Part shown: in pieces, positions 1-64,000 of the stretch
Layout of the letters: each line of letters opens with the position of its first letter
Position numbering within the stretch: position 1 is the stretch's first letter
Origin: Candidatus Nomurabacteria bacterium
GTDB taxonomy: Bacteria > Patescibacteriota > Minisyncoccia > Phycocordibacterales > UBA9973
NCBI GenBank assembly: GCA_003155695.1
Contig: PMDZ01000006.1
Location: 20,007 to 84,006, forward strand
Direction of reading: 5' to 3'
Length of the DNA stretch: 64,000 nt
Translations under genes and position numbers: made by a program
The notes under the pieces: generated by a model
The model's database searches: none
What the model was told of the DNA's origin: nothing
The model's input: the letters and a program-made list of their open reading frames with translations, nothing else

Positions 1-1
1 A

Positions 2-244
2 AAAGAAGATGGTACAGTGTACGATGTAATGAATATCTTGCAAAATGACAAGGAAAATAATTTTTCTTTTGTTTCAAAAGAATATTCAGGTCTTGGTATT
101 TTTATTGATGAGATAAACGGAATTAAAGGTGTTGCGGGTAAATATTGGGTTTACTCCGTCAATGGCGAAAAAGCATCAATTTCCGTTTCTAAATATATTC
201 TTAAAAACGGCGACAATGTTTTGTGGGAACAAAAAGAATTTTAA
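2..244 (+). CDS. DUF4430-like domain protein, 5' partial (reading frame is open to the window edge)
   Basis: The ORF 17..244 continues in frame to position 2 with no upstream stop. The C-terminus KYWVYSVNGEKASISVSKYILKNGDNVLWE fits the DUF4430 pattern W.Y.VNG...G......L..GD.I.W. Confidence 0.5.
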   Translation, partial: KEDGTVYDVMNILQNDKENNFSFVSKEYSGLGIFIDEINGIKGVAGKYWVYSVNGEKASISVSKYILKNGDNVLWEQKEF

Positions 245-260
245 ATAAAAATTTTGATAT

Positions 261-296
261 CCCCGTAGTAGATTTTGAAAAAAATTCACTACGGGG
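261..296 (+). terminator. Hairpin CCCCGTAGT(18-nt loop)ACTACGGGG immediately after the stop of the first ORF; there is no clean T-tract
   Basis: A 9-bp perfect stem read directly from the sequence. A similar CCCCGTAGT-containing imperfect hairpin lies at 3054..3085 after the next Cys-rich gene. Confidence 0.3.
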
Positions 297-308
297 TATA
301 CTGGTTCA

Positions 309-689
309 ATGCAAACAAAAACGAAATTCATTATATTTATAGTCCTAATAATTGTAATAATCGGAGGTTTTGGCGTCTATACTGCTTTAAAACCGCAACC
401 GCCAAGCAAATTGGATGGTTTTGCCCAGTGTCTGAAGGCTAGTGGTGCAGAGTTTTATGGAGCATTTTGGTGCCCTCACTGTCAGGAACAGAAAGCAGAA
501 TTTGGAACATCTACTCAATATCTACCGTATATAGAGTGCTCTAATGCCGATAATTCTCAGAAACAAATTTGTATTGATAAAAAAATAGAAAGTTACCCAA
601 CTTGGATTTTCAAAGATGGCTCAATTCAAACCGGGAAATTATCGCTAGAGACTCTAGCCGGGAAGACGGGGTGTACCTTACCTCAATAA
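309..689 (+). CDS. Membrane-anchored thioredoxin-fold protein with a WCPHC active site (DsbA-like / VKOR-associated Trx-like domain)
   Basis: An N-terminal TM helix is followed by a CxxC motif (FWCPHCQEQK) in a Trx-like context. The gene directly precedes a DsbB-like gene. Confidence 0.65.
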   Translation: MQTKTKFIIFIVLIIVIIGGFGVYTALKPQPPSKLDGFAQCLKASGAEFYGAFWCPHCQEQKAEFGTSTQYLPYIECSNADNSQKQICIDKKIESYPTWIFKDGSIQTGKLSLETLAGKTGCTLPQ

Positions 690-693
690 TAAT

Positions 694-1251
694 ATGCCCG
701 CTTATTTAGAAACAGTAAATAAAATCCTTTCACTTGGAACAATTTTCCTCCAGGTGCTTATCCTTGTTTTAATTGTTAATCTGGTTTTTATTCGTCATCG
801 TAATAATAAAGTTTTACTTTTCTTTAAGAAATATACATTTTATTTTGGATTTATTGTTGCACTTCTGGCAGTTCTTCTTTCTTTATTTTATTCGGCAGTT
901 GTTGGGTTCCCGGCTTGTGAGCTTTGTTGGGTAGAAAGAATTTTCTTATACCCTCAGTTAATTCTTTTTAGTATGGAATTATACAAACGCGACCGTTCAA
1001 TTGTCGATTTTAGTATTGTCTTTGCAATTCTAGGAACACTTACTTCCATATATCATGTCTATGTGGAAAATGGGGGCGCAAGCAATCTTGCTTGTACAGT
1101 AACCAATCCATTAAATCCCGGCGTTGTCTCTTGCGCCGTTAGATATGTTTACGAATTTGGCTACATCACGATACCGATTATGGCTCTTACAATATCATTA
1201 TTTATAATTTCACTACTTCTGAATTATAAGTATATGTCTCATATGGAATAA
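694..1251 (+). CDS. dsbB: DsbB/BdbC-family disulfide bond formation membrane protein
   Basis: A multi-TM protein. The loop motif PACELCWVERIFL resembles E. coli DsbB PCVLCIYER, and a second Cys pair (C..13..C) sits in a later loop. It is 4 nt downstream of the Trx-like gene. Confidence 0.6.
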   Translation: MPAYLETVNKILSLGTIFLQVLILVLIVNLVFIRHRNNKVLLFFKKYTFYFGFIVALLAVLLSLFYSAVVGFPACELCWVERIFLYPQLILFSMELYKRDRSIVDFSIVFAILGTLTSIYHVYVENGGASNLACTVTNPLNPGVVSCAVRYVYEFGYITIPIMALTISLFIISLLLNYKYMSHME

Positions 1252-1297
1252 AATTTAGCCTCTTCACCACACTTATTTTTAATGTTATAATTATGGT

Positions 1298-3043
1298 GTG
1301 AAAAGCGAAACCAAAACCTGCCAGAATTGCAAAAAAGACTTCATCATTGAGCCGGATGACTTTTCGTTCTACGAAAAAATCAAAGTTCCGCCGCCGACTT
1401 TCTGCCCCGAATGCAGAATGATTCGCAGAATGTCTTTTCGTAACGAAAGAACTATTTATAAAAGAAAATGCAACCTTTGCAATAAAGATATTGTCAGTAT
1501 TTATCGCCCTGATAGCCCTTTTATTGTTTATTGTTATGAGTGTTTTTATGGTGATAACTGGGATTATTCCAAATATGGTGTGGATTATGATTTTGATAAA
1601 TCATTTTTGAAACAATTCAGTGATTTAATTTTGAGTACACCGAAATTGGCAAATCAAGCAAGTAATAATCTTGTTAATAGTGAATATACGAATCACGTAG
1701 AATCGTTGAAAAATTGTTATCTTTTATTCGCTTCTAGAAATAATGAAGAGTGTATGTATTGTACACATGTTAATTATTCGAAAAATTTGATGGATTGCTA
1801 TAGAGTTTCAAAAAGTGAACTTTGTTACCAATGCGTTGATTGTGACAACGGTTATAATTTAAAATATTCTATTCAGTCGCAGTCTTGTGTTGACAGCTGG
1901 TTTTTGTTTAATTGTCGAGGCTGTACGGACTGCTTTTTAAGTTCGAATTTGATAAATAAGTCGTATTGTATTAATAATGAACAATGTACGAAAGAACAAT
2001 ACCAAGATTTTATGAAAGAATTGCTGACTGGAAATCATCAAACCGTTATTGATTTTCTTGATAAATTTAATATATTAAAAATGAATACAATCAGAAAATC
2101 TTCCGAAGGTGTTAATAATATCTTTTCTTCGGGTAATTATCTGAAAAATACGAAGAACTGCAAAAATTGTTTCGATATTTCCGATTCTGAGGACTGCAAA
2201 TTCTTAGGATATTGCAACAATGCTAAAGATGTAATGGATGGTTATGCCATTTATCCAACAACCGAATTTTCTTATGAAGTAGTCGGGGCAGGTGTAAATG
2301 CTTTCGGTAATCTGTTTTCATATTTACCCTGGGAAGGAGCTCTCAATCTGGTTTATTGTATAAATGCTTTTCCAGACTGTAAAAATTGTTTTGGATGTAC
2401 TCAAATAAGACATAAACAATATTGTATTTTGAACAAACAATATACAAAAAAAGAATATGAAGAACTTGTTCCGAAGATCATTAAACACATGAATGATATG
2501 CCATATGTAGACAGTAGGGGAATAGTATATAAATACGGAGAATTTTTTCCAAGCGAATTAAGCCCATTTTATTACAACGAAACTATTGCCCAAGAGTATT
2601 TCTCGTTAAAAAAAGAACAAGCTATATCACAAGGACATAAGTGGAAAGAGAAAGAAGACAGAAACTATAGTATTGATATACAAAATAAAGATATTCCTTA
2701 TGATATAAAAGATGTAAAAGATAATATATTAGGCAAAGTCATTGAGTGTGCTCACAAGGGAGAATGTAATCAACAATGCACTGAAGCTTTCAGAATTATC
2801 CCTGAAGAATTACAATTTTACAAAAGAATGAATTTACTCTTACCACGTCTTTGCTCAAACTGTCGGCACTATGAAAGATTATTGGAAATGAATCCAATGA
2901 AACTTTGGAAGAGGGAATGTATGTGCAACAAAACCAGTCATAGTCATAAAGGTAAATGCACAGTTGAGTTTGAAACAAGTTATGCTCCCGAGCGACCGGA
3001 AATTGTTTATTGTGAACGATGTTATCAGCAGGAAGTTTATTGA
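1298..3043 (+). CDS. Cysteine-rich protein, paralog 1 of 3 (581 aa); N- and C-terminal zinc-ribbon-like modules with an internally duplicated Cys/Asn/Tyr-rich core; family unknown
   Basis: N-terminus CQNCKKDFIIEPDDFSFYEKIKVPPPTFCPECRMIRRMSFRNER..YKRKCNLC. C-terminus ...FYKRMNLLLPRLCSNCRHYERL...ERPEIVYCERCYQQEVY. About 40 Cys and no signal peptide. Paralogs lie at 3626..5332 and 14905..16665. Confidence 0.8.
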   Translation: MKSETKTCQNCKKDFIIEPDDFSFYEKIKVPPPTFCPECRMIRRMSFRNERTIYKRKCNLCNKDIVSIYRPDSPFIVYCYECFYGDNWDYSKYGVDYDFDKSFLKQFSDLILSTPKLANQASNNLVNSEYTNHVESLKNCYLLFASRNNEECMYCTHVNYSKNLMDCYRVSKSELCYQCVDCDNGYNLKYSIQSQSCVDSWFLFNCRGCTDCFLSSNLINKSYCINNEQCTKEQYQDFMKELLTGNHQTVIDFLDKFNILKMNTIRKSSEGVNNIFSSGNYLKNTKNCKNCFDISDSEDCKFLGYCNNAKDVMDGYAIYPTTEFSYEVVGAGVNAFGNLFSYLPWEGALNLVYCINAFPDCKNCFGCTQIRHKQYCILNKQYTKKEYEELVPKIIKHMNDMPYVDSRGIVYKYGEFFPSELSPFYYNETIAQEYFSLKKEQAISQGHKWKEKEDRNYSIDIQNKDIPYDIKDVKDNILGKVIECAHKGECNQQCTEAFRIIPEELQFYKRMNLLLPRLCSNCRHYERLLEMNPMKLWKRECMCNKTSHSHKGKCTVEFETSYAPERPEIVYCERCYQQEVY

Positions 3044-3156
3044 AAAATGCTTGCCCCCGTAGTGAGCTTTGCCCTACTGCCGGGGTTATCATAATGAGGT
3101 ATTGTAACTATCAAGCCGAGATAGTTTAAGATTATTAACTAATAAAATTTAATTGT

Positions 3157-3582
3157 ATGCTTTTTGAATCAGTCGACAAAGAATCAAAAAATATTGTTTT
3201 CGTTTATACGACATGTTCTGGTATTGAAGAGGCAAGGTCAATAGGGCTCTCTGCCGTCGAAGAGAAGCTGGCTATTTCTGTGGATTATTGGCCAGTTAAT
3301 TCTATATATCCATGGCAAAATGTTATTAAGGAGATAGACCAATGTATGCTCATTTTTTCGACCCAAAAAATATTGAGTGATAAATTAATGAAACATATAG
3401 AGGCAGAACATTCATATGAAGTCCCAATGGTCATACGCTCAGATATGAAGATAACCAACCAGCCTTATTCTTTCTGGGTAGATAATACATTATCAAACAA
3501 AGATAAATATCTTACCGAAGAAGAATATGAACACAAAAAGAAAGAAGAAGAGGGAGGATATCAATATGATAAACTGAAGTAA
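3157..3582 (+). CDS. cutA: CutA1 divalent-cation tolerance protein with an acidic/basic C-terminal tail
   Basis: VYTTCSGIEEARSIGLSAVEEKLAISVDYWPVNSIYPWQ...HSYEVPMVI matches the conserved CutA core (VYTTxP..EEA..IA..L.E.LAAC.N..P..SIY.W.G.I..HPYEVPE). Confidence 0.8.
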   Translation: MLFESVDKESKNIVFVYTTCSGIEEARSIGLSAVEEKLAISVDYWPVNSIYPWQNVIKEIDQCMLIFSTQKILSDKLMKHIEAEHSYEVPMVIRSDMKITNQPYSFWVDNTLSNKDKYLTEEEYEHKKKEEEGGYQYDKLK

Positions 3583-3616
3583 TTACGAATTACGAATTAA
3601 TAATTACGAATTCAGG
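3581..3616. repeat. AT-rich microsatellite, TTACGAA(T) x3, directly after the cutA stop
   Basis: The sequence aattacgaattacgaattaataattacgaattcagg read directly. Confidence 0.5.
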
Positions 3617-3625
3617 ATTAAAATT

Positions 3626-5332
3626 TTGGAAAACAAACCAGAAAAAAGAATATGCCAGAATTGCAAGAAAGACTTCACTATCGAGCCGGAGGATTTTAAT
3701 TTTTACGAAAAAATCAAAGTTCCACCACCGACTTTTTGCTGGGAGTGTCGTCATCAGCGAAGACTAAGTTTCAGAAACGAAAGGATGTTTTATAAAAGGA
3801 ATTGCGGTTTGTGTGGAGAAAGTGTCGTGTCTCGTATTTCTCCAGATAAAAAATACCCAATGTATTGCCAAAAATGTTGGTGGAGCGACAAGTGGAACCC
3901 ATCAGATTACGGTCAAGAATATGACTTTTCAAAAACCTTTTTCGAACAATGGAAGGATTTATTTTTTAAGGTTCCTAGTATTCCGATGATTAATTCAAAC
4001 TCGGTTAACAGCGACTGGGTTAATCAAGAAACAGATGATAAAAATTGTTATTTGAATGTTGGAGGTCATTATAACGAGGATTCAGCTTACAATACATATG
4101 AAATATACGGAAAAAATTGTTTCGATGGTTACTGGATTTTAAATTGCGACCATTGTTCCAATTGCATACATTGCGAGAGAAGTTATTTTTCAAATTTTTC
4201 CGAGGAATGTCACGAGTGTTTATATACAAATTTTTCTTACGATTGCCGCAATTGTGACCATATGATCGGTTGTGCAGGACTCCGAAATAAAAAATATTAT
4301 ATATTTAATAAACAATACGAGAAAAAAGAATATGAAAAATTTTTAGAGGAACATCCATTTTCTTCCAATACTGGAGTTCTTTGGTGGATAAATGAAAGTC
4401 AAAAGATTTGGCTAAAATCTCCTCATCGAGAAAATATGATATTTAAAGCTACCAATTCTACCGGTAATGATTTATCTGAAGTAAAAAATTCCCATAATTG
4501 TTTTCAAGGAACAAATCTGGAAAACTGTAAAAATTCATTTATTTGCGGTTGGATGAAAGATACTCATGACAATAGTTCTCATGGAGCAGCCGAATTAGCA
4601 TATGAATGTGCACATGGTGGTGGATGTTACAATTCGAAATTTTTATTATATTGTATGGCAGGTGATCCTCTGAAAAAAATCAATCTTCACAATATTGAAT
4701 ATTCTGCGGCAGTTCTAAGCTCCAGCAATTGTTTTGGTTGTGTTGGCGTTCATGGGGGAGAATATATGATACTTAACCGCAAATATTCCAAAGATGAATA
4801 TAGTGAGTTATTGCCTAAAATTAAACAACACATGAATGATATGCCCTATGTCGATAAAAAGGGGAGAATCTATAAATATGGCGAATTTTTTCCAAGTGAA
4901 TTTTCTCCATTCGGTTATAATGAAACAACAGCAGAAGAATATATAAAATTAGAAAAAGAAGAAGTGCTCAAACAAGGTTATAACTGGAGTGATTATACTT
5001 CGGATGTGAAATATGAATTTTCGGATTATGTGATTCCCGATGATATTAAAGATGTTGGTGATGATATATTAGATAAAATTCTTAAATGCGAAGAAACTGG
5101 CAAAGCTTATAAAATAATCGAGATGGAGCTATCTTTCTATCGTCAGCTTGGGTTACCAATACCGCGTAAATCTCCACTTGCCCGCCACAAAGAAAGAATT
5201 TCCAAATTATTACCTTTAAAAATATTTAAAAGGAAATGTGATTTTTGTAAAAGAGAAATAAATACCTCATATCCTCCGGAACGTCCTGAAATTATATATT
5301 GCAAAAAATGTTATCAAAACGAAGTATACTAA
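3626..5332 (+). CDS. Cysteine-rich protein, paralog 2 of 3 (568 aa)
   Basis: Same architecture as 1298..3043. N-terminus CQNCKKDFTIEPEDFNFYEKIKVPPPTFCWECRHQRRLSFRNERMFYKRNCGLC. C-terminus ELSFYRQLGLPIPRKSP...ERPEIIYCKKCYQNEVY. Shares the block HMNDMPYVDKKGRIYKYGEFFPSEFSPFGYNETT with the other paralogs. Confidence 0.8.
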   Translation: MENKPEKRICQNCKKDFTIEPEDFNFYEKIKVPPPTFCWECRHQRRLSFRNERMFYKRNCGLCGESVVSRISPDKKYPMYCQKCWWSDKWNPSDYGQEYDFSKTFFEQWKDLFFKVPSIPMINSNSVNSDWVNQETDDKNCYLNVGGHYNEDSAYNTYEIYGKNCFDGYWILNCDHCSNCIHCERSYFSNFSEECHECLYTNFSYDCRNCDHMIGCAGLRNKKYYIFNKQYEKKEYEKFLEEHPFSSNTGVLWWINESQKIWLKSPHRENMIFKATNSTGNDLSEVKNSHNCFQGTNLENCKNSFICGWMKDTHDNSSHGAAELAYECAHGGGCYNSKFLLYCMAGDPLKKINLHNIEYSAAVLSSSNCFGCVGVHGGEYMILNRKYSKDEYSELLPKIKQHMNDMPYVDKKGRIYKYGEFFPSEFSPFGYNETTAEEYIKLEKEEVLKQGYNWSDYTSDVKYEFSDYVIPDDIKDVGDDILDKILKCEETGKAYKIIEMELSFYRQLGLPIPRKSPLARHKERISKLLPLKIFKRKCDFCKREINTSYPPERPEIIYCKKCYQNEVY

Positions 5333-5366
5333 ATAATTACTAATTATATATGGTATAATAAAAGAT

Positions 5367-7124
5367 ATGCATGTTGATGAAAAAGTAATTATAGACCTTC
5401 TCAATGATTCCGGATTAGTCACCAAAACAGATATTTCTGTCGCTCTTAAAAAATCTAAGGAAACCAACCAGCCACTCGGTTCGGTTTTGGTCAGTAACGG
5501 TAAATTGACCGAGAAAGACTGGAATAAAATTCAAGCGGTAGCTCTTGGCATTCCGTTCGTCAGTTTGGAAGGAGAGAAGATTGACCCGAACGTTTTAACT
5601 TTGATTCCCGAGCCGATTGCTCGAAATAATAATATTATTGCTTACAAAAAAACCAGTATTGGTTTGGAAGTGGCTATGCTTGATGTCGAGAACCTTCCGG
5701 TTATAGATTTTATTAAAAAGAAAGTTGGCACGCGCATTCTTCCCAGAATAACGAGCTCGGCTTCCATAAAAGAAGCCCTTAATCAATACAAGAAAAGTCT
5801 GCAAGCGGATTTTGAGGATATTATTAAAAAAGAAAGTAGCTCCATTAAGCCAGTAAAAGAAAGTGGCCCAGGTTCCGAAGAAAAATCTGAAAAAGAATTG
5901 AAAGAATTGGCCGAGGATTTGCCGATTGTTAAAATTGTAGACACTCTTATCTCGCACGCTATTACTCAAGGAGCTTCGGATATTCATATTGAACCGGAGG
6001 AAGAATCACTCATTGTTCGCTATCGTATTGACGGTATTTTGCATGATGCCATGGTACTACCCAAAGATACATCGTCAGGAATTGTCGCCCGTATTAAAGT
6101 CCTATCCAATCTAAAACTTGATGAGAAACGTCTTCCGCAAGATGGGCGTTTCAAAATCACAAACGACCAAGGCAATGTTTCTTTCCGTGTCTCGACTCTT
6201 CCGACATATTACGGCGAGAAAACTGTTATCAGAATTCTGCGGGAAAACGCCAAAGGTTTTTCTCTGGAAGGGCTTGGTTTCCACGGTGAAGCCCTGGAGA
6301 GAATCCATGACGGGATGAAAAAACGTACGGGCATGCTCCTTTGCGCCGGGCCGACCGGTTCCGGAAAGACGACAACCCTTTATACGATGCTCGATATTTT
6401 GAATACTCCTGATGTGAATATTTCAACCGTTGAAGACCCTATTGAATATCAAATGGCCAGAATTAATCAAACTCAGACGAAAGCGGAAATTGGGCTGACT
6501 TTCGCCAATGGTTTGCGTACACTACTACGTCAGGACCCTGATATAATCATGGTCGGAGAAATTCGTGACGGAGAAACAGCTTCGCTTGCCATAAATGCTT
6601 CACTCACCGGACATCTGGTTCTCTCGACTATTCACACTAACTCCGCGGCTGGAGCCATCCCTCGTATGATTGATATGGGGGTTGAACCATTCTTGATTGT
6701 TTCAACAGTTAAGACGGTTATTGCCCAGAGATTGGTCCGATTACTTGCAGAGGGGAAAGAAAAATATTTTTTAAGTGATATAGAAATGAAAGCCTTGGAA
6801 AAAGTGGTAGACCTCGACCGCGTTCTTGGATTTTTAAAATTGGAAAAAATTGTTGATGAGAATGCAACTTGGGACAAAATTCCATTTTATAAACCAAAAG
6901 GAAGCGAGGAATCAAAAGATGGCTTTAAGGGGCGTATCGGAATTCATGAAGTTCTTAAAGTGACAACGACTATTAAAGAAATGATTTTAAAGGGCTCGTC
7001 TGTAGATGAAACAGAAAAGATGGCAAAAAGTGAAGGAATGATGACAATGCTTGAAGATGGCATATTCTTGGCGGCCCAAGGTTTGACTTCGACGGAAGAA
7101 GTTCTTCGTGTTGTTTCGGAATAA
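5367..7124 (+). CDS. pilB: Type IV pilus assembly ATPase PilB (GspE family)
   Basis: An N-terminal T2SSE_N-like domain, the Walker A motif GPTGSGKTTTL, and the His/Asp boxes typical of GspE/PilB. The gene is followed by pilC. Confidence 0.9.
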   Translation: MHVDEKVIIDLLNDSGLVTKTDISVALKKSKETNQPLGSVLVSNGKLTEKDWNKIQAVALGIPFVSLEGEKIDPNVLTLIPEPIARNNNIIAYKKTSIGLEVAMLDVENLPVIDFIKKKVGTRILPRITSSASIKEALNQYKKSLQADFEDIIKKESSSIKPVKESGPGSEEKSEKELKELAEDLPIVKIVDTLISHAITQGASDIHIEPEEESLIVRYRIDGILHDAMVLPKDTSSGIVARIKVLSNLKLDEKRLPQDGRFKITNDQGNVSFRVSTLPTYYGEKTVIRILRENAKGFSLEGLGFHGEALERIHDGMKKRTGMLLCAGPTGSGKTTTLYTMLDILNTPDVNISTVEDPIEYQMARINQTQTKAEIGLTFANGLRTLLRQDPDIIMVGEIRDGETASLAINASLTGHLVLSTIHTNSAAGAIPRMIDMGVEPFLIVSTVKTVIAQRLVRLLAEGKEKYFLSDIEMKALEKVVDLDRVLGFLKLEKIVDENATWDKIPFYKPKGSEESKDGFKGRIGIHEVLKVTTTIKEMILKGSSVDETEKMAKSEGMMTMLEDGIFLAAQGLTSTEEVLRVVSE

Positions 7125-7131
7125 TGGATGA

Positions 7132-7253
7132 ATCCCGTACGAGATCCACATGTTATCTTTTACAGAATAGTTAAAAATAATTATAAGGTTTATATTATAA
7201 ACAATAAATTAGTAAGAAACGTCCCATCTTTGAGGGACTATCTCGTACGGGAT
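7132..7253. promoter_or_regulatory. 14-bp perfect inverted repeat (ATCCCGTACGAGAT / ATCTCGTACGGGAT) bracketing the pilB-pilC intergenic spacer; the right arm overlaps the pilC ATG
   Basis: Arms at 7132..7145 and 7240..7253 read from the sequence. An inner hairpin GTCCCATCTTTGAGGGAC lies at 7221..7238. Confidence 0.4.
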
Positions 7254-8466
7254 GAAATTTAAATATAAAATACAAAATAAAAATAATGAAATAATGGAAG
7301 GAATTATTGAATCTCCCGATAAGTTTACTTTGGCCAGGGAATTGCGGGAAAAAGGAAATACTCCGATTTCGATAGAAGAGGTCAAAGAAAAAGAAGGAAT
7401 TTTATCGGTGAAGTTAAGTTTTTTTTCGAGAGTTTCTCTCTCGGAAAAAATCATGTTTACCAATAATTTAAGCGGAATGTTAACGGCTGGACTTTCTTTG
7501 AGTCGAGCATTATCAATATTGGAAAAACAATCGACCAATCATGCTCTCTGCGATATACTGCGTGGACTGGAAGAAGATATAAGCAAAGGTAACTCTCTTT
7601 CGGAGGGAATGAAAAAATTTCCCAAAATTTTTTCCGGAATTTTCGTTCCAATGGTTCATGCAGGAGAAGAATCCGGTAATTTGCCAAGCACACTGACCGA
7701 AGTTGGTATAAGTCTTAAGAAATCCTACGATTTGAATAAAAAAATAAAAGGAGCGATGACATACCCAGGAATTATTCTTTGTGCCATGATAGTAATCGGT
7801 ATATTTATGATGATTTATGTTGTTCCAACTTTGACCAAGACATTTAAAGATTTAGGAACTGAATTACCGACATCGACAAAAATAATTATTTGGATTTCCG
7901 ATACTATTAGTCAGCACATAATCCTATTCTTCGCGATAATAGTCTTTGTTATCATAGGTATTGTTTTACTTTCCAAACTTAAACTGGTCCAAAGATATTT
8001 TGACCGTATCATTTTATATATTCCGGTTATCGGGAATATAGTTAAAGAAGTTAATACTGCTCGCACAGCAAGGACAATGTCGTCGCTTTTATTATCGGGT
8101 GTCAGCATTTCAAATTCTTTATCGATAACGGAAGAAGTTCTTCAGAACGTTCATTACAAGGAACTGATTCATAAATCAATCGGGTCCATAGAAAAAGGAA
8201 TGGTTTTATCCGCTTCATTTAAAGAAAATATTTTTCTGTATCCAATCATGATGGGTGAGATGGTTGAAGTTGGAGAAGAAACCGGTAATCTGTCAAAAAT
8301 GCTTTTGGATATTGCCAATTTTTATGAAAATGAAGTAGATAATAAAACCAAAGACTTATCGACGATTATTGAACCGGTATTGATGCTTATAATCGGTGCA
8401 GTTGTCGGAATTTTTGCTGTCTCAATGATAAAACCGATGTATTCGGTTATGAATAATATTAGCTAG
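7252..8466 (+). CDS. pilC: Type IV pilus inner-membrane platform protein PilC (GspF family)
   Basis: Two T2SSF-like repeats with three TM segments, in the usual position after pilB. Confidence 0.85.
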   Translation: MKFKYKIQNKNNEIMEGIIESPDKFTLARELREKGNTPISIEEVKEKEGILSVKLSFFSRVSLSEKIMFTNNLSGMLTAGLSLSRALSILEKQSTNHALCDILRGLEEDISKGNSLSEGMKKFPKIFSGIFVPMVHAGEESGNLPSTLTEVGISLKKSYDLNKKIKGAMTYPGIILCAMIVIGIFMMIYVVPTLTKTFKDLGTELPTSTKIIIWISDTISQHIILFFAIIVFVIIGIVLLSKLKLVQRYFDRIILYIPVIGNIVKEVNTARTARTMSSLLLSGVSISNSLSITEEVLQNVHYKELIHKSIGSIEKGMVLSASFKENIFLYPIMMGEMVEVGEETGNLSKMLLDIANFYENEVDNKTKDLSTIIEPVLMLIIGAVVGIFAVSMIKPMYSVMNNIS

Positions 8467-8470
8467 TTAG

Positions 8471-10285
8471 ATGATAAATTATTTTAAAATAAAAAATAAA
8501 AAAAATGGATTTACATTAGTGGAAACATTAGTGGCGACGGCTATTTTTGTCTCTATCTCGGTTGGAATATATGTAGGGCTAATGAATATTTTAAAAATAA
8601 TGAATATAATCCGGACAAAAAATATAATGACGGATATTGCCAATGAACAGTTTGAAATTGTCCGAAATTTGCCATATAGTAGCGTGGGCACAGTTAGTGG
8701 AATTCCTTCCGGTATTCTTTCCCAAAGTAAAACAATTAATCGTGATAATAAAGTTTTCGATGTGGATACTGTGGTTCGTAATTTTGACGACCCGTTTGAT
8801 GGCACTTTTGACGGGACTCCCAAAGATACATCTCCGGCAGATATGAAGATAATAGAATTGACGATTGCATGTACTTCATGCGACGATACTTTAGCCCCGA
8901 TCTCTTTTACGACAAAAGTTGCGCCGAAAAATCTTGAAACCACTTCCGTAGATGGGGCAATTGTTGTTAAAGTTTTCGACTCGTCGGGATTGCCTGTCGG
9001 TGGTGCTAGTGTTAATGTTGTAAATAATAGTATTACTCCCGCTGTAAATATAAACGATGAAACCGATGTAAATGGAATGTATACAATTGTTGATGCTCCT
9101 CCGTCGGTTGGTAGTTATCAGATTATCGTTACTAAAGACGGGTATTCTACTGACCGCACTTATCAAACTGGAGGAACCGGTAACCCGGCGCATCCAACTA
9201 AACCAAACCTGACTGTCGTTGTTCAACAAATTTCGCAAATGTCCTTCACAATAGATCAAACCAGCACTATTGATTTTTCCAGTATAAATAGTCAGTGTGT
9301 GGCAACTCCGGGTTTTGATTTTACTTTGTCGGGAAGTAAATTAATCGGAACAAATCCTAACACTCTCAAATACTCCAATTCGCTTGTGACAGACAGTTCA
9401 GGACTGCTAACTTTACCTAATGTTGAATGGGATACATATAACATTACCGGTATTGATAGTGCTTATGATATTATCGGAACCAATCCGCTTTTATCACTCG
9501 GTATCAATCCCAATGTTGAACAAAATATGCAGATTATTACCGCTCCCAAAAATGGCAGAAGGCTTTTGGTTGTAGTGAGAGACCAATCTACCGGGTTGCC
9601 TATTTCCGACGCTACTGTTGCTGTCACTGGTCCAAGTAGCTATTCGCAAAGTTATACTACAAGCCAGGGATTTTTGACTCAAACAGATTGGTCCGGGGGA
9701 AGTGGACAAACCTCCTTTGGAAGCGCAAATAAGTTCTTCGATTCGGACGGTAACATTGATTATAGTTCTTCGCCTGGGAATTTAAGCTTGAAAAAACTAA
9801 GTAATTATGTTCCGAATGGCTATCTCACTTCGTCTACTTTCGATACAGGTTCGGCAAGTAATTTTAGACAAATTATTTGGAGTCCGGCAACGGAACCATC
9901 TCAAACAGGAACATCAAGTGTTAGATTCCAAATCGCTACAAACAACGATAATGCCACATGGAATTTTACCGGGCCTGATGGAACTTCATCCACATATTAC
10001 AGTTCCGCCAATCAAAATATAAGTTCAACCAATAACGGACAAAGATATATCCGCTATCGGTTGTATCTCTCTACTTCAAACCAATCATATACTCCGACTA
10101 TATCGGATATTTCCTTCACTTATACTTCAGCTTGTATCCCTCCCGGACAAGTATCTTTCTCTGGTCTTGCTTCCGGTAGTTACGGTATTTCTGTGACAAA
10201 AACCGGTTATCACAGTACGTCAAAAAATATAACAATTGCAAGTGGAGATAGCTGGGTCAAGCAAGAAATTACGATTTCGCCATAA
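8471..10285 (+). CDS. Large (604 aa) type IV pilin / prepilin-type protein
   Basis: A class III signal peptide: MINYFKIKNKKNG|FTLVETLVATAIFV, i.e. the G-F-T-L-V-E cleavage/methylation motif followed by a hydrophobic helix. The long S/T/G-rich globular region contains carboxypeptidase-regulatory-like beta domains. Confidence 0.8.
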   Translation: MINYFKIKNKKNGFTLVETLVATAIFVSISVGIYVGLMNILKIMNIIRTKNIMTDIANEQFEIVRNLPYSSVGTVSGIPSGILSQSKTINRDNKVFDVDTVVRNFDDPFDGTFDGTPKDTSPADMKIIELTIACTSCDDTLAPISFTTKVAPKNLETTSVDGAIVVKVFDSSGLPVGGASVNVVNNSITPAVNINDETDVNGMYTIVDAPPSVGSYQIIVTKDGYSTDRTYQTGGTGNPAHPTKPNLTVVVQQISQMSFTIDQTSTIDFSSINSQCVATPGFDFTLSGSKLIGTNPNTLKYSNSLVTDSSGLLTLPNVEWDTYNITGIDSAYDIIGTNPLLSLGINPNVEQNMQIITAPKNGRRLLVVVRDQSTGLPISDATVAVTGPSSYSQSYTTSQGFLTQTDWSGGSGQTSFGSANKFFDSDGNIDYSSSPGNLSLKKLSNYVPNGYLTSSTFDTGSASNFRQIIWSPATEPSQTGTSSVRFQIATNNDNATWNFTGPDGTSSTYYSSANQNISSTNNGQRYIRYRLYLSTSNQSYTPTISDISFTYTSACIPPGQVSFSGLASGSYGISVTKTGYHSTSKNITIASGDSWVKQEITISP

Positions 10286-10290
10286 ATATT

Positions 10291-10908
10291 ATGTTTACGA
10301 ATTCATTTAAAAAAAATAATGGTTTTACACTTTTGGAAATTCTGATTACGATGGTGATTTTTACCGCAATTATGGGTGTTGTAACCATGTTTGCCAGAGA
10401 CTTGTTTTATTACAACAGTATGTTTTCCAGTGGTTTAACTTCTTATGATGAAGCAAGAAAAGTTCTTCAGCCTATCTCTTCCGAGATTCGTTCCGCTTCG
10501 CCATCTTCTTTGGGTTCTTATCCTATTGAGACAGCAGGTATTACAGCTTTTACTTTTTTTTCCGATATTAATAGTGATGGGTTGAAAGAAAGAATTAGAT
10601 ATTTTTTATCCGGAACTACATTAATGAAAGGAGTTATTGTACCGTTAGGAAGCCCATTGCAGTATTTGTCGAATACGGAAGTTCTTACAGAAATTGTGCA
10701 CAATGTTCGAAATGGTTCAACTCCCATATTTACTTATTATGATTCCAGTTATAACGGTAGTACATCTCCTTTGTCGCAACCGGTTTCAATTTTATCCGTC
10801 CGTCTTGTTATGATAACTTTAATTCTTGAAGGAGACCCCAATAGGCAACCTGCCCCGATAACAGTTACTACGGAAGTAAGTATTCGTAACCTTAAAGATA
10901 ATTTATGA
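10291..10908 (+). CDS. Prepilin-type N-terminal cleavage/methylation domain protein (minor pilin / pseudopilin)
   Basis: KKNNG|FTLLEILITMVIFTAIMGV prepilin motif. Confidence 0.8.
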   Translation: MFTNSFKKNNGFTLLEILITMVIFTAIMGVVTMFARDLFYYNSMFSSGLTSYDEARKVLQPISSEIRSASPSSLGSYPIETAGITAFTFFSDINSDGLKERIRYFLSGTTLMKGVIVPLGSPLQYLSNTEVLTEIVHNVRNGSTPIFTYYDSSYNGSTSPLSQPVSILSVRLVMITLILEGDPNRQPAPITVTTEVSIRNLKDNL

Positions 10909-12386
10909 TTTATAAAATAGAAAAATACAATAAAGATAGTCGCGGAGTAATTCTTTTGAATGTTCTGGTGTTTTCTGCTTTAGCGATATCTCTTGTGACG
11001 TTCTTTATTACCTGGGCATCCTCCAGTGTCAAAATAGTAGAATCAACATTGCACAAAGAACAAGCTTTTCAGATTGCGGAAGCTGGGGTAGATTATTATC
11101 GCTGGCATTTGGCTCATGCTCCTAGTGATTTTAAAGACGGAACAACAAACAATGGACCTTATACCCACATTTTTTACGATAAAGATGGAGTTGCTATCGG
11201 TAGTTTTATTTTAACCATTACTCCTCCTATAATAGGCTCAACTATCGTTACAATCAAATCGGAGGGACATGTAAATAATTACCCATCAATCAAAAGAACA
11301 ATTCAAACAAAACTCGCTATTCCATCTTTTGCAAAATACGCTATTGTTGCAAACGATAATATGCGTTTTGGAGAAGGAACTGAAATTTTTGGTCCAGTTC
11401 ATTCGAACGGTGGTATCAGATTCGATGGAATAGCTCACAACATTGTGACAAGTGCCCTTTCTTCCTATGATGACCCCGATCACTCGGGTGGTTCAGAGTT
11501 TGGTGTTCATACCCACGTGAATGTCGGAGGTGGAATTAACGATTCTTTTCGCTCACAAGAGGCGCCTCCGACAAGTCCGGTTCCAACAAGGAGTGATGTC
11601 TTTCTCGCAGGACGTCAATTCCCGGTTCCGCAATCTGATTTCACCGGAATTACAAATGATCTTTCTGTAATTAAAACAAATGCTACGTCAGGGGGTAAGT
11701 ATTTGGCTCCATCAGGAGCTCTTGGCTATCATATTGTACTTAAAACAAACGATACTTATGATTTATATAAAGTAAATAATTTGGCTACTCCCTCCGACAG
11801 CGATTGTGCCAGCACTTCAAATTACGGGGACGATACCTGGGGAACATGGAGTATAGCTTCTGGCGGACAAACTCTGGTAGGGAATTACAATAATCCGGCA
11901 AATGGACTTATCTTTGTGGAAGATAATGTTTGGGTTGACGGTCAGATAAATACCGCCAGAATTACAATTGCTGCCGGAAAATTCCCGGATAATGTAGGTA
12001 CCAGAAAAAGTATATTTATTAATAACGACCTTATGTATACAAACTATAATGGGCAAGATGTAATCGGTCTAATTGCCCAAGACGACGTGACTGTCGGAAT
12101 GATAAGTGACGACAACCTTCGCATTGATGCCGCTCTCATGGCGGTTAATGGCAGAGTTGGAAGACATTATTACAGTGATCAATGTAGCCCGTATCATTTA
12201 AGAAATAGCATTACTCTTTATGGAATGATAGGCAGTAATCAACGATATGGATTTGCTTACACAGATAATACTGGTTACGATACCCGTACAATTATTTATG
12301 ATGCCAATTTGTTATACGGGCCACCGGTTTCTTTTCCTCTAACTTCCGATAAATACTCAACTATTTCGTGGGATGAGATGGAGTAA
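10905..12386 (+). CDS. Pilus-associated membrane-anchored protein (PilX-like, degenerate prepilin motif)
   Basis: The N-terminus SRGVILLNVLVFSALAISLV is hydrophobic and prepilin-like but lacks the Glu at +5. Its start overlaps the upstream pseudopilin gene by 4 nt, so it is operonic. Confidence 0.45.
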   Translation: MIYKIEKYNKDSRGVILLNVLVFSALAISLVTFFITWASSSVKIVESTLHKEQAFQIAEAGVDYYRWHLAHAPSDFKDGTTNNGPYTHIFYDKDGVAIGSFILTITPPIIGSTIVTIKSEGHVNNYPSIKRTIQTKLAIPSFAKYAIVANDNMRFGEGTEIFGPVHSNGGIRFDGIAHNIVTSALSSYDDPDHSGGSEFGVHTHVNVGGGINDSFRSQEAPPTSPVPTRSDVFLAGRQFPVPQSDFTGITNDLSVIKTNATSGGKYLAPSGALGYHIVLKTNDTYDLYKVNNLATPSDSDCASTSNYGDDTWGTWSIASGGQTLVGNYNNPANGLIFVEDNVWVDGQINTARITIAAGKFPDNVGTRKSIFINNDLMYTNYNGQDVIGLIAQDDVTVGMISDDNLRIDAALMAVNGRVGRHYYSDQCSPYHLRNSITLYGMIGSNQRYGFAYTDNTGYDTRTIIYDANLLYGPPVSFPLTSDKYSTISWDEME

Positions 12387-12430
12387 TAATAACCTTACAT
12401 AAATGGTTATTTTGTGGTATAATAGAACAT

Positions 12431-13183
12431 ATGGCTAAAATCGTTGTTGCCAACTGGAAAGAAAACCCGCAATCCCAAAAAGAGGCGGAAGTTCTTTTTA
12501 AGGGTACATTTCTCTTGGCGAAATTCAGAGAAAACACCAGAATCATTATCTGCCCGCCATTTCCATACCTCTATCTGTCCGGAAAATTTAAAAATAAAAA
12601 AGTTTTTCTTGGTGCCCAGAATGTCGGAAAAGAGGAGGGCGGGTCTTATACCGGGGAAGTTTCGCCTAAAATGCTTTCCGATATGGGAGCGGATTTTGCA
12701 ATAGTCGGCCACGGAGAAGAACGCTTACTTGGAGAGACAAATGAAATTATAAATGCAAAAATATTAAATTTACTTAAATTTAAACTCTCACCGATTCTTT
12801 GTGTCGGGGAAAGTGAGAGAGACAAAGAGGGAAATTATCTTTCTTTCGTCGAAGGACAAGTGAAAGATTGTCTTTTGGCTGTACCTAAAGCCCAAATGAA
12901 AAATATTATCATCGCTTACGAACCGATATGGGCAATAGGAGCGAATGCCACTCGTGAAGCAACAAAAGAAGAATTTATGGAAATGAAAATTTTTATCAAA
13001 AAAGTAATTTCCGATATTTATGACGGGAAGATTGCTCACAGTATACCGATTCTTTACGGCGGTTCGGTGAATCCAGCTAATGCTTCGCAATTTGTGGATG
13101 GTGGAAAAGCCGACGGACTGCTCGTTGGTCGCGACAGTCTCGACCCGAAAAAATTTGGAGCAATATTAAACGCCTTAAATTAA
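12431..13183 (+). CDS. tpiA: Triosephosphate isomerase
   Basis: ANWKEN, IVGHGEERLL, AYEPIWAIGAN and YGGSV match the canonical NWKMN, GHSERR, AYEPVWAIGTG and YGGSV motifs. Confidence 0.9.
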   Translation: MAKIVVANWKENPQSQKEAEVLFKGTFLLAKFRENTRIIICPPFPYLYLSGKFKNKKVFLGAQNVGKEEGGSYTGEVSPKMLSDMGADFAIVGHGEERLLGETNEIINAKILNLLKFKLSPILCVGESERDKEGNYLSFVEGQVKDCLLAVPKAQMKNIIIAYEPIWAIGANATREATKEEFMEMKIFIKKVISDIYDGKIAHSIPILYGGSVNPANASQFVDGGKADGLLVGRDSLDPKKFGAILNALN

Positions 13184-13188
13184 ATAAA

Positions 13189-14310
13189 ATGAAATCAATA
13201 AAAGAATTAAAAAATTTAACCGGCAAAAGAGTTGTTCTCCGAGCCGATTTCAATGTGCCGATAAAAAACGGCGTTGTCCTTGATGATTTCCGGATTAAAA
13301 AAGTTATTCCGAGCATTTTATATTTGCAGAAGAAAGGCGCGAAAGTTATTATTATTTCCCATATCGGAGACGACGGGAAAGAGAGTTTGCTTCCGGTGGC
13401 AAATAAACTTAAAAAATATATTAAAGACGTGAACTTTATTCAAACGCCGATTTTTTCCAACGAGACACAAAAAATATTAAATTCACTAAAAAATAAAGAT
13501 ATAGTCTTGCTTGAGAACTTGCGTCGCGAGACCGGCGAAAAGAAAAATTCGCCTTCATTTGCAAGGGCTTTATCGCGGTATGGCGATATTTACGTCAATG
13601 ATGCTTTCTCGGTTTCTCACCGCGAACATGCTTCGATTGTTGGCATCACCAAGTATCTTCCCGGCTATGCCGGTTTTCAGATGGAAGCCGAAGTAGAAAA
13701 TTTATCAAAAGTCTTTAATCCGCCACACCCATTTTTATTTATCTTGGGCGGAGCGAAATTTGAAACGAAAATTCCTTTGATTAAAAAGTTTCTTCGCCAA
13801 GCCGACCACATTTTTATTGCCGGAGCGATTGCCAATGACTTCTTCAAAGCAAGAGGTTATGAAGTCGGAACATCGCTTGTCAGTGATGCGAATTTTCAAA
13901 TTACTCCGCTCTTAAAAGCTAAAAATCTAATTCTGCCGACTGATGTTGAAGTTACAAAAAATTCCAAAAATCATATAACCAAGCCGACCGAGGTCATGCC
14001 GGATGAAAATATTGTTGATATCGGACCGCAATCGGTTCTCCAGCTCAAAGATTTAATTGCTAAAGCCGAATTTATTCTCTGGAATGGACCACTTGGAAAA
14101 TTTGAAAGTGGTTTCGGTAAAGCAACAGAAGAAGTGCTTAAGATTGTTTCCAAATCAAAAGCCAAGAATGTCATCGGCGGAGGGGACACAGTTGCACTTA
14201 TCTCAAAACTCAAAATTGAAGATAAACTCGGTTTCGTTTCAACCGGCGGTGGGGCTACTCTCGATTTCCTTTCCAAAGGAACCTTGCCGGGGATCCGTGT
14301 ATTAAAATAA
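13189..14310 (+). CDS. pgk: Phosphoglycerate kinase
   Basis: RADFNVP at the N-terminus, a hinge, and C-terminal nucleotide-binding motifs (GGGDT-like GGGATLDFL). The gene is adjacent to tpiA. Confidence 0.9.
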   Translation: MKSIKELKNLTGKRVVLRADFNVPIKNGVVLDDFRIKKVIPSILYLQKKGAKVIIISHIGDDGKESLLPVANKLKKYIKDVNFIQTPIFSNETQKILNSLKNKDIVLLENLRRETGEKKNSPSFARALSRYGDIYVNDAFSVSHREHASIVGITKYLPGYAGFQMEAEVENLSKVFNPPHPFLFILGGAKFETKIPLIKKFLRQADHIFIAGAIANDFFKARGYEVGTSLVSDANFQITPLLKAKNLILPTDVEVTKNSKNHITKPTEVMPDENIVDIGPQSVLQLKDLIAKAEFILWNGPLGKFESGFGKATEEVLKIVSKSKAKNVIGGGDTVALISKLKIEDKLGFVSTGGGATLDFLSKGTLPGIRVLK

Positions 14311-14322
14311 ATATGTAAATAT

Positions 14323-14901
14323 ATGTCCATAATAAATATTTTTAAAAAGATAATTCAAAAGAGACCAAATGAGAATGATTATGGAATAAACCTGTCGATT
14401 CCATCACTTAAAAAATTTCTGACTTATTTGCCCCCGAATCCAATGATTCTGAACGTCGGGTGCGGAATAGGTCAAGACTCCAAATTTCTGAAAGAGAACG
14501 GCTGCTATGTTTTGGGAGTGGATTCGTCCAAAGAGATGATTAACCGAGCGAAAGTTTACGCTCCCGAAGTTAAATTCGAATTGCAAGATTTTATGAAGTT
14601 GGAGCCGAGCGTCAAATATGACGCGATTTGGTGCTCCAGAGTTTTTCATCATATGGTAAATATTGGACCAGAAAAATTCTTCGGCCAAGCAAAAAATTTA
14701 TTGAAAGAAAAAGGAGTTTTATATTTAACATCGGTTGCTTCCGATACGGAACGAGGTGAAATAATAAAAAACAATCTGGTTATTCGCGGATTAACCGAAA
14801 ATTCGTTCAAGAGTATGGTTATGGAGAATGGTTTTGAAATCTTGGATTTTAATTATTGGGATGACAGGAAAGGTATGGAAATATTTGCCAGAGTAAAATA
14901 A
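14323..14901 (+). CDS. Class I SAM-dependent methyltransferase
   Basis: Motif I LNVGCGIGQD, followed by the acidic motif VLGVDSS. Confidence 0.7.
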   Translation: MSIINIFKKIIQKRPNENDYGINLSIPSLKKFLTYLPPNPMILNVGCGIGQDSKFLKENGCYVLGVDSSKEMINRAKVYAPEVKFELQDFMKLEPSVKYDAIWCSRVFHHMVNIGPEKFFGQAKNLLKEKGVLYLTSVASDTERGEIIKNNLVIRGLTENSFKSMVMENGFEILDFNYWDDRKGMEIFARVK

Positions 14902-14904
14902 AAA

Positions 14905-16665
14905 ATGGAAGATCAGACCAAAATATGCCAAAACTGCAAAAATAAGTTCAACATCGAACCCGATGATTTTTCTTTCTACGAGAAAATGAAAGTTCCGGCA
15001 CCAACTTTTTGCTATCTTTGCAGAGTAGAGAGACGGCTGGCATTTCGAAACGAGAGAAAATTTTTCAGAGTCAAGGATGCTTTTACAGGTCTTGATATTT
15101 TTTCTCTTTACCCACCAGAAAGCGGGAAGAAATCAGTAACCGAAGAAGAATGGCACAAGGACAACTGGAACGAACTTGATTACGGCCGTGATTATGATTT
15201 TTCCATAAATTTTTTCAAACAGCTCTACAAATTGGAAAAAGAAGTGCCGATTTTCGCCCTTCGGGTTGAAGGCATGATCAATAGCTCCTATTGTGCCAAT
15301 GCTTCATATTTGAGGAATACTTACCTTTGTTTCAATTCCAATACTTCGGAAAGCTGTATGTACGGTAATGCCGTCGATTACAGTAAAGATTGTGTAGATA
15401 ACTCCCATGTCAATCATATGGAAAGATGTTACGAATGTTTCTGGATGCAGAATTGTTATCAATGTTATTTTACGATTATGTCGGCGGAATCGAGAAATTT
15501 GTGGTTCTGTCGAAATTGCCTTGGTTGTAACGATTGTTTTGGTTGTACCAACTTACGCAAAGCCTCATATTATATATTCAATAAACAATATTCAAAAGAA
15601 GACTATTTTTCGGAAATAGAAAAAATGAAATTGGATACGATATCCGGTCTTAAAAAGGCAAGAGAAGCTGCCAGAAATTTCTGGAAAACTCAACCGACAA
15701 AATACCAGCACGGCCTGAAAAATATTAATTCAACCGGTTCGTACGTTACCAATTGCAAGAATGTTAATGACAGTTTCCTTATCAGAGAAGGGGAAAATAT
15801 GCGTTATTGCCAGTATTTGCAGGTTCCAAAAAACAAAGATTGTTATGATACCACAGCCTGGGGGGATAATATGGAAATGCATTATGAAACTTGTCTTTGC
15901 GGCGAAAATTCATACAATCTTAAATTTTCAACCGACAGTTGGCCAAACTGCAAAAATCTCGAGTATTGTATAAGTTGTTTCAGTACATCCGATTGTTTTG
16001 CTTGCGTCGGTTTGAAGAAAAAACAATATTGTATTTTCAACAAGCAATATGGAAAAGACGAATATTTTGAAATGGTGGAAAAAATAAAAAAACAGATGGA
16101 TGATATACCGTATGTCGACAAAAAGGGGAGTGTCTATAAATACGGTGAATTTTTCCCGATTGAACTTTCACCGTTCGGTTACAACAATACGACATCTTTC
16201 CAATATTTCCCGATGACGAAAGTTAAAGCCGAGGAAAACGGCTACCCATGGATTGAAGTTCCGCGTGGTAAATATAATATCACCAAAAAAGCCTTGGAAT
16301 TACCCTATTCAATTAACGATGCGGATGAAAGCATTTTGGATGATGTCATCGAATGCAACAATTGTAAAAATCCTTACAAAATTCTGGAAGACGAATTTAA
16401 TTTTTATAAAAAAGAAAAAATACCGTTGCCGGATTTATGCGATGAGTGTCGTTTCAGAAGAAGAATCGAAGACAGATTAAAGTTTCAACTCTACGATAGG
16501 TCTTGTATGTGTTCAGGAGAAAAAGATGCCACTGGAAAATACAAAAATACCGTCAAACATGTCCACGGTGACAATTCTTGCGAAGAAAAATTCAAAACCG
16601 GCTACGGTTCGGAGAGAGGAGAGATAATCTATTGTGAGAAATGTTATCAGCAGGAAGTTTATTAA
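14905..16665 (+). CDS. Cysteine-rich protein, paralog 3 of 3 (586 aa)
   Basis: N-terminus CQNCKNKFNIEPDDFSFYEKMKVPAPTFCYLCRVERRLAFRNER. C-terminus EFNFYKKEKIPLPDLCDECRFRRR...ERGEIIYCEKCYQQEVY. The internal block QMDDIPYVDKKGSVYKYGEFFPIELSPFGYNNTT is conserved with paralogs 1 and 2. Confidence 0.8.
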   Translation: MEDQTKICQNCKNKFNIEPDDFSFYEKMKVPAPTFCYLCRVERRLAFRNERKFFRVKDAFTGLDIFSLYPPESGKKSVTEEEWHKDNWNELDYGRDYDFSINFFKQLYKLEKEVPIFALRVEGMINSSYCANASYLRNTYLCFNSNTSESCMYGNAVDYSKDCVDNSHVNHMERCYECFWMQNCYQCYFTIMSAESRNLWFCRNCLGCNDCFGCTNLRKASYYIFNKQYSKEDYFSEIEKMKLDTISGLKKAREAARNFWKTQPTKYQHGLKNINSTGSYVTNCKNVNDSFLIREGENMRYCQYLQVPKNKDCYDTTAWGDNMEMHYETCLCGENSYNLKFSTDSWPNCKNLEYCISCFSTSDCFACVGLKKKQYCIFNKQYGKDEYFEMVEKIKKQMDDIPYVDKKGSVYKYGEFFPIELSPFGYNNTTSFQYFPMTKVKAEENGYPWIEVPRGKYNITKKALELPYSINDADESILDDVIECNNCKNPYKILEDEFNFYKKEKIPLPDLCDECRFRRRIEDRLKFQLYDRSCMCSGEKDATGKYKNTVKHVHGDNSCEEKFKTGYGSERGEIIYCEKCYQQEVY

Positions 16666-17066
16666 ATCGCTTTCTTTATTTTTTCAAGTGTTTTTTTGGC
16701 TTCCGATTCTTTGTATTCTTTTGTCGGGAAGTTTCTAAAAAAATCTCCATTATATCGAGGTATCACGTGGACGTGGAAATGGGGGACTTCGTTACCGACA
16801 ACTGATTCCTGAACATAATCACATTTTAAACTCTTTTTGAGAGCAAGCATCATTTTTTTTGTTAGTTTGAAGATATCTCCGATTGTCTTATCGTCTGCTT
16901 CCTGCATCCAAACAATATGTTTTTTGGGAATTATCAAAAGATGACCATGGCTGACCGGTTTAATATCAAGAAAAACCAAGAAATTTTTATCCTCGAAGAC
17001 TTTACTACAAGGGATCTCTCCCTTTGCCAGCTTGCAAAATATGCAGCTATTTGTTTGTTCGGTCAT
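16662..17066 (-). CDS. HIT-family (histidine triad) nucleotide hydrolase
   Basis: The HIT motif VPHFHVHVIP. The start is taken at MTEQTNSCIFC rather than the longer ORF reaching 17090, which would overlap recJ. Confidence 0.8.
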   Translation of the reverse strand: MTEQTNSCIFCKLAKGEIPCSKVFEDKNFLVFLDIKPVSHGHLLIIPKKHIVWMQEADDKTIGDIFKLTKKMMLALKKSLKCDYVQESVVGNEVPHFHVHVIPRYNGDFFRNFPTKEYKESEAKKTLEKIKKAI

Positions 17067-17094
17067 GTTAGCATTATATGGTAAAATCAAAAGT

Positions 17095-18774
17095 ATGCCA
17101 AATCACATTGAACTACTTGACTTATTGCTCGCCAATCGCGGAATACCGAAAGATGAGCAAGAAAGATTTCTCAATCCATCTTATGAAGAGCATCTTTACG
17201 ACCCATTTCTGATGAAAGATATGGAGCGAGCTTGTGTGCGGATTTTCGAGGCGGTGGAAGCCAAAGAAAAAATTCTTATTTATAGCGATTACGATTGCGA
17301 CGGTATACCGGCTTCAGTTATCATCTACGATTTTTTTAACAAGATTGGTCACAAGGATTTTTCTATATATATTCCTGACCGGCATGATGAAGGCTATGGA
17401 CTCCACCTTGATGCTATCGACCAATTTATCGCCGAAGAGGTAAAACTTTTAATCACTTTCGACCTTGGAATTACGGCGGTAGAGGAAGTGGCTCGTGCAG
17501 AAGCGGCTGGAATAGATGTTATAATTTCCGACCATCACCTGCCTCATCGGCAGGCAGGCTTACCCCAAGAAGAACTTCCTCGGGCTTATGCCATCTTAAA
17601 TCCAAAGCAAGAAGATTGTGGATACCCGGATAAAAATCTATGCGGAGCCGGAATTGCTTTTAAGTTAGTTCAAGCACTGATAAAAAAATATGGTGAATAT
17701 TGGAAAATAAATAATGGCTGGGAGAAATGGTTGCTCGATATGGTCGGGGTGGCAACTTTGGCTGACCAAGTTCCACTTCTCGGTGAAAACCGCGTGCTTG
17801 CCTATTATGGTTTGAAAGTTTTGCAGAAAGGACGCCGACCCGGACTTGTCGAAATTTTCCGTAAGGCTGGAGTAGAAATTACAAAACTAAACGAAGAGGA
17901 TATTACTTTCACTTTGGCTCCGCGCATAAATGCTGCCTCGCGAATGGCCGACCCGATGATTGCTTTTGAAGCTTTGTCGGCAATCGATGCGGTCTTGGCC
18001 AGAACTTGTGCCGATAATTTGTCGAAAATAAACGATGAAAGGAAAATAATGGTTGCTCATATGATGAAAGAAGTGAAAAAGATTTTGAGTAAGAGGGAAG
18101 ACAAGAAAGTGATTGTTATCGGGAACCCTTTATGGCGAATCGGTGTCTTGGGAATTATCGCTTCGAAAATTGTTGAAGAATATAAAAGACCGGTTTTCGT
18201 TTGGGGGTCGGATGGTAGCGACATATTGAAGGGTTCATGCCGTTCATGGGGGAATGTAAATTTAGTCGATGTTATGAGTGCCTTGCCGGAGAACAGCTTG
18301 GCTGGCTTTGGCGGGCATAGCGGGGCAGGGGGGTTCTCGGTCTCACACACAGAGATACATTTTCTTGAAGAAAGAATTTTGAAAGTTTTTGACAAAGATT
18401 GGGGGACTGGTGAAGAAGTCCTTCCGGATGAAGCCGAAGCAACGATAAGTATTGATGACGTTACAAGCGGCAATTACAGTGTCATAGAAAAGCTTGCGCC
18501 CTATGGAATAGGGAATCCAAAACCGAAATTTCTTTTCAAAAATTTGACGATATCGGGAATTAAAGAATTCGGCAAAGAGAAAAACCACTTGGAATTATCT
18601 TTCAAAAATAGTCATGGGTCGCAAATTAAAGCCATTGCCTTCTTTAAAACACGCAACAGTTTTGAACCCATACTTCTAGAGGGGAACAGCATAAATCTGG
18701 TGGCGACATTCGAAAAGAATAATTTCGCCGGTCGGGACGAGCTTCGATTAAGAATTGTTGATATAATAATATGA
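17095..18774 (+). CDS. recJ: Single-stranded-DNA-specific exonuclease RecJ (DHH/DHHA1)
   Basis: DYDCDGIPAS, ISDHHLP (DHH motif), and a DHHA1 C-terminal region GFGGHSGAGG. The start is moved to MPNHIELL, which avoids overlap with the divergent HIT gene. Confidence 0.85.
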   Translation: MPNHIELLDLLLANRGIPKDEQERFLNPSYEEHLYDPFLMKDMERACVRIFEAVEAKEKILIYSDYDCDGIPASVIIYDFFNKIGHKDFSIYIPDRHDEGYGLHLDAIDQFIAEEVKLLITFDLGITAVEEVARAEAAGIDVIISDHHLPHRQAGLPQEELPRAYAILNPKQEDCGYPDKNLCGAGIAFKLVQALIKKYGEYWKINNGWEKWLLDMVGVATLADQVPLLGENRVLAYYGLKVLQKGRRPGLVEIFRKAGVEITKLNEEDITFTLAPRINAASRMADPMIAFEALSAIDAVLARTCADNLSKINDERKIMVAHMMKEVKKILSKREDKKVIVIGNPLWRIGVLGIIASKIVEEYKRPVFVWGSDGSDILKGSCRSWGNVNLVDVMSALPENSLAGFGGHSGAGGFSVSHTEIHFLEERILKVFDKDWGTGEEVLPDEAEATISIDDVTSGNYSVIEKLAPYGIGNPKPKFLFKNLTISGIKEFGKEKNHLELSFKNSHGSQIKAIAFFKTRNSFEPILLEGNSINLVATFEKNNFAGRDELRLRIVDIII

Positions 18775-19232
18775 TTATGAATAAAGATATAAAAATTTAT
18801 ACCGATGGATCGTCGCTGGGGAATCCGGGGCCAGGAGGATGGGGGATGGTGGTACTTGAAGGTGAAAAGAAAATCCATGAACAAGGCGGATACGATAAAA
18901 ATACGACCAACAACCGGATGGAACTGACGGCTGTTATGGAAACTTTAAAATATATAACCAAGCACCACAAAAAAGATAATGTTGCAATTTTTGCCGATTC
19001 GAGTTATGTTCTAACGGGGATACAATCGTGGATACATAACTGGGAAAAAAACGGCTGGCGAACAGCCAACAAAAAGCAGGTTTTAAATCAGGATTTATGG
19101 AAAGAATTAATTGCTCTTGTCCGAAGTTATAGAAACAAAATAAATTGGGAGAAAGTGAAAGGTCATTCAGGGCATATCCACAACGACCGTGCCGATGAAA
19201 TTGCGAAAAGTTGTGCGTTGAAACAGGAATAA
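18771..19232 (+). CDS. rnhA: Ribonuclease HI
   Basis: TDGSSLGNPGPGGWG, NRMELTAV, ADSSYV and HSGHIHNDRADE match the RNase H catalytic D-E-D-D pattern. Confidence 0.9.
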   Translation: MIMNKDIKIYTDGSSLGNPGPGGWGMVVLEGEKKIHEQGGYDKNTTNNRMELTAVMETLKYITKHHKKDNVAIFADSSYVLTGIQSWIHNWEKNGWRTANKKQVLNQDLWKELIALVRSYRNKINWEKVKGHSGHIHNDRADEIAKSCALKQE

Positions 19233-19242
19233 ATAAATTTTT

Positions 19243-20541
19243 ATGTCGAAGAAAGAAATTGTGATAGTTTCTATCCTTTTAGCCATCGCCGGTGTGCGAT
19301 TTTTCTTTTTTACATCGGTTGCTCCTTCGTATGGTGAAGTCGTCGGCAAAGAAGTGACGTTTGAGGGGATGGTCAGTGACGACCCGGATGTCCGCATTAA
19401 AAATCAGCAACTCGATATAAAATTAAAAGATAAAGATATAAATATCTTGGTTATCGTCGATAGAAATGTAAAAGTTTCTTATGGGGATGAAGTCAGCGTT
19501 CACGGTGTGCTCCTTGAGCCGGAGAATTTTATCACCCAATCGGGCAAAGAATTTAATTATAAAAGATATCTGGCAAACCAAGATATTTATTTTATGATTA
19601 AAAATGCCGATATTGAAATTCTTTCGAGTGATAATGGTAGTAAAATCAAATTGTTACTCTATAAATTAAAAAATGCTTTTATAAAAAGTATCAATAAGGT
19701 TATCCCGATGCCGGAAAGCGATTTGGCAAATGGTCTGGTTCTTGGAATTCGGGGTGGTTTTGACCAAGACACCAAACAGGAATTTATTGAGACGGGGACG
19801 ATTCACATCATCGCACTATCGGGGTATAACGTTTCTATTGTCGCCAGTAACGTCATGAAATTTTTCAGTTTAATTTTCTCCCAAACTATCTCAATTATTT
19901 TTGGTATTATTGTTATCTTTCTATTTATAATTATGACTGGGGCAAGTACGACGGCGATTCGCGCCGGAATTATGGCGACGATTATGCTCCTCGGCCGGAT
20001 GACGGGCAGGAATTATATTGCCGGCCGTGCACTTGTGATAGCTGGGCTTTTGATGGTCGCTTATGACCCTCGAGTACTTACCGATATGTCTTTTCAATTA
20101 TCTTTTCTTGCTACAGGCGGAGTGCTTTATCTGACACCCAAAGTTCTGAATTGGTTTAAATTTCTGCCAATGCGTTTTGGTTTCAGGGAAATGATTGCAA
20201 CTACCGTTGCGGCGACAATTGCCGTTTTGCCGATACTTCTTTATCTGACGGGTATATTATCTCTCGTTTCTCTTCCGGCAAACGCATTGATACTTCTATT
20301 TATTCCTACCGTAATGTTTTTTATTTTTGTTACAGGAATTCTCGGTTTTATTTCACCAATACTTGCAATTCCATTCGGGTATATTTCTTACCTAATACTC
20401 CTATATGTTCTTTCCGTTATCCACTATCTCGGTTCACTTTCGTTTGCCAGCGTTTCTATATTATCTTTCCCACTACCGCTTGTAATTTTGATTTACGCCT
20501 TTTTGCTTTGGTGGGTGTTTAAAAAAAAAGACCATAGATGA
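19243..20541 (+). CDS. comEC: ComEC/Rec2 DNA internalisation channel, membrane portion (DUF4131 + competence domain), lacking the C-terminal MBL domain
   Basis: An N-terminal OB-like DUF4131 region, the competence-domain motif IIALSGYNVSIVAS, and about 8 TM helices. A metallo-beta-lactamase domain is encoded separately at 21401..22267. Confidence 0.75.
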   Translation: MSKKEIVIVSILLAIAGVRFFFFTSVAPSYGEVVGKEVTFEGMVSDDPDVRIKNQQLDIKLKDKDINILVIVDRNVKVSYGDEVSVHGVLLEPENFITQSGKEFNYKRYLANQDIYFMIKNADIEILSSDNGSKIKLLLYKLKNAFIKSINKVIPMPESDLANGLVLGIRGGFDQDTKQEFIETGTIHIIALSGYNVSIVASNVMKFFSLIFSQTISIIFGIIVIFLFIIMTGASTTAIRAGIMATIMLLGRMTGRNYIAGRALVIAGLLMVAYDPRVLTDMSFQLSFLATGGVLYLTPKVLNWFKFLPMRFGFREMIATTVAATIAVLPILLYLTGILSLVSLPANALILLFIPTVMFFIFVTGILGFISPILAIPFGYISYLILLYVLSVIHYLGSLSFASVSILSFPLPLVILIYAFLLWWVFKKKDHR

Positions 20542-20555
20542 TACGGTCGTCCATA

Positions 20556-20650
20556 AAATAGCTCCTCTCAGAGGGTACGAAAATTTTTTACTAAAAATTT
20601 TCTCAGTTTTCGCTCCGTCGAGCTCAAAAGCCCCTCTGGTAGGACTATTT
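20556..20650 (+). repeat. Copy A of the ~92-bp structured interspersed repeat (subfamily 1)
   Basis: atagctcctctcagagggtacgaaaattttttactaaaaattttctcagttttcgctccgtcgagctcaaaagcccctctggtaggactat. It is homologous to 42392..42486 and, in reverse orientation, to 43737.., 44941.. and 47766.. Confidence 0.8.
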
Positions 20651-20755
20651 CATTTCCTCCCTTATAAGTGAAGCAGGATTATTGAAATTATGAGTCGCGT
20701 CGGAGCCCTTTAGGGTAAAGCGCGAATAATTTTAATAATCCTGTGGAACGGCTAC

Positions 20756-21349
20756 TTAAATTACTTTCTTGTAATTTTCTTCCACAGTCATCCAATTTAA
20801 ATTTGCGAAAAAAGCTTCGACATATTTCTTTTTTTCGCTCGTCGGATAATCATAAACGTAGGCATGTTCCCACATATCAAGACAAAGTAGCGGTGAGAGC
20901 CCAGTCAGTTGCCCCAAGTGATGCTCGTCTACCCATGAGATAATCAGTTTGTCACTAATTTTATCGAAATAGAGAATTGTCCAGCCAATTCCGCGAGTTG
21001 CGGCGACGAATTTAAAATGACTCAAGAAATTCTCAAACGTTCCCCATTCTTTTTCTATTTTTTTATATAATTCTCCTTTCGTATTGATTTCTTTTTTCCC
21101 GCCGGATAGATGGGCAAAATAATATTCATGATTTCGCATCCCATCGAACTCGAATCCAAGACGACGTTGTAATTCTCCCAAGATGTAGGCATTTTTTTCC
21201 GGGTCACTCCTGAGCTCACTTATTTTATTAAAAATAAGATTCGTGTTTTTCACGTACCCGGCGTAAAGTTTCAAATGCTCCTCGATATTTTTTTCCGATA
21301 TTCCCGCAAGCTTGGGAATATCAAATTTTTTTGCAGTAAATGTTTCCAT
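20756..21349 (-). CDS. Fe/Mn superoxide dismutase
   Basis: The C-terminal metal-ligand motif DMWEHAYVYDY and HHLGQLTG. The gene sits on the opposite strand between the two ComEC parts. Confidence 0.85.
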   Translation of the reverse strand: METFTAKKFDIPKLAGISEKNIEEHLKLYAGYVKNTNLIFNKISELRSDPEKNAYILGELQRRLGFEFDGMRNHEYYFAHLSGGKKEINTKGELYKKIEKEWGTFENFLSHFKFVAATRGIGWTILYFDKISDKLIISWVDEHHLGQLTGLSPLLCLDMWEHAYVYDYPTSEKKKYVEAFFANLNWMTVEENYKKVI

Positions 21350-21400
21350 ATTTTTAAATTTGCTTCAATTAATAATTAGTTATAATGTACGAAGTATAAC

Positions 21401-22267
21401 ATGGAAAGATTAAGAAAATATGAACAATATATACCCCTTATTTTCCTCATCATTTTCGCCATTATCATATGGTTTTTCGCTTTTCTATATAACAATCATC
21501 ATAATTATTTGGAAGTTGTCTTTTTGGATGTCGGTCAAGGAGATTCCATTTACATAGAAGCGCCGAACGGCAAACAAATGCTTGTTGATGGCGGGCCCGA
21601 CGCGAAACTTCTTTCAAGTTTGGCCAAAGTTATGCCTTTCGCCGACCGCTCTATCGATATGGTCGTGGAGACTCATCCGGATACGGACCACATCGGAGGA
21701 TTGCCACAACTGCTCGACAATTATAAGGTCACAAATATTTTGGAAAATGGAGCGACTTCAGACTCCAAAACATTTTCTGCTTTGGAAGAAAAAATTTCCG
21801 AGGACAAAATAAATAAAATTATTGCTCGTCGCGGAATGCGCATTGTTTTGGATGCGGAGAAAAATATTTATTTTGATATTTTATTCCCCGATCGCGATGT
21901 CTCAAATCTTGATTCAAACGACGGCTCGATAGTCGGGAAGCTAGTCTATGGGAATAGTTCCTTTATGTTGACAGGTGATGCAACTCTTTATACGGAAAAT
22001 CAAATTGAATGGAACGAGAACGAGGACACACTAAAATCCGATGTCCTCAAATTGGGGCATCATGGTTCGCGAACATCGTCGAGTATCTTATGGCTAGAAA
22101 AAGTTAATCCAAAAGTTGCTATCGTTTCTGCTGGAAAAGATAACAAATATGGTCATCCTCACCAGGAAACACTCGACAGGCTTTCGTCATTATATATTCC
22201 ATTTTTAAGTACGGCTGAAATAGGAAATATAATTTTCAAAAGTGATGGAACAAAACTAGTTTATTAA
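21401..22267 (+). CDS. Membrane-anchored metallo-beta-lactamase-fold protein (ComEC C-terminal-type MBL domain encoded as a separate gene)
   Basis: An N-terminal TM helix, then VVFLDVGQGDSIYIE...HPDTDHIGG...LKLGHHGSRTSSS, the ComEC-type lactamase_B motifs. Confidence 0.7.
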   Translation: MERLRKYEQYIPLIFLIIFAIIIWFFAFLYNNHHNYLEVVFLDVGQGDSIYIEAPNGKQMLVDGGPDAKLLSSLAKVMPFADRSIDMVVETHPDTDHIGGLPQLLDNYKVTNILENGATSDSKTFSALEEKISEDKINKIIARRGMRIVLDAEKNIYFDILFPDRDVSNLDSNDGSIVGKLVYGNSSFMLTGDATLYTENQIEWNENEDTLKSDVLKLGHHGSRTSSSILWLEKVNPKVAIVSAGKDNKYGHPHQETLDRLSSLYIPFLSTAEIGNIIFKSDGTKLVY

Positions 22268-22387
22268 ATAAACATCTCCGCAAATCTTATCAATAAAAAA
22301 GTCCTCGGACGAGGGAGGACGAGGAGCCAGACATTTTTTCTTGAAAAGATTTGCTACGATTTAAAAATCTTCACGACTGTGAGGATT

Positions 22388-22633
22388 TTACTTTATAATT
22401 CCGGCTTTTTTCAGAACTTTATAGGCGCCTTTTTTGTTGATTGTTTTGATGGCCTTAGTTGAAATAGTGAGAGGGAAATATTTTTTGAGTTCTGGGACAT
22501 AAACCCTTTTCTTTTGCAGATTGGAATATTTACGAACATTACCGGTCGGATTGAATTTGGTAGCACGAACAACGTTGGAATATCCTCCCGCCATTATCGA
22601 ACCCTTTTTTGTTATGTCGCAAACTTTCGCCAT
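22388..22633 (-). CDS. rpmB: 50S ribosomal protein L28
   Basis: MAKVCDITKKGSIMAGGYSNVVRATKFNPTGN...ISTKAIKTINKKG fits the L28 pattern (MAKVC.ITGK...GN.VSH....T.R.F.PN). Confidence 0.75.
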   Translation of the reverse strand: MAKVCDITKKGSIMAGGYSNVVRATKFNPTGNVRKYSNLQKKRVYVPELKKYFPLTISTKAIKTINKKGAYKVLKKAGIIK

Positions 22634-22736
22634 CCCATTAAAAAATTTAATTATAATATTTATACTTAACTCTATAATCCCGGAATTTTCTAACGGGACA
22701 AGTATGTGAAGCTATGCTATCATATAAAACACACCT

Positions 22737-23387
22737 ATGCAAGCCCAAATTATTACCGGAATTTTTTATATTATTGTTTTGATTATGTCCATCGTCATCC
22801 ACGAAGTTGCGCATGGTTATTCGGCGTATCTTCTCGGGGATAATACCGCTCGCCTAAGTGGAAGACTTACTCTGAACCCGATTAAACATCTCGACCCTTT
22901 TGGTTCGGTTATTTTGCCGCTCTTGCTCCTTTTGACCGGGTCGGGTTTTATTATCGGTTGGGCACGACCTGTTCCTTACAATCCAAATAACTTGCGAAAT
23001 GGCAGAATGGGGAACTTTATTGTCGCAATTTCGGGAATAGCCGCGAATATTATTATTGCCATTATTTTTGGTTTTCTGATAAGATTTGCCCCGATGCTTG
23101 GAATTCCAGCATACAATCCCGACCCACTATTCCTCAGTCCTTTTTATAGTATCGCATCGATTATTGTTGAAATGAATTTGGTTTTAGCATTATTTAATAT
23201 CATTCCTATTCCACCACTCGATGGCTCAAAAATTTTATTTTCTTTTCTTCCGGCGAGACTCCATTTTATTGAGGATTTTCTTGAGAGATGGGGAATATTT
23301 ATTCTCCTTTTCTTCATAATCTTTATATGGGGCAGCGTTTCTCCTCTTATTTATTATGCCTTTAAATTGCTCACTGGTTTGCCTTAA
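22737..23387 (+). CDS. Peptidase M50 family (site-2-protease-like) intramembrane zinc metalloprotease
   Basis: HEVAHGY (HExxH) lies within TM1, with LNPIKHLDPFGS and multiple TM helices. Confidence 0.75.
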   Translation: MQAQIITGIFYIIVLIMSIVIHEVAHGYSAYLLGDNTARLSGRLTLNPIKHLDPFGSVILPLLLLLTGSGFIIGWARPVPYNPNNLRNGRMGNFIVAISGIAANIIIAIIFGFLIRFAPMLGIPAYNPDPLFLSPFYSIASIIVEMNLVLALFNIIPIPPLDGSKILFSFLPARLHFIEDFLERWGIFILLFFIIFIWGSVSPLIYYAFKLLTGLP

Positions 23388-23449
23388 AATATCTTGAGTT
23401 TTTGCACTAAAAACATGCCACTTTAATTGAAATCTATAGTATAATATAG

Positions 23450-26400
23450 TTGTATATTATGAGAAAATTAAAGTTCCTAAAACTCCATTGGGCAAAACTT
23501 CTTTCGGTATTCTTTTTAATATTACTTCTCGGAGCTTATGCCCATATTTTCGCTATTGACCGAAAATATAATCCGGGAGAAATATTGAACCCGGATTGTT
23601 TTCCGGGAGAAACAAATTGCACGGTTGATATTACAACTGGAAGTTCACAGTGGACGACAAATGGGTCTAGTATTTATTACAACACAGGGAATGTTGGAGT
23701 AGGGGTGATTGCACCGACAGCACAATTACAATTTAAAGCTGGAACTACTACTGCTGGAACTGCTCCGCTTAAATTCACTGTCGGAACAAATTTAACTAAT
23801 GCCGAAGCCGGAGCGATGGAATGGAATGGAACAAATCTTTTTATAACCCAAACATCAGGTCCAACTAGAAAAACAATTGCTTATACCACGGATATTTCAG
23901 ATAGTTCACCTATCACTATTGTTGATAGTACCAATCTTGTTTCGACCGGACTTCAGGCAGCTGGACCCGTTCCCTATGGAACACAAGATGCGATTATCAT
24001 TGGTCGCTGGGCAGGATTCAATATGATTTCCGGTTATAATTCAATTTTTTTAGGCCTTGAAGCTGGTGCTCAAGCCAATGCCGAGTCCTCTAATTTTATA
24101 GGACATGGCGCTGGTAGTGGTACTACATCTCAATATTCAAACTTTTTGGGTCATTTTGCTGGTGAAAATTCTACCTCAGCTAACTATTCAAATTTTATTG
24201 GTAGTGATGCTGGAGCGTCTACTTCCGCTACTTTTTCAAATTTCATCGGTTTTGTTGCTGGCCGCGATGCAACTTCCGCTTCCTATTCAAACTTTTTTGG
24301 GTCTAGCGCTGGTTCTTCTGCTGCTAATGCCAGCAATTCAAATTTTTTTGGTGCAGGCGCTGGAGCGAACGCCACTAATGCATCTTATTCAAATTTAATC
24401 GGTTTCAGAGCCGGACTATCTCCCATTAGTATTAATAACAGTATCGGTGCCAATAATATAATTATCGGGACAAACATTTCATTACCAACCGCAACAGCTA
24501 ATTCGATGAACTTGGGTGGTGTTTTGTTTGCCACCGGAACTTATGCAACTACAACAGGTAATCCATCAACCACAGCCGTTGCGACGGGTAAAGTTGGAGT
24601 CGGAGTTGTTTCGCCATCGGCAAGATTGCAACTTGCTGCCGGAACCGCTTCCGCCGGTACTGCTCCACTTAAATTAACTGCCGGGACAAACTTGGGAACA
24701 ACCGAAGCTGGAGCGATTGAATACGACGGTTCCCATTTATATTTTTCGGCCACAAATAATGGAGACAGATATCAACTGGACCAACAAGCAGATGGAATAG
24801 TAAGTTCCCCATGGTTAGCAAATGGTTCTGATATTTATTATGATGGTGGCAATGTCGGCATTGGAAATGATTCACCGACATCAAAACTTGACATCAAACT
24901 TGATTTGACAGTATCTTATAATCAAAGTTTTTCCGGTAGTGGATTAAATGATGCCATATATTCAGGAACATATTCTGGATCAAATCCTCCAAACGCTGTA
25001 ATTGTTCAAATAGATGGCGAAGGCACACCTGATACTTTCACATATTACGATAACCATTCAGATTGTTCTTATCCTAATGGATTTTCAATTCCAATTACCG
25101 GCTCGGCGCAATTAGTTTGCGATGGTATTTCTATTACATTTACAAATATAACTGGGCATCACAGTGGAGATACTTGGACATATGAAATTAACAGTCCGGA
25201 TTCTAATCCGATTATTAAAATAAGTGATAACACGGGCAATAATTACTTTACTGTTAATGCGGTTGCCGATAAATCAAATTTCCTAGGTACTAATGCTGGT
25301 AATGGTGCTGTCTCTGCTCATGATTCAAACTTCATCGGTACATCTGCTGGTAATGGTGCTGTCTCTGCTCATGATTCAAACTTCATCGGTACATCTGCTG
25401 GTTATGGTGCAACCTCAGCTTCCGGCTCAAACTTCTTAGGCCTAAATGCCGGTATTTATGCTACTGGTGCCCATAACTCAAACTTCTTAGGTCCTAGTGC
25501 TGGTAATGGTGCCACCTCTGCCATCTTTTCGAACTTTATAGGTACTGTTGCTGGTCTTAGTGCCACCTCCTCTTCCTATTCAAATTTTATAGGTAATGGT
25601 GCTGGATATCAAGCCACTTCTGCTTCTTACTCAAACTTCTTAGGGATAAATGCAGGTAATGGTGCTACCTCTGCTATCAACTCAAACTTCTTAGGTCCTT
25701 GGGCTGGTTCTGGTGCTATCAATGTTTCTTATTCAAATTTATTTGGCTATGAGACGGGGATGTCTTTTACTGGCAACAACATTGGCTCCAACAACATAAT
25801 CCTCGGAACAAGTATTTCTCTACCTAATGCGGCAACCAATGCTATTAATTTAGGAGGAGTCATATTTGCAACAGGGACACATTCTGACACAAATGGCATA
25901 TCTATCATTGCTGAAGCTACTGGCAAAGTTGGTATCGGAGTCGTCTCACCGTCAGCTCGCTTACAACTTGCTGCCGGAACCGCTTCCGCCGGTACTGCCC
26001 CACTTAAATTAACTGCCGGTACAAATCTTTCGACAACCGAAGCCGGAGCGATTGAATACGACGGTTCCCATTTATATTTTTCGGCCACAAATTCCGGAAG
26101 CCGTTACCAACTCGACCAGCAAGGTGGAACTCCTTCTCCTATTACTATTGTTAACACCTCAAATCTTTTTTCAACAGGAATTAGTGCTGGAACTGGGGTA
26201 ACTTCTACAACTGATTCAAACTTTTTTGGTACTGATGCAGGTGATTCTGCTACTGGTGCTTTTGGTTCAAACTTTTTTGGTCCATCTGCTGGAATTTCAG
26301 CCCCGGATGCTTTTTACTCAAACTTTTTTGGTTTACAAGCTGGGGCAGGGGCTAATGATGCCAGCAATTCAAATTTTTTAGGTCATAATGCTGGTGCTAG

Positions 26401-27781
26401 TGCCATCAATGCCGCATTATCAAACTTCTTAGGACAATCCGCAGGTTTAGGAGCTGTAGGAGCTTCTGAGTCAAACTTCATAGGTGATTCTGCCGGATAT
26501 CAAGCCACCTCTGCTCATGATTCAAACTTCTTAGGAAATGCTGCTGGTCAAGGTGCTTCCCTTGCCTCTTACTCAAATTTATTTGGTTACCAATCGGGAA
26601 GGTCTTTCCCTGTAGATACTCCCACTAACAATATCGGTTCCAACAACATAATCATCGGAACAAATATTTCTTTACCTAATGCGACTGCAAATACCATGAA
26701 CTTAGGTGGAGTTCTTTTTGCCACAGGAACATATGCAACGACGACTGGCGACCCATCTATCACCGCAGTCTCAGGTGGCAAAGTCGGTATCGGCGTCGTT
26801 TCGCCATCATATACTCTCCAAGTCGGAAACTCATCTATCTCCGGAGTAGTCGCCCGATTTGAAAATAGTGTCGGAACTTGTGACATCAATCCTACTACCT
26901 CATCGGTTGGTTGTTCTTCCGACATAAGATTAAAGAAAAATATAACTACCCTCGATAATACAGAATTTGCTCTCTCAACTGTCCCTGATATGACAGGTAA
27001 ATCAACATTGGAAAAAGTTCTGAATCTCACTCCGGTCACATACAACTGGAATAGTGAAAGTGATACCGACCAGAAACACATTGGGTTCATCGCCCAAGAA
27101 ATGGAACAAATATTCCCTGATTTGGTCAGCACCGACCCGGTAACAGGTCTTAAGTCTCTTAGTTACGCAAACATGACGCCATACCTAGCCAAAGCCATAC
27201 AGGAGATGGATTTAAAAATTACAGATATTAATAATCAGGAATTAGAAAATAGTTGGAGGGATAGCATACTTGCTTGGTTTAAAAATACCTCAAATGGAAT
27301 TACTGAATTTGTCTCAAGTATTCTTCGAGCCAAAGATAAACTTTGTATCGGAGAGGGAAGTGACGAAGTTTGTATAACAAAGGAAGACTTATTGCAAATG
27401 AAAAATAATGCCGGACTAAACGCCGGAACAGCTGCCGTGCTTCCGACTGTTGATAACTCCGGCTCATCCGGGACAGATAATTCAACTGCTGGGACATCGG
27501 ATACTTCGGGAACAGGAGCATCCAATACCGGAACAACGACCGACACCACCGGTACGACAGGGGGGAACGACGGTAACAATACCGATACAACCGGAGGAAA
27601 CACAAATAACACAACCACAGATACATCCACCACAAATACTCCCGATACTGGAACGACGAATATAAATGCTGGTAATGATACGACCGGTAATGCAAGTGGT
27701 GATACGACAAATACGGATACAACCAACACTAATAACAATAATAGTGGAACGGATAATCAAAATAATGACCTCGGTAATTAA
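23450..27781 (+). CDS. Giant (1443 aa) secreted repetitive surface protein with a C-terminal phage-tail-fibre-type intramolecular chaperone (Peptidase_S74-like) domain and a T/N/G/D-rich tail
   Basis: A signal peptide, then three modules each starting with GKVG(V/I)GVVSPSARLQLAAGTASAGTAPLKLTAGTNL..TEAGAIEYDGSHLYFSATN. Each module is followed by 10-15 tandem 17-aa repeats (SNFIG..AG.GA.SA..). Near the C-terminus is CSSDIRLKKNITTLDN...LNLTPVTYNWN...HIGFIAQEMEQIFPDLV...LSYANMTPYLAKAIQEMDLKI, the S74 chaperone signature. Confidence 0.75.
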   Translation: MYIMRKLKFLKLHWAKLLSVFFLILLLGAYAHIFAIDRKYNPGEILNPDCFPGETNCTVDITTGSSQWTTNGSSIYYNTGNVGVGVIAPTAQLQFKAGTTTAGTAPLKFTVGTNLTNAEAGAMEWNGTNLFITQTSGPTRKTIAYTTDISDSSPITIVDSTNLVSTGLQAAGPVPYGTQDAIIIGRWAGFNMISGYNSIFLGLEAGAQANAESSNFIGHGAGSGTTSQYSNFLGHFAGENSTSANYSNFIGSDAGASTSATFSNFIGFVAGRDATSASYSNFFGSSAGSSAANASNSNFFGAGAGANATNASYSNLIGFRAGLSPISINNSIGANNIIIGTNISLPTATANSMNLGGVLFATGTYATTTGNPSTTAVATGKVGVGVVSPSARLQLAAGTASAGTAPLKLTAGTNLGTTEAGAIEYDGSHLYFSATNNGDRYQLDQQADGIVSSPWLANGSDIYYDGGNVGIGNDSPTSKLDIKLDLTVSYNQSFSGSGLNDAIYSGTYSGSNPPNAVIVQIDGEGTPDTFTYYDNHSDCSYPNGFSIPITGSAQLVCDGISITFTNITGHHSGDTWTYEINSPDSNPIIKISDNTGNNYFTVNAVADKSNFLGTNAGNGAVSAHDSNFIGTSAGNGAVSAHDSNFIGTSAGYGATSASGSNFLGLNAGIYATGAHNSNFLGPSAGNGATSAIFSNFIGTVAGLSATSSSYSNFIGNGAGYQATSASYSNFLGINAGNGATSAINSNFLGPWAGSGAINVSYSNLFGYETGMSFTGNNIGSNNIILGTSISLPNAATNAINLGGVIFATGTHSDTNGISIIAEATGKVGIGVVSPSARLQLAAGTASAGTAPLKLTAGTNLSTTEAGAIEYDGSHLYFSATNSGSRYQLDQQGGTPSPITIVNTSNLFSTGISAGTGVTSTTDSNFFGTDAGDSATGAFGSNFFGPSAGISAPDAFYSNFFGLQAGAGANDASNSNFLGHNAGASAINAALSNFLGQSAGLGAVGASESNFIGDSAGYQATSAHDSNFLGNAAGQGASLASYSNLFGYQSGRSFPVDTPTNNIGSNNIIIGTNISLPNATANTMNLGGVLFATGTYATTTGDPSITAVSGGKVGIGVVSPSYTLQVGNSSISGVVARFENSVGTCDINPTTSSVGCSSDIRLKKNITTLDNTEFALSTVPDMTGKSTLEKVLNLTPVTYNWNSESDTDQKHIGFIAQEMEQIFPDLVSTDPVTGLKSLSYANMTPYLAKAIQEMDLKITDINNQELENSWRDSILAWFKNTSNGITEFVSSILRAKDKLCIGEGSDEVCITKEDLLQMKNNAGLNAGTAAVLPTVDNSGSSGTDNSTAGTSDTSGTGASNTGTTTDTTGTTGGNDGNNTDTTGGNTNNTTTDTSTTNTPDTGTTNINAGNDTTGNASGDTTNTDTTNTNNNNSGTDNQNNDLGN
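25295..25396 (+). repeat. Perfect 51-nt tandem duplication (2 units) inside the giant surface-protein gene
   Basis: gctggtaatggtgctgtctctgctcatgattcaaacttcatcggtacatct occurs twice back to back, encoding AGNGAVSAHDSNFIGTS x2. Diverged copies flank it. Confidence 0.9.
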
Positions 27782-30700
27782 AATATTTTTCAAATATATA
27801 CTCCTCATTATTTTAATTGGCGGAGCTTTTGGGGTTTTTGCCTCGACTACCAACGGAACGATAGATGCGGGCAATCACACGGCGCTTCTTTGCATGAATG
27901 ATATTTGTTCCGTCACCACCAGAATAAATTTTTTGACGACCAACGGCAGAGCTGTACATGTCACAAATAGTGCGTTAACCGGTGAAATATGGTCGGAACA
28001 GGTAGGTTGGATAAATTTAAATCCGACAAATAGCGGGGTAGCCAATACAACGAGAGGTATTCTTTCCGGCGATGCTTGGGGAGAAAATGCTGGTTGGATA
28101 AATTTTGATCCCTATAATGGTGGAGTAGTCATAAATAATAGGGGTGAATTTGTCGGCTTTGCTTGGAGTCAAAATTACGGATGGATTAAATTTGATTGTA
28201 CTGTTGCGAATGCTTGTGTCAAAACTGATTGGCGCCCGAGTAATGATGGGGGTGGTGGAGGAGGGCCACCAGTGGTGGATATATGCCCAAATATTGCCGG
28301 GAATCAAACATTAATACCGGATGGTCTTGTTATCAATGCTCTTGGGCAATGTGTTTCCCCAGAACAATGTAATGTCCTAGATGGTGCACTTAAGCAACCA
28401 CTTGATGTCATGATTATAATTGACAAATCAGGCAGTATGGCTGGCACCAAACTGTCTCAAGCCAAAACCGCCGCTACAGCCTTCATCAATAATCTGGTTC
28501 TCGGTTCTGACCGGGTCGGATACGTCTCATATTCTACGACGGCAACACTCGAAAATGGGCTGACAACATCTTTTGATACAATTAAAGCAAAGATAGCAAG
28601 TACTGTATCAAATGGAAATACGAATATCGGAGGAGCGGCAAGAATTGCTTATCAAGAAATGTTGATCAATGGTCGGGCGGGAGTTAAGCATGTCATCATT
28701 ATTCTGACCGATGGACAAGCAAATGTCTCGGATGTTAGAACTCTGACCCCAAATCAATACGCGATCAATCAATCGGACCTGGCCAAACTCCGAGGCATGA
28801 TTGTTTATTCTATCGGACTGGGGACAGATGTAGATTCCGATCTTCTTTCTTCTATGGCAACCTTGCCAAGTTATTTTTATAATTCTCCGACTGGTAGCGA
28901 CCTTTCAAATATTTATCTGCAAATTGCCGCTATTGAATGTACCGCTGCCCCTTCAAAGGTTTTCGATACGGTTATTTATGATGCAAATAGAAATGGATTA
29001 TATGATACCAATGAAAGGGGATTAGCTGGATCTATTATCTCCTTAACAAGTAGTGATGGCAGTCAACAAACAAGAACGATGACAACGCTTGCCGACGGGA
29101 GTTTCCTTTTTGATGCTGTAACACCAGGGAACTATTCAGTCTGCAATACATCACCTTCGGGGATGTATCAAACCAAACCAGTTTCAAATGGATGTTTTGA
29201 TATAAGTGTTGTTCAAGGTATTAATGTCACAGATCTCAAATTTTTAGTTACTGGTAACCAACCATTTTGTTCGCTTAATCCAAATGACCCATCATGTGAT
29301 GTTTGCCCAAACATTTCAGGTATCCAAAGTACAATTCCGAATGGATTTACCATTAACTCAAGTGGTAATTGCGTTCCAACCCCAACATTCTGCGAACAAA
29401 ATCCCACCGACCCATCATGTAATCCAACATTCTGCGAAAACAATCCCAATGACCCATCATGTGATGTTTGCCCAAATATTTCAGGTACCCAAAGTACAAT
29501 TCCGGATGGATATACCTTGAACTCAAGTGGTAATTGTGTTCCGGCTCTAACATTTTGTGAACAAAATCCCACCGACCCATCTTGTATAACTCCAACGTTC
29601 TGTTCACTTCACCCGAGTGACTCAACATGTGTAGAGCCAAGTTTCTGTACACTTCATCCCACAGACCCATCTTGTATAACTCCAACATTCTGCACACTTC
29701 ACCCTAACGATCCGTCATGCACAACCCCATCATTTTGTGCTCTACATCCCACCGACCCATCTTGTATAACTCCGGCATATTGTGCTCTTCACCCGACTGA
29801 CCCATCATGTTCAACGCCGGAGATATTTTGTGCACTTCATCCGACCGACCCATCGTGCATTAATCCGACATTTTGTTCTCTCCATCCGACGAATATATTA
29901 TGTGTAATTAAAGATACAACATCCGGTATTTTAGAAACAATAAATGGAAATCTTAATAATACTATTACCGATGTAGCCAAAAATGTTGCCGAGGCAACTG
30001 AAATTATCTTTACAAATCCAGTCGGGAAAGTTGTCACTAAAATAGTTGAAACAACCGGAGCTGTCACTGGTGCAATCGGCATTGCCGGCTTAGTTTTCTC
30101 CGGACCAATTGCTCTGGCTGATGCTTTTCTAATTCCAATTCGGTTGTGGAGTCTTCTTCTTGCTCTGTTTGGAATCAAAAAAAGGAAAACTCCATGGGGT
30201 ACAGTTTATGACAGTGTCACAAAGCAGCCCCTTGACCCGGCATATGTCGTTTTACAGAATTTAGATGGCAAAGAAGTTGCGACTTCGATTACCGACCTTG
30301 ATGGTAGATATGGTTTTCTTGTTCCACCTGGAGCGTATAGAATTATCGCCAGAAAAACAAATTATGAATTCCCTTCAAAGAAATTACTTGATAGACAGAA
30401 AGATGAATTATATGATGATTTGTATTTCAATGAAATCATAGAGGTTAAAGAAGGGGGAATCATAACCCGTAATATCCCAATGGATCCGATTAAGTTTGAT
30501 TGGAATGAATTTGCCAAGCGCGATCGCAAATTAATGAAGTTCTACTCGAGACGCAGTCTTTGGGTTGCTCTTATTTCGGATATTCTGTTTTTCCTTGGTC
30601 TAATCATCTCTACAATTGCGACAATTATTACGCCAGTTACATACAATATCATCGTTCTCGTTGTTTATCTAGTTTTACTCATATTAAGAGGGACGATATT

Positions 30701-30968
30701 AAAACCTAGAATTTATGGTCTTGTAAATCAAAAAGAAAACAAAGATCCATTGTCTTTTGCTATCATGAGAATTTTCTTTGCCGGAAGTGACCATGAAATA
30801 GCACACAAAGTCACAGACCAAACAGGTAGGTATTATTGTCTTGTTCCAAACGGCAGGTACTATACAAAGATTGAGGTAAAAAACCCTGATGAAAGTTATA
30901 GTTTAGTTCATATATCAGATCCAATTGAAGTTAAAAAGGGGTATATAAACAAGAAATTTGAGGTGTAA
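27765..30968 (+). CDS. Large multi-domain surface protein (putative adhesin): tryptophan-rich GWI(N/K)F triple repeat, vWA domain, SdrD-B/Cna-B-like domain, a roughly 10-unit CxLHPTDPSC repeat array, a carboxypeptidase-regulatory-like domain and TM segments
   Basis: The start is taken at MTSVIKIFFKYILLIILIGGAFGVFA (27765) rather than the upstream ORF start 27666. The vWA MIDAS motif is DVMIIIDKSGSM...ILTDGQAN. The SdrD-B-like motif is DANRNGLYDTNERGLAGSI. The Cys repeat is TPTFCTLHPNDPSCTTPSFCALHPTDPSC... Confidence 0.7.
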   Translation: MTSVIKIFFKYILLIILIGGAFGVFASTTNGTIDAGNHTALLCMNDICSVTTRINFLTTNGRAVHVTNSALTGEIWSEQVGWINLNPTNSGVANTTRGILSGDAWGENAGWINFDPYNGGVVINNRGEFVGFAWSQNYGWIKFDCTVANACVKTDWRPSNDGGGGGGPPVVDICPNIAGNQTLIPDGLVINALGQCVSPEQCNVLDGALKQPLDVMIIIDKSGSMAGTKLSQAKTAATAFINNLVLGSDRVGYVSYSTTATLENGLTTSFDTIKAKIASTVSNGNTNIGGAARIAYQEMLINGRAGVKHVIIILTDGQANVSDVRTLTPNQYAINQSDLAKLRGMIVYSIGLGTDVDSDLLSSMATLPSYFYNSPTGSDLSNIYLQIAAIECTAAPSKVFDTVIYDANRNGLYDTNERGLAGSIISLTSSDGSQQTRTMTTLADGSFLFDAVTPGNYSVCNTSPSGMYQTKPVSNGCFDISVVQGINVTDLKFLVTGNQPFCSLNPNDPSCDVCPNISGIQSTIPNGFTINSSGNCVPTPTFCEQNPTDPSCNPTFCENNPNDPSCDVCPNISGTQSTIPDGYTLNSSGNCVPALTFCEQNPTDPSCITPTFCSLHPSDSTCVEPSFCTLHPTDPSCITPTFCTLHPNDPSCTTPSFCALHPTDPSCITPAYCALHPTDPSCSTPEIFCALHPTDPSCINPTFCSLHPTNILCVIKDTTSGILETINGNLNNTITDVAKNVAEATEIIFTNPVGKVVTKIVETTGAVTGAIGIAGLVFSGPIALADAFLIPIRLWSLLLALFGIKKRKTPWGTVYDSVTKQPLDPAYVVLQNLDGKEVATSITDLDGRYGFLVPPGAYRIIARKTNYEFPSKKLLDRQKDELYDDLYFNEIIEVKEGGIITRNIPMDPIKFDWNEFAKRDRKLMKFYSRRSLWVALISDILFFLGLIISTIATIITPVTYNIIVLVVYLVLLILRGTILKPRIYGLVNQKENKDPLSFAIMRIFFAGSDHEIAHKVTDQTGRYYCLVPNGRYYTKIEVKNPDESYSLVHISDPIEVKKGYINKKFEV
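29570..29890 (+). repeat. DNA-level array of about 39-nt repeats encoding the C-x-LHPTDPSC-ITPTF peptide units
   Basis: Near-identical units read from the sequence, e.g. ttctgcacacttcaccctaacgatccgtcatgcacaaccccatca and ttttgtgctctacatcccaccgacccatcttgtataactccggca. Confidence 0.7.
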
Positions 30969-31051
30969 ATGGGGGTTGCATTTTTACATATATTATAGTA
31001 AAGTATTCTAACTAGTCAGATATGGCTATTTTTGTTTAAATTTTAAAAAGG

Positions 31052-31474
31052 ATGCCTACAATTAATCAATTGGTTCGAAAGAGCCGCAAAACAACCAAAA
31101 GAAAATCTAAAGCCGTAGCTCTTGCTCGCGGGTTTAATTCGATTAAGAACAAGCCGGTTTACTACCCGGCGCCGTTTAAGCGTGGAGTTTGTACGAAAGT
31201 TTCAACCACAACGCCAAAGAAGCCGAACTCAGCCCTCCGAAAAATTGCTCGTGTCAGACTGACAAACGGAATGGAAGTTACCGCCTATATTCCCGGAGAA
31301 GGGCACAACTTGCAGGAGCACTCAGTCGTTATGATTCGTGGCGGACGTGTCAAAGACCTTATTGGAGTTCGTTATCATATCGTCCGCGGACGTCTTGATA
31401 CGAGTGGTGTTGAAAAACGTCGCCAATCGAGAAGTCAGTATGGAACGAAAACACCTAAAGCTATAAAGAAATAA
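31052..31474 (+). CDS. rpsL: 30S ribosomal protein S12
   Basis: [12 protein letters not shown]...[10 protein letters not shown]...[38 protein letters not shown]. Confidence 0.95.
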
Positions 31475-31507
31475 TTAAGAATTAAGAATTAAGAATTAAA
31501 AATTACA
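31473..31507. repeat. AT-rich heptamer microsatellite (AATTAAG) x4 directly after the rpsL stop
   Basis: aattaagaattaagaattaagaattaaaaattac read directly. Confidence 0.5.
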
Positions 31508-31511
31508 AAAA

Positions 31512-31982
31512 ATGAGAAGAAGAATAAAAAATAAAAATATAGTAGAACCGGACATTGTCTATAATTCTCAAAAACTTGGGAAGTTTATTAACAATATAAT
31601 GCTAAACGGCAAAAAGGAAACGGCTCGAAAGTCCGTTTATAAAGCTTTTGATATCATTAAAGAAAAAACCGGCAATCCAAACCCTTTAGAAATATTTGAT
31701 ACAGCAATCAAGAATGCTGGTCCAATGGTGGAAGTTCGCTCACGCCGTATTGGCGGAGCCAACTACCAAGTTCCACGAGAAGTCCGACCGGAAAGACGCA
31801 CAGCTCTTGCCATGAGGTGGATTATTTTGGCGGCTCGAGGAAAGAAAGGAGCCCCAATCCATGAAAAGCTAGCTGAAGAATTGATTCTGGCCTCAAAAAA
31901 CGAAGGAGCAGCTGTCAAAAAGCGTGAAGATACCCACAAAATGGCGGAATCAAACAAAGCCTTCGCTCACTTCGCTTGGTAA
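31512..31982 (+). CDS. rpsG: 30S ribosomal protein S7
   Basis: Conserved S7 blocks (GKKETARK, RIGGANYQVP, ESNKAFAHFAW), in the position between rpsL and fusA. Confidence 0.95.
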   Translation: MRRRIKNKNIVEPDIVYNSQKLGKFINNIMLNGKKETARKSVYKAFDIIKEKTGNPNPLEIFDTAIKNAGPMVEVRSRRIGGANYQVPREVRPERRTALAMRWIILAARGKKGAPIHEKLAEELILASKNEGAAVKKREDTHKMAESNKAFAHFAW

Positions 31983-31994
31983 AAATTATATTAT

Positions 31995-34136
31995 ATGGAA
32001 AGAGATTATCCTTTAGAAAAAGTTAGAAATTTTGGAATTATAGCCCACATTGACGCCGGGAAAACCACGACGAGTGAACGTGTGCTCTTTTATACTGGAA
32101 TGTCGCACAAAATAGGGGAGGTTCACGACGGCGATACGACCACCGACTGGATGGAGCAAGAACGGGAACGGGGAATTACGATTACCAGTGCGGCGGTTAC
32201 CTGTTTCTGGACTCCGACTTATGCTGGGACCGACAAAACAAAAAAACATCGTTTTAATATTATCGATACCCCCGGGCACATTGACTTTACGGTTGAGGTT
32301 AAGCGTTCACTTCGTGTGCTTGATGGCGCAGTAGTAGTCTTTGATGGAGTTGCCGGAGTTGAACCGCAATCCGAAACTAACTGGCGCTATGCCGACGAAG
32401 CTATGGTTCCGCGAATTTGTTTTATAAACAAGCTTGATCGTATTGGCGCCTCGTTTGAGCATTCATATGCCACAATACTCGACCGTTTAAATAAAAATGC
32501 CGTTCGGATGCAAATCCCAATCGGGCTTGAAGAGAAGCACGAAGGAGTTGTTGATCTTCTCACAATGAAAGCCTATTACTTTGAAGGAGAAATGGGAAAT
32601 AAGGTTATTGAAAAAGAGATACCGGAGAATCTTGTCAACGATGCTAAAAAATATCGCGAAGAATTAATTGAAAAAATTGTTGAGCAAGATGATAAAGTCA
32701 TGACTGAATATTTGGAAGGAAAAATTCCGGATATTGAAATTCTAAAATCAATTTTGCGAAAAGCGGTAATTGCCAATAAGGTTTTCCCGGTTTTTGCCGG
32801 TAGTGCCCTTAAAAATAAAGGAGTTCAATTGGTTCTTGATGCTGTCGTTGATTACTTGCCCAGCCCGATAGATATCCCATCTATTGAAGGAATTAATCCG
32901 GATACCGAAGAAAAAGAGGTTCGTCACGCTTCCGATTCCGAACCGTTTTCGGCTCTGGCTTTTAAAGTTGCGACTGATCCGTTCGTTGGCCAGATTATTT
33001 ATTTTCGTGTTTACTCCGGAAGTTTATCTTCGGGAAGTTATATTTACAATCCTCGAACACGCAACAAAGAACGTATCGGAAGAATTTTGCGTATGCACGC
33101 CAATGACCGTGAAGAAATGAAAAAAGTTTTTGCCGGAGAAATTGCCGCAGCTGTCGGATTGAAAGATACGATTACTTCCGATACTCTTTGTGATGAAGAC
33201 CACCCAATAGAACTTTATCGTATCATTTTCCCTGAGCCGGTTATTCAATTGCGAGTTGAGCCGAAGACAAAAGCCGACCAAGAAAAGATGGGTATGGCAC
33301 TCAACAGATTGGCTCAAGAAGACCCGACGTTTAGGGTTTCAACCGATATGGAAACAAACGAAACAATCATTGCCGGAATGGGGGAACTTCACCTTGAAAT
33401 TATTGTTGACCGTATGAAAAGGGAATTTTCAGTGGAAACAAATGTCGGCAAACCTCAAGTGGCATACAGGGAAACAATTACCGGGAAAGCAGAAGTTGAA
33501 GGAAAATACATCAAACAGTCCGGTGGACGTGGTAACTATGGTCACGTCAAAATTAAAGTTAAGCCGATGGATATGACCGTCGACCCTGACGACTTGCCGA
33601 AGAATACAAAGAGAGAGAAAGGATTTGAATTTATCAATACTATTAAAGGTGGAGCTATTCCACAGGAATATATTCCGGCTTGTGAAAAAGGATTTAAGGA
33701 AGGCCTTGACCGAGGAGTCCTGGCCGGATTCAAACTTGTAAATGTTTCGGTTGAACTTTGGGATGGAACATATCACGATGTGGACTCTAATGAAATGGCT
33801 TTCAAGATTGCCGCTTCTATGGCTGTGCAAGATGCTTGTCGAATAGCTCGCCCGGTAATTCTTGAACCAATGATGAAAGTTGAAGTTGTGACGCCGGAGA
33901 AATTTATGGGTGATGTCACCGGGAGTCTTTCGTCAAAGCGTGGACTTATCGAAGGTATGGAACCTCGTGGACTCAATCAAGCCGTTCGAGCTGTCGTTCC
34001 GCTTTCGGAAATGTTCGGCTACATGACGACCCTCCGCTCGATGACCGAAGGCCGCGCCGGATTCACCATGGAATTCTTGCGTTACGATATCGTGCCTAAT
34101 AGTGTAGCGACATCAATTATAGAAAACAGAAAGTAA
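31995..34136 (+). CDS. fusA: Elongation factor G
   Basis: [18 protein letters not shown] and NKLDR GTPase motifs in a 713-aa protein, in str-operon order. Confidence 0.95.
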
Positions 34137-34158
34137 AAAAGCTGAAATGATTAAAAAA

Positions 34159-34194
34159 AGGAGGTGTTGGCGAAAGCAAACACCTCCTTTTTTA
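34159..34194 (+). terminator. Rho-independent terminator of the rpsL-rpsG-fusA operon
   Basis: AGGAGGTGTT-ggcgaaagca-AACACCTCCT followed by TTTTTT, a 10-bp perfect stem. A TATAAT box (tgtgctataatatg) follows, ahead of the FKBP gene. Confidence 0.85.
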
Positions 34195-34248
34195 TATTGT
34201 AATTTGTGCTATAATATGCCCATATTAGTTAATAATTTTCGTAAAATC

Positions 34249-34758
34249 ATGCAAAATCAAAAGGAAAATATAGGTGTTATTGTTTCTTTTATTATCGTTG
34301 TCTGTGTCATCGGGCTTGTTGTCTACCTTTTATTGAACCAAAAAGAGAAAGCAAATCCATTGGAAGGGATAAAAAGTGTAGGGACCGAACAAACGGCACC
34401 AACAACCAACGATACGACAACACAAGCGCCAATTAATAATAATCAACAAAAAAATACTATGGAAAAAATAGCAAAAGCAGGTGACACTTTAGTTATGAAT
34501 TACACTGGACGTTTAACCAACGGAACTGTTTTCGATTCTAATGTTCTACCGAAATTTGGGCATGTTGAACCTTTTAAATTTACTCTTGGAGCCGGCCAAG
34601 TTATCAAGGGCTGGGATGAAGGTCTAGTTGGGATGAAGGTTGGTGAAAAGAAAACTTTGACAATTCCGCCAGAGAAGGGATATGGAGCGCAAGCAGTCGG
34701 TTCAATTCCGGCAAATTCAACTCTTATTTTTGATGTTGAATTGGTTGGCATAGAATAA
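34249..34758 (+). CDS. Membrane-anchored FKBP-type peptidyl-prolyl cis-trans isomerase
   Basis: The C-terminal FKBP domain YTGRLTNGTVFDS...FKFTLGAGQVIKGWDEGLVGMKVGEKKTLTIPPEKGYG...LIFDVELVGI. The start is taken at MQNQKE, since the longer ORF start 34147 would include the fusA terminator. Confidence 0.8.
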   Translation: MQNQKENIGVIVSFIIVVCVIGLVVYLLLNQKEKANPLEGIKSVGTEQTAPTTNDTTTQAPINNNQQKNTMEKIAKAGDTLVMNYTGRLTNGTVFDSNVLPKFGHVEPFKFTLGAGQVIKGWDEGLVGMKVGEKKTLTIPPEKGYGAQAVGSIPANSTLIFDVELVGIE

Positions 34759-34769
34759 ACCAAAATATT

Positions 34770-36269
34770 ATGGCAAAAGTTAAAAATTTTTTTAAAGATA
34801 AAATTCTGAAAAAGAAGGGGGTTTGGATACCACTCTTGATTATTTTGGTAATTGGTCTTTTTATTTTATTAAAGCCAAACAATAATGCAAAAAATACCGT
34901 TACCGATATTGCAAAGTATACAGACTTAAAAGAAACAGTTCTTGCTACTGGCCAAGTTGTCTCAAATACGGATTTGAATTTGTCTTTCAATTCAGGTGGA
35001 ACTGTCAAAACCATAAAAGTAAAAGTTGGGGATACTGTCAAACAAGGACAAGAACTTGCGACTCTCGACCAAGCATCGGTTCTGGCTACTCTGACATCGG
35101 CTCGTGGGGCACTTGCGGCGGCAAATGCCGGATATAAGAAAATTTTGGAAGGTGCTTCGAATGAACAAATTGCTCTATCTCAAGTCACTCTTGACCAAAC
35201 TAAACTGACCCAAGGGACACTTGTTAACAACGCCTATAAAAATCTTTTGAATTCTACTCCGGAAGCAGTGCCCAAAGATGGAACAAGTGACAATGCCGCA
35301 CCGACAATTAGTGGAACTTATAATTTAGGGAAAGAAGGGGAAATATATTTAAGTATTTATAATAGTTCCGGTGGTGAAAGTTTTAGTGTGACTGGACTTG
35401 CGGAAGGAACAGGGCTGGTTGATGCAATTACTCCCCAGCCAATAGGTGATTCAGGCTTATATATTAAATTTCCTTCGGAGACAAATATAGACGTTAGTGA
35501 TTGGGTTATAGAAATTCCCAATAAAAAAGCTGCCGATTATTTAATCAATTATAATGCATACCAGACTGCACTTGCCCAAGCGAAATCGGCTATAGACCAA
35601 AGTGCTGCCGAACTTGCTTTAACAAAATCTACCGCTCGTCAATCGGACATTGATTTAGCGGAAGCTAATATTATTTCGGCCGAAGGGCAAGTGGAACAGG
35701 CCACGGCTGTGTACAATAATACTGTAATTACAGCACCACTTGACGGGACAATCACAAGCATTGATATCAAACAGGGAGAACTAGCTTCGGCCTTGAGCCC
35801 GGCTATGACTCTTCAAGATGTTTCGAATATTTACCTTGAAGCCAATATAAATGAAGCAAATATTGCGAGCCTTGGTTTGGGTATGCCTGTTGATATCACT
35901 TATGACGCTTTTGGCTCGGATACACATTTTAAGGGTAATATTACAAAGATAGACCCATCCTCTACCATAATTTCCGGAGTCGTGAATTACAAAGTTACAG
36001 CCAGTGTAGAGCAAACAGAAAATCTTCGCCCAGGGATGACAGCCAATATGACGATTCTTGTCAAAGAGAAAAATCATATTTTAGTTGTTCCGTCTCGCGC
36101 AATTTTAACCGATACTTCAGGTAATAAAACTATTCGCATAGTTACAGATACAAAAACAAAAAAATTTAAAGAAGTAAAAATTACTACCGGCCTCGAAGGT
36201 GATGGCGGTATGGTTGAAGTTACTTCGGGGTTAAATGAAAATAACGAATTTGTCATTTTAATAAAATAA
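34770..36269 (+). CDS. HlyD/MacA-family periplasmic adaptor (membrane fusion protein) of an ABC efflux system
   Basis: An N-terminal TM anchor, a biotin-lipoyl-like region (KVKVGDTVKQGQELATLD), a coiled coil, a beta-barrel, and a C-terminal MFP domain. It is followed by the ABC ATPase and permeases. Confidence 0.75.
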   Translation: MAKVKNFFKDKILKKKGVWIPLLIILVIGLFILLKPNNNAKNTVTDIAKYTDLKETVLATGQVVSNTDLNLSFNSGGTVKTIKVKVGDTVKQGQELATLDQASVLATLTSARGALAAANAGYKKILEGASNEQIALSQVTLDQTKLTQGTLVNNAYKNLLNSTPEAVPKDGTSDNAAPTISGTYNLGKEGEIYLSIYNSSGGESFSVTGLAEGTGLVDAITPQPIGDSGLYIKFPSETNIDVSDWVIEIPNKKAADYLINYNAYQTALAQAKSAIDQSAAELALTKSTARQSDIDLAEANIISAEGQVEQATAVYNNTVITAPLDGTITSIDIKQGELASALSPAMTLQDVSNIYLEANINEANIASLGLGMPVDITYDAFGSDTHFKGNITKIDPSSTIISGVVNYKVTASVEQTENLRPGMTANMTILVKEKNHILVVPSRAILTDTSGNKTIRIVTDTKTKKFKEVKITTGLEGDGGMVEVTSGLNENNEFVILIK

Positions 36270-36278
36270 AATATAAAA

Positions 36279-36992
36279 ATGTTAATAGAACTTAAAAACA
36301 TTATTAAGAATTATGATAATGGGGGAGTGATAACTCGTGTTTTGCAAAATATTAATTTGGAAGTTGATAAAGGAGAGTTTATCGCTATTATGGGACCATC
36401 CGGTTCCGGTAAATCAACCCTGATGCATACGATTGGATTTTTGGATAGACCAACTTCCGGAGATTATTTTTTTGACGGAGAAAATACAAAAGATTTTACC
36501 GATGATGAACTGGCTAAAATTCGTAACGAACAAGTTGGCTTCGTTTTTCAATCTTTTAATTTATTACCACGGACAACGGTTTTTGATAATGTCATGTTAC
36601 CACTTCTTTATAGTGAAAATAAAGAAGGGCATGACCGTCGAGTGAAAGACGCGCTGGAGTCGGTAGATTTGGGAGAGAGAATGTCTTTCATGAGCAATCA
36701 AATTTCCGGTGGGCAGAAACAGCGTGTAGCCATTGCTCGAGCTCTTGTCTGTGACCCGAAAGTTATTTTTGCCGATGAACCGACAGGAAATCTTGATTCA
36801 AAAAGTGGTGGAACGGTTATGCACATACTTGATGAACTAAACAAAGAGGGGCGGACTATAATTCTTGTTACTCACGATATAAATGTCGCTCGTCATGCCA
36901 AGCGCATTGTAGCTATTCGCGACGGGGAAATCGTCAAAGATGAAAAGGTGGCGGAAAGTGAAAGAATGCACTCAAAACGAAGTGAGGATTAA
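36279..36992 (+). CDS. ABC transporter ATP-binding protein (MacB/LolD-type)
   Basis: Walker [10 protein letters not shown], the signature [15 protein letters not shown], and Walker [13 protein letters not shown]. Confidence 0.9.
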
Positions 36993-36995
36993 TTT

Positions 36996-38282
36996 ATGCG
37001 GAATTTTTTATCCGAAATTAAAACGACTATTAAAAACTTGCTCTCTCGAAAAGGCAGGTCCTTTTTGACAATTCTAGGTATTATTATTGGTGTCGCTGGA
37101 GTTATTATCATTATTTCTCTTGGAGCAGGAGCTCAATCTTTGGTTCTTGGACAAATCACAAAATTGGGGACAAATATGATTGGAATTCTTCCGGGCAAAA
37201 GCAACGAGAATGGTCCACCGGCGGCTGTTTTTGGCGTTCAAATAAAGACTTTATCTGACCGTGATGTTGAGGCCATAAAAGATAAAAGTAAAGTTCCTTA
37301 TGCTATCGCAGTTGCTTCTTTTGTCAGTAGTAATATTACGATTACCTCGGGACGCGAAAGTGTCGACACAACTTTTACGGCTACAGACGGAGATTATACG
37401 AAAGTTCAAAATGTTGAAATGGAAAAAGGTGATTTTTTCACCGAGGAACAAAGCGATGCCGGGAGTAACGTTATCGTCTTGGGTTATGACGTGGCTACCG
37501 GTTTATTCCCAAACGGCAACGAGCTTGGCCAAGTAGTCAAAATTCAAATACCGAATAATAATCCGACATCACTCACGTCGGATGTTGGAAGTATTCCATT
37601 TCGAGTTATTGGAATCCAGAAAAAAATGGGAACAGTTGGATTCCAAAATCAAGACGACCAAGTCTTTATTCCTTTTTCTATCGGACAACGTCAACTGCTT
37701 GGCATTGATTATATTCAATTCATTCGGATAAAAGTTGACGATGCCGTAAATGTCAAAATAACCATCGATGATATTACTCGTGTTCTTCGAGAACAACATC
37801 ACATTACAAACCCGATTGATGACGATTTTTCTGTTCGAGATTTAGCTGATGCCATAAAAGTTCTGACAAATATTACCGGAACATTAAGTATCTTTCTCAG
37901 TTTAATGGCCGGCATTTCGCTTATCGTTGGAGGTATTGGAATTATGAATATCATGCTGGTGACTGTCTCCGAGCGAACTCGCGAGATTGGACTTAGGAAA
38001 GCAATCGGCGCAACTAGAAAAAATATTCGCAACCAGTTTCTTCTTGAATCGATTGTTCTTACTTTCTCTGGCGGAATCATCGGTATTATTGTCGGCATTT
38101 TAATTTCTTACCTTATCGCCCTCGGTGCCCGCTTTGCCGGCTATGATTGGGCTTTTGTTATTTCACCAATGGCCGTTATTCTGGCTGTTGCTGTTTCTAT
38201 TCTTACTGGAGTAGTTTTTGGCCTTTACCCGGCGATAAAGGCCGCCAAATTAGACCCGATTGTGGCACTACGTTATGAATAA
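36996..38282 (+). CDS. ABC transporter permease, MacB/FtsX family (large periplasmic domain + FtsX C-terminal TM bundle)
   Basis: An N-terminal TM helix, a roughly 230-aa extracytoplasmic domain, and three C-terminal TM helices carrying FtsX-type motifs (GIMNIMLVTVSERTREIGLRKAIGA). Confidence 0.8.
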   Translation: MRNFLSEIKTTIKNLLSRKGRSFLTILGIIIGVAGVIIIISLGAGAQSLVLGQITKLGTNMIGILPGKSNENGPPAAVFGVQIKTLSDRDVEAIKDKSKVPYAIAVASFVSSNITITSGRESVDTTFTATDGDYTKVQNVEMEKGDFFTEEQSDAGSNVIVLGYDVATGLFPNGNELGQVVKIQIPNNNPTSLTSDVGSIPFRVIGIQKKMGTVGFQNQDDQVFIPFSIGQRQLLGIDYIQFIRIKVDDAVNVKITIDDITRVLREQHHITNPIDDDFSVRDLADAIKVLTNITGTLSIFLSLMAGISLIVGGIGIMNIMLVTVSERTREIGLRKAIGATRKNIRNQFLLESIVLTFSGGIIGIIVGILISYLIALGARFAGYDWAFVISPMAVILAVAVSILTGVVFGLYPAIKAAKLDPIVALRYE

Positions 38283-39540
38283 TTTATATTTAAAGCAAGC
38301 TATACGTGGTATTAAATCAAACCCCTCGAGGACAATTTTGACGACTCTGGGAATTATGATTGGCATCGGAACGGTTATCCTTGTTCTTTCGGCTGGAGAA
38401 GGGTTTAAGAGTTACATCAATGCTCAAGTGGAAGCTTTCGGTTCAAATTCAATTATTATCCAGACTTCGGTGCCAGCTTCTACCAAGGCTAGGTCAAGCA
38501 GTGGAATCGGCTCAAATGAACCACAAAGTTCGGCCAACAACGCTGTTCCGATCACGACTCTTAAAGTTCGTGATGTCGAAGATATAAAAAATGTTTCAAA
38601 TGTCAAAAATTCCTATGGGGCGTCTGTTGGTCAGCAAACTGTCACCTATAAAAATGTTTCAAAAAGTTCTTTTATTTTTGGAGCAAGCGCCGCCCGTTTC
38701 GATATAGATAAAGGTGTGATTGCAAATGGACGCGGTTTTGTCGACCAGGAAGATAAAGCTTTGGCCCAAGTCGCAGTCCTTGGGAATAAAATTGCCACCG
38801 ATTTATTCGGGAATGAAGATCCGCTCAATAAATTTGTAAGAATCGGTAATTATAATTTTCAGGTAATCGGTGTTTACGAACCGACGGGAAGTCTGGACCC
38901 GACAAATGACGGAAGTGAAATTGTCATTCCGGTCACAACCTTGCAGAAAAAGATTCAAGGCATCGATTATCTTATATATATTGTCGCTGAATTACAGGAT
39001 AACTCTAAAGCCGACGCCACGGCTCTTGATATCATTGACGTTCTTCGCCGTAATCACTACATTACCGACCCGGTCAAAGATGATTTCAAAGTTCAAACTC
39101 AGCAAGAAAGTCTGGCAACTTTTGAGACAATTCTGAAAGCCATAACATTCCTGCTCATCGCCATTGCTTCTATCTCACTTATCGTTGGGGGAGTGGGAGT
39201 CATGAATATTATGTATGTCATCGTTACCGAACGTATCGGTGAAATCGGATTAAAGAAAGCTCTCGGTGCTCGCAACCGCGATATTCTTTATGAATTTCTT
39301 ATTGAGGCCATACTCCTGACAATTATAGGAGGAGTGATAGGAATAATGGGCGGTGCTTTCTTTGCTTTCATTGTTTCAAAAATTGCTCAAGGTTATGGGC
39401 TAGATTGGGCCTTTATTGTGCCTCCTTGGGGAGTAGCCATTTCCGTTTCCGTCTCAGCTATCATCGGCATCATTTTCGGTGTTTTTCCAGCCCAAAACGC
39501 CGCCCACCTAAATCCAATTGACGCGCTTAATAAAGAATAG
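38260..39540 (+). CDS. Second ABC transporter permease, MacB/FtsX family
   Basis: Same architecture: VMNIMYVIVTERIGEIGLKKALGA. Confidence 0.8.
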   Translation: MWHYVMNNLYLKQAIRGIKSNPSRTILTTLGIMIGIGTVILVLSAGEGFKSYINAQVEAFGSNSIIIQTSVPASTKARSSSGIGSNEPQSSANNAVPITTLKVRDVEDIKNVSNVKNSYGASVGQQTVTYKNVSKSSFIFGASAARFDIDKGVIANGRGFVDQEDKALAQVAVLGNKIATDLFGNEDPLNKFVRIGNYNFQVIGVYEPTGSLDPTNDGSEIVIPVTTLQKKIQGIDYLIYIVAELQDNSKADATALDIIDVLRRNHYITDPVKDDFKVQTQQESLATFETILKAITFLLIAIASISLIVGGVGVMNIMYVIVTERIGEIGLKKALGARNRDILYEFLIEAILLTIIGGVIGIMGGAFFAFIVSKIAQGYGLDWAFIVPPWGVAISVSVSAIIGIIFGVFPAQNAAHLNPIDALNKE

Positions 39541-39626
39541 AAAAAAATATAATGATTGCCTAATCTCAATTAAAGTTATATAATCGACAAGTCGGAACAT
39601 TATTAGTAGTTAAAAATATAAAATAT

Positions 39627-39896
39627 ATGCCAAAAGAAAAAGGACCTGAAGCGTTTAGTTTAACTCCAGAATATAGTGAGGCGAAGAAAGAATTTGGTCT
39701 TGATGTTTTAGATAATACCCAAATAGGTCTACGGGAAAAACTTAAAAAGCTCAAAGATCTTGCAGAAAAAATAGGTAACAATGCTAATAATTCCGCTGAT
39801 TTCGAGAATTTTCTTGGATATTGGATAAAAGCCAAAGATCGTGAACTTTATGAAGCTTATATGGAAAGTTTAGAAAATCTCAGAGACGCTGCATAA
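39627..39896 (+). CDS. Small hypothetical protein (89 aa), acidic/helical
   Basis: The ORF has a following imperfect 17-bp hairpin (atacaaaaatgtcctta / taaggatatttttgtat at about 39917..39958). No recognisable motif. Confidence 0.4.
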   Translation: MPKEKGPEAFSLTPEYSEAKKEFGLDVLDNTQIGLREKLKKLKDLAEKIGNNANNSADFENFLGYWIKAKDRELYEAYMESLENLRDAA

Positions 39897-40003
39897 GAAG
39901 GTAAATAAAGATTTTAAATATACAAAAATGTCCTTAATTATAAGGATATTTTTGTATATTTAGATTAATTTAAGTTTTAACTCTTCTATGGTATGATAGG
40001 CAC

Positions 40004-40798
40004 ATGGAAACATTATTAAACAACAAGAGAATAAGCATTTCGGTTTTTATATTATTAATAGTTTTGTCTTTGTTTGTCGTAGCTAAATTTATTAATGAGG
40101 TTAAGGGAAGTCCATATGTCGGTCGCGGGAATCAGCCGGCTAATGTGATATCTGTCGATGGAAAAGGCGATGTCACAGCCGTTTCCGATATTGCATCTTT
40201 GACTGTCAATCTAACCAAAGATGGAACGACGGCAAAAGAAGCCCAAGATTTGCTGAATACATCAATTACTAAAACGTTAAAATATCTTAAAGACCAAAAG
40301 ATTGACGATAAAGATATCAAGTCGGAATACGGAGGGTTAACTCCCAAGTATTCATATGCTCAACCTATTTGTATTACTTATCCGTGTCCGACCAAGGACC
40401 CAGTCATAATCGGTTACACCGCCACCCAGTCAATTACAATAAAAGTTCGTGTTGTCGACAATGCAAGTATTATTCGTACCGGTTTGGCCGATTTGGGAAT
40501 TACCGATATCAGTGGTCCAACCTTCACGATTGATAATCAAGATGCGTTTAATGACCAAGCTCGCGCTCTAGCTATAACCGACGCAAAAGGCAAAGCTCAA
40601 ATTTTGGCTAAAGAACTGGGAGTAACACTTGGTAAAGTTGTAAGCTTCTCGGAAAGTGGCAATAACCCATACCCAGTGATGTATGACACTAAAGCTATGC
40701 TGGGAGCCGGAACCTCAAGCAGTGCAGTTCCACCAACTCTTCCAAAAGGGGAAAACAAAATCACTTCAAACGTCTCAATTACTTACGAGATAAGATAA
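40004..40798 (+). CDS. SIMPL/DUF541 family periplasmic protein (26-kDa periplasmic immunogenic protein-like)
   Basis: An N-terminal TM/signal anchor, then the SIMPL-like fold signature (VSVDGKGDVTAVSDIASLTV...TQSITIKV...GKAQILAKELGVTLGKVVSFSE). Confidence 0.65.
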   Translation: METLLNNKRISISVFILLIVLSLFVVAKFINEVKGSPYVGRGNQPANVISVDGKGDVTAVSDIASLTVNLTKDGTTAKEAQDLLNTSITKTLKYLKDQKIDDKDIKSEYGGLTPKYSYAQPICITYPCPTKDPVIIGYTATQSITIKVRVVDNASIIRTGLADLGITDISGPTFTIDNQDAFNDQARALAITDAKGKAQILAKELGVTLGKVVSFSESGNNPYPVMYDTKAMLGAGTSSSAVPPTLPKGENKITSNVSITYEIR

Positions 40799-40810
40799 AA
40801 ATAACGAAAA

Positions 40811-40837
40811 AACCCTGCAAATGCAGGGTTTTTTTTG
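40811..40837 (+). terminator. Rho-independent terminator
   Basis: aaCCCTGCaaatGCAGGGtt followed by TTTTTTTT. Confidence 0.85.
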
Positions 40838-40981
40838 CTTTGCAAAATATTGTAAATATGATATTCTTCTATGGACAATAGCTCATCGACATATATTTTA
40901 GTAAATATTTGCCGATTATTTTTTTGAGTACTCTTTGATTGAAAAAATTAAATATCAAAATATAAACTAAAATTAAATAAT

Positions 40982-41521
40982 ATGGAAACAACGGAAATAA
41001 CCGCAACAAAAACTTGGAAAGAAACACTTGTCCAAATAGACGCCCGCCTTAAAGAGTTAAACGAAAAGGCAAAACCAAAGATTGAGCAAATTAAGGGAAA
41101 AATATTTCACGAAGATGATGGGGAGAAAAATTTTGCCCTTCTCATGGACATCGCTAAACGATTGGAAGCCATACAAACAGAAAACAATAAATTAATTAAT
41201 AGACATAAAGATGAGTATGAACTAATTTGTCTAACGAAAGAAAGCACTAAAGATTGTCTTTTATTGTTTAATGCTCTTAATCCGTCCGAAAGAATAGCCT
41301 TTGCTCGGTGTTTAAGTGGTGTTTTCCTTCCTGCTTGGAGAGACAAAATAGAAAGAGTCTCAGATGAAAGAGAAAAAATATTCTATAAAGAAAAATTTGA
41401 GCAATTGATGTATTTCTACAGAATTGAGATGATGTTTTATTTAACTGAAAAGGAAGTGGATGAAAAAGGCTTACCTAAGAAACGGTCAGCGGTCAAACCC
41501 GACCTCAAAGAAATAATGTAG
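40982..41521 (+). CDS. Hypothetical protein (179 aa)
   Basis: A clean ORF with its own terminator. No family recognised. Confidence 0.5.
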   Translation: METTEITATKTWKETLVQIDARLKELNEKAKPKIEQIKGKIFHEDDGEKNFALLMDIAKRLEAIQTENNKLINRHKDEYELICLTKESTKDCLLLFNALNPSERIAFARCLSGVFLPAWRDKIERVSDEREKIFYKEKFEQLMYFYRIEMMFYLTEKEVDEKGLPKKRSAVKPDLKEIM

Positions 41522-41531
41522 TTATTTATTT

Positions 41532-41559
41532 AAACCCCTGTAAATCAGGGGTTTTTTTT
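41532..41559 (+). terminator. Rho-independent terminator (near-twin of the one at 40811)
   Basis: aaaCCCCTGtaaatCAGGGGtttttttt. Confidence 0.85.
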
Positions 41560-41641
41560 CATGTTGACTTTATGGGTCTGAAAGCGTATTATATATCTAT
41601 TACACCCCCGGGGTGTTTTTTACTAAGACTAAAACATTTTT

Positions 41642-41827
41642 ATGGATAAAGTAATAAATTATATAAAAGAAGTAATAGAAGAATCAAAAAAGGTAACTTG
41701 GCCGACCCGCAGACAGACAATATTTTTCACAGTTACGGTTTTAATAATATCTGTAGCTGTCGCTTATTATCTCGGGTTACTGGATTTTCTATTTAGTAGT
41801 GGTCTTAAATTTTTACTTACAAGATAA
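41642..41827 (+). CDS. secE: Preprotein translocase subunit SecE
   Basis: A 61-aa single-TM protein, ...KKVTWPTRRQTIFFTVTVLIISVAVAYYLGLLDF, in the position before nusG. Confidence 0.8.
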   Translation: MDKVINYIKEVIEESKKVTWPTRRQTIFFTVTVLIISVAVAYYLGLLDFLFSSGLKFLLTR

Positions 41828-41839
41828 TTTTAAAATATT

Positions 41840-42391
41840 ATGGCAAAACAAGAATTAAGAGGAGAAAGGAATTGGTACGCGATTCATACTTACGCTGGTT
41901 ATGAAAATGCCGTCATGCGTAATCTAAAACAGCGTATCGATTCGCTTGGAATGAATGACAAAATTTTCAGTGTTGTCGTCCCAATCGAGAAAAAGATTAA
42001 GATAAAAGCTGGGAAGCGTGTCGAAGTTGAAGAGAAAGTTTACCCGGGTTATGTCCTCGTCGATATGATTGTTGACGATAATTCTTGGTATGTTGTTCGT
42101 AATACTCCTAGAGTCACAGGTTTTGTCGGAGCCGGAGTCAACCCGGTTCCGCTTGCCAAGAATGAAGTCGATGAACTTTTCAGTCGAATGGATAAAGTTG
42201 ATACGAAAAATAAACACCAAATTGATGTTGAGATTGGGGAGATGGTTCGTATTGCCGATGGCCCATTCAAAGATTTGGAAGGTAAGGTGAGCGATATAGA
42301 CAGAGAGCGAGGTAAAATAAAAGTTCTGGTTTCAATGTTTGGTCGTGAGACTCCAGTCGAGTTGGACTTTCTACAAATCAAGAAAATTTAA
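41840..42391 (+). CDS. nusG: Transcription termination/antitermination factor NusG
   Basis: An NGN domain (NWYAIHTYAGYENAV) and a C-terminal KOW motif (GEMVRIADGPFKDLEGKV). Lies in the secE-nusG-rplK order. Confidence 0.9.
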   Translation: MAKQELRGERNWYAIHTYAGYENAVMRNLKQRIDSLGMNDKIFSVVVPIEKKIKIKAGKRVEVEEKVYPGYVLVDMIVDDNSWYVVRNTPRVTGFVGAGVNPVPLAKNEVDELFSRMDKVDTKNKHQIDVEIGEMVRIADGPFKDLEGKVSDIDRERGKIKVLVSMFGRETPVELDFLQIKKI

Positions 42392-42486
42392 AATAGCTCT
42401 TCCCAAAGGGTACTCAAATTTTTTGCTAAAAATTTGCTCAGTTTTCGCTCCGTCGAGCTCAAAAGCCCCTTTGATAAGACTATTCT
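42392..42486 (+). repeat. Copy B of the ~92-bp structured interspersed repeat (subfamily 1), abutting the nusG stop codon
   Basis: aatagctcttcccaaagggtactcaaattttttgctaaaaatttgctcagttttcgctccgtcgagctcaaaagcccctttgataagactat. Confidence 0.8.
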
Positions 42487-42578
42487 AAATTTTCTTTATT
42501 CTTCTTGATTTGTAAGGATAATTATGATAGATTAAGTCTGTTACGCTAGCTTCAAATTAATAAAAAATATACATTTAT

Positions 42579-43001
42579 ATGGCAAAAAAAATTATAAAAA
42601 AAGTAAAATTACAAATTCCAGCCGCAAAGGCTACCCCTGCTCCACCACTTGGTCCGGCACTTGGTCAGGCCGGCGTTAATATCGCTGAATTCTGCCAAAA
42701 ATTTAACGCTATGACGGCTAAAATGGCTGGAGATATTGTCGGTGTTGCAATTACCGTTTATGAAGATAGAACTTACGATATTAAGGTTAAAACCCCACCA
42801 GTTTCAGGTCTGATATTCAAGGCCGCCGGAGTAGAAGGTGGCTCGGGAAAACCAAATACGGCAAAGGTTGGCAAATTAACCAAAGCTCAAATCAAAGAAA
42901 TTGCCATGAAGAAAATGCCCGACCTGAATGCCAAAGATATAGAAGGAGCCATGAAGATAGTGGAAGGTTCTGCTCGTTCAGCCGGAATCACCACAGAATA
43001 A
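42579..43001 (+). CDS. rplK: 50S ribosomal protein L11
   Basis: [35 protein letters not shown], the canonical L11 N-terminal domain. Confidence 0.95.
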
Positions 43002-43018
43002 ATAAAAATTATTTAACA

Positions 43019-43069
43019 TCTCAAAAGAAACAAACGAGAGCCATGGCTCTCGTTTGTTTCTTTTGAGAT
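43019..43069. terminator. 51-bp perfect palindrome between convergent rplK and efp (bidirectional terminator)
   Basis: atctcaaaagaaacaaacgagagccatggctctcgtttgtttcttttgagat, a 23-bp stem centred on CCATGG. Confidence 0.8.
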
Positions 43070-43072
43070 ACT

Positions 43073-43654
43073 TTATTTTCCAACTCTTTCGACATATTCA
43101 CCAGTTTCTGTATTGACGACAACTTTATCGCCGGCTTCAACGAAGAAGGGAACTTGAATCTTGACGCCATTTTCAAGTATGGCCAGTTTGCCTCCACCGT
43201 TGGCTGTGTTGCCACGGATTGATGGAGGAGCTTCCTTGATGGTGAATTCCATTTTAATCGGTAAGGATATTTTTATGATTTGGTCTTCATCGTCATTGTT
43301 GTTCCATACAAGGGCAGTTACATTCTCGTTAGTTTTCAAAAATCTAGCGGAGTTACCGATGATACTCTCGGAGATTTGGAAGCGGTCTTTCGGGTCAGTT
43401 GGATCGGCGAACCAATATTCTCCCTTATTAGTATAAAGGAATTTAATTTCACGTTTATTGATGTCTGCTTCATCCACTTTATCGGCAGCATGGAATGTTG
43501 CATTCAAAGCGCGACCATTCAACAAGTTTTTGAGTTTAACCTGATTTTGTGGCTTTCTCATCTGAGTTCGGGCAACGTGATTATCCAGAACTTCACACGG
43601 TTCATCCTCATAAATTATTATTTTTCCAACACGGATTTCGCTGTATTCGAGCAT
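43073..43654 (-). CDS. efp: Elongation factor P
   Basis: Three OB/KOW-like domains with MLEYSEIRVGKIIIYEDEPCEVLDNHVARTQMRK... The length and block structure are typical of EF-P. Confidence 0.85.
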   Translation of the reverse strand: MLEYSEIRVGKIIIYEDEPCEVLDNHVARTQMRKPQNQVKLKNLLNGRALNATFHAADKVDEADINKREIKFLYTNKGEYWFADPTDPKDRFQISESIIGNSARFLKTNENVTALVWNNNDDEDQIIKISLPIKMEFTIKEAPPSIRGNTANGGGKLAILENGVKIQVPFFVEAGDKVVVNTETGEYVERVGK

Positions 43655-43736
43655 ATATTTTCTAATTATTTAATAACTAAAGGAGTATAACAGAATAAGT
43701 CATTATTTTCAAGCTAGGATAACAAAAAACAAAAAA

Positions 43737-43827
43737 TAGTCTTATCAGAGGGACTTGGGAGCGCGACGGCGCGAGCACGAGGAATTTTTCAGCAGAAAAA
43801 TATCCGTGCCCTCTGGGAAGAGCTATC
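43737..43827 (-). repeat. Copy C of the structured interspersed repeat (subfamily 2, reverse orientation), between recA and efp
   Basis: Its reverse complement reads atagctcttcccagagggcacggatatttttctgctgaaaaattcctcgtgctcgcgccgtcgcgctcccaagtccctctgataagactat. Confidence 0.8.
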
Positions 43828-43846
43828 TTTTGTTTTTATCTTTAAA

Positions 43847-44917
43847 CTATTCTCCACTACTTGCAACCTGGATTTCTCCGAACCTGGATTTAATTTCTTT
43901 CAATATTTCGTCGGAAAGTTTTTTATTGTCACGCAGAAATGTTCGAGCAGCGTCATATCCGCGACCAAGTTTTATTTCTTCGACAGGACCTTTCTCTTTT
44001 TGTTTAGCTGTTCCGTTGTAACTAAATATTGCTCCGCTTGTTTTGCTGATGATTCCGAGTTTTTCACCGAGAGCCATTATTTCGCCTTCACGTGAAATTC
44101 CTTCCCCATACAGGATATCGAATTCAGTTTGTTTGAAAGGACTTGCGACTTTATTCTTGACGACTTTCACTCGAGTACGGCTTCCGACAACTTCCTCGCC
44201 TTTTTTGATTTGGGCAATACGACGGATATCCAAGCGAATAGTTGTGTAGAATTTAAGAGCCTTACCTCCCGGAGTTGTTTCCGGATTTCCGAACATTACA
44301 CCGATTTGCATACGAATCTGATTGATGAATATTAATACTGTTTTTGAATGAGCAACTATAGCTGTTAATTTGCGAAGGGCTTGCGACATCAGGCGAGCTT
44401 GTTTTCCCATATGCTGTTGGCCCATATCTCCCTCAATTTCGTCTTTTGGAGTCAGTGCCGCGACAGAGTCAATGACGATAACATCTATTTTCCCAGAACG
44501 AACCAAACTTTCTGTGATTTCAAGGGCTTGCTCACCATTATCCGGTTGGGATATCAAAAGCTCTTTTATATTTACTCCAAGCTTTCCGGCATAATCCGGG
44601 TCCATGGCATGCTCGGCATCTATATAGGCGCAAACTCCGCCTTTCTTCTGAGCTTCAGCAACGATGTGTAGGGCCAGTGTTGTCTTACCGGAAGATTCCG
44701 GTCCATATATCTCAATCATACGGCCACGAGGCACTCCACCGACGCCGAGAGCCATATCCAAGCCGATTGAACCAGTCGGAATAACATCGATATCTACTTT
44801 TGGAGCATCTCCCAATTTCATAATGGCTCCTTCTCCGAACTTTGTCTGAATTGATTTAATCGTATCTTCAATCGCTGCACCCATTTCCTTTGGGGCCTTT
44901 TTTGCTTTTTTTAACAT
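43847..44917 (-). CDS. recA: Recombinase RecA
   Basis: Walker [10 protein letters not shown], ...[19 protein letters not shown]..., and the conserved L1/L2 loop regions, in a 356-aa protein. Confidence 0.95.
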
Positions 44918-44940
44918 GACTATTAATTTCTCGAAATGAA

Positions 44941-45037
44941 AATAGTTTTCCCAAAAGGGGCTTGTGAACTCGACGGAGTGAACACGGAGGAAATTTTTAG
45001 TAGAAAATTTCCGTACCCTTTTTTGAATACTATTTTT
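44941..45037 (-). repeat. Copy D of the structured interspersed repeat (subfamily 1, reverse orientation), upstream of recA
   Basis: aatagttttcccaaaaggggcttgtgaactcgacggagtgaacacggaggaaatttttagtagaaaatttccgtacccttttttgaatactat matches the reverse complement of copies A and B. Confidence 0.75.
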
Positions 45038-45051
45038 GTTTCGAATGTATT

Positions 45052-45465
45052 TTAATTTATAATGTTCACACTTCTAAATGCGATCGCCTTCGCATTTTCT
45101 TCATAAACTACTTCGAATTTTTTCTCTGCGGTTTTCCCGAATTTGTCTTTGGCATCCAATGTCACAACCGAGAACCCCGGCAATACAGCGATGGATTCGG
45201 AGAAATTTCCATCCGTGTCGACAAATATTTCTCTACCATTGAGTGTTAAGTATATAGCTTTTGATGCGCTACCGCTAACTGTAGCAAGCGGTGAATTATT
45301 TTCTTGTTTTATCGCTGCTTTTATTTCAACACCTTTCCAGATAAAGTGCATTTTCTCATAACCAAAAATCATGATGATAGAAAACAATGCTACACAGGAA
45401 ATTATTCCTATCCACCATTTTATATTTTTGTTTTTTATGTTTCGCATTATGATTTTGCAAATCAT
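45052..45465 (-). CDS. Hypothetical membrane-anchored protein (137 aa)
   Basis: An N-terminal TM helix ([20 protein letters not shown]) followed by a beta-rich extracytoplasmic domain. No family recognised. Confidence 0.45.
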
Positions 45466-45500
45466 GTCGCGTAAGTCGATTGATACGCGACGCTGATTTT

Positions 45501-47741
45501 TTAATTGTTATTTTTTATTTCTTCTTCCTCAGTATGGTCCATTGGCTTCTCGAGTATCTCTCTTGGCTTTGCTCCATTACCGGCTCCTATCACTCCGCGT
45601 TCTTCAAGCATATCTATCAATTTTGCTGCCCGAGCATATCCAACTCCCAATTTTCTTTGTAAGTATGAAGTCGAAGCTTTTCCGGCTTCCATGACAGTTA
45701 ATCTTGCATCTTCGTAAAGGTCATCATCTCCGTCATCAATGCTATCTGTAAAAAGGCTACCATTTCCTTTATCTATATTACCACTTAAATCAATTGTATT
45801 CGGTATTTCGTCAATATACGCTTTCCTTAAATATTCTACCACTTTTTTGACTTCTTCTTCAGAGATAAAGGCACTTTGCAATCTCTCCGGGTGAGGAGTC
45901 TCGGCACACGAATAAAGCATATCTCCGGCGCCAAGAAGCTTCTCGGCTCCGCCTTGGTCCAGTATTGTTCGGGAATCTATCTGTGAAGAAACCTGAAGTG
46001 CAATACGCGTAGGAATATTGGCCTTGATTAACCCGGTAATTATATTTACCGATGGTCTTTGGGTGGAAAGGATGAGGTGTATACCCACAGCCCGGGACAT
46101 TTGGGCCAAGCGAATAATAGCACTTTCCAATTCTCTTGGGTAGGCGGTCATAATATCAGCCAGTTCATCCACAACGATAACAATGTAAGGAAGACGTTCA
46201 GCTTCTACTCCACTTTTCTTGGCTTTTTCATAAACATTGGCATGATATGATTCGATATTCTGGACCGATTCAGCCTGTAAAATATCGTAGCGTCTGTCCA
46301 TTTCGCGCGCGGCCCACTTGAGAGAAAGAATTGTTTTCTTTGCTTCGGTTATAACCGGTGTAAGCAAATGAGGAATTTTATTATATAGAGTAAGTTCGAC
46401 GCGCTTTGGGTCAACCATTATAAATTGCAAATCCTGTGGTCCATTCCTATAGAGTAGTGATGTGATAATGGAGTGAATGGTTACAGACTTACCTGAGCCG
46501 GTAGTTCCGGCAACAAGTAAGTGTGGCATCTTGGCAAGATTGCCGAATATTGATTTACCGGAAAGTCCACGCCCGAGTGCGATAGTGAGTGGCTTTTGAG
46601 AATTTTGGAATTTTTCATCGGCAAGAAGGGTCGCCAGTCCGACAGTTGATTTTACTTTATTCGGAATTTCAATTCCGACAAGCGATTTCCCAGGGATAGG
46701 AGCTTCGATACGGATAGTTTTTGCCATCAAAGCAAGAGCGAGTTCATTCTGAAGTCCGACGATTCGGGAAAGTTTAACTCCCTGAGCCGGCTTGAGTGAA
46801 TAACGAGTGACGGTCGGACCGACAGTTACTTCATCCATCTCGACAGAAATTCCGAAGGTAAATAAAGTTCTTTGAATGGTATTCATATTACCTTTCATGT
46901 CCCCGGTGTTTGCAACACCTTTATCCTTCTCGAGAAGTGATAGTGGGGGAGGGATGTAGTTCGTACTGAACTTCTTTACTTTGCCGACTGCCTTTGTTAT
47001 CTCATCTTCTTCTTTTGTTTCGTCATGAGGCATTTGTTCTACACTCTTATCTTTTTCGGCTTCTTTTTTAATTTCCACAATATCCTCCTCAATAGTTTCT
47101 TCAACTTCTTCTTTCTTTAGTTTTAGAGAACGAACATCCGATTTAAGGAAATCCCAAATCTTTCGGAATAGGTCCATTAAGTTTGGTTTCTCATCAAACA
47201 AAATAATAAGGGATGCGATAAGTATGGCACCAAGTAAAAGTATGGAAGCATATATTCCGAAAAGTTTTATAAACGGCCACGAGACTATGCTACCGAGATA
47301 TCCACCAAAAGTAATATTTATAGATTCCCCTTTTCCATTACTTGCGATGTCCATTATGGAGAGGGAAGAGAGTAGAGCGACAAAACCGAAAATAGCGTGA
47401 ACTTTTGCAATTTGTGGTTTCTCTTTTTTCATAAAAGAAAAACCGATAAGCACAAGCAAAATAGGCAATAGATAATATCCAACTCCCAAGAATGAATTTA
47501 ATATTGTATAAATAAAATTTCCGACAACTCCCGCCATTCTGAAAATTGAAAGTATAACGAGAAGTCCGAGGACCATAAAACCAATACCCCAGATACTGTA
47601 TCGAGTCTCTTCTTTTAATTCTATTTTTTTACCATTTTTTTTCTTTCCCTTCTTTGATGTTACTTCATCATCAATATCCTCATCAGTATCTTTTTTAGCC
47701 ATATATGTACACATTATATCATAATTTTTTTGCCTCCACAC
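45501..47741 (-). CDS. ftsK: DNA translocase FtsK/SpoIIIE
   Basis: N-terminal TM helices, a linker, and the motor domain with Walker A GTTGSGKS plus a C-terminal winged-helix gamma domain. The true start may be the internal MAKKDTDED. Confidence 0.9.
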   Translation of the reverse strand: MWRQKNYDIMCTYMAKKDTDEDIDDEVTSKKGKKKNGKKIELKEETRYSIWGIGFMVLGLLVILSIFRMAGVVGNFIYTILNSFLGVGYYLLPILLVLIGFSFMKKEKPQIAKVHAIFGFVALLSSLSIMDIASNGKGESINITFGGYLGSIVSWPFIKLFGIYASILLLGAILIASLIILFDEKPNLMDLFRKIWDFLKSDVRSLKLKKEEVEETIEEDIVEIKKEAEKDKSVEQMPHDETKEEDEITKAVGKVKKFSTNYIPPPLSLLEKDKGVANTGDMKGNMNTIQRTLFTFGISVEMDEVTVGPTVTRYSLKPAQGVKLSRIVGLQNELALALMAKTIRIEAPIPGKSLVGIEIPNKVKSTVGLATLLADEKFQNSQKPLTIALGRGLSGKSIFGNLAKMPHLLVAGTTGSGKSVTIHSIITSLLYRNGPQDLQFIMVDPKRVELTLYNKIPHLLTPVITEAKKTILSLKWAAREMDRRYDILQAESVQNIESYHANVYEKAKKSGVEAERLPYIVIVVDELADIMTAYPRELESAIIRLAQMSRAVGIHLILSTQRPSVNIITGLIKANIPTRIALQVSSQIDSRTILDQGGAEKLLGAGDMLYSCAETPHPERLQSAFISEEEVKKVVEYLRKAYIDEIPNTIDLSGNIDKGNGSLFTDSIDDGDDDLYEDARLTVMEAGKASTSYLQRKLGVGYARAAKLIDMLEERGVIGAGNGAKPREILEKPMDHTEEEEIKNNN

Positions 47742-47765
47742 CTTTTTCTCTTTGGCGTATCTCTG

Positions 47766-47858
47766 AATAGTCTTATTGAAGGGGCTTGTGAACTCGACGG
47801 AGCGAACACTGAGCTAATTTCTACCAAGAAATTAACGTACCCTTCAAGAAGAGCTATT
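47766..47858 (-). repeat. Copy E of the structured interspersed repeat (subfamily 1, reverse orientation), upstream of ftsK
   Basis: aatagtcttattgaaggggcttgtgaactcgacggagcgaacactgagctaatttctaccaagaaattaacgtacccttcaagaagagctattc. Confidence 0.75.
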
Positions 47859-47884
47859 CATATTTAATACAGAGCAGTTCCGAG

Positions 47885-47975
47885 ATAGCTCTTCTCAGAG
47901 AGCACGGATATTTTTCTACTGAAAAATTCCTCGTGCTCGCGCCGTCGCGCTCCCAAGTCTCTCTGATAAGACTAT
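47885..47975 (+). repeat. Copy F of the structured interspersed repeat (subfamily 2, forward orientation), flanked by a 12-bp inverted repeat (gagcagttccga / tcggaactgctc)
   Basis: atagctcttctcagagagcacggatatttttctactgaaaaattcctcgtgctcgcgccgtcgcgctcccaagtctctctgataagactat. Nearly identical to copy C, with compensatory changes (CAGAGAG/CTCTCTG versus CAGAGGG/CCCTCTG). Confidence 0.8.
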
Positions 47976-48072
47976 TTCGGAACTGCTCCCAAACATCTTG
48001 CGCAGAATATTTTTCGGTATATAATGGACACATTAAAGACATATTATCCCGTCAAGGCGGGGAAAAAGACAG

Positions 48073-48903
48073 ATGGATAATAAAAAAGACATACAACAGA
48101 CAAGCATAAATACTTATGGACAACCAAATGTCTCTGACAGTAAATCATTAGTGGACAGGCCTGTTTATGAGTTTATCAACAAAAAGACAGAAAAATTAGT
48201 TACTGCTCTCTATATGGTTACCGACTGCATGGATACCGACGATGCTCTCAAAGGGAAACTTCGTCAGTTAGGTGTAGAATTACTGTCCGATATGTATAAG
48301 CTTTCAACCTTATCCCCAATGGACAAATATACTCGTATTTCTTCCTCTCTTGCCCGTATTGATGAGATACTTTCTTTCATTGAGATTACTTACACAATTG
48401 GTTTTATTTCGGAAATGAATACCGTCATTTTGAAGAAAGAGTTCACAATTTTAATAGAGGAGCTAGAATCTCACCAAAAAGAAAACAAGCATTTCACATT
48501 TACCTTAGACGAGAAGATATTTGATTTACCGGAACTTCAAATCGCAGGGAAAGATTCAGATTACAAAGGGCAATCATTTATAAAGGACAAAAGGACATCT
48601 TTTAATAGTATGTCCTTTATGGATAATAAAAGTCCTTTACAAAAATCCCAACCTAAAAGGACAATATCTCACGAATCAAATTTTGCCGATAGGCAAGAGA
48701 GGACGAATAAGATATTAGCTCTTATAAAAGAAAAGAAGGACTTGCCTACTGGAGAAGTAGGAGTTTCGATAAAAGACATCTCTCTTTCTTTTACAGACTG
48801 CTCGGAAAAGACAATTCAACGCGAACTGAACTCACTTGTCCAGAAAGGTCAACTCAAGAAAACCGGGGCTAAACGCTGGTCGCGATACTCTATTGTTATT
48901 TAA
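48073..48903 (+). CDS. Hypothetical protein with a C-terminal winged-helix-like DNA-binding region
   Basis: A 276-aa protein. The C-terminus ...LPTGEVGVSIKDISLSFTDCSEKTIQRELNSLVQKGQLKKTGAKRWSRYSIV resembles wHTH recognition-helix/wing patterns. The N-terminal domain is unrecognised. Confidence 0.35.
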   Translation: MDNKKDIQQTSINTYGQPNVSDSKSLVDRPVYEFINKKTEKLVTALYMVTDCMDTDDALKGKLRQLGVELLSDMYKLSTLSPMDKYTRISSSLARIDEILSFIEITYTIGFISEMNTVILKKEFTILIEELESHQKENKHFTFTLDEKIFDLPELQIAGKDSDYKGQSFIKDKRTSFNSMSFMDNKSPLQKSQPKRTISHESNFADRQERTNKILALIKEKKDLPTGEVGVSIKDISLSFTDCSEKTIQRELNSLVQKGQLKKTGAKRWSRYSIVI

Positions 48904-49013
48904 AAAAGACGACAATATTATTGTTTTGTGACGACGGGTGGGGGCGTGCCGTTCCGAGGTAACCCGAGGAATGGGGTTAAGGAGGAATAAAACAATAATA
49001 TTGTCGTCTTTTT
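48903..49013. repeat. 25-bp perfect inverted repeat (AAAAAGACGACAATATTATTGTTTT) enclosing a GC-rich 61-nt loop, starting at the stop codon of the preceding gene
   Basis: Arms at 48903..48927 and 48989..49013. The loop reads gtgacgacgggtgggggcgtgccgttccgaggtaacccgaggaatggggttaaggaggaat, roughly 62% GC in a roughly 35% GC genome. Confidence 0.7.
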
Positions 49014-49328
49014 CTGTTTTAGGCTATTTCAAGGAAACCCTTATATTCCCAGTTATCCACACCTTTTGGTCAAATCCTATGTATCTATTGCATATTATAA
49101 ACCTGGAGTATATAATATCTGTGTATATTGTTGCTGGTATTTTTTTACCATATGTGATAATATATAGTATCCCTGTGTACTTGTTTCTAATAAGCGCATT
49201 TGGGAAGAGAAGATCATTGAAAATAAAATACCTCTATATTCTAATACCAAGAAGGTAGTGGCCGTTTCGTTTTCACTGGTCGGATCCGTTTTGTTTCTTT
49301 TCAATTTTATTTTTCCTCAATCGCCCGA

Positions 49329-49700
49329 TTGATAGAGATTGGGTGAGTCTTACTTTGATAGAGGTGAGATTATCCCGTTGATAGAGACGGGTGATAAAAG
49401 AAAAATAAAAATAAAGATTTCAAAATGTGGTATCGGCCCTGTCGACAAGGCAGATATGCTTGTCTCGTCTTTTCTTTACTCTCTCGAAAAGAGATTCTTA
49501 AGAAGGGTAAAGGCAGGCAGTGTTTTTTAGTTTAGTTATTCAAGTAATTTATTTTTTGATACTTATTCCGTCATCATTTTTTTGATAGAGAAATTGTGGA
49601 GGGAAGAGAATAAAATAAATTATGAGATGGAAGGTTTATGTTTGTTATTTTACGGTTTTGAATTTTGTTACTTTTTCCATCGCAACTTTTTTGATAGAGA
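49329..49700 (+). promoter_or_regulatory. Five direct copies of TTGATAGAG in the roughly 960-bp noncoding region upstream of the S-layer-like gene
   Basis: Three copies lie at 26- and 23-bp spacing (49329, 49355, 49378), each followed by a GGTGA-containing tail. Further copies are at 49581 and 49692, each preceded by a T-run. They fall in different codon phases of any overlapping ORF, so they are nucleic-acid-level repeats. Confidence 0.5.
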
Positions 49701-49865
49701 GAAGTTATGGTTCAAGTTTCAGAATTTGGAAATTCAGTAAAAAAAGATTATTAATTATTAATTTCAATTCTTAATTATTAATCAAATACACACACATTAG
49801 TTTTTTTCCGGAGCACACAATTCATTATCAGTCGTCTTCCGGAATTAGTCGAAGCTAATCTAAAC

Positions 49866-51752
49866 GTGTATAAAATTATAAAGATTATGTTAAAAAAATT
49901 TTTAATCGGAGCAATAGCAGTAATAGCTTTTGGTGTTGTTATGCACACAGCTATGGCCGCTCTTGATTTCGGTCCTACAACTTTAAAAGTAGGTAGTACA
50001 GGAGTATTCGTAAGCACACTTCAGCAATTTGTTGGAGCAACAGCTGACGGATCTTTCGGTCCTATGACGAAAGCAAAGGTTATGGCATGGCAAGCAACAA
50101 ACGGCTTAACAGCTGATGGCGTGTTTGGTCCATTGTCAAAAGCTAAAGCTAACGCAACAGTTGGAACATATCCATCAGGTTGTTCGTCAACATTGGGTTA
50201 CAGCACAACAACCGGTTTACCATGTACAACAGCAGGAAATTATCCGGCAGGCTGTACTTCAGAAGTAGGATACTCTCCTACAACCGGAGCAAAGTGTGAT
50301 AGTTCAACAACTGGTGGTGGTTCCTCAGGTGGAGCTCTATCCGGTGGTGCAGGGGATGCAACTTTAACTCACTATTCAACCAGTGAGAAAAGTAAAATAA
50401 AAGAAGGAGATTCAGACGTTAAAGTTCTTGGCTTCAGAGTTGAAGCTTCAGATTCTGACATTGCTGTAAACAATGTTAAAGTTAAAATCGAAAACACTGA
50501 TGCACCTTCTTCTTCGTACAAAATCACAAAATACTTAGATTCAGTGGATATCTACCAAGGTTCAACAAAGGTTGGATCGGCAGATGCTGCTGACTTTACA
50601 AAAGCATCAGATGATTCTTACTCAAAATCAATTGCAGTTTCAAATGCAGTTGTTAGAGATGGGGACAAGGATCCTTTCTATGTAGTATTCAATGCTGTAG
50701 ATAGTATTGATTCAGAAAACTCTACTGCAAGTCTTACAGTAGGTGTAGAATCATTCCGCTTTACAGATGGATCAGGAGTTGTTACAACAGCAACACCCGA
50801 TCCAGCAGTTTCTAATGTAGTTACATTAGATGATTCATCAGATGTTCTAACTCTAAAGTCATCTTCAAATAATCCTGATGATGTAACTGTTACAGTTGAT
50901 GAAAACAATACTACAGATGAAGTATTAGCTCTTGCATTCAAATTGAAGGCAGGTTCTGATTCTTCAGATATCACACTTGATAAACTTCCAATTACTCTTG
51001 AAATAGCTGGTGCTGGAGCATCGGTTACTTCTTCAGAAAAAGTTATTGATTCTGTAGTTGTTAAGTTAGATGGTAAGGAAATCACAGCTGATGCTACTAA
51101 TACATCAATTAATAACGCAGGGTCAGATACAGCTCTATATACAGCTGACCTTTCAAATGAGGATATTACTATTGCTCAAGATGATACCCTTGAAGCAAAA
51201 GTTTATATAACTTTTGTTGAACAGGGTGGAACAGGTTCTGGTAAGAACTATACAGATGGCTCAACAGTTGTTACTGCTCATATAACAGGTACTGCTATTA
51301 CAGCAGAAAGTGCTAATGATGATACTATCAGTCCAACATCTGGTACACAAACAGGTGCTGCACTTACACTAAGTACATCTTCAATTACTTTGTCTGGTAT
51401 GAGTTGGACAACAACTTCAGGTTCATCTACTGGTACACTTGACTTCTACTTCTCATTAGAAGCTGGTGATAATGATGTTGAAAATCTTACAATAAGTGAT
51501 GTTGTTACATCAGAAAATACAACTAATGCTGGTGGTAAAGCAGCTGGTGATGCAGCAGGAGTTCTTACAAAGATATCTGGTGATGCAACAACAAACTCAA
51601 CAGGTAACTTTACAATCTCATCAGGTGATACTGCTAACTTCAGAATTAGATATACCACAACAGTTTCTGGTTCAGAAGTTCAGATTAAAACAATTAAAGG
51701 ACAAACAGTTCCTGATAACAAGCAATTGTCAGGTACATTTATTGCTCAATAA
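49866..51752 (+). CDS. Secreted cell-surface protein with an N-terminal peptidoglycan-binding (PG_binding_1-like) domain, Cys-pair repeats and a long S/T/D/A/V-rich beta region (S-layer-like)
   Basis: A signal peptide, then LKVGSTGVFVSTLQQFVGATADGSFGPMTKAKVMAWQATNGLTADGVFGPLSKAKA (a PGBD pattern), then three repeats YP(S/A)GC..(L/V)GYS.TTG..C, then about 450 aa of low-charge T/S/D/V-rich sequence. The gene has its own strong terminator. Confidence 0.6.
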   Translation: MYKIIKIMLKKFLIGAIAVIAFGVVMHTAMAALDFGPTTLKVGSTGVFVSTLQQFVGATADGSFGPMTKAKVMAWQATNGLTADGVFGPLSKAKANATVGTYPSGCSSTLGYSTTTGLPCTTAGNYPAGCTSEVGYSPTTGAKCDSSTTGGGSSGGALSGGAGDATLTHYSTSEKSKIKEGDSDVKVLGFRVEASDSDIAVNNVKVKIENTDAPSSSYKITKYLDSVDIYQGSTKVGSADAADFTKASDDSYSKSIAVSNAVVRDGDKDPFYVVFNAVDSIDSENSTASLTVGVESFRFTDGSGVVTTATPDPAVSNVVTLDDSSDVLTLKSSSNNPDDVTVTVDENNTTDEVLALAFKLKAGSDSSDITLDKLPITLEIAGAGASVTSSEKVIDSVVVKLDGKEITADATNTSINNAGSDTALYTADLSNEDITIAQDDTLEAKVYITFVEQGGTGSGKNYTDGSTVVTAHITGTAITAESANDDTISPTSGTQTGAALTLSTSSITLSGMSWTTTSGSSTGTLDFYFSLEAGDNDVENLTISDVVTSENTTNAGGKAAGDAAGVLTKISGDATTNSTGNFTISSGDTANFRIRYTTTVSGSEVQIKTIKGQTVPDNKQLSGTFIAQ

Positions 51753-51794
51753 TTGTATAACTAAATCTGGTTGATACGCCTTAAAATGTATTCA

Positions 51795-51825
51795 AAAAAC
51801 CACTCATTATATGAGTGGTTTTTTG
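51795..51825 (+). terminator. Rho-independent terminator of the S-layer-like gene
   Basis: aaaaaCCACTCATtatATGAGTGGtttttt. Confidence 0.85.
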
Positions 51826-51885
51826 TTATTTGAAAAGCTCCATTTCGTATAGATATTTTGTTCTTTTTCGGTTATACTCTTTAAT

Positions 51886-53904
51886 ATGGTGAAGGTAAAA
51901 GAGCAAATACTTTGGCAATGGAAGTGGATAGAATACTTGGCCTATGCTATTGTTTTTATCACCCCTCTTTATTTTAGTACAAATCATTGGTTTTCGTTTA
52001 ATTCCCCGAAGACGCTCGCTATTTCTTTTGGAGTTTTGTCTATGACTATATTGTATGCTTGGGGAGTTATTGTCTCAAAGAAATTTTCTATAAAAGTTAC
52101 CCCACTTCACATTGTATTAGGAGTTTTTCTTGTCATTCTTACTATCAGTTCTATTTTGGGAGTGGATGCGCATAATTCATTTTTTGGGACTTTTAGTTTT
52201 CCGACCAACTTAATTTTTATTTATATAGTATCTTTGTTCGCTATTTTTATCGGATTTTTGATTCATAGAGATAAACAATTTTTACCAAAAATAATTTTAA
52301 CATCTTTTCTTAGTAGTATCATTGTGGCTTTTTTCTCATATACAGGGACTTCAATTTTTAAAATATTTACTGATTATAGTTCGACAATAGGGAATAGTTC
52401 ATATGCCGGGGCTTATCTCTTGTTCAATATTTGCTTTGGAATTGGCTTATTCTCATATTATAAAAAATGTTGGAAGAAGATATTAATAGCGATTTCAACT
52501 CTTTTTATTATTTTTTGCCCGCTATTCTTCAATATAGATATTTTTTCCGGGAAAATTGCATTATCGGATATTTTACACAATCCGCTTTTGCTCGCAGGTG
52601 TTGCAAATGGGGCAGCTCTGGGTGTAATTTTTTCCATTATAATCATTGCTTGTTTTTATCTCTTATTATCTTGTAAGAAGCCAATTAAAATTATTGGAGT
52701 TGTTTTATTTTTAGGATTTCTTTTGGGAACTGTTTATACTGGTTATATTTTTTTGAATCCAACCTCGAAGATTCATAATATATATTCTGAAGTAAAAGGT
52801 GATAATAGATTTATAGCTTGGGATATTGCTGAGAGAGGTTTGATGGATAGACCGCTACTCGGTTCCGGATTTAATAACTTTTATTACACATATCAAAAAT
52901 ATTTTAGAGCGGATATTTATAAAGAAGATATTGAATTTTTCCTCCAACCGCATAATGTTGTTTTTGAGTATGCATCAAATAATGGTATTTTAGGATTAGT
53001 TTCTTTTCTCTCGTTGTTATTTTTTACTTTTCTCGCATTGTTTAAGTATAGAGAAGATGAAGACGGAGAATATAGAATGTTTAGAATCTCTATAATTGGT
53101 ATTTTATTCGGATATTTTATTCAAAATTTATTTGGTTTTGATACAGTTACCTCTTACCTGATGCTTTTCTTGGTTGTTGGGATTGCGATAGGACTATCTT
53201 ACAAAAACCGGGATATTGCATTTACCGACAAATCGGAAATAATAAAAAAAATAATTTCTGTAATTATAATACTTGGGAGCCTAGTTTCTATTGTTTTATT
53301 TGTTGTATTGCCATGGAAAGAATCTTTAAAATGGAGACATTTTAACCAGGAGACAAGACTTCAGGAGCTTAGCATATTGAGACAAGGGTTGCAGGAGACC
53401 TCTCTTTTCGGAGGAGTAGGAGATAGTACTTATGAAGCAATTAAATTATATAATTTTTATATAGCAAATGTGGATAAAATAAATGATTCGAATAGAATGT
53501 CTTTTCTTGATGAAATTGATTCTATTGTCGGGCAAATAGAAAAAGACCAACTGTCTCAACCAGATGATTTTCGGGCTTATCTTGTCATAGGGAAGTTATT
53601 GAGTCTAAAAATATATATTATGGGGAGGGTCGATGAGAGTGTTTGGGGAAAAGCGAATTTTTATCTGGATAAAACACTCAGCATTGTTAATTACCAAAAC
53701 CCTGAAGCTTTCTTGGCAAAGGCACAATTATATATTTTCAAAAATGACTATGTCCAAGCTCGTTTATATACCCAAAAAGCAATATCGTTAATTCCAAACT
53801 ACAAAGATTCATATGAAATAGCAAAAAAAATTCAAGCCTTGAGCTCCGATAAAGATTTCCAGAAATACATAGATAATATGCAAAAAATCTGGCTTATAAA
53901 ATAA
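51886..53904 (+). CDS. Wzy_C-domain (O-antigen ligase / O-oligosaccharyltransferase-like) polytopic membrane protein with C-terminal TPR repeats
   Basis: About 12 TM helices with the Wzy_C signature region ...RPLLGSGFNNFYYTYQKYF...QPHNVVFEYASNNGILGLVSFL. The C-terminus AFLAKAQLYIFKNDYVQARLYTQKAISLIPNYKDSYEIAKKI is TPR-like. Confidence 0.7.
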   Translation: MVKVKEQILWQWKWIEYLAYAIVFITPLYFSTNHWFSFNSPKTLAISFGVLSMTILYAWGVIVSKKFSIKVTPLHIVLGVFLVILTISSILGVDAHNSFFGTFSFPTNLIFIYIVSLFAIFIGFLIHRDKQFLPKIILTSFLSSIIVAFFSYTGTSIFKIFTDYSSTIGNSSYAGAYLLFNICFGIGLFSYYKKCWKKILIAISTLFIIFCPLFFNIDIFSGKIALSDILHNPLLLAGVANGAALGVIFSIIIIACFYLLLSCKKPIKIIGVVLFLGFLLGTVYTGYIFLNPTSKIHNIYSEVKGDNRFIAWDIAERGLMDRPLLGSGFNNFYYTYQKYFRADIYKEDIEFFLQPHNVVFEYASNNGILGLVSFLSLLFFTFLALFKYREDEDGEYRMFRISIIGILFGYFIQNLFGFDTVTSYLMLFLVVGIAIGLSYKNRDIAFTDKSEIIKKIISVIIILGSLVSIVLFVVLPWKESLKWRHFNQETRLQELSILRQGLQETSLFGGVGDSTYEAIKLYNFYIANVDKINDSNRMSFLDEIDSIVGQIEKDQLSQPDDFRAYLVIGKLLSLKIYIMGRVDESVWGKANFYLDKTLSIVNYQNPEAFLAKAQLYIFKNDYVQARLYTQKAISLIPNYKDSYEIAKKIQALSSDKDFQKYIDNMQKIWLIK

Positions 53905-53932
53905 TTATTAAAATAAATGTTATAATTAGGAT

Positions 53933-54817
53933 ATGAAAATAATAGTCACAGGCGGAGCGGGGTTTATTGGGAGCCATATTGTGGATACTCTTATTAACGG
54001 GGGATACGAAGTCCATGTTGTGGATAACTTATCGGCTGGGAAAAAGGAAAATGTGAACCCAAAGGCAACTCTACATGTAGTGGATATCCGAGATAAAGAT
54101 GCCCTCATTCCGATTTTTAAGGATGCCAAATACGTCTTCCACGAAGCAGCTTTCCCCCAAGTAGAGTATTCTATCCAAAATCCAATAGAGACAAATGATA
54201 TCAATGTGAATGGAACGTTGAATGTCTTGGAGGTTTCAAAAATAAATAAAGTCAGAAGAGTTATCTTTGCCTCTTCGTGCGCTGTCTATGGTGACCAAGA
54301 GAAAATGCCAATGGTTGAGGATATGGCTGTTTATCCACTTTCTCCTTATGCTGTCCATAAGCATATTGGGGAAATATATATGAAATTATATTCAGAAATT
54401 TATAATCTGGAGACTGTTTGTCTTCGGTATTTTAATGTCTATGGTCCACGCCAATCTGTGAATGGCTCATATCCACTTGTCATAGCCAAATTTTTAGACC
54501 TGAAAAAACAAAATAAGCCGCTTATGATAGTCGGAACCGGTGAGAATACTCGCGATTATGTCAATGTTCGAGATATTGTCCGGGCAAACATATTGGCGAT
54601 GAAAGGTGATAAGGTTGGAAAAGGAGAAGTTATAAATATTGGTACCGGCAAACAATATTCTGTTAACCAAATTGCCGAAATCATCGGTGGTCCGACAGAG
54701 CACATTCCTCCGCGAATTGAACCTCGTTGCGCGGAAGCTGGCATTACAAAAGCCAAAGAGCTTCTTGATTGGGAGCCGAGTGTGAGTTTAGAGGAGGGGA
54801 TAAATACTTTGCTTTAG
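53933..54817 (+). CDS. NAD-dependent sugar-nucleotide epimerase/dehydratase (GalE/WbpP-like SDR)
   Basis: MKIIVTGGAGFIGSH Rossmann fold and the YxxxK catalytic motif (YAVHKHIGE). Confidence 0.85.
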   Translation: MKIIVTGGAGFIGSHIVDTLINGGYEVHVVDNLSAGKKENVNPKATLHVVDIRDKDALIPIFKDAKYVFHEAAFPQVEYSIQNPIETNDINVNGTLNVLEVSKINKVRRVIFASSCAVYGDQEKMPMVEDMAVYPLSPYAVHKHIGEIYMKLYSEIYNLETVCLRYFNVYGPRQSVNGSYPLVIAKFLDLKKQNKPLMIVGTGENTRDYVNVRDIVRANILAMKGDKVGKGEVINIGTGKQYSVNQIAEIIGGPTEHIPPRIEPRCAEAGITKAKELLDWEPSVSLEEGINTLL

Positions 54818-54847
54818 GCCTTATTAATTAAAATATAAAGTTGTTAT

Positions 54848-55603
54848 ATGGATAATATTTTAGAAGAAGAAAAAAAATTTCAAGATTCGAAAGTCACAAG
54901 CAGTGTTCGTGCTGGGTATTATGCTTTCTATAAAGATAACAAAGAAACATTAGCTCATATTAATAATCATTTAAATGGAGTTTCCGGGAAAATTCTTGTT
55001 TTGGGATGTGGAGATGTGGATATTACCTTGCTTTCCAAATACAAATTCAACCAAATTGTTGGAATCGATATTTCTCCCGAATCGGTGAAAAAAATAAATT
55101 TATTCATAAAAAATAAAGGGTTGGGCGACAAAATAAAATGTTTTGTTATGGATGCCCATAATTTGGAGTTTAGTGATAAAGAATTCGATATAATCTTCGG
55201 AACTGGTATTTTGCATCATTTAAACATTGAAAAGGCCTCAGAAGAAATGAGGAGAGTATTAAAAGATAACGGCGAAATAATTTTTATGGAACCACTGGGA
55301 ATAAATCCAGTGCTAAATTGGCATCGCAAAAGAACACCGGAAGCAAGAACTGAATTTGAACACCCACTTCGCTCCAAAGACTTCAAGACAATAAAAAAAT
55401 ATTTTTCAATAAGCACAAAAGGGTTTTATCTATTTACAATCCTAAGTTTTGGATTCAAAACTATTATTAAATCTGATTTTCTTTATAAAATAAGTCGATT
55501 AGCACTTTCAGGCTTGGACATGTTATTATTATCTGTACTACCCTTAGATTACTTATGTTGGATTACAATCATTGAAGGTAAAAAAAGAAATTTAACTGTC
55601 TGA
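54848..55603 (+). CDS. Class I SAM-dependent methyltransferase
   Basis: ILVLGCGDVD motif I, GIDISPES, and a hydrophobic C-terminal tail. Confidence 0.65.
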   Translation: MDNILEEEKKFQDSKVTSSVRAGYYAFYKDNKETLAHINNHLNGVSGKILVLGCGDVDITLLSKYKFNQIVGIDISPESVKKINLFIKNKGLGDKIKCFVMDAHNLEFSDKEFDIIFGTGILHHLNIEKASEEMRRVLKDNGEIIFMEPLGINPVLNWHRKRTPEARTEFEHPLRSKDFKTIKKYFSISTKGFYLFTILSFGFKTIIKSDFLYKISRLALSGLDMLLLSVLPLDYLCWITIIEGKKRNLTV

Positions 55604-55621
55604 TGAGTCAGCAAAATAATT

Positions 55622-56554
55622 ATGGAAATAAGTGAAGAAAAAAGAAAGGAACTGATATCTCAACTTGACAGACTTTCAAAAAGAGCGTTTGAATACTTAA
55701 GATTTTTAGGCGCTGGCTTTATAAAAAAAATAATGAGAATGATCTCCTCTCCACGAATATTTTTTGAAAATATTTTCTGGCGCTTACGAGTGAAAATATC
55801 AGGATGCAAAAGTGAAATCCCTGTCACGTTTTTCTTTGGCAGAAAAATCCTTTTGGATATAAGAGACCGTGATGCCCTTGACCTCAAGCTGTTCGGTCTT
55901 TTGCCGGCCGACGAAGAATGCTCACTCACGAAATATTTTATAATGAATTTAAAGTCAAACGACGTATTTTACGATATCGGCGCGAACTGGGGTTTCTATT
56001 CTTATCTTGCCGTCATATTTTGCAATGAAGTACATGTTTTCGAACCTTTGCCAAATATAGCGAAACTTTTGGAAAAAAATTTAAGCGGTGACGCAAAAGT
56101 AACTTTCAATAACATTGCCATATCCGACAAAAAAGGGAGTTCTGAAATCTATATCAGTGAAAGTTCAGGAAGAAGTACGATTAACAAAGAATCTGTCGAG
56201 ATGAATGGGGGAAAAAACATGGGGAAAATTATTATTCAAACAACAACTTTGGATGAATATGTCCTGGGGAAAAATCTTCCGACAATCATCAAGATGGATG
56301 TGGAAGGAGCGGAATATATGGTAATCAAAGGGGGTATTGATATCTTTTCAAAACACAATCCGATTATTGCTTTAGAGGTATGGTCATCCTCTTTTGGAGG
56401 ATCAATTTCGATGAAAGCGGTAGAATTGCTGAGAGAAATGGGGTATACTTCATATAGAATAACGGATAAGAGCACGCTTGAAGGAATAAAAGGAGATCTA
56501 TCTTTGTCGATAGGACAAGGAAGAAATTGTGAAAACTTCATTTTTAAAAAATAA
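55622..56554 (+). CDS. FkbM-family methyltransferase
   Basis: YDIGANWGFYS...LDEYVLGKNLPTIIKMDVEGAEYMVIKGG, the Methyltransf_21/FkbM signature. Confidence 0.8.
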   Translation: MEISEEKRKELISQLDRLSKRAFEYLRFLGAGFIKKIMRMISSPRIFFENIFWRLRVKISGCKSEIPVTFFFGRKILLDIRDRDALDLKLFGLLPADEECSLTKYFIMNLKSNDVFYDIGANWGFYSYLAVIFCNEVHVFEPLPNIAKLLEKNLSGDAKVTFNNIAISDKKGSSEIYISESSGRSTINKESVEMNGGKNMGKIIIQTTTLDEYVLGKNLPTIIKMDVEGAEYMVIKGGIDIFSKHNPIIALEVWSSSFGGSISMKAVELLREMGYTSYRITDKSTLEGIKGDLSLSIGQGRNCENFIFKK

Positions 56555-56590
56555 TGTTCATATTTACAATTATTAACAAAAAGTGTATCA

Positions 56591-57649
56591 ATGAATAACC
56601 AAGAAAAAAAAATTAAAATAGGAATAGTGGGTGCCGGCTGGGTGGCGAATAATCGACATATTCCGGCTTTTAAGTCCGACCGACGATGCAGTATCGTGGC
56701 AATATACGATACAACACTAGAAAAAGCGGAAAAAACGGCAAAAAAGTACAAAATAAAAAATATATTTTCTGATTATAATTCGTTTTTAAATTCGGAAATA
56801 GATGCTGTTGTGGTCTGTACTCCGCCAATGTGTCATGCCAGTGTGGCCAAGGAAGCGCTTCTTCGAAATAAACACGTGCTGGTAGAAAAACCATTTTCTC
56901 TCACTATCGCTGATGGAAAAGAAATTGAAAATATTGCAAAAAGCAATGGTTTAATACTTTTTCCGGGACATAATTTCCTTTTTTCTAGAGCAATGTTAAA
57001 AATAAAAGAAGAACTAAAAAAACCGGACACAGGTGATATTTTGCATGTATCCGGATATCAGTGGAGCAGTTGGATGCGTCATCTTCCGACTTGGTTTCCA
57101 GAATTACCCGGCGGCTTATTCTTTGATGAAGGTCCTCATTTTATGTATTTGATGAAATATCTTGTGGGAGATTTTTCCGTAACTTCCGCAACATATACCA
57201 AAAAAGAAGCTGGGATGAAAAGACCGTTTGAAAATTATGTGGTCTCGGTAAAGGGAGAAAGGGCAACTGGAGATTTTTCGATGTTTTTCGGGTCGCCAAT
57301 GTCCGAATGGTTAATTGTCATAATGTGTCAGAAAAAGACACTTGTTTATGATATGTTCAGGGACTTTTACTTTACATTTAACCCCGAGCTAAAAAGAACT
57401 CGCATGTATCCAATAAGTGTTGTTGCATCCTTTGACAGACAGGTTTGGAAACAATATATAAAGTGGATATTCAGAAGATACGCCATATTTAAGCGGCACT
57501 TATATGGTGCCGATGTAATCGCAAGAAAATTTTTGGACGCAATCACAGGAAAAAGCGAACCAATTTTACACCCGTCAGATGGATATCAAGCTGTCGAAAA
57601 AATTATTGAAATAATTAAAAAATCAGGAACGAATTTATATGAAGTCTGA
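56591..57649 (+). CDS. Gfo/Idh/MocA-family NAD(P)-dependent oxidoreductase (sugar-nucleotide dehydrogenase-like)
   Basis: IKIGIVGAGWVANNRHIPAF N-terminal Rossmann fold and the EKP motif (VLVEKPFSLT). Confidence 0.8.
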   Translation: MNNQEKKIKIGIVGAGWVANNRHIPAFKSDRRCSIVAIYDTTLEKAEKTAKKYKIKNIFSDYNSFLNSEIDAVVVCTPPMCHASVAKEALLRNKHVLVEKPFSLTIADGKEIENIAKSNGLILFPGHNFLFSRAMLKIKEELKKPDTGDILHVSGYQWSSWMRHLPTWFPELPGGLFFDEGPHFMYLMKYLVGDFSVTSATYTKKEAGMKRPFENYVVSVKGERATGDFSMFFGSPMSEWLIVIMCQKKTLVYDMFRDFYFTFNPELKRTRMYPISVVASFDRQVWKQYIKWIFRRYAIFKRHLYGADVIARKFLDAITGKSEPILHPSDGYQAVEKIIEIIKKSGTNLYEV

Positions 57650-58745
57650 AGTAGTTTTTTTTACTCATACACTAGAGGGGGGAGTCGGCAGAGTTACCAT
57701 GCAGTTGGCTGAAGGTTTTTTAAACGAGGGTGTTTCTTCGGAAGTTTGGACACAAGAGAACACAGATTTGTCTCCATCGTTTGCTTCAGTTAAAATTTTT
57801 TCTTTTAACAAAAAAAAGGCTCGCCAACTTTTTTTTCTTCTATTAAAAAAGATTAATGAAGATAAACCGAGAGTGATAATTTCATCAACATTCTATACCA
57901 ATATTATTGCTATAATATCGTCACTACTCTCTCATCGTAAAGTCAAAGTAATTGTTATCGAACATATTGCTGTTAAGTCTGAATTCAAAAACTTGGGTCT
58001 ATTAAAAAAATTAATCATGCGCGTCTTGATATTCTTTTTTTATCGTCTTGCCTATTCGGTCGTAACAGTGTCCGATGAATCCGGCGATATTCTAAGTAGA
58101 TTCTGCCTTTTACCACGAAAAAAAATTATTACTATATACAACCCTGTTATTTCTAAAGATTTATACGAAAAATCAAATACTCCAATAAACCACCCTTTTT
58201 TTAACTTAGGTCATCCAATTCTTCTTAATGTAGGAAGGCTAGATAAGCAGAAAGATATTGGCACACTCCTCGAGGCGTTTTCTATAGTAACGAAAGAAAT
58301 TGAAAGCCGCCTTATTATAATTGGAGAAGGAAATGGAAAAACACAATTAATAGAACAATGCAAAAAATTAAAAATTCTTAATCAGGTGGATTTTGCTGGG
58401 TATTTGAAAAATCCCTATCCTTTTTTCAAAAAATCTAGCGTGTTTGCCCTTTCTTCACTATATGAAGGTCTGCCAACTGTTCTTATTGAGGCCTTGGCTT
58501 TGCGACTTCCCATTGTCAGCACAAAATGTCCATCAGGTCCGGCAGAAATACTCCAGCAAGGAAAATACGGGATTCTTGTACCTATTAAAGATCCGAAATC
58601 TCTCGCACAAGGAGTTTTGAATCTTTTGAAAAATAAAAATATTATTCATGAACCACCGGAAGAATATCTAGACCCGTATACTCAAAAGTATTCTGTTCAC
58701 CGTTATCTTTCAATTATTCATAATATTAATAAAAAAAATGATTAA
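57639..58745 (+). CDS. Glycosyltransferase family 4 (GT-B, Glycos_transf_1)
   Basis: LLNVGRLDKQKDIGTLLEAF...FALSSLYEGLPTVLIEALALRLPIVSTKCPSGPAEIL (the EX7E region). Confidence 0.85.
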   Translation: MKSEVVFFTHTLEGGVGRVTMQLAEGFLNEGVSSEVWTQENTDLSPSFASVKIFSFNKKKARQLFFLLLKKINEDKPRVIISSTFYTNIIAIISSLLSHRKVKVIVIEHIAVKSEFKNLGLLKKLIMRVLIFFFYRLAYSVVTVSDESGDILSRFCLLPRKKIITIYNPVISKDLYEKSNTPINHPFFNLGHPILLNVGRLDKQKDIGTLLEAFSIVTKEIESRLIIIGEGNGKTQLIEQCKKLKILNQVDFAGYLKNPYPFFKKSSVFALSSLYEGLPTVLIEALALRLPIVSTKCPSGPAEILQQGKYGILVPIKDPKSLAQGVLNLLKNKNIIHEPPEEYLDPYTQKYSVHRYLSIIHNINKKND

Positions 58746-60012
58746 AACAATGTTAAATAAAATATCAAAAGAAATCGACTACTGTTTAATAGGAATTCTG
58801 TTTTTATGCATGTATTTTACCGGGCCCTTATATCAAGTAAATCTGATTGGGATAAAGATTTTACCATTTGATTTTGCCATTGTTGGAATAACAATTTTTG
58901 TAATTCTGAGAATGCTTAAAGAAAAAACTTTGAAATACAATATAATTTCATTTCCTAAGATATTACTGATTTCTTTCTGTTTATTCGCCACAATGATGTC
59001 ATTGGACATATTGAGAGTACCGGCACATTTATCAGTCTTGACCCTTCTTATTGCAACTATTCGAAATTTCGTATTCTCTTGGATAATAATTAATCTGGTT
59101 TTGCGTACTAAGATTAATCAAGAGCAAATCATGAGTTTAGTTACATGCATAACTACTGCCGTTTCATTTGTTAGTATAATTGCATATTTTATCTATTCTA
59201 TCTCGTTAGCTAAAATTCAAATGATGCCTTCTTTATGGCATCTTGGTATTTGGTATTATTTAAGCGAAGGAAAATTCTTGAGATTGTCTGGACTTGCAAG
59301 CGATCCCAATTTTTTTATCGCAGTTAGCATCGTGGGATTTATTTTTTCCCTCTTACTTTTCAATAAGAATAATTTACAGAAGATTATGTCGTTTATTATA
59401 TTCATTGCGCTTGTTCTTACTATTTCAAAAATTTTTCTAGTGTTGCTTGTTGGGTCATTCATGGGTTTGTTGGCGATTTATATAATAAAAAAACAAAAAT
59501 ATATTTTGGATATCCTACGAAACTTTTTAACGATCGTTATTATATCGTCGGTTGTTCTGCTGATTATTGGTATCATGTTCCCGAAAGTAAATGTGTATAA
59601 AATGTATACATCAAGAATATCCACTGAAGTAGCTTATACAAATAACCCAGAAGCAATTGACACTCGCTCGAGTTTGTGGAAGGTAGGATATGAAACTTAT
59701 TTGGAACACCCGGTTACTGGTTCCGGTGGCAAAGCTATACTCTTCAAAAGAGGTATGTATGTTCATAATGATTATCTGGAAATGATGAGTTCCTATGGCA
59801 TAATTGGCTTGATGATCTTACTCTTCTTCCTTTTTTCCAATCTATTTGTATCCTTTAAATATTTATACAGTAGATTGTTGCTGGCACCATTCCTCTCAAT
59901 TTTTTGTTATGTTGGTTTTATGATGGGTTTTTCAGTGTTTTTCAATCCATATTTTTTCTTTCCTCTCGGAATAATGTGGTCGCAAATTATTCTGTTAAAA
60001 AAACAAGAATAA
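58738..60012 (+). CDS. O-antigen polymerase/ligase-family (Wzy-like) polytopic membrane protein
   Basis: About 10-12 TM helices with a Wzy_C-like loop ...HPVTGSGGKAILFKRGMYVHNDYLEMMSSYGIIGLMILLFF. Confidence 0.7.
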   Translation: MIKTMLNKISKEIDYCLIGILFLCMYFTGPLYQVNLIGIKILPFDFAIVGITIFVILRMLKEKTLKYNIISFPKILLISFCLFATMMSLDILRVPAHLSVLTLLIATIRNFVFSWIIINLVLRTKINQEQIMSLVTCITTAVSFVSIIAYFIYSISLAKIQMMPSLWHLGIWYYLSEGKFLRLSGLASDPNFFIAVSIVGFIFSLLLFNKNNLQKIMSFIIFIALVLTISKIFLVLLVGSFMGLLAIYIIKKQKYILDILRNFLTIVIISSVVLLIIGIMFPKVNVYKMYTSRISTEVAYTNNPEAIDTRSSLWKVGYETYLEHPVTGSGGKAILFKRGMYVHNDYLEMMSSYGIIGLMILLFFLFSNLFVSFKYLYSRLLLAPFLSIFCYVGFMMGFSVFFNPYFFFPLGIMWSQIILLKKQE

Positions 60013-60041
60013 TCAGTTAACTTGCCAAAATTAGATTTAAG

Positions 60042-60932
60042 ATGATGATTTCAGTAATAATAATTACATACAGAAGAAAGGAGGAAATCCTGAAATGTTT
60101 AGAATCAATCGTATCACAGGACTATAATAATTATGAAATTATTCTTATCGATAATAACAAGGAAGAACATTTTTCCGAATATATTCTAAATCATGCAAAA
60201 GATGTACCTCGATTAAAATATATCAAAAATAATTTTAATTCTTCGGTTACAGGAGGGAGAAATCTGGGTGTTTTGCATGCCTCGGGAGATATTTGTGTTT
60301 TTATCGATGATGACGCGTTTTTTGAAAAAAATAATGCATTAACCTTAACTTCCGAAAAAATGAATAGAGAAAAAGATGTGGGGGTTTTAGCTTATAAAAT
60401 AATAAATTATTCGAGTAAAAATGTTGAGCGCAAAGAATTCCCATTTAAGAACAAAAAGATCGATAAAAATACTGAAACTGAAGCCTCATACTTCTTGGGA
60501 GGAGCACATGCAATACGTAGGAATGTCTTTGGTTTAGTAGAAGGATACCCGGAAGATTTTATATATGGAATGGAAGAATTGGATATTTCATTCAGAATTT
60601 TGGATAAGGGTTTTAAAATATTGTATTTCCCTTGTGTTATCGCATGGCACAACCCGTCCATATCGGGAAGACTTGAAAAAAAATCTTACTGGAAAAACAT
60701 TTTGGAAAATAGACTAAAGGTTGGAATCCGGAATCTTCCATGGAGGTATTTTGCGATTAATTTTATCATATGGTCTCTGAAGGTGCTGAAAGAATCCAAG
60801 AACATAATGGTGCTGATTGAAACATATAGTTCTCTTCTCAGAAACAGGAAAGAGATTCAGAAGGGAAGAAAAGTCATTTCGAACAAGACAATTAAAAAAT
60901 TAAAATTAATTGATAATAGGTTATATTATTAA
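60042..60932 (+). CDS. Glycosyltransferase family 2
   Basis: MISVIIITYRRKEEILKCLESIVSQDY..YEIILIDN and a DDD motif (FIDDDAFF). Confidence 0.85.
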   Translation: MMISVIIITYRRKEEILKCLESIVSQDYNNYEIILIDNNKEEHFSEYILNHAKDVPRLKYIKNNFNSSVTGGRNLGVLHASGDICVFIDDDAFFEKNNALTLTSEKMNREKDVGVLAYKIINYSSKNVERKEFPFKNKKIDKNTETEASYFLGGAHAIRRNVFGLVEGYPEDFIYGMEELDISFRILDKGFKILYFPCVIAWHNPSISGRLEKKSYWKNILENRLKVGIRNLPWRYFAINFIIWSLKVLKESKNIMVLIETYSSLLRNRKEIQKGRKVISNKTIKKLKLIDNRLYY

Positions 60933-60934
60933 AA

Positions 60935-62161
60935 ATGACAAAAAGAAAAAAAATACTGATTTCATTGTTCAGATTTCCTTATCCAGCAAGTGATGGTACT
61001 CGAAATAAAATTCTAAAAAGTGTGATTGAAGGACTTGCTACTGATTTTGATCTTGAGTTTTTTATTGTTTCAACTGAAAAAATTGAGCCCAAAAATGTTG
61101 AATATTTTAAGAACAAATACGGCAAAATCCATTTATTTAAGCATTCGAAATTCGAAATGGTATTAAGGGCATTTTGTGCTCTATTCTCAAAACTACCGAT
61201 TCAAGCGCGTGTGTACATATATGAAGATGCAAAGAAATGGCTAAGAAAAAACATCAATTCATTTGATGCATTATATGTTCACGAAATACGTCTTACCGAA
61301 TATTTAACAGATATTAACTTCGATAAAAATAAAATAGTAATCGACCTGAACGATGCAATATCTTTAAATTATAGTTCTTCTTTGGTTAATATCGGATATT
61401 TTAAAAAATTATTTTATTCTTTCGAATTTAAAAGAGTTAGAGATTATGAGGAAAAAATTGTTAATTCATTTAAACATTTTGTTACGGTGTCGGAATATGA
61501 CAGAAATTATCTGTTAAAATTTAATAAAAATAATTCACTAATACATTTTGTCTGTATTAGACTCGGTTTTGCAGTCTCTGAAAATTTTTATCGAGAAAAG
61601 GCGTCCGACCACAATATTTATTTTATCGGCAATTTGAATTATGAACCTAATCGTGATTGTATTTATTTCTTGTTACAACAAATTTTGCCGGAAGCAAAAA
61701 AAATAATTCCTGATCTTTCTTTATATATAATAGGAGGAGGTAATATTCCGAAGAAATTCTTTAGCCTTCCTGGTGTGATATTTACCGGGTTTGTTAATGA
61801 TCCTCTTCCAGTAATTGAAAAATGTAGCGCACTTATCGCACCCATCCGCTTCAACGGGGGAGTTCCTTCAAAAATTTTAGAATCCATGTCATACGGTATT
61901 CCCGTGGTGACATCCAAAGAAGCGGTTAATGGTATCGTTGATCTTAAAAATCACGAAAATATAATTTTATGCAATATTACCGATGTACATGCTTGGTGCC
62001 TGTCATTAAAAGAAATATTATTCAACTCTGAATTAAGAAACAAAATAGGGGTAAATGCTAAAGTATTCATAAATGAAAATTATTCTATATATAAAAGTCA
62101 ACAGGAATTTCGTAATTTGTTCCATGAAATTATATTGAGGAAAGAACCCTTTTCCAGCTAA
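60935..62161 (+). CDS. Glycosyltransferase family 4-like (GT-B)
   Basis: A C-terminal GT1/GT4 domain: IYFIGNLNYEPNRD...APIRFNGGVPSKILESMSYGIPVVTS. Confidence 0.75.
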   Translation: MTKRKKILISLFRFPYPASDGTRNKILKSVIEGLATDFDLEFFIVSTEKIEPKNVEYFKNKYGKIHLFKHSKFEMVLRAFCALFSKLPIQARVYIYEDAKKWLRKNINSFDALYVHEIRLTEYLTDINFDKNKIVIDLNDAISLNYSSSLVNIGYFKKLFYSFEFKRVRDYEEKIVNSFKHFVTVSEYDRNYLLKFNKNNSLIHFVCIRLGFAVSENFYREKASDHNIYFIGNLNYEPNRDCIYFLLQQILPEAKKIIPDLSLYIIGGGNIPKKFFSLPGVIFTGFVNDPLPVIEKCSALIAPIRFNGGVPSKILESMSYGIPVVTSKEAVNGIVDLKNHENIILCNITDVHAWCLSLKEILFNSELRNKIGVNAKVFINENYSIYKSQQEFRNLFHEIILRKEPFSS

Positions 62162-63386
62162 GTGTTACCAAAAGGCATAATGCCAATGTTGTTGTTACAG
62201 ATGAACCAATAATTCCAAACTTAGGAACAAAAATAATATTAAATACCAAATTAAAAACCAATGCGCAAATATTAGCGATGAGGAGTTTTCTTTGCTTATT
62301 TGCAGCGATTGAACCATATATAATCAAAAAATTCAGAAAAGTTGGGATAAGAGAAATAAATAATATTCGGAGAGCGTCGATGCTTCCAATATAATCTTTC
62401 CCGTATATTAAAATTATTATCGTCCTTGAAAAAAACATTCCAAGTACAGCTACAACAATTGCCAACCCAGAATAAAATTTAGCATATTTTTTTAATAGAT
62501 TCTTGAATTTTTGTATATCTTCTTTTGCGCTCCTGACTAAAGTTGGTAACAATGATATTGAAAGAAATGCGGGTATAACATATAAAAACAATATGATTCT
62601 TTGTGCTGAAGAATACAGACCGACTTGTTGCACTCCTTTAAAATATCCTAAAATAAGAGTATCAACATTGAAAGCTGTAGTATTTACTGCAAAATTAATG
62701 GTGATCGGCAAAGCAGCTACGAAAATTATTAAAGCGAGTTTTTTGGAAAAATTGAAAAATATTTCTCTTCGATACTCGGCAAGCGAAAATATTGAAAATA
62801 ATAATCCTATGAAAGCCCCTATACTGTATCCCACTGCAAGAAAAAAAACATTTTTATATAAAAAAAGAAATAAAATACCCAGGATCCCGACGGAGGCATA
62901 CGCAATTATTTTCAATACTGCCTCACGCTCCATTTTTTCCAATGAGCGGTGAAAAGACATGAAAAATTCTCTCAAGGAATCAAAGACGAGAAAAAGCAGT
63001 ACGAAGAAAACCAACCACCCATCAACTTTTATCTTTCCTAGGTGAATAAGGACAAAAGTTAACAATGAAGCGAAAATAAGAAGTGAGAATTTAAGATAAA
63101 ATGCCGTCGAAAAATATGAGGTTTTATAATCATTATCAGTTGAAAGTTCTTTTGTTGCCAAGGTGTTTAACCCGACGTCGGTAAATGAAATAAACAATGA
63201 GGCAAAAGCAAGAATATACGAAAATAGTCCCCAACCCGTGAGCCCAAGGGTTCTTGCGGCGTAAATAACCAGAATCATTTTAAACAATCTTCCTATTACT
63301 TCTCCGAAAAATAGCCATACAGTATTTTTAATAACAGTTTGTTTGGTATTAGTATTTACAAAAAAGAAATTCTTAATTTGCTCCAT
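62130..63386 (-). CDS. Polysaccharide/oligosaccharide flippase (Wzx, MOP superfamily)
   Basis: A 418-aa protein with about 12-14 TM helices in the Polysacc_synt-like arrangement. It is convergent with the glycosyltransferase operon. Confidence 0.75.
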   Translation of the reverse strand: MEQIKNFFFVNTNTKQTVIKNTVWLFFGEVIGRLFKMILVIYAARTLGLTGWGLFSYILAFASLFISFTDVGLNTLATKELSTDNDYKTSYFSTAFYLKFSLLIFASLLTFVLIHLGKIKVDGWLVFFVLLFLVFDSLREFFMSFHRSLEKMEREAVLKIIAYASVGILGILFLFLYKNVFFLAVGYSIGAFIGLLFSIFSLAEYRREIFFNFSKKLALIIFVAALPITINFAVNTTAFNVDTLILGYFKGVQQVGLYSSAQRIILFLYVIPAFLSISLLPTLVRSAKEDIQKFKNLLKKYAKFYSGLAIVVAVLGMFFSRTIIILIYGKDYIGSIDALRILFISLIPTFLNFLIIYGSIAANKQRKLLIANICALVFNLVFNIIFVPKFGIIGSSVTTTLALCLLVTLSWKRVLSSI

Positions 63387-63828
63387 TTTTATTTTTCAAA
63401 ATTTTAGATTCTTCCTCAAGGATCCTTTTTCTTAGATTACTTGTTGAATAATTATGGTTGCGACTGTTATAAATGACTTTCATATCAGGGAGCATGTCTC
63501 TTGAGTAATTTGGTTTATTCCGCCAATCTTCTCCCATAAAGCGTACATCCGGATTAATTTTTTTCAATAATGTAAGCAGTCCTTTTTCGGTATTGTAAAT
63601 TTCTATTTTATCAATATGTCGGCAGGCCTTTAATTGGATAAACCTTTCCTCCATGGATTGAATTGGTTTATGTTTATCCTTCCTATCTATTGAAGGGTCA
63701 ATTTGTAATCCAACAACTAGATAGTCACATTGCTTTCTCGCTTCTTCGAACATCAAATAATGACCGGCATGGGTCAAGTCAAAAGCCCCGCAAGTGAAAC
63801 CAATAATTTTTTTACCTTTCTTTTTCAT
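63373..63828 (-). CDS. Cytidylyltransferase-family nucleotidyltransferase (TagD / RfaE domain II-like)
   Basis: IIGFTCGAFDLTHAGHYLMFEEA matches the (H/T)xGH motif of CTP_transf_like enzymes. It overlaps the upstream Wzx gene by 14 nt. Confidence 0.75.
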   Translation of the reverse strand: MKKKGKKIIGFTCGAFDLTHAGHYLMFEEARKQCDYLVVGLQIDPSIDRKDKHKPIQSMEERFIQLKACRHIDKIEIYNTEKGLLTLLKKINPDVRFMGEDWRNKPNYSRDMLPDMKVIYNSRNHNYSTSNLRKRILEEESKILKNKNGAN

Positions 63829-64000
63829 ATAGGCCTATTTTAACATAAAAGGGAAGGGAAAATAACTAACCCCACAGGTCTTCCTATGGGGTATCTAGAT
63901 TGCTTGCTTTTTAATACTAGTTATAGTATGATAATATCATATTATTATTTAATACAATTATAAGATTATGAGTACAATATCTGTTCCGATTTCTTCTAAA

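Follow-up and report, generated by a model that had tools for sequence, protein, structure and literature searches.

The structure between ftsK and its divergent neighbor in a 64,000-nucleotide stretch of a Candidatus Nomurabacteria genome (hereafter the window) is a pair of separate copies, termed E and F, of a hairpin repeat that is widespread in the Patescibacteria. The perfect inverted repeat that brackets F is most likely the basal stem of that copy, and the pair most likely lacks a regulatory role specific to ftsK; we give this reading a probability of roughly 0.6. It is most plausibly selfish or neutral hairpin DNA; at the very most it would be a generic structural element whose action does not depend on its orientation. 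The genes and elements of the locus, with coordinates counted from the first base of the window, are as follows:

45501..47702, minus strand: ftsK, 733 aa, ATG at 47702, with Pfam 4TM, alpha, FtsK_SpoIIIE and gamma domains
47713..47721, minus strand: putative ftsK promoter, extended -10 box TGATATAAT, predicted from consensus and conservation
47766..47859, minus strand: copy E, full length, co-oriented with ftsK, flanking stem extension of 0-5 bp
47860..47871: remaining 12 nt between E and the left arm of F
47872..47883: left arm of F, GAGCAGTTCCGA, basal stem; its final base is model position 1 of F
47883..47976, plus strand: copy F, full length, co-oriented with p276
47977..47988: right arm of F, TCGGAACTGCTC, basal stem
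47998..48025, plus strand: putative p276 promoter (TTGCGC, 16 nt, TATAAT), predicted from conservation, with a conserved leader to 48072
48073..48903, plus strand: p276, a 276-aa protein divergent from ftsK

The four Pfam domains uphold the identification of ftsK made in an earlier reading of the DNA (hereafter the sequence-only reading). The window copy of p276 drew no Pfam match and a few of its homologs match the DeoR-type HTH family PF08220; the divergent pairing of the two genes is kept in relatives. The spacer between them measures 370 nt (47703-48072), of which the composite of E and F (47766-47988) takes up 223 nt, and it is thus untrue that the composite occupies the spacer in its entirety. 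The other 147 nt contain the sole blocks conserved across relatives, which correspond to two putative divergent promoters and the p276 leader. On the ftsK side, the extended -10 box ends 10 nt 5' of the ATG and is present in almost all orthologous spacers, which would imply a nearly leaderless ftsK mRNA. On the p276 side, relatives show TTGC.. followed after 16/17 nt by TATAATGGACACATTAAAGACA, then a variable hairpin, and then AAAAGACAG and the ATG; in the window this candidate promoter was missed by a simple promoter scanner, its -35 box agreeing at only 3 of 6 positions, and F with its right arm stops 9 nt upstream of that box. Given that E and F both lie between the two predicted promoter blocks, upstream of each, they should fall outside the ftsK transcript as delimited here.

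E and F are full-length copies of one repeat family, as had been proposed: an nhmmer profile retrieves the six copies of the window with E-values of 4e-23 to 9e-28, and against a covariance model E and F score 105 and 101 bits, respectively. Their head-to-head arrangement, in which the 5' ends of E (47766-47859, minus strand) and F (47883-47976, plus strand) face each other, holds as described; the spacing needs a small correction, from about 26 bp to 23 nt between the cores. The placement of the two in different subfamilies is roughly right, F being 96% identical to copy C of the window, and E 73-83% identical to every other copy and 73% to F. The inverted repeat around F is also genuine: GAGCAGTTCCGA and TCGGAACTGCTC pair perfectly over 12 bp, or over 17 nt at 94% if the element ends ATAG/CTAT are counted, and arms of at least 12 bp arise in 0.01% of shuffled-partner controls. 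This 12-mer has no second occurrence in the window or at unrelated loci and was found only in contigs of the same population. The predicted folds have energies of -39.2 kcal/mol (z -5.95) for E and -62.1 kcal/mol (z -10.8) for F with its arms. The two copies are partly complementary to each other (44 nt at 77%). However, the 261-nt region that holds them folds into two independent side-by-side hairpins, and the single large E:F cruciform envisaged in the sequence-only reading was rejected on this ground.

All six copies in the window fold into the same three-way junction (z-scores -5 to -11), in which a long outer stem with a one-base bulge encloses two hairpins, one A/U-rich and the other short, GC-rich and capped by a CGUC loop; both strands of the repeat fold about equally well. 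A covariance model was built from these six copies, and 32 copies from the ftsK neighborhoods of relatives, picked without any sequence pattern, were aligned with it. In this alignment, the fitting of which to the model favors structure somewhat, 94.3% of the cells are paired and 29 of the 32 pairs show changes on both sides, while control alignments in which the partner was shifted by 1-3 columns reach no more than 58%. Among 106 unique copies most outer-stem positions display three or four Watson-Crick pair types, indicating that the outer stem is conserved as pairing rather than as sequence. In the core helices G-U combinations exceed A-C combinations by 124 to 60, most of them coming from two A/U-rich hairpin positions. 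Hosts whose copies range from 33% to 59% GC share both the junction and the small GC-rich hairpin, with the conservation of the GC-rich block in the large set being partly an artifact of the search pattern. Because conservation of the core extends over very deep lineages, and covariation over all three helices, something appears to select the structure, be it a host function or a mobilization signal.

The large set of copies was ascertained with a degenerate core 23-mer, which gave at least 112 matches in GTDB species genomes. More than 100 full-length copies were confirmed by the covariance model, all of them, among the matches listed, in Patescibacteria MAGs. These are labeled Paceibacterota, Nomurabacteria, Adlerbacteria, Vogelbacteria, Yonathbacteria, Minisyncoccia, Patescibacteria and Saccharibacteria (TPA records), and dozens of MAGs of Paceibacteria, Nomurabacteria and related groups carry the repeat, often with several copies per genome. 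There were six pattern matches outside the CPR; the covariance model was applied to five of these and matched none. A scan of viral contigs returned no matches, and a viral origin was discarded accordingly. The whole window gave no match to Rfam 15 at gathering thresholds, the E-value mode over 47700-48080 yielded noise alone (at most 16.7 bits, E of at least 1.2), and ARAGORN reported no tRNA or tmRNA; a known RNA family was rejected on these results. No account of the repeat turned up in literature searches on Parcubacteria/Patescibacteria repeats, MITEs, REPs and structured RNA motifs. All the comparison data used here are MAGs or metagenome contigs.

Repeat finding and the nhmmer profile place exactly six copies of this ~94-nt repeat in the window. 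Those other than E and F are:

20556..20649, plus strand: copy A, between convergent comEC-like and sod-like genes
42372..42514, plus strand: copy B with its arms, core at 42391-42484; its left arm consists of the nusG 3' end (last 20 nt, stop codon included)
42485-42514: right flank of copy B, inverted copies of the nusG coding end
43735..43828, minus strand: copy C, between recA and efp, arms AAAAACAAAAG / TTTTTGTTTT
44941..45035, minus strand: copy D, in the slot flanked by recA and the 137-aa gene; its ortholog is the copy in relative L123

Each of the six is co-oriented with an adjacent gene. Between the window and L123, the flanking stem of copy D shows a compensatory change of C-G to T-A. 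A hairpin of another family lies beside copy A (20673-20744), and solo perfect palindromes are abundant both in the window, for example one of 52 bp at 43018-43069, and in relatives. The window is otherwise a housekeeping segment of a CPR chromosome, with type IV pilus genes, tpi, pgk, recJ, rnhA, comEC, sod, rpsL-rpsG-fusA, secE-nusG-rplK, efp, recA, ftsK and surface-polysaccharide genes. Pfam searches found no transposase or integrase domain among its genes, and no Y1 transposase domain either; neither in the window nor in the DNA between neighboring copies was a transposase- or RAYT-like gene, or any other enzyme that might mobilize the repeat, identified. An autonomous parent element was considered and rejected, as the DNA between near-identical neighboring copies encodes ordinary housekeeping genes.

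Orthologous loci were collected through a protein-guided scan of metagenome contigs, which provided about 21 ftsK/p276 spacers, with FtsK 69-89% identical. The gene order p276 / ftsK / 137-aa gene / recA / efp is conserved, with rplK and nusG beyond. The ftsK-p276 spacer varies from 136 to 687 bp and only its two ends are conserved. Its variable middle has no copy of the repeat in 13 of the approximately 21 relatives, in one of which the spacer is reduced to 136 bp comprising the two promoter blocks alone, and the remaining eight have a single copy or two there, placed elsewhere in the stretch, oriented either way and bearing their own arms. One relative shows the opposite, convergent arrangement of a pair in this spacer. 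In other relatives the same stretch accommodates further hairpin families, DnaA-box-like TGTGGATAA motifs, and a GIY-YIG gene of 84 aa that lies between the arms of a 12-bp inverted repeat. Given that the spacer ends alone are conserved and that E and F sit in the variable middle, they do not constitute an ftsK leader. The comparison of orthologous upstream regions that the sequence-only reading had called for thus favors insertions, and supports its suggestion that this spacer is a probable insertion hotspot. An empty allele of the E or F site itself was not found among the loci compared. The slot between the 137-aa gene and recA, when empty, is only 1-30 bp long and lacks the arms of the occupied alleles; when occupied, it holds either the repeat, with both orientations and a minimum of five arm contexts represented, or a hairpin from one of three further families. 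Occupancy varies in the same way at nusG-rplK and recA-efp, and at each slot many close relatives are without the element.

To evaluate the flanking arms, the two flanks of each copy were paired with each other, the control being its 5' flank paired with the 3' flank of a different copy, and at most one mismatch was allowed; in the register used, model position 1 is unpaired and the extension is counted beyond the conserved core. Extensions of at least 6 bp are present in 54% of 114 copies versus 1.6% of controls, and those of at least 12 bp in 27% versus 0.01%. Arm length is continuous from 0 to 19 bp, with about a quarter of the copies having less than 4 bp and E having almost none. The arms average 69% A+T and differ even inside one genome, being GAAAATTTA in B, AAAAACAAAA in C and GAGCAGTTCCGA in F. 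As copy-specific arms are found throughout the family, the bracket of F is typical, and gives no sign of F having landed inside something. The nested insertion that had been proposed finds no support in these family-wide inverted flanks, in the side-by-side position of E and F, or in copy B, in which the arm is an inverted copy of the adjacent coding sequence. The direct target-site duplications that an insertion might have left were not seen at E, F or B, and the flanks of the family are inverted instead.

It is for copy B, and cleanly for B alone, that the arm can be shown to derive from the coding end of nusG. The NusG C-terminus, ...LDFLQIKK[I/L] followed by the stop, is kept in all 13 relatives examined, irrespective of whether an element follows. 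In L122, L133, L151 and L158 the nusG-rplK slot is empty and reads TAA and then GATAATATAAGTCTGTTACGC, and in the window it reads TAA, the core, CTAAATTTTCTTTATTCTTCTTGATTTGTA and then AGGATAAT. The 30 nt after the B core are made up of two overlapping inverted copies of the final 20 nt of the nusG coding sequence, the sequences so copied being TACAAATCAAGAA and GAAAATTTA, with AGGATAAT after them. This right flank is missing from the empty sites of the same four relatives, and hence the arm was made from the flank and did not pre-exist. In four further copies an arm overlaps the stop-codon end of the flanking ORF. A suggestive case is L094, in which the opposite flank repeats the last codons of the gene in inverted form, the C-terminus of this pilB-like gene being too little conserved relative to its paralog in the window to be called ancestral. 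Mismatches within arms comprise 7 G.T and 11 A.C; the lack of a G-U preference fits an origin at the level of DNA, and no RNA-strand signature was found in the arms. The recA-efp slot of L133 holds a solo hairpin, the stem of which opens with the A-rich 11-mer of the C arm, AAAAACAAAAG, and insertion into existing hairpins may on this account apply to some copies, F included. Nested palindromes and partial duplications occur in L152, L153 and L148, which are rearranged and offer no clean insertion boundaries.

The same E/F arrangement was recovered through exact-protein look-ups in several assemblies of one population, which is present in the wetland or groundwater samples ERZ27256921, ERZ27248622, JGI 3300046505, 3300029987 and SRR6960558. 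In P0003 (JGI 3300075153; p276 80% identical) the ftsK-p276 spacer measures 248 bp versus 370 bp in the window, and a single one of the two copies is predicted there. Of the closely related strains, L203 (p276 88% identical) matches the window in its E end, F and arms, save for a single base in one arm. In L202 (p276 98% identical) the contig begins inside the element, with model positions 1-43 on the opposite strand; this half-core differs from F at 2 of 43 bases and abuts CTCGGAAATTCTC, which is homologous to the right arm TTCGGAACTGCTC of the window. The most economical reading is that the L202 core was probably inverted inside its arms, the alternative being two independent insertions into one palindrome; by either reading, the orientation at the F site is not fixed. 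We also noted nine close pairs of copies, 20-86 bp apart, all nine of which are inverted and none direct. Seven of these are tail to tail and two are head to head, as in E/F; their members are 45-77% identical, and the type of pair bears no relation to the way in which the flanking genes point. Nine inverted pairs and no direct ones are not what simple random accumulation would give, and a plausible, putative filter is that direct pairs are lost through slippage. Copies one gene apart are often 88-99% identical, which suggests local copying or gene conversion, and this could explain the 96% identity of C and F.

The preferred reading, that E and F are independent copies of the dispersed repeat, would work as follows. 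Copies would build up where intergenic DNA tolerates them, as a rule just a few bases past a stop codon, and E and F would be parked in the unconstrained middle of the spacer, between and upstream of both predicted core promoters. The bracket of F is most likely a basal stem that grew after insertion: a replicating polymerase may switch template on an extruded hairpin and copy one flank, inverted, onto the other side. The same inverted-repeat chemistry could let the core flip within its arms. Template switching has been reported to create, extend and homogenize the arms of inverted repeats and to invert the spacer between them (PMC8794818, PMC8604942, PMC13100816).

A rather different and less probable proposal, which we rate as unlikely without dismissing it, is that the element is a functional structured nucleic acid kept by host selection, such as a 3'-end stabilizer, an RNase site, an insulator or a protein-binding module, in which case E and F would insulate the two promoters. 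Such a role would account for the strong covariation in all helices, for the conservation of the junction and GC-rich hairpin across copies of 33% to 59% GC, and for the preference of G-U over A-C (124 to 60) on the modeled strand. It would likewise suit the gene context: the median distance to the upstream co-oriented stop codon is 15 nt, and between same-direction genes 36 copies are co-oriented and 18 opposed, both figures resting on crude ORF calls; this 2-to-1 operon co-orientation is joined in the window by the co-orientation of all six copies with an adjacent gene, and E and F each face "their" promoter. The G-U excess and the 2-to-1 co-orientation are nevertheless weak hints of a strand-specific role, and are outweighed by the free orientation at orthologous sites: the element occurs in either orientation in the same spacer, one relative has a convergent pair, the type of pair ignores the direction of the flanking genes, and the F-type core is flipped in a close strain. 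In addition, many close relatives lack the element in each slot, and part of the conservation of the GC-rich block stems from the search pattern. A U-tract is also absent, which bears on the terminator considered in the sequence-only reading. The stem of F is followed by CCCAAAC and that of E by CAGAGAUAC, with a T-run at neither; a terminator scanner found none in 47600-48200; and family-wide 16% of copies have 5 or more T among the 8 nt that follow, against 11% in the background. Orientation across the family is mixed and both E and F lie upstream of the putative promoters; for want of a U-tract, we rejected a canonical intrinsic terminator. A related suggestion is that of a mobile or functional module specific to the Patescibacteria, in which the apical junction would be recognized by a putative hairpin- or single-strand-acting enzyme or by an RNA-binding protein, the arms would be an inverted target-site duplication gained during integration or later, and the core could flip; we regard this as doubtful, and were it true, the orientation state of E/F could differ between cells.

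For the bracket in particular, it is conceivable, albeit improbable in our estimate, that a palindrome (a hairpin, an operator or a terminator) was there beforehand and that the element prefers to insert at hairpin tips. The many solo perfect palindromes in the window and its relatives would supply such targets, the stem AAAAAACAAAAG...CTTTTGTTT of the solo recA-efp hairpin of L133 resembles the arms of C, the copies of L148 and L152 hold other palindromes nested in their loops, and the two orientations seen in the window and L202 would find an explanation. However, the B arm is the inverted end of nusG and the four empty orthologous sites have no palindrome; the empty slots of 1-30 bp between the 137-aa gene and recA are similarly devoid of the arms of the occupied alleles; arm lengths form a continuum of 0 to 19 bp, with about a quarter of copies below 4 bp; and the resemblance between C and L133 comes down to an A-rich, low-complexity 11-mer. 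Even less credence can be given to E and F as a pair of MITEs dependent on a DDE transposase or as a REP/REPIN doublet mobilized by a RAYT. The repeat is indeed small, non-coding and multi-copy, with terminal inverted repeats and presence/absence polymorphism, and its close pairs are always inverted like REP doublets. Against this, direct target-site duplications are wanting and the flanks are inverted, the terminal repeats are conserved in pairing and not in sequence, doublet members are just 45-77% identical at variable spacing, and no transposase- or RAYT-like gene turned up in the window or in the intervals between neighboring copies. The composite as a conserved ftsK leader or regulatory region, or as one cruciform of ~220 bp, is very hard to sustain. 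It adjoins ftsK and its halves show the partial complementarity noted above (44 nt at 77%), but 13 of about 21 relatives do without it, the 136-bp spacer retains just the two promoter blocks, the predicted ftsK promoter lies between E and the ATG, and the region forms two separate hairpins.

Comparison of the repeat with known systems reveals a mixture of shared and distinct features. It is reminiscent of REP/BIME/REPIN elements in being a short non-coding intergenic hairpin repeat with many copies, often 3' of genes, with neighbors in inverted pairs and with structure kept more than sequence. However, a REP is a simple palindrome, 20-40 nt long, that has a conserved GTAG foot and is mobilized by RAYT Y1 transposases, and the present element is a 94-nt three-way junction; REPIN doublets are near-identical, while here the pairs are 45-77% identical with gaps of 20-86 bp, each copy has a unique basal stem and no RAYT was seen. 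With MITEs such as Correia of Neisseria, RUP/BOX of Streptococcus and ERIC/IRU of enterobacteria, it shares the size class, the terminal inverted repeats, the stable folding of the transcribed form, insertion beside genes or promoters and presence/absence between strains. MITEs have terminal repeats that are conserved in sequence and match the parent IS, and direct duplications (e.g. TA); in contrast, here the terminal stem is variable, the apical domain is conserved and the flank duplications are inverted. Like intrinsic terminators, the copies are stable stem-loops typically found ~15 nt past stop codons; unlike them, they have no consistent U-tract, a branched tip and either orientation, and they also occur in divergent promoter spacers, where termination would make little sense. 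Integron attC sites (57-141 bp) are of similar size, and are imperfect palindromes that fold as single strands and are recognized by structure; they are also marked by RYYYAAC/GTTRRRY core sites and border cassettes in co-oriented arrays next to an integrase gene, features that are not seen in the present family. The element ends here, AATAG...CTATT, are variable across the family, and the copies lie scattered among housekeeping genes, pointing either way.

For the arms, there is a parallel with the hairpins produced by template switching (quasipalindrome correction; PMC8794818, PMC8604942, PMC13100816). These too have perfect stems specific to each instance, arms that are inverted neighboring sequence, compensatory changes that keep the pairing and a segment between the arms that can invert. 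What that work concerns is a mutational process acting on arbitrary inverted repeats, and not a family of scattered copies that share a conserved apical module. The arms of the repeat may have arisen by this route, and copy B has the features that such an origin would leave. The family is apparently undescribed, and lacks the defining features of MITEs, REP/REPINs, terminators and attC sites. It is best described as a small structured intergenic repeat with a conserved branched tip and a copy-specific basal stem, constructed from the flank at least at B.

As regards ftsK, the outcome is a deflating one, in that the composite is repeat DNA between the predicted promoters, and neither leader nor operator. 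The family is of greater interest than the locus, being structurally conserved over many Patescibacteria lineages without an Rfam model. Given the very small genomes of these organisms, the persistence of several hairpin families in the same slots needs explaining, and tolerance of palindromes, a mobilizing enzyme or use of the hairpins by the host are candidate reasons. The copies also provide unusually clean natural cases of stem growth by inverted copying of the flank, including a coding end, and of inversion of the tip between close strains. Finally, the repeat fragments metagenome assemblies; at the present locus, several contigs break inside F.

Besides the main family of ~94-nt hairpin repeats (copies A to F), two other hairpin repeat families were found, each with a copy in the window:

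20673-20744, second hairpin family, GCAGGATTATTGAAAT...CGCGTCGGAGCCC-loop-GGGTAAAGCGCG...
22280-22354, third hairpin family, AAAAAAGTCCTCGG...GGAGCCAGACATTTTTT

The window copy of the second family immediately adjoins copy A of the main family, and in relatives the two families use intergenic slots in common: the second was detected between recA and the neighboring 137-aa gene p137 (loci L124, L141, L130 and L133), between nusG and rplK (L124 and L130) and in the ftsK spacer of L129. Members of the third family occupy the nusG-rplK slot of L139, the p137-recA slots of L134 and L135 and the ftsK spacer of L152. The window and L139 copies of this family are identical, including their long arms, while lying at non-orthologous sites; in this family the entire hairpin appears to move as a single unit. 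Additionally, some copies of the main family carry extra palindromic inserts within their hairpin loops, resulting in hairpins nested in hairpins (coordinates of the respective loci):

L148 6448-7016, small hairpin replaced by a ~100-bp palindrome
L152 2595-2723, insert in the loop of the A/U hairpin, as also in the L153 copy
L068 1299-1462, palindromic loop insert
L024 3796-3915, palindromic loop insert

Promoter- and leader-like signals were noted around the slot between nusG and rplK:

42372-42560, nusG-rplK slot with copy B of the main family
42515-42578, rplK leader, AAGTCTGTTACGCTAAAGCTTCAAATTATTAAG, also present at the orthologous sites

In relatives in which this slot is empty, a promoter-like TTGCAA and TAATAT pair, separated by 17 nt, extends across the stop codon of nusG. 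The window has lost the -35 box of this pair, as its Leu codon there reads CTA. The inverted arm formed beside copy B provides a TTGATT 17 nt upstream of a TAGATT, and the arm may therefore have rebuilt the rplK promoter. The rplK leader itself is conserved in all relatives and may represent an autoregulatory leader of the ribosomal protein type; an Rfam search of the window recovered no match to it.

Further signals border both genes of the divergent ftsK-p276 pair, the latter encoding a 276-aa protein:

47703-47721, region with the extended -10 box of ftsK (gene on the reverse strand), TGATATAAT
48020-48100, leader region of p276 (gene on the forward strand), in the order TATAATGGACACATTAAAGACA, hairpin, AAAAAGACAG, ATG

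The ftsK motif is conserved among relatives, and since just 10 nt separate the end of the box from the ATG, its placement implies that the ftsK mRNA has little or no leader. Three relatives (L122, at 9742-9996, L123 and L130) contain a gene for an 84-aa GIY-YIG nuclease (Pfam E = 1e-16), bracketed by the 12-bp inverted repeat CCCGTTAGAGAT and inserted so that it separates this promoter motif from the ATG of ftsK. The ftsK-p276 spacers of eight relatives (L125, L126, L133, L134, L138, L143, L145 and L158), but not that of the window, contain a perfect DnaA-box-like motif, TGTGGATAA(CTTTT). Comparison of the spacers showed that the p276 leader is retained in all relatives, with its hairpin preserving the pairing despite variable sequence. 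The motif AAAGACA appears three times in the leader region, the third copy lying within the first codons of p276. Given that a few p276 homologs match the DeoR-type HTH family PF08220, this leader with its AAAGACA repeats may be an autoregulatory site.

Palindromic structures were also noted at the 3' ends of genes and elsewhere in the window:

43018-43069, perfect palindrome of 52 bp, two directly abutting 26-nt arms, in the intergenic region of the convergent rplK and efp
48903-49013, long-stem hairpin, 25-bp perfect arms immediately 3' of the p276 stop codon
7132-7253, long-stem hairpin, 14-bp perfect arms 94 nt apart, 3' of a pilB-like gene
49300-49415, imperfect hairpin of 128 nt

The rplK/efp palindrome, with a predicted fold of -37.9 kcal/mol (z -12.8), is probably a bidirectional terminator. 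The other three are long-stem hairpins with unrelated tips.

Repetition in the window extends to coding regions. The genes at 1298-3043, 3626-5332 and 14905-16665 encode three paralogs, each about 570-590 aa long, and have repeated DNA blocks in common; a Pfam scan of the first two returned no matches. Two very large repetitive surface-type proteins were also observed:

23450-27781, 1443 aa, repeats with a period of 51 nt (17 aa), Peptidase_S74 chaperone domain
27666-30968, 1100 aa, VWA, SdrD_B and CarboxypepD_reg domains, Cys/His/Pro-rich repeats of 45 nt

Follow-up and report, generated by a model that had tools for sequence, protein, structure and literature searches.

The closest described counterparts of the hairpin analyzed here, which lies at the 3′ end of a conserved gene, are intrinsic terminators and several classes of repetitive palindromic elements. 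Bidirectional intrinsic (Rho-independent) terminators resemble it in their position directly after a stop codon and in the A-tract before and T-tract after the stem, but here the stem is 25 bp long and 80% A+T, and the loop measures 61 nt rather than the classical 3 to 8 nt. Correia elements of Neisseria and the similar MITEs RUP, ERIC, and BOX are about 100 to 150 bp in length, with ~26-bp inverted repeats around a core; Correia-type elements are intergenic and cotranscribed with their neighbors, form hairpins that can terminate transcription or be processed, and vary in presence among strains. The hairpin in the window (the whole 64-kb stretch of DNA that was analyzed) is like them in size, in its inverted repeats enclosing a core, in its intergenic place, and in its patchy presence, but whereas Correia elements occur in hundreds of near-identical copies with a TA target duplication, this hairpin is single, lacks a target site duplication (TSD), and has arms that are not common to its related family (see below). 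REP/BIME palindromes (GTAG- or CGTC-tagged) are short, extragenic, located at gene 3′ ends, and credited with termination and mRNA stabilization; REPs measure 20 to 40 bp, reach high copy numbers, and are linked to RAYT transposases. The window hairpin likewise lies at a gene 3′ end, but the size, copy number, and RAYT link of REPs are not seen here. The GC-rich palindromic clusters and repetitive hairpin-forming elements of AT-rich organelles, and the Rickettsia palindromic elements, are usually numerous. They share with the present case the scattering of GC-rich hairpin modules through an AT-rich, reduced genome and a patchy distribution between relatives, but they differ in host and sequence, and in the window hairpin most of the GC-rich core is unpaired, with AT-rich arms closing it. 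A search of the literature on hairpin repeats or terminators of CPR/Patescibacteria returned nothing specific.

By the lineage of homologues and by synteny, the host genome belongs to the Paceibacteria/Nomurabacteria (CPR). The features of the locus, all on the plus strand, are as follows.

48073 to 48903, plus strand: upstream gene, encoding 276 aa and conserved across Paceibacteria (ORF list; 1125 homologues).
48903 to 48927, plus strand: left arm AAAAAGACGACAATATTATTGTTTT, A5 tract first (inverted-repeat search; unique in the window).
48928 to 48988, plus strand: G/A-rich core (the "loop"), 61 nt, 62% GC (sequence; no Rfam match).
48937 to 48951, plus strand: 5′ core block GGTGGGGGCGTGCCG, compared with GGTGTGGGCG(C/T)GCCG in the family described below and agreeing at 13 to 14 of 15 positions (fuzzy pattern, MAFFT, Smith-Waterman).
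48955 to 48968, plus strand: direct repeat CGAG(G)-N6-CGAG(G), the CGAG...CGAG pair being present in the family cores as well (alignments, sequence).
48973 to 48985, plus strand: 3′ core block GGGGTTAAGG, compared with AGGGATAAGG in the family (pattern search, MAFFT, Smith-Waterman).
48979 to 48985, plus strand: perfect Shine-Dalgarno-like AAGGAGG, overlapping the 3′ core block (sequence).
48989 to 49013, plus strand: right arm, ending in GTCGTCTTTTT (inverted-repeat search).
49009 to 49021, plus strand: T-rich tail TTTTTCTGTTTT, whose first five T's are the end of the stem; candidate terminator U-tract (sequence).
49053 to 49061, plus strand: DnaA-box consensus TTATCCACA, the 3′ border of a hypervariable spacer (invariant in 61 syntenic loci).
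49088 to 49116, plus strand: promoter-like pair TTGCAT-17 nt-TATAAT, 3′ of the spacer (conserved in 20 aligned relatives; putative promoter).

As the initial annotation had described, a perfect 25-bp inverted repeat encloses a GC-rich loop and starts at a stop codon: the arms (48903-48927 and 48989-49013) are 25 nt each and 100% complementary, 61 nt lie between them, the whole spans 111 bp, and the last base of the TAA stop (48901-48903) is also the first base of the left arm (a 1-nt overlap). GC content is 0.62 in the loop and 0.20 in the arms, against 0.35 locally and 0.37 in the whole window. The loop is non-palindromic and rich in G and A (67% purine, with G at 28 of 61 positions). A small ORF (48938-49258) begins in the loop and crosses the conserved promoter-like DNA; it has no Pfam match. 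The left arm opens with A5 and the right arm closes with T5, followed by CTGTTTT, so that the bottom of the stem (GACGAC/GTCGTC) abuts the T-tract. With up to 3 mismatches allowed, the 25-mer arm occurs in the window only at its own two sites (0 matches in 100 shuffles), and the loop sequence is likewise unique there. For the hairpin as a whole, the folding energy is -49.8 kcal/mol (z = -6.1); this stability resides wholly in the arms, because the 61-nt loop folded alone does no better than shuffles (z = -0.9 on the plus strand and -1.8 on the minus strand). That the loop carries no tRNA, tmRNA, SRP RNA, or RNase P RNA signature, as first noted, was upheld: ARAGORN returned 0 tRNA/tmRNA genes in the 64 kb, Rfam 15 gave 0 matches at gathering score over the whole window, covariance search produced no Rfam match for the element, and a search of 47.6 to 50.0 kb at E ≤ 10 found noise only (FasX at 19.5 bits, versus a gathering score of 100). 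The accompanying suggestion that a GC-rich loop marks a structured RNA fared worse, as the loop behaves like shuffles on its own and has no counterpart in at least 85 syntenic relatives.

All source-named homologues of the 276-aa upstream protein derive from Paceibacterota/Nomurabacteria. The protein matches no Pfam or NCBIfam entry, and its AF2 model, compared by Foldseek, predicts an N-terminal four-helix bundle and a C-terminal winged helix. The bundle is Avd-like, which suggested the 3′ hairpin of a DGR target gene (IMH-associated); we rejected this assignment, in that the fold is the only DGR-like trait of the protein, no direct repeat touches 48.0 to 49.1 kb (hence no TR/VR pair), and no RT domain occurs in the neighboring genes. 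On the downstream side, 40 nt separate the end of the hairpin from the DnaA box. An oriC in this region is unsupported, as the GC skew does not switch there. A consensus promoter scan omits the TTGCAT-TATAAT pair, whose -35 hexamer fits TTGACA at 3 of 6 positions only.

The spacer between stop codon and DnaA box varies from 0 to 343 nt among the 61 syntenic loci (18 nt or less in eight), and the comparison with empty sites proposed in the initial annotation identified about nine relatives in which it is essentially empty. An identical hairpin is present only in contigs of the same species (L001 to L005, L008, and L113); it is missing from at least 85 other syntenic loci, in which the loop has no counterpart either, and BLAST-short queries of the element and of the loop, run over the window plus ~540 kb of sequence from relatives, found no match longer than 13 to 14 nt. 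The hairpin is, then, not conserved at this site among relatives. Where relatives' spacers are filled, they hold long nested hairpins, many with canonical GC-stem/T-tract terminators, as well as dispersed repeats, and they have modules in common in patchwork fashion; in several, the DnaA box itself has been copied in inverted orientation, forming hairpin arms. The site is a hot spot whose hairpins and dispersed repeats differ from genome to genome and are missing altogether from some; because some relatives' spacers are empty, a terminator at this site is dispensable. One locus, L110 (73% protein identity), has a spacer of 47 nt that contains one arm-like 24-mer and whose flanks are clearly homologous, and alignment models in which one arm was kept score 155 to 160, compared with 141 when both arms are removed. 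The relative P0003 (80% identity; JGI sample 3300075153), which would make the most informative intermediate, has about 979 nt from this gene to the next, near the 984 nt of the window. The identical element in L008 (88% protein identity) was considered as evidence of selection and set aside: divergence from that contig is a mosaic, limited to 48123-48771.

Long perfect hairpins at gene ends are habitual in this genome. Others in the window (43018-43069, 39915-39962, 34154-34193, 51793-51826, and 40806-40835) have perfect or near-perfect stems of 13 to 26 bp, which removes the force of the initial remark that the 25-bp stem is far longer than those of normal terminators. AT-clamped hairpins with GC-rich cores occur at two further gene 3′ ends (20674-20743 and 22280-22354), and a 98.7% identical copy of the latter is present at a different locus in L120. 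Iterated nhmmer also recovered an 87-nt three-way-junction repeat in 6 copies in the window. The hairpin shows a weak local resemblance to two of these copies (p about 0.005); its membership in that repeat was rejected, the profile missing it even at E ≤ 10. An 810-nt conserved leader was a further by-product of the analysis.

A small family with a similar core and the same layout exists in other Paceibacteria. Its members, which we term the clamp-core family, consist of a 21-bp AT-rich clamp around GGTGTGGGCGYGCCG..CGAG..CGAG..AGGGATAAGG, and they occur beside the same gene in six other genomes, with three copies in exactly this spacer. Canonical copies (L014 3910-3999, L017 2-89, L023 2816-2906 and 3892-3981, L045 2810-2898, and L118 1011-1101) lie at different sites in distant genomes and are 95.6% identical, while the orthologous proteins of those genomes are each only 67 to 70% identical to that of the window. 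The clamp helix covaries, with both-sided changes at 16 of 21 pairs, and conservation of the cores within the family is strong. Copies differ in location, some lying 5′ of the gene, some 3′ of it, and some elsewhere, and all 7 copies, the window element included, have one orientation relative to the adjacent gene. An Rfam search of the six relatives' loci with clamp-core copies found nothing.

Like the members of this family, the window element has an AT-rich clamp, 21 bp or longer, that is flush with a G-rich core, and it has the same orientation. Its core resembles theirs in the blocks GGTG.GGGCG.GCCG, CGAG...CGAG, and GGG.TAAGG; the outer blocks agree at 13 to 14 of 15 and 8 of 10 positions, and both CGAG repeats are present. 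It differs in that its core is 61 nt, rather than 45 to 47 nt, and about 64% identical, and the arms have only AATATT.TT.TT in common. A covariance model (R1) was built without the window sequence and run over the window with filters off; its top match in the whole window is the hairpin on the plus strand (34.4 bits, E = 5e-6), compared with 21.4 bits for the same hairpin on the minus strand and 26.2 bits for another perfect window hairpin. Canonical members score 82 to 100 bits under R1, and the 34 bits of the window element come mostly from the stem. Smith-Waterman comparison of the loop with the family cores gives scores of 29 to 34 (shuffle mean, about 16; p < 0.0005), the top score across 138 spacer strands (34) exceeds all 300 shuffles (maximum, 32), the composite motif arises in shuffled loops with p of about 0.001, and MAFFT aligns the window and family cores without gaps at 62 to 65% identity. 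Stricter Smith-Waterman scoring of loop against family, in turn, shows no excess over shuffles, and a core-only nhmmer profile of the family hits the loop at E = 29; moreover, the family was discovered by seeking the loop's best match, which introduces a selection bias. Overall, the similarity of the window element to this previously undescribed family reaches significance in the majority of tests, though not in every one, and the two are likely homologous.

The explanation that we favor, with modest confidence, sees the hairpin as a lone and diverged member of a lineage-specific repeat, residing in an insertion hot spot and probably acting as a bidirectional terminator or insulator. Such a repeat, with a long AT-rich clamp and a G/A-rich core, would have come to lie between the conserved Paceibacteria gene and the DnaA-box/promoter block. 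In transcripts of the upstream gene, the 25-bp stem (GACGAC/GUCGUC at its base, with A5 on one side and U5-CUGUUUU on the other) would form at the 3′ end of the RNA, where it could serve both as a factor-independent terminator and as a 3′-end protector. Because A and T tracts flank the stem, the hairpin would terminate in both directions, and the gene would be insulated from the promoter-like block that follows 75 nt further on. For this role, the sequence of the core is probably not required. To judge from its sequence and position, the element most likely terminates transcripts of the upstream gene and does not encode a conserved RNA. The proposal that it is a terminator, made at the outset, thus stands as plausible by virtue of the A5...T5 flanks and the place at the stop codon, where a stable stem-loop is followed by T5 and CTGTTTT (49009-49021); against it, the loop is 61 nt rather than 3 to 8 nt, the arms are 20% GC, and a terminator scan requiring loops of 3 to 8 nt does not list the hairpin. 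The clamp-core family as such is not a terminator, because its canonical copies lack a clear T-tract and, in L014 and L023, a canonical terminator lies before the clamp-core copy. Simple decay from such a copy does not account for both the perfect 25/25 arms and the strongly diverged core.

An origin in situ, in which a plain terminator hairpin arose, e.g., by inverted duplication after the stop codon with arbitrary GC-rich filler, and in which chance and composition produced the family likeness, is unlikely in our estimation. It would explain the arm-like 24-mer kept in the otherwise empty site of L110, one arm perhaps being ancestral and the other its inverted copy, and it accords with the frequency of long perfect gene-end hairpins in this genome and with the lack of a significant family link in the stricter Smith-Waterman and core-only HMM comparisons. 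It does not, however, account for the origin of the 61-nt G-rich filler, and it sits poorly with a core similarity that is above shuffles in several tests (one of them experiment-wide), with the 13 bits by which the covariance model prefers the plus strand, and with the presence, in exactly the same spacer of other genomes, of three family copies in the same orientation.

We regard as distinctly improbable the idea that the element is a functional RNA or protein-binding platform, in which the clamp presents a single-stranded G/A-rich loop with several SD-like/GGA motifs (CCGAGG, CGAGGAA, and AAGGAGG), the loop has as its binding partner a protein, the 3′ end of the 16S rRNA, or an RNA rich in pyrimidines, and the family forms a cis-regulatory or sRNA class. 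The orientation shared by 7 of 7 copies speaks for such a platform, but all loci are syntenic, such that replication direction could explain the bias equally well; the 95.6% identity of canonical copies, set against proteins 67 to 70% identical to that of the window, is as compatible with recent spread as with constraint. Strongly conserved family cores, covarying arms, and a purine-rich, non-palindromic core also point toward a platform, whereas the identity of the window copy with the canonical cores is only about 64%, most relatives are without it, copy positions vary, and Rfam offers no match.

An active or recently active MITE, with 25-bp TIRs and a transposase encoded elsewhere in the genome, is very improbable. 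Here, the initial suggestion of a miniature element survives only in part: no second 25-mer and no TSD were found, but the hairpin does resemble dispersed AT-clamped, G-rich-core hairpins of other Paceibacteria. Its TIRs, perfect over 25 bp, and its total of 111 bp are those of a small TIR-bounded element, relatives have near-empty sites, and other window hairpins are dispersed between genomes (e.g., 22280-22354 in L120). Yet searches for the 25-mer, as initially advised, found no other copy in the 64 kb, the ~540 kb of relatives' loci, the metagenome scan, or the viral contigs; the flanks (...TTATTTA and CTGTTTT...) share no direct repeat abutting the arms; and the arm-like sequence kept in L110 does not suit clean insertion of a TIR-bounded unit. 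In metagenome contigs, the exact arm 20-mer gave 2 single-arm chance matches (one coding and one chloroplast-like) in a weak search that also missed the source contigs. In viral contigs, an arm 17-mer gave 19 single-arm chance matches, of two loop patterns, one matched nowhere and the other twice by chance, and the family core pattern gave 4 matches, in phages of 62 to 66% GC and with no clamp; BLAST against plasmids and phages in distant mode yielded nothing significant.

A DNA-level element (a cruciform or single-stranded DNA hairpin by the DnaA box that modulates DnaA binding, the promoter, or replication-associated events) is least probable of all, as the element is dispensable in relatives, the unswitched GC skew gives no origin by that criterion, and the window copy (TTAACC...CCACCC) suits poorly the apparent likeness, noted by eye and post hoc, of the family core minus strand to a DnaA box interrupted by GC-rich sequence (CTTATCC...CACACC), notwithstanding the invariant box 40 nt downstream and the inverted box duplicates that form hairpin arms in several relatives.

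Taken alone, the hairpin is of minor note, being a further gene-end hairpin that relatives can dispense with, and the repeat families are of more interest. A CPR genome in the ~1-Mb class is expected to be streamlined, yet this one has several families of structured intergenic repeats, which cluster in hot spots flanking the conserved gene on both sides and some of which show 95 to 99% identity from one genome to another, although the orthologous protein of each such genome is only ~70% identical to that of the window. Tentatively, and at rather low probability, the AT-clamped, G-rich-core hairpins of Paceibacteria could represent an undescribed class that spreads between very reduced CPR genomes and homes to gene ends without a recognizable transposase or target duplication, being either a new type of nonautonomous mobile element or functional RNAs, in which the unpaired core is conserved for the binding of some partner in the cell. 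A speculative membership would comprise this hairpin, the canonical clamp family, the 22280 and 20674 types, and possibly the 87-nt three-way-junction repeat. If mobile, these repeats would offer a tractable means of tracing how uncultivated Paceibacteria exchange DNA; if they function as RNAs, Rfam contains none of them. In both cases, such GC-rich islands of AT-rich CPR genomes should not be annotated as RNA genes by default.

The inverted repeat around a GC-rich loop that the initial annotation had placed at a stop codon is present as described: an inverted-repeat search returns two arms of 25 nt (48903-48927 and 48989-49013) that are 100% complementary and lie 61 nt apart, and the first base of the left arm is the last base of the TAA stop codon (48901-48903) of the ORF at 48073-48903. 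With up to three mismatches allowed, the 25-mer arm occurs at only two sites in the 64-kb window (none in 100 shuffles), and a 41-nt stretch of the loop is unique within the window. The loop is 67% purine and has a GC content of 62%, against 20% in the arms, 35% in the local 2 kb, and 37% in the whole window. The complete hairpin has a folding energy of -49.8 kcal/mol (z = -6.1), while the loop folded alone reaches z = -0.9 on the plus strand and -1.8 on the minus strand; the stability of the hairpin resides wholly in its arms.

Long hairpins are a normal feature of gene ends in this genome, and those flanked by A and T tracts appear to be its usual style of terminator. Perfect or near-perfect stems of 13 to 26 bp, with A and T tracts, follow other genes of the window, and two elements at gene 3' ends are built like the finding, with a GC-rich core between AT-rich arms:

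43018-43069: perfect, loopless 52-nt palindrome (26 bp) between the convergent rplK and efp
39915-39962, 34154-34193, 51793-51826, and 40806-40835: perfect or near-perfect gene-end hairpins
20674-20743 and 22280-22354: AT-rich arms with a GC-rich core, at gene 3' ends

Sequence matches place both the 22280 and the 20674 elements in dispersed families. The former has a counterpart with 98.7% identity at a different locus, in the ftsK-gene spacer of the relative L120 (1208-1282), and another with 96.7% identity in L006, with more copies, in either orientation, in L032, L044, and L126; halves of the latter recur in L126 and in L116/L117. The L120 and L006 orthologues of the 276-aa protein encoded at 48073-48903 are only 70 to 73% identical to that of the window, and the sequences suggest that both elements spread recently between genomes.

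The stretch between the stop codon of the 276-aa gene and the downstream DnaA box (hereafter, the spacer) was compared across syntenic loci of relatives, comprising 80 loci from GTDB genomes and about 20 obtained via exact-protein look-up. The site following the stop codon is a hypervariable insertion hot spot. Spacer length ranges from 0 to 343 nt, and filled spacers fold as long, often nested hairpins, whose outer arms are AT-rich and stop-codon-rich (TAGTAAGTAG..., AATTAAGAATTACGAATT, CTAGTTTCTAGT) and enclose classical GC-stem/T-tract terminators or other GC-rich modules. These modules are common to various genomes in a patchwork that does not follow relatedness. The 111-nt window element itself is found, in identical form, only in same-species contigs (L001-L005, L113, and L008), and seven loci with 70 to 73% protein identity (L006, L111, L116, L118, L120, L125, and L126) have quite different spacer content. 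With respect to empty sites in relatives, near-empty spacers do exist (≤18 nt in eight loci). The 47-nt spacer of L110, whose flanks are clearly homologous to those of the window, keeps one arm-like 24-mer (AAAAATTACAACAATTATCTTTTT): alignment models that keep one arm score 155 to 160, versus 141 when both arms are removed. Compared with L110, the indel amounts to the core plus one arm. From this survey of loci, the window element is dispensable and lineage specific.

Low-complexity, stop-codon-rich tracts, made of (G)AATTAAGAATTACGAATT repeats or of CTAG-rich or TAGTAAG repeats, also begin at stop codons, and in relatives they supply the outer arms where hairpins are nested. In L009, L017, L030, and L048, an inverted duplication of the DnaA box and its flank, immediately upstream of the box, gives a perfect hairpin with DnaA boxes as arms (e.g., GGGATAACTGGCGGGCCTTCGGCTCGCCAGTTATCCCC). 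The ftsK-gene spacer of some relatives, though not that of the window, holds a free-standing gene for a GIY-YIG nuclease, possibly a mobile endonuclease and a contributor to the hot spot.

3573-3623 and 31465-31515 (window), and the spacers of L009, L017, L024, L030, L048, L015, L076, and others: stop-codon-rich tracts
L006 3349-3603, L116 442-696, and L117 180-434: 84-aa GIY-YIG nuclease gene

The 276-aa gene is divergent from ftsK (with recA, efp, rplK, and nusG further upstream) and is always flanked by two repeat-rich spacers. Its conserved product has no match in Pfam or NCBIfam and has 1,125 homologues, all from Candidatus Paceibacterota or Nomurabacteria wherever the source is named. 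An AlphaFold model (pLDDT 67) gives an N-terminal four-helix bundle joined by a disordered linker to a winged helix at the C-terminus; the bundle is similar to Avd, a DGR accessory protein, and to the "S23 ribosomal/23S IVS protein" fold (target-normalised TM 0.8-0.87, E 7e-4). The locus is not a DGR, since neither a TR/VR repeat pair nor a reverse transcriptase lies nearby. Between the window and the near-identical strain L008, 86 of 93 substitutions fall within 650 nt mid-gene (48123-48771) and the flanks are almost identical, a recombination mosaic. As the divergence of the L008 protein (88% identical to that of the window) is confined to this segment, the identity of the element in L008 is uninformative about selection.

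Among all spacers, the best local match of the loop is in L014, and following it up revealed a related small family of hairpins, not represented in Rfam, with an AT-rich clamp of 21 bp (AAAATATTCTTTTTAAAAKCC) and a core consisting of TAGGTGTGGGCGYGCCGGAGC, a variable segment with CGAG..CGAG, and GCGGAGAGGGATAAG:

L014 3910-3999: family copy
L017 2-89: family copy
L023 2816-2906 and 3892-3981: two family copies
L045 2810-2898: family copy
L118 1011-1101: family copy, identical in L119

All copies have the same orientation; three of the canonical ones share the finding's post-stop spacer, two are found immediately 5' of the gene, and one is 2.9 kb off. Identity reaches 95.6% between copies that occupy different sites in distant genomes, and the clamp covaries, with double changes in 14 of 21 pairs among four sequences and in 16 of 21 among seven rows (an alignment fitted to the model, with one row from the minus strand).

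The window element is quite probably a diverged, homologous member of this clamp-core family, judging from several sequence comparisons. Run with filters off, a covariance model of four canonical copies has its best match in the whole window at the finding's plus strand (34.4 bits, E 5e-6), against 21.4 bits for the finding's minus strand and 26.2 bits for an unrelated perfect hairpin, so about 8 to 13 bits come from the core. MAFFT aligns the window core without gaps to four of the six family cores (62 to 65% identity). Smith-Waterman scores of the loop against the L118, L023, and L014 cores (29 to 34) exceed nearly all of 2,000 dinucleotide shuffles (none reaching the L014 or L118 score, about one that of the first L023 copy), the top score across all 138 spacer strands exceeds each of 300 shuffles, and a composite motif appears in 0.1% of shuffled loops. 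These scores concern a family discovered by chasing the loop's own best match; under stricter Smith-Waterman scoring the loop shows no excess above shuffles, a core-only nhmmer profile of the family gives E = 29 on the loop, and the arms of finding and family have only AATATT.TT.TT in common. The arms are perfect beside a strongly diverged core, a pattern that hints at selection on the stem or at its templated correction.

Two other readings fare worse. For a miniature element with 25-bp terminal inverted repeats, searches of the window, the relatives' loci, and metagenome and viral contigs turned up no other copy of the arm, and no target-site duplication borders the element; a low copy number is nevertheless not proven, since the source contigs themselves were missing from the metagenome results and the remaining genome lay outside the search. 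A structured small RNA finds no support in conservation, loop stability, or any Rfam model: the hairpin matches no tRNA, tmRNA, or other known RNA (ARAGORN and Rfam 15 at gathering score are empty for the whole window, and Rfam at E ≤ 10 around the element returns only noise).

Downstream, every genome examined has the same order of DnaA box (TTATCC(A/C)CA), TTGCAT-17-TATAAT pair, and conserved non-coding sequence, the last extending for 430 to 920 nt before the next long ORF in all syntenic relatives:

49053-49865: conserved non-coding leader (~810 nt) between the finding and the next gene
49053-49061: invariant DnaA box
49088-49116: TTGCAT-17-TATAAT

The gene that follows (start at 49866 or 49887) encodes a secreted PG_binding_1 protein. 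The leader, which has no Rfam match, then holds hairpins whose stems covary and strongly conserved blocks, e.g., GATCATTGAAAAT, CTAATACCAAG, and GTGGTATCGGCCCTGTCGACAAGGCAGATATGCTTGTCTC (49427-49468). Within the window, TTGATAGAG is restricted to a 370-nt stretch of the leader, with five plus-strand copies (49329, 49355, 49378, 49582, and 49691; 0.5 expected per window), and it recurs in relatives. By eye, at least the first three copies are presented in hairpin loops, on small stems of differing sequence (CCCGAT...ATTGGG, CCCGT...ACGGG); the copies resemble repeated sites to which a protein or RNA would bind.

Elsewhere, a repeat of ~87 nt is present in six copies in the 64 kb, in both orientations and always intergenic, as well as in many relatives' loci:

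43740-43826 (+), 47885-47971 (-), 47772-47856 (+), 42394-42479 (-), 20559-20643 (-), and 44954-45021 (+): 87-nt repeat

The structure predicted by RNAalifold from 19 copies is a three-way junction, with P1 AGAGGG/CCCUCU, P2 GCUC-GACG-GAGC, and a P3 that is long, AU-rich, and closed by an AGCA loop; double changes maintain 16 of the 20 predicted pairs. The repeat has no match in Rfam and could be an undescribed structured RNA or mobile element of Paceibacteria. The window also contains, at 23450-30968, two very large ORFs (1,443 and 1,100 aa) made of 51-nt and 45-nt tandem repeats, probably repetitive surface proteins.

In kind the finding is ordinary, a palindromic repeat or terminator at a gene end, of the REP, MITE, or Correia type, and in sequence it is an undescribed variant of that type; the clamp-core elements, the 87-nt repeat, and the 810-nt leader appear to be undescribed and of greater interest. 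A terminator role is plausible from its anatomy: A5 precedes a stem with GACGAC/GUCGUC at its bottom, U5-CUGUUUU follows, and no further hairpin intervenes before the promoter-like block, with the 61-nt loop being atypical for a terminator. We infer that the element stems from a lineage-specific hairpin repeat, of which it would be a solitary, diverged copy situated in an insertion hot spot. When the upstream gene is transcribed, the 25-bp hairpin would fold at the 3' end of the RNA and cause factor-independent termination, in both directions given the A and T tracts flanking the stem; the hairpin may also protect the RNA 3' end and would insulate the gene from the DnaA-box/promoter block 40 to 75 nt downstream.

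Follow-up and report, generated by a model that had tools for sequence, protein, structure and literature searches.

Within a 64-kb stretch of DNA (the window) we find an island of almost 1 kb that appears from its sequence to encode a deeply conserved and elaborately folded RNA, lying outside the known Rfam families. We think that this is probably a new, long and structured 5' leader of the mRNA of a surface protein, providing a multivalent platform for the binding of protein. Comparison of about 50 loci shows a promoter and the helices that we term P1, P3a, P4, P6, P7, P9 and P10.

A conserved island between two genes

The island is an ORF-poor gap of 983 nt (48904-49886), with a GC content of 33% compared with 37% for the window. 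It is flanked by two genes, with an inverted repeat at its 5' edge and an invariant core in its interior.

48073-48903, + strand: upstream gene, 276 aa, adjoining the RNA in homologous loci
48903-48927 / 48989-49013, + strand: long hairpin (25-bp perfect inverted repeat); 61-nt loop, 62% GC
49432-49455, + strand: invariant 24-nt core AUCGGCCCUGUCGACAAGGCAGAU, unique in the window
49887-51752, + strand: downstream gene, 621 aa, predicted to be secreted, with a signal peptide, PG_binding_1 and an acidic Ser/Thr/Asp-rich body

The earlier note on this DNA had placed the end of the gap at 49865, followed by an ATG. A large ORF-poor gap is indeed present, but it ends at 49886; the codon at 49866 is GTG, and the downstream gene starts with the ATG at 49887 (MLKKFLIG..., common to the homologues). 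The ACACACACA tract described as lying just before the ATG is actually found at 49788-49796, 91 nt upstream of the true start. The gap is by far the largest, but the other spacers are not all below 200 bp as had been stated. That at 47742-48072 is 331 nt, and two stretches of ~465 nt have no ORFs of ≥100 aa, though they contain ORFs of 81 and 89 aa. The reading frames within the gap had been regarded as short junk. A 106-aa ORF with a GTG start (48938-49258), the one island ORF scanned, has no Pfam match, and it begins within a section (48904-49047) that is not conserved among relatives. Gene callers left the gap without a gene on six independent contigs of the same strain. Behind the downstream gene lies a glycosylation cluster (Wzy_C, epimerase, methyltransferase and glycosyltransferase genes), and the neighbours also include FtsK and RecA.

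The element lies in the same place in every homologous locus with at least 600 nt of downstream sequence, about 50 loci, and the order is constant: the 276-aa gene, the element, and the gene for a signal-peptide/peptidoglycan-binding protein. The host loci are from Nomurabacteria/Paceibacteria, with flanking-protein identities of 44-72%. The earlier note had left it to a comparative alignment to decide whether the island or only the downstream gene is conserved. The island itself is conserved in about 50 relatives, with an onset at 49050 and extending to the ATG. Parts of the RNA are more conserved than the flanking proteins, and despite the divergence of those proteins the 24-nt core has zero mismatches in 50 of 53 loci; one clade (L186, L200 and L202) is without the core. 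The length of the transcript, as read from the sequence, would be ~764 nt here and 480-1034 nt in relatives.

The island is not covered by any Rfam family. A scan with Rfam 15 at gathering thresholds gave no match in the whole window or in 18 homologous loci, and an E-value search of 48700-50000 returned only chance microRNA-type matches, on a strain-specific hairpin. A search of the literature found no description of this RNA. The 24-nt core had no match in a scan of viral contigs, and a motif scan of genome contigs returned mostly unrelated tandem repeats, with one locus (L028) as the only true homologue. No repeat derived from the island occurs elsewhere in the 64-kb window.

The 25-bp inverted repeat is perfect and has a GC-rich loop, as described before, but it forms no part of the conserved element. 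Conservation begins at 49050, and the repeat is therefore strain-specific and lies outside. It is single-copy in the window, and among the homologous loci only contigs of the same strain have it. The hairpin (48903-49013; RNA folding energy -49.8 kcal/mol, z = -6.2) begins at the upstream gene's stop codon, with a T-rich tract behind it. It is probably the terminator of that gene or a small insertion.

This strain-specific element at the 5' edge, together with the short ORFs, could be read as the remains of a mobile element, or of a frameshifted or pseudogenised protein gene. The decayed mobile element entertained in the earlier note is at odds with an element that is single-copy and holds one syntenic position throughout about 50 lineages. 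A frameshifted gene is contradicted by the reading frames, none of which is conserved. Depending on the locus, the invariant nucleotides fall in one of two frames, giving MWYRPCRQGRY... in some and VVSALSTRQICLS... in others; stop codons and 1-nt indels adjoin the core in relatives, stop codons precede the invariant block in L142 and L144, and the 106-aa ORF lacks a Pfam match. We consider decay of either kind exceedingly improbable. We also rejected a small Cys-rich peptide, MWYRPCRQGRY... (ATG at 49426), because its frame differs among loci and is stopped before the core in L142 and L144.

The promoter and the helices of the RNA

There is a clear promoter at the 5' end of the conserved element, preceded by a DnaA-type box.

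49053-49061, + strand: TTATCCACA box 5' of the promoter, matching the DnaA-box consensus exactly
49088-49116, + strand: near-perfect sigma-70-type promoter, TTGCAT-17 nt-TATAAT, with both hexamers perfect in most of the ~50 loci

The pattern TTGCAT-17-TATAAT has only one match in the 64-kb window, and the predicted transcription start lies at ~49121-49123. The earlier suggestion of a multi-promoter region reduces to this one conserved promoter; a second candidate, TGTGATAAT at 49153, is the 3' strand of helix P1. Of 51 distinct upstream regions, 40 have a perfect TTATCCACA box and 47 a box with at most one mismatch. Its distance from the -35 hexamer, on the upstream side, is 6-42 nt, and the background rate is 0.016 per 60 nt. 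The perfect DnaA box prompted consideration of an origin of replication (oriC), which was rejected because the island contains just one such box and the cumulative GC skew makes no turn there. No conserved terminator is present between the promoter and the ORF, and the RNA would therefore be the 5' leader of the mRNA of the secreted peptidoglycan-binding protein. A scan for terminators had a single match, which is a hairpin of the RNA itself (H1, below).

Besides its helices, of which there are at least 10, the RNA has several single-stranded motifs that are invariant. The elements outside the repeated hairpins are:

49123-49165, + strand: P1, stem-loop at the predicted 5' end, with outer helices and an inner GGUA/UACC helix
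49171-49204, + strand: P2, hairpin of variable length closed by CCC/GGG, with weaker support than the other helices
49212-49220 / 49273-49281, + strand: P3, GAUCAUUGA / UCAcUGGUC, enclosing P3a; predicted only
49231-49261, + strand: P3a, with a nearly invariant loop UAAUACCAA (49242-49250)
49282-49293 / 49421-49434, + strand: P4, GGAUCCGUUUUG / CAAAAUGUGGUAUC, long-range helix closing the domain 49282-49434; inverted repeat with an AU-rich extension
49439-49453, + strand: P5, predicted hairpin in the core (CUGUC GACAA GGCAG), of invariant sequence
49457-49519, + strand: P6, long hairpin directly behind the core, its distal stem capped by GAAAA here
49786-49871, + strand: 3' domain of nested helices, ending 16 nt before the AUG, with AUYAGUCG motifs conserved in loops
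49786-49791 / 49866-49871, + strand: P9, in the 3' domain
49796-49804 / 49851-49859, + strand: P10, in the 3' domain
49806-49810 / 49840-49844, + strand: P7, in the 3' domain; the CCGGA...UCCGG of the earlier note

The + strand folds with an energy of -122.8 kcal/mol (z = -4.7), compared with -70.9 kcal/mol (z = -2.4) for the - strand. What stands of the long structured leader proposed earlier is a structured + strand RNA reaching up to the start codon, with compensatory changes in the four helix sets tested.

P1 begins at 49123, 7 nt behind the -10 hexamer, at the predicted start site. Pairing reaches 96% and 92% in its outer helices, where compensatory changes occur (at column pair 21-49, for instance, GC 18, UA 16 and UG 7), and its covariation score of 0.363, compared with 0.254 for shuffled alignments, was reached by none of 500 shuffles. 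P2 is 64-72% paired in a MAFFT alignment, and all six of its inner pairs have changes on both sides. P3 is predicted only, because both strands are nearly invariant, and it competes with the extended P4 for the same GGUC. In 49 sequences P3a is 88% paired, compared with 69% when shuffled and ~40% when slid. Compensatory changes occur in 10 of its 11 pairs, and the score (0.626, compared with 0.283) was again reached by none of 500 shuffles. We also considered a kissing contact between the loop of P3a (AAUACCA) and the P1 tip (UGGUAUU), and rejected it since no covariation was seen by eye, the P1 tip varying while the P3a loop is constant.

P4 encloses hairpins H1 to H3. It was assessed by a mix-and-match duplex test over 48 loci, in which native partners gave -7.9 kcal/mol and non-native partners -5.1 kcal/mol, with none of 5000 permutations as good. 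Immediately following is the core, which never varies, so that the pairing of P5 is predicted and lies beyond the reach of covariation. P6 occupies the same place in 50 of 50 homologues, with a length of 25-76 nt and a stem of unrelated sequence in the most divergent loci, and in about half of the relatives its cap is a GNRA tetraloop (GAAA, GUAA or GCAA). MAFFT with RNAalifold on the core region recovered the invariant hairpin only, because P6 is too variable to align by sequence. For P6 we therefore folded the sequences one by one, and it counts among the helices with covariation in its favour.

The 3' domain (35 sequences) is 98.3% paired, compared with 91% when shuffled and at most 44% when slid. 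Nine pairs have compensatory changes, none of 500 shuffles was as good, and the short distance to the AUG is fixed in at least 35 loci. A model of this domain (R1) made 47 matches, one per homologous locus and including loci outside the seed, with no match in the other 119, unrelated, loci of the motif scan. The CCGGA(N25)TCCGG hairpin reported earlier is present here (49808-49812 / 49838-49842).

The core with P4, P5 and P6, or alternatively P9, P10 and P7, might bind a small ligand and switch pairings in the manner of a riboswitch-like or attenuator leader. Covarying helices flank invariant junction and loop nucleotides, and other pairings can be drawn: in most loci a hairpin GACAAG/CUUGUC competes with P5 and P6, and AUUAG is present twice, either copy being able to pair with the same CUAAU. 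In this strain there is also a run of six U behind P6. However, a run of at least five U occurs there in just 12% of loci, and we rejected P6 as an attenuator terminator because the U-tract is not conserved. The GACAAG/CUUGUC hairpin is invariant where present, but has been lost in divergent loci that retain P6, and covariation favours the long-range P10 over the local hairpin AUUAG-UCGAAG-CUAAU (49844-49859). No Rfam riboswitch matches the island, and hairpin repeats of variable copy number are not a feature of riboswitches. We judge this function to be unlikely.

Hairpins with a repeated loop and a candidate protein partner

Five hairpins of the RNA carry a recurring loop sequence.

49321-49346, + strand: H1, stem UCGCCCGAU / AUUGGGUGA, loop UGAUAGAG
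49347-49371, + strand: H2, stem GUCUUAC / GUGAGAU, loop UUUGAUAGAG
49374-49391, + strand: H3, stem CCCGU / ACGGG, loop UGAUAGAG
49526-49648, + strand: lineage-specific duplication of a hairpin unit, a direct repeat of 66 nt at 71% identity
49571-49599, + strand: H4, loop UUUUGAUAGAG, within the duplicated unit
49677-49710, + strand: H5, CCAU-cgc-AACUU / AAGUU-AUGG, loop UUUUGAUAGAGAG

The array and isolated copies of TTGATAGAG seen in the earlier note are borne out: there are five copies (49329, 49355, 49378, 49582 and 49691), all on the + strand and in the island only. The remainder of the 64 kb has none, and shuffled sequences gave 0.52 on average and 2 at most. Relatives have 2-7 hairpins with the same eight-letter UGAUAGAG loop on stems of unrelated sequence. 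Hairpins orthologous to H5 are present in most of them, while the columns of the duplication 49526-49648 are unconserved in the alignment. Within the islands all 178 copies of TGATAGAG are on the + strand and none is on the other, with a density of 3.1 per kb compared with 0.018 per kb per strand outside. For GAUAGAG there are 198 copies in 56 islands, 70% of them on a closing stem of 5 bp or more, compared with 28% for random positions and 36% on the - strand. These hairpins have 90 distinct stems, with G-U making up 22% of the pairs. The UGAUAGAG hairpins are most likely docking sites for a regulator. Pairing of the UGAUAGAG loop within the RNA was rejected, as CUCUAU at 49233, its complement, lacks conservation. 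The P7 loop could make a UUGAUA/UAUCAG contact with the UGAUAGAG loop; the two sides show hardly any variation.

The strand bias of 178 to 0, the compensatory changes and the G-U pairs together indicate that the functional form is the + strand RNA. They bear directly on the idea that the island acts solely as DNA, with the TTGATAGAG copies, the TGTCGACA palindrome of the core and the TTATCCACA box serving as operators for a winged-helix protein or DnaA. A winged helix-turn-helix domain is encoded by the upstream gene, the TTATCCACA box is strongly conserved upstream of the promoter, and the palindrome in the core is 8 bp. Yet compensatory changes with frequent G-U pairs make sense only for + strand RNA; the motif is confined to one strand, and there are helices capped by GNRA loops. 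An explanation at the level of DNA alone is thus very unlikely. DNA sites such as the TTATCCACA box may well coexist with the RNA, but they do not explain the whole island.

The upstream gene belongs to a family with 1125 matches, named as Nomurabacteria/Paceibacterota. Its protein has an N-terminal four-helix bundle resembling Avd and the '23S rRNA IVS protein', a disordered linker and a C-terminal winged helix; in the AF2 model the helices span residues 29-140 and the winged helix-turn-helix residues 204-274. Foldseek matched it to 2gsc, 2rld, 4dwl and 8ub7 (TM ~0.8 on target), and also to BlaI/MecI/ArsR. The bundle superimposes on Avd (4dwl, 8ub7), 2gsc and 2rld with an rmsd of 1.6-2.3 Å over ~110 residues. 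Pfam gave only weak HTH matches. By analogy of fold, this protein would be the most plausible partner of the RNA. The link between the two consists of constant adjacency and fold analogy.

Function of the RNA and its relation to known systems

In the mechanism that we propose, transcription would start at ~49123 from the conserved promoter and run into the start codon at 49887, a path that is read from the sequence. P1, at the extreme 5' end, would protect the transcript against decay that depends on the 5' end. The UGAUAGAG loops, UAAUACCAA, the AUYAGUCG motifs and the core would provide docking sites for a trans-acting factor, of which multiple bound copies could control the surface-protein mRNA at the level of stability, elongation or translation. 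The 3' domain, 16 nt before the AUG, would link the bound state to initiation, the start codon here lacking a Shine-Dalgarno sequence. The leader probably also serves the glycosylation genes behind the surface-protein gene. That the leader is contiguous with the ORF has indirect support in the lack of a conserved terminator and the fixed short distance of the 3' domain from the AUG.

A less probable but real possibility is that this is an independent or processed stable ncRNA of 0.5-1 kb, acting in trans as an RNP with the adjacent Avd-like/winged-helix protein as its partner. The surface-protein gene would then merely be a conserved neighbour with its own nearby promoter. In several genes of the genome a TGnTATAAT stands 6-7 nt ahead of the ATG, an arrangement suggestive of leaderless mRNAs; promoters of this type are common in the genome and Shine-Dalgarno sequences are almost absent. 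TATAAA is found 12 nt ahead of the ATG at 49887. The ORF may thus be expressed from a promoter of its own, and the RNA could form a separate gene. Against this, the -10-like hexamer shares positions with the 3' strand of P9, is altered where that helix covaries and is variable in its spacing from the ATG, whereas the 16-nt spacing of P9 from the AUG is conserved and no conserved terminator is found anywhere from promoter to ORF. Weighing against the leader, a 24-nt core invariant in 50 of 53 loci and helices in this number are found more typically in RNP RNAs acting in trans, or in riboswitch aptamers, than in simple stabilising leaders. In favour of the ncRNA, at least 10 helices accompany several invariant single-stranded motifs and 24 nt that are invariant at 44-72% protein identity, above the conservation of the flanking proteins. 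The upstream gene is as constantly linked to the RNA as is the downstream gene, and its protein has a bundle similar to Avd, which is one of the subunits of the DGR ribonucleoprotein. The analogue would be OLE RNA, which has the Oap genes as neighbours.

More speculatively, the structured RNA of 0.5-1 kb could represent a new class confined to Nomurabacteria/Paceibacteria, and form with the oligomeric Avd-like/winged-helix protein a dedicated RNP for surface-layer production. This might assemble through the 2-7 UGAUAGAG hairpins and the invariant core, and be OLE-like, or like a DGR RNP without the reverse transcriptase. The DnaA-type box at the promoter might tie such an RNP to the cell cycle.

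Candidate-phyla-radiation bacteria, mostly uncultured and with tiny genomes, are almost unexplored for regulatory RNAs. Here an RNA fills nearly 1 kb of a genome that is otherwise tightly packed and apparently favours leaderless mRNAs, and the downstream product is probably the main surface protein, the interface of these episymbionts with their hosts. If the leader model holds, this would be a new RNA family and a candidate for Rfam, with a defined motif (the UGAUAGAG hairpin) and a testable protein partner. It would also provide a third setting of Avd/'IVS-protein' bundles beside structured RNA, after the 23S rRNA intervening sequences and DGRs, and a strong native promoter and leader that might be useful for expression tools in these organisms.

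In the loops of TIGR arrays short box C/D motifs border variable spacers, and the protein of the system has a Nop domain (PMC12045711). The island resembles TIGR-Tas systems in having tandem hairpins, variable palindromic stems and an adjoining gene for a small protein in candidate-phyla-radiation genomes (PMC12045711). It differs in that the loops are invariant and free of spacers, the element is orthologously conserved and the protein lacks a Nop domain; no such domain was found in the neighbouring proteins by Pfam or by fold, and a TIGR array was rejected on these grounds. DGRs likewise have an Avd-like four-helix-bundle gene immediately upstream of a structured non-coding RNA. A DGR was rejected because there is no reverse transcriptase among the neighbouring genes and no template/variable repeat pair in the 64 kb, and the protein here has an additional winged helix.

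OLE, GOLLD, ROOL and raiA RNAs are similar in exceeding 500 nt, in their many conserved helices and in their restriction to one lineage with a constant neighbouring gene as possible partner. Our RNA has no similarity to their Rfam models, its host belongs to the candidate phyla radiation, and it is in the sense orientation and abuts a start codon. The leaders of E. coli ompA and Lactobacillus slpA carry 5'-terminal stem-loops that stabilise abundant envelope or S-layer mRNAs. Here too a long leader precedes the gene for a secreted surface protein, with hairpin P1 at the predicted first nucleotides. Our RNA is, however, several times longer (480-1034 nt), has at least 10 helices that covary or are conserved together with the 24-nt core, and belongs to a genome with an apparent preference elsewhere for genes that are leaderless and lack Shine-Dalgarno sequences.

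Compared with CsrB and RsmZ, where the CsrA site is (A)NGGA, the loops here are (U)UGAUAGAG(A) and lack GGA. The hairpins lie inside a much larger RNA with unique, non-repeated domains, which would be contiguous with the ORF, lacks a conserved terminator and has a 3' domain abutting the AUG. What the RNA shares with CsrB, RsmY and RsmZ is the presence of many hairpins displaying one short invariant loop motif, with unrelated stems and a variable copy number (2-7 here). The carriage of one loop motif on many unrelated stems points to multivalent binding of a single protein.

Conservation and edges of the island

Between the stop codon of the 276-aa ORF (48073-48903) and the gene that follows there are 983 nt (48904-49886). 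This gap is the largest in the window as the earlier note claimed, but the further statement that all other spacers lie below 200 bp is too strong, because that at 47742-48072 has 331 nt. The next-largest stretches free of long ORFs (22268-22736 and 39541-40003, about 465 nt each) contain ORFs of 81 aa (- strand) and 89 aa (+ strand). The downstream gene had been placed at 49866, where there is an in-frame GTG; its real start is the ATG at 49887 (MLKKFLIGA...), common to the homologues. The inverted repeat, the TTGATAGAG copies, CCGGA-N25-UCCGG and ACACACACA described from the sequence were all found.

Features of the island, in window coordinates
48903-48927/48989-49013: perfect 25-bp inverted repeat, 61-nt loop of 62% GC
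49053-49061: TTATCCACA box, perfect DnaA-box consensus, at the start of conservation (~49050)
49088-49116: promoter TTGCAT-17-TATAAT, perfect in most loci
49123-49165: P1, starting 7 nt past the -10; pairing in the outer helices 96% and 92%, clear compensatory changes
49231-49261: P3a, loop UAAUACCAA; compensatory changes in 10/11 pairs
49282-49293 with 49421-49434: P4, long-range, enclosing hairpins H1-H3
49329, 49355, 49378, 49582 and 49691, + strand: five copies of TTGATAGAG
49457-49519: P6, directly after the core in 50/50 homologues, length 25-76 nt
49786-49871: 3' domain of nested P9, P10 and P7; nine pairs with compensatory changes
49788-49796: ACACACACA
49808/49838: CCGGA-N25-UCCGG

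The RecA of the window clusters at 90% identity with Candidatus Nomurabacteria RecA proteins. Independent assemblies of the same strain exist from several metagenomes; five copies of the island are 100% identical, and gene callers placed no gene within it in these assemblies. A profile of the 276-aa family gave 80 metagenomic loci with 44-72% protein identity, and one further locus (L028) was added through a motif scan of reference genomes. The signal-peptide protein homologous to that of the window is the next gene product in nearly all loci. The earlier note had left it to comparative alignment whether the island or only the downstream gene is conserved. When 56 islands were aligned (MAFFT on anchored segments) the island itself proved to be conserved from ~49050 to the ATG, with conserved and variable blocks alternating from the promoter onwards. 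GATAGAG is present in 2-7 copies, on the + strand only, in every locus having at least ~600 nt downstream of the 276-aa gene. The core, a 24-mer ATCGGCCCTGTCGACAAGGCAGAT at 49432-49455, has zero mismatches in 50 of 53 loci.

One clade has leaders without the otherwise invariant core (L186 4700-4770, L200 1360-1420, and L202). Another conserved module, CCGACUUCGGUCGG followed by the terminator-like GGAAAAGGCCUUUUUUCC, takes the same place, suggesting that the central domain was exchanged as a module.

There is no conservation over 48904-49047, and the 25-bp inverted repeat is therefore strain-specific. The 111-nt element that it forms (48903-49013) begins at the stop codon of the 276-aa ORF, has no second copy in the window and is missing in all relatives except same-strain contigs; it is probably the terminator of that ORF, or else a small or miniature insertion. 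The TTATCCACA box was compared in the window, L028 and L128-L207: of 51 distinct upstream regions, 40 have it perfect and 47 with no more than one mismatch. Its orientation is fixed, and it lies 6-42 nt upstream of the -35, mostly at 6, 16-17, 22 or 26-27 nt. It may serve DnaA-dependent (cell-cycle) control of the promoter, or be an operator of the adjacent winged-helix protein. One DnaA-type box alone, and a GC skew that stays flat, exclude an origin of replication. The window contains no second promoter of the form TTGCAT-17-TATAAT.

Structure of the RNA

All five copies of TTGATAGAG in the 64 kb lie within the island on the + strand, where dinucleotide shuffles give a mean of 0.52 and a maximum of 2. 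Across loci, the motif occurs at 3.1 per kb in islands and 0 on the opposite strand, with 0.018 per kb per strand outside. Each copy occupies a hairpin loop, with a stem sequence that changes from copy to copy. Of 198 copies, 70% are closed by a stem of 5 bp or more; random positions within these islands reach 28%, and a reading of the complementary strand 36%. The stems of the copies comprise 90 different sequences, with G-U making up 22% of pairs. Hairpins with the invariant loop recur throughout, in numbers of 2-7 per locus. For 49290-49730 the folding energy is -122.8 kcal/mol on the + strand (z = -4.7) and -70.9 kcal/mol on the - strand (z = -2.4). As judged from the sequence, the product of the island is an RNA of the + strand.

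The stretch 49536-49648 is a lineage-specific duplication. A 66-nt unit with a UGAUAGAG hairpin has been doubled in this lineage (49526-49591 and 49635-49700, 71% identity), showing a route by which hairpin copy number changes. In one hairpin type, CCGUUGCUUUU-GAUAGAG-AAGCGG, GGAGGA comes after the stem, together with a second, unpaired copy, (G/U)GAUAGAGA or UAGUAGAGA, so that the motif also occurs outside hairpin loops; it was seen in L130 (5252-5290), L138, L147, L149, L158, L159, L171 and L028 (3442-3475). Short AT-rich repeats of the type TTAATTCTTAATTC or TTAATTATTAA recur in many leaders within variable segments, both behind P3a and ahead of the 3' domain (window 49745-49782; L028 3040-3075 and 3580-3620; L134, L154 and L182).

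The P3a cells are 88% paired, compared with 69% in shuffles and ~40% when slid. In P4 the native partners are 2.8 kcal/mol stabler than mismatched partners from other loci, and none of 5000 permutations was as good. The stem sequence of P6 is unrelated in the most divergent loci, and a GNRA tetraloop caps it in about half of loci. The 3' domain is 98.3% paired, with none of 500 shuffles as good and at most 44% when slid. Its covariance model finds exactly one copy per homologous locus, including loci outside its seed, and no match in the other 119 (unrelated) loci from the motif scan. Support for P2 is weaker than for the other helices, and P3, P5 and the core are predictions only, because their sequences never vary.

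A protein-coding block was rejected. The invariant nucleotides read MWYRPCRQGRY... in some loci and VVSALSTRQICLS... in others, TAG TAG precedes them in L142 and L144, and 1-nt indels shift the frame relative to the nearest ATG. The earlier note had considered a protein gene frameshifted in this assembly; the differing frames between loci, with stops and indels beside the block, speak against it.

Neighbouring genes and a possible function

The upstream protein belongs to a well-conserved family (1125 hits), labelled only 'hypothetical' in Nomurabacteria/Paceibacterota. In its AlphaFold model (mean pLDDT 67, about 80-88 in folded parts) residues 29-140 form a four-helix bundle and residues 204-274 a winged helix-turn-helix, joined by a disordered linker. 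Structural matches to the bundle are 2gsc and 2rld, from the 'S23 ribosomal / 23S rRNA intervening-sequence protein' family, and Avd from the diversity-generating retroelement (DGR) of a Bordetella phage, including Avd in the DGR ribonucleoprotein (8ub7), with a TM of ~0.8 on the target. For the C-terminal domain the matches are BlaI/MecI/ArsR-type repressors. No Pfam or NCBIfam model matches this architecture of bundle and BlaI/ArsR-like winged helix, in a family of at least 1125 members. The locus is not itself a DGR, as the 64 kb hold no template/variable repeat and the neighbouring genes include no reverse transcriptase.

The downstream protein carries a signal peptide and a PG_binding_1 domain, and its body is acidic and rich in Ser, Thr and Asp; a surface (glyco)protein is plausible. 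Downstream of its gene, the cluster at 51886-62161 encodes two Wzy_C (O-antigen-ligase-like) proteins, an NAD-dependent epimerase, two methyltransferases, a GFO/IDH/MocA oxidoreductase and three glycosyltransferases; such a glycosylation-type cluster fits a glycosylated surface protein.

A single strong promoter, conserved among loci, precedes the structured RNA, which begins at the predicted transcription start and stops 16 nt short of the AUG; between promoter and ORF no conserved terminator was found. We are inclined to regard the RNA as a cis-acting 5' leader of the surface-protein mRNA. The main rival, a free or processed large ncRNA or RNP, we consider less likely. It would be in keeping with the extreme sequence conservation. 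Moreover the genome is nearly Shine-Dalgarno-free and several genes have TGnTATAAT 6-7 nt before the ATG, so transcription of the surface-protein ORF from a promoter of its own is conceivable. The two models do not exclude each other.

In a cis-acting leader, P1 at the 5' end would shield the RNA from 5'-end-dependent decay; protection by a 5'-end hairpin is known from ompA and Bacillus leaders. The UGAUAGAG hairpins and other invariant motifs could bind several copies of a trans-acting factor, which would control mRNA stability, elongation or translation, and the 3' domain would pass that state to a start codon that lacks a Shine-Dalgarno sequence. The Avd-like/winged-helix protein, whose gene always lies next to the RNA, is the best candidate for the factor, by position and analogy of fold only.

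Over the whole window a Shine-Dalgarno-like sequence is missing at ~32 of 39 inspected start codons. By eye, an extended -10 (TGnTATAAT or similar) ends 6-7 nt before the ATG in at least six genes (examples inspected: 5351-5369, 12415-12433, 53918-53935, 51869-51888 and 60917-60937). This suggests that leaderless mRNAs are widespread in this organism.

Comparison with known RNAs

The earlier note had proposed an Rfam scan. Neither the window nor 18 homologous loci contain a match to any Rfam 15 family at gathering level, a permissive scan gave chance hits only, and no description of this RNA was found in the literature searched. The RNA fits no known family. TIGR arrays, unlike the island, carry variable spacers in their loops and are accompanied by a Nop-domain protein (PMC12045711). 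The nearest analogies are CsrB-type multi-hairpin sponges, leaders that stabilise mRNAs of envelope proteins, large OLE-like RNAs whose partner genes lie beside them, and the pair of Avd and DGR RNA.
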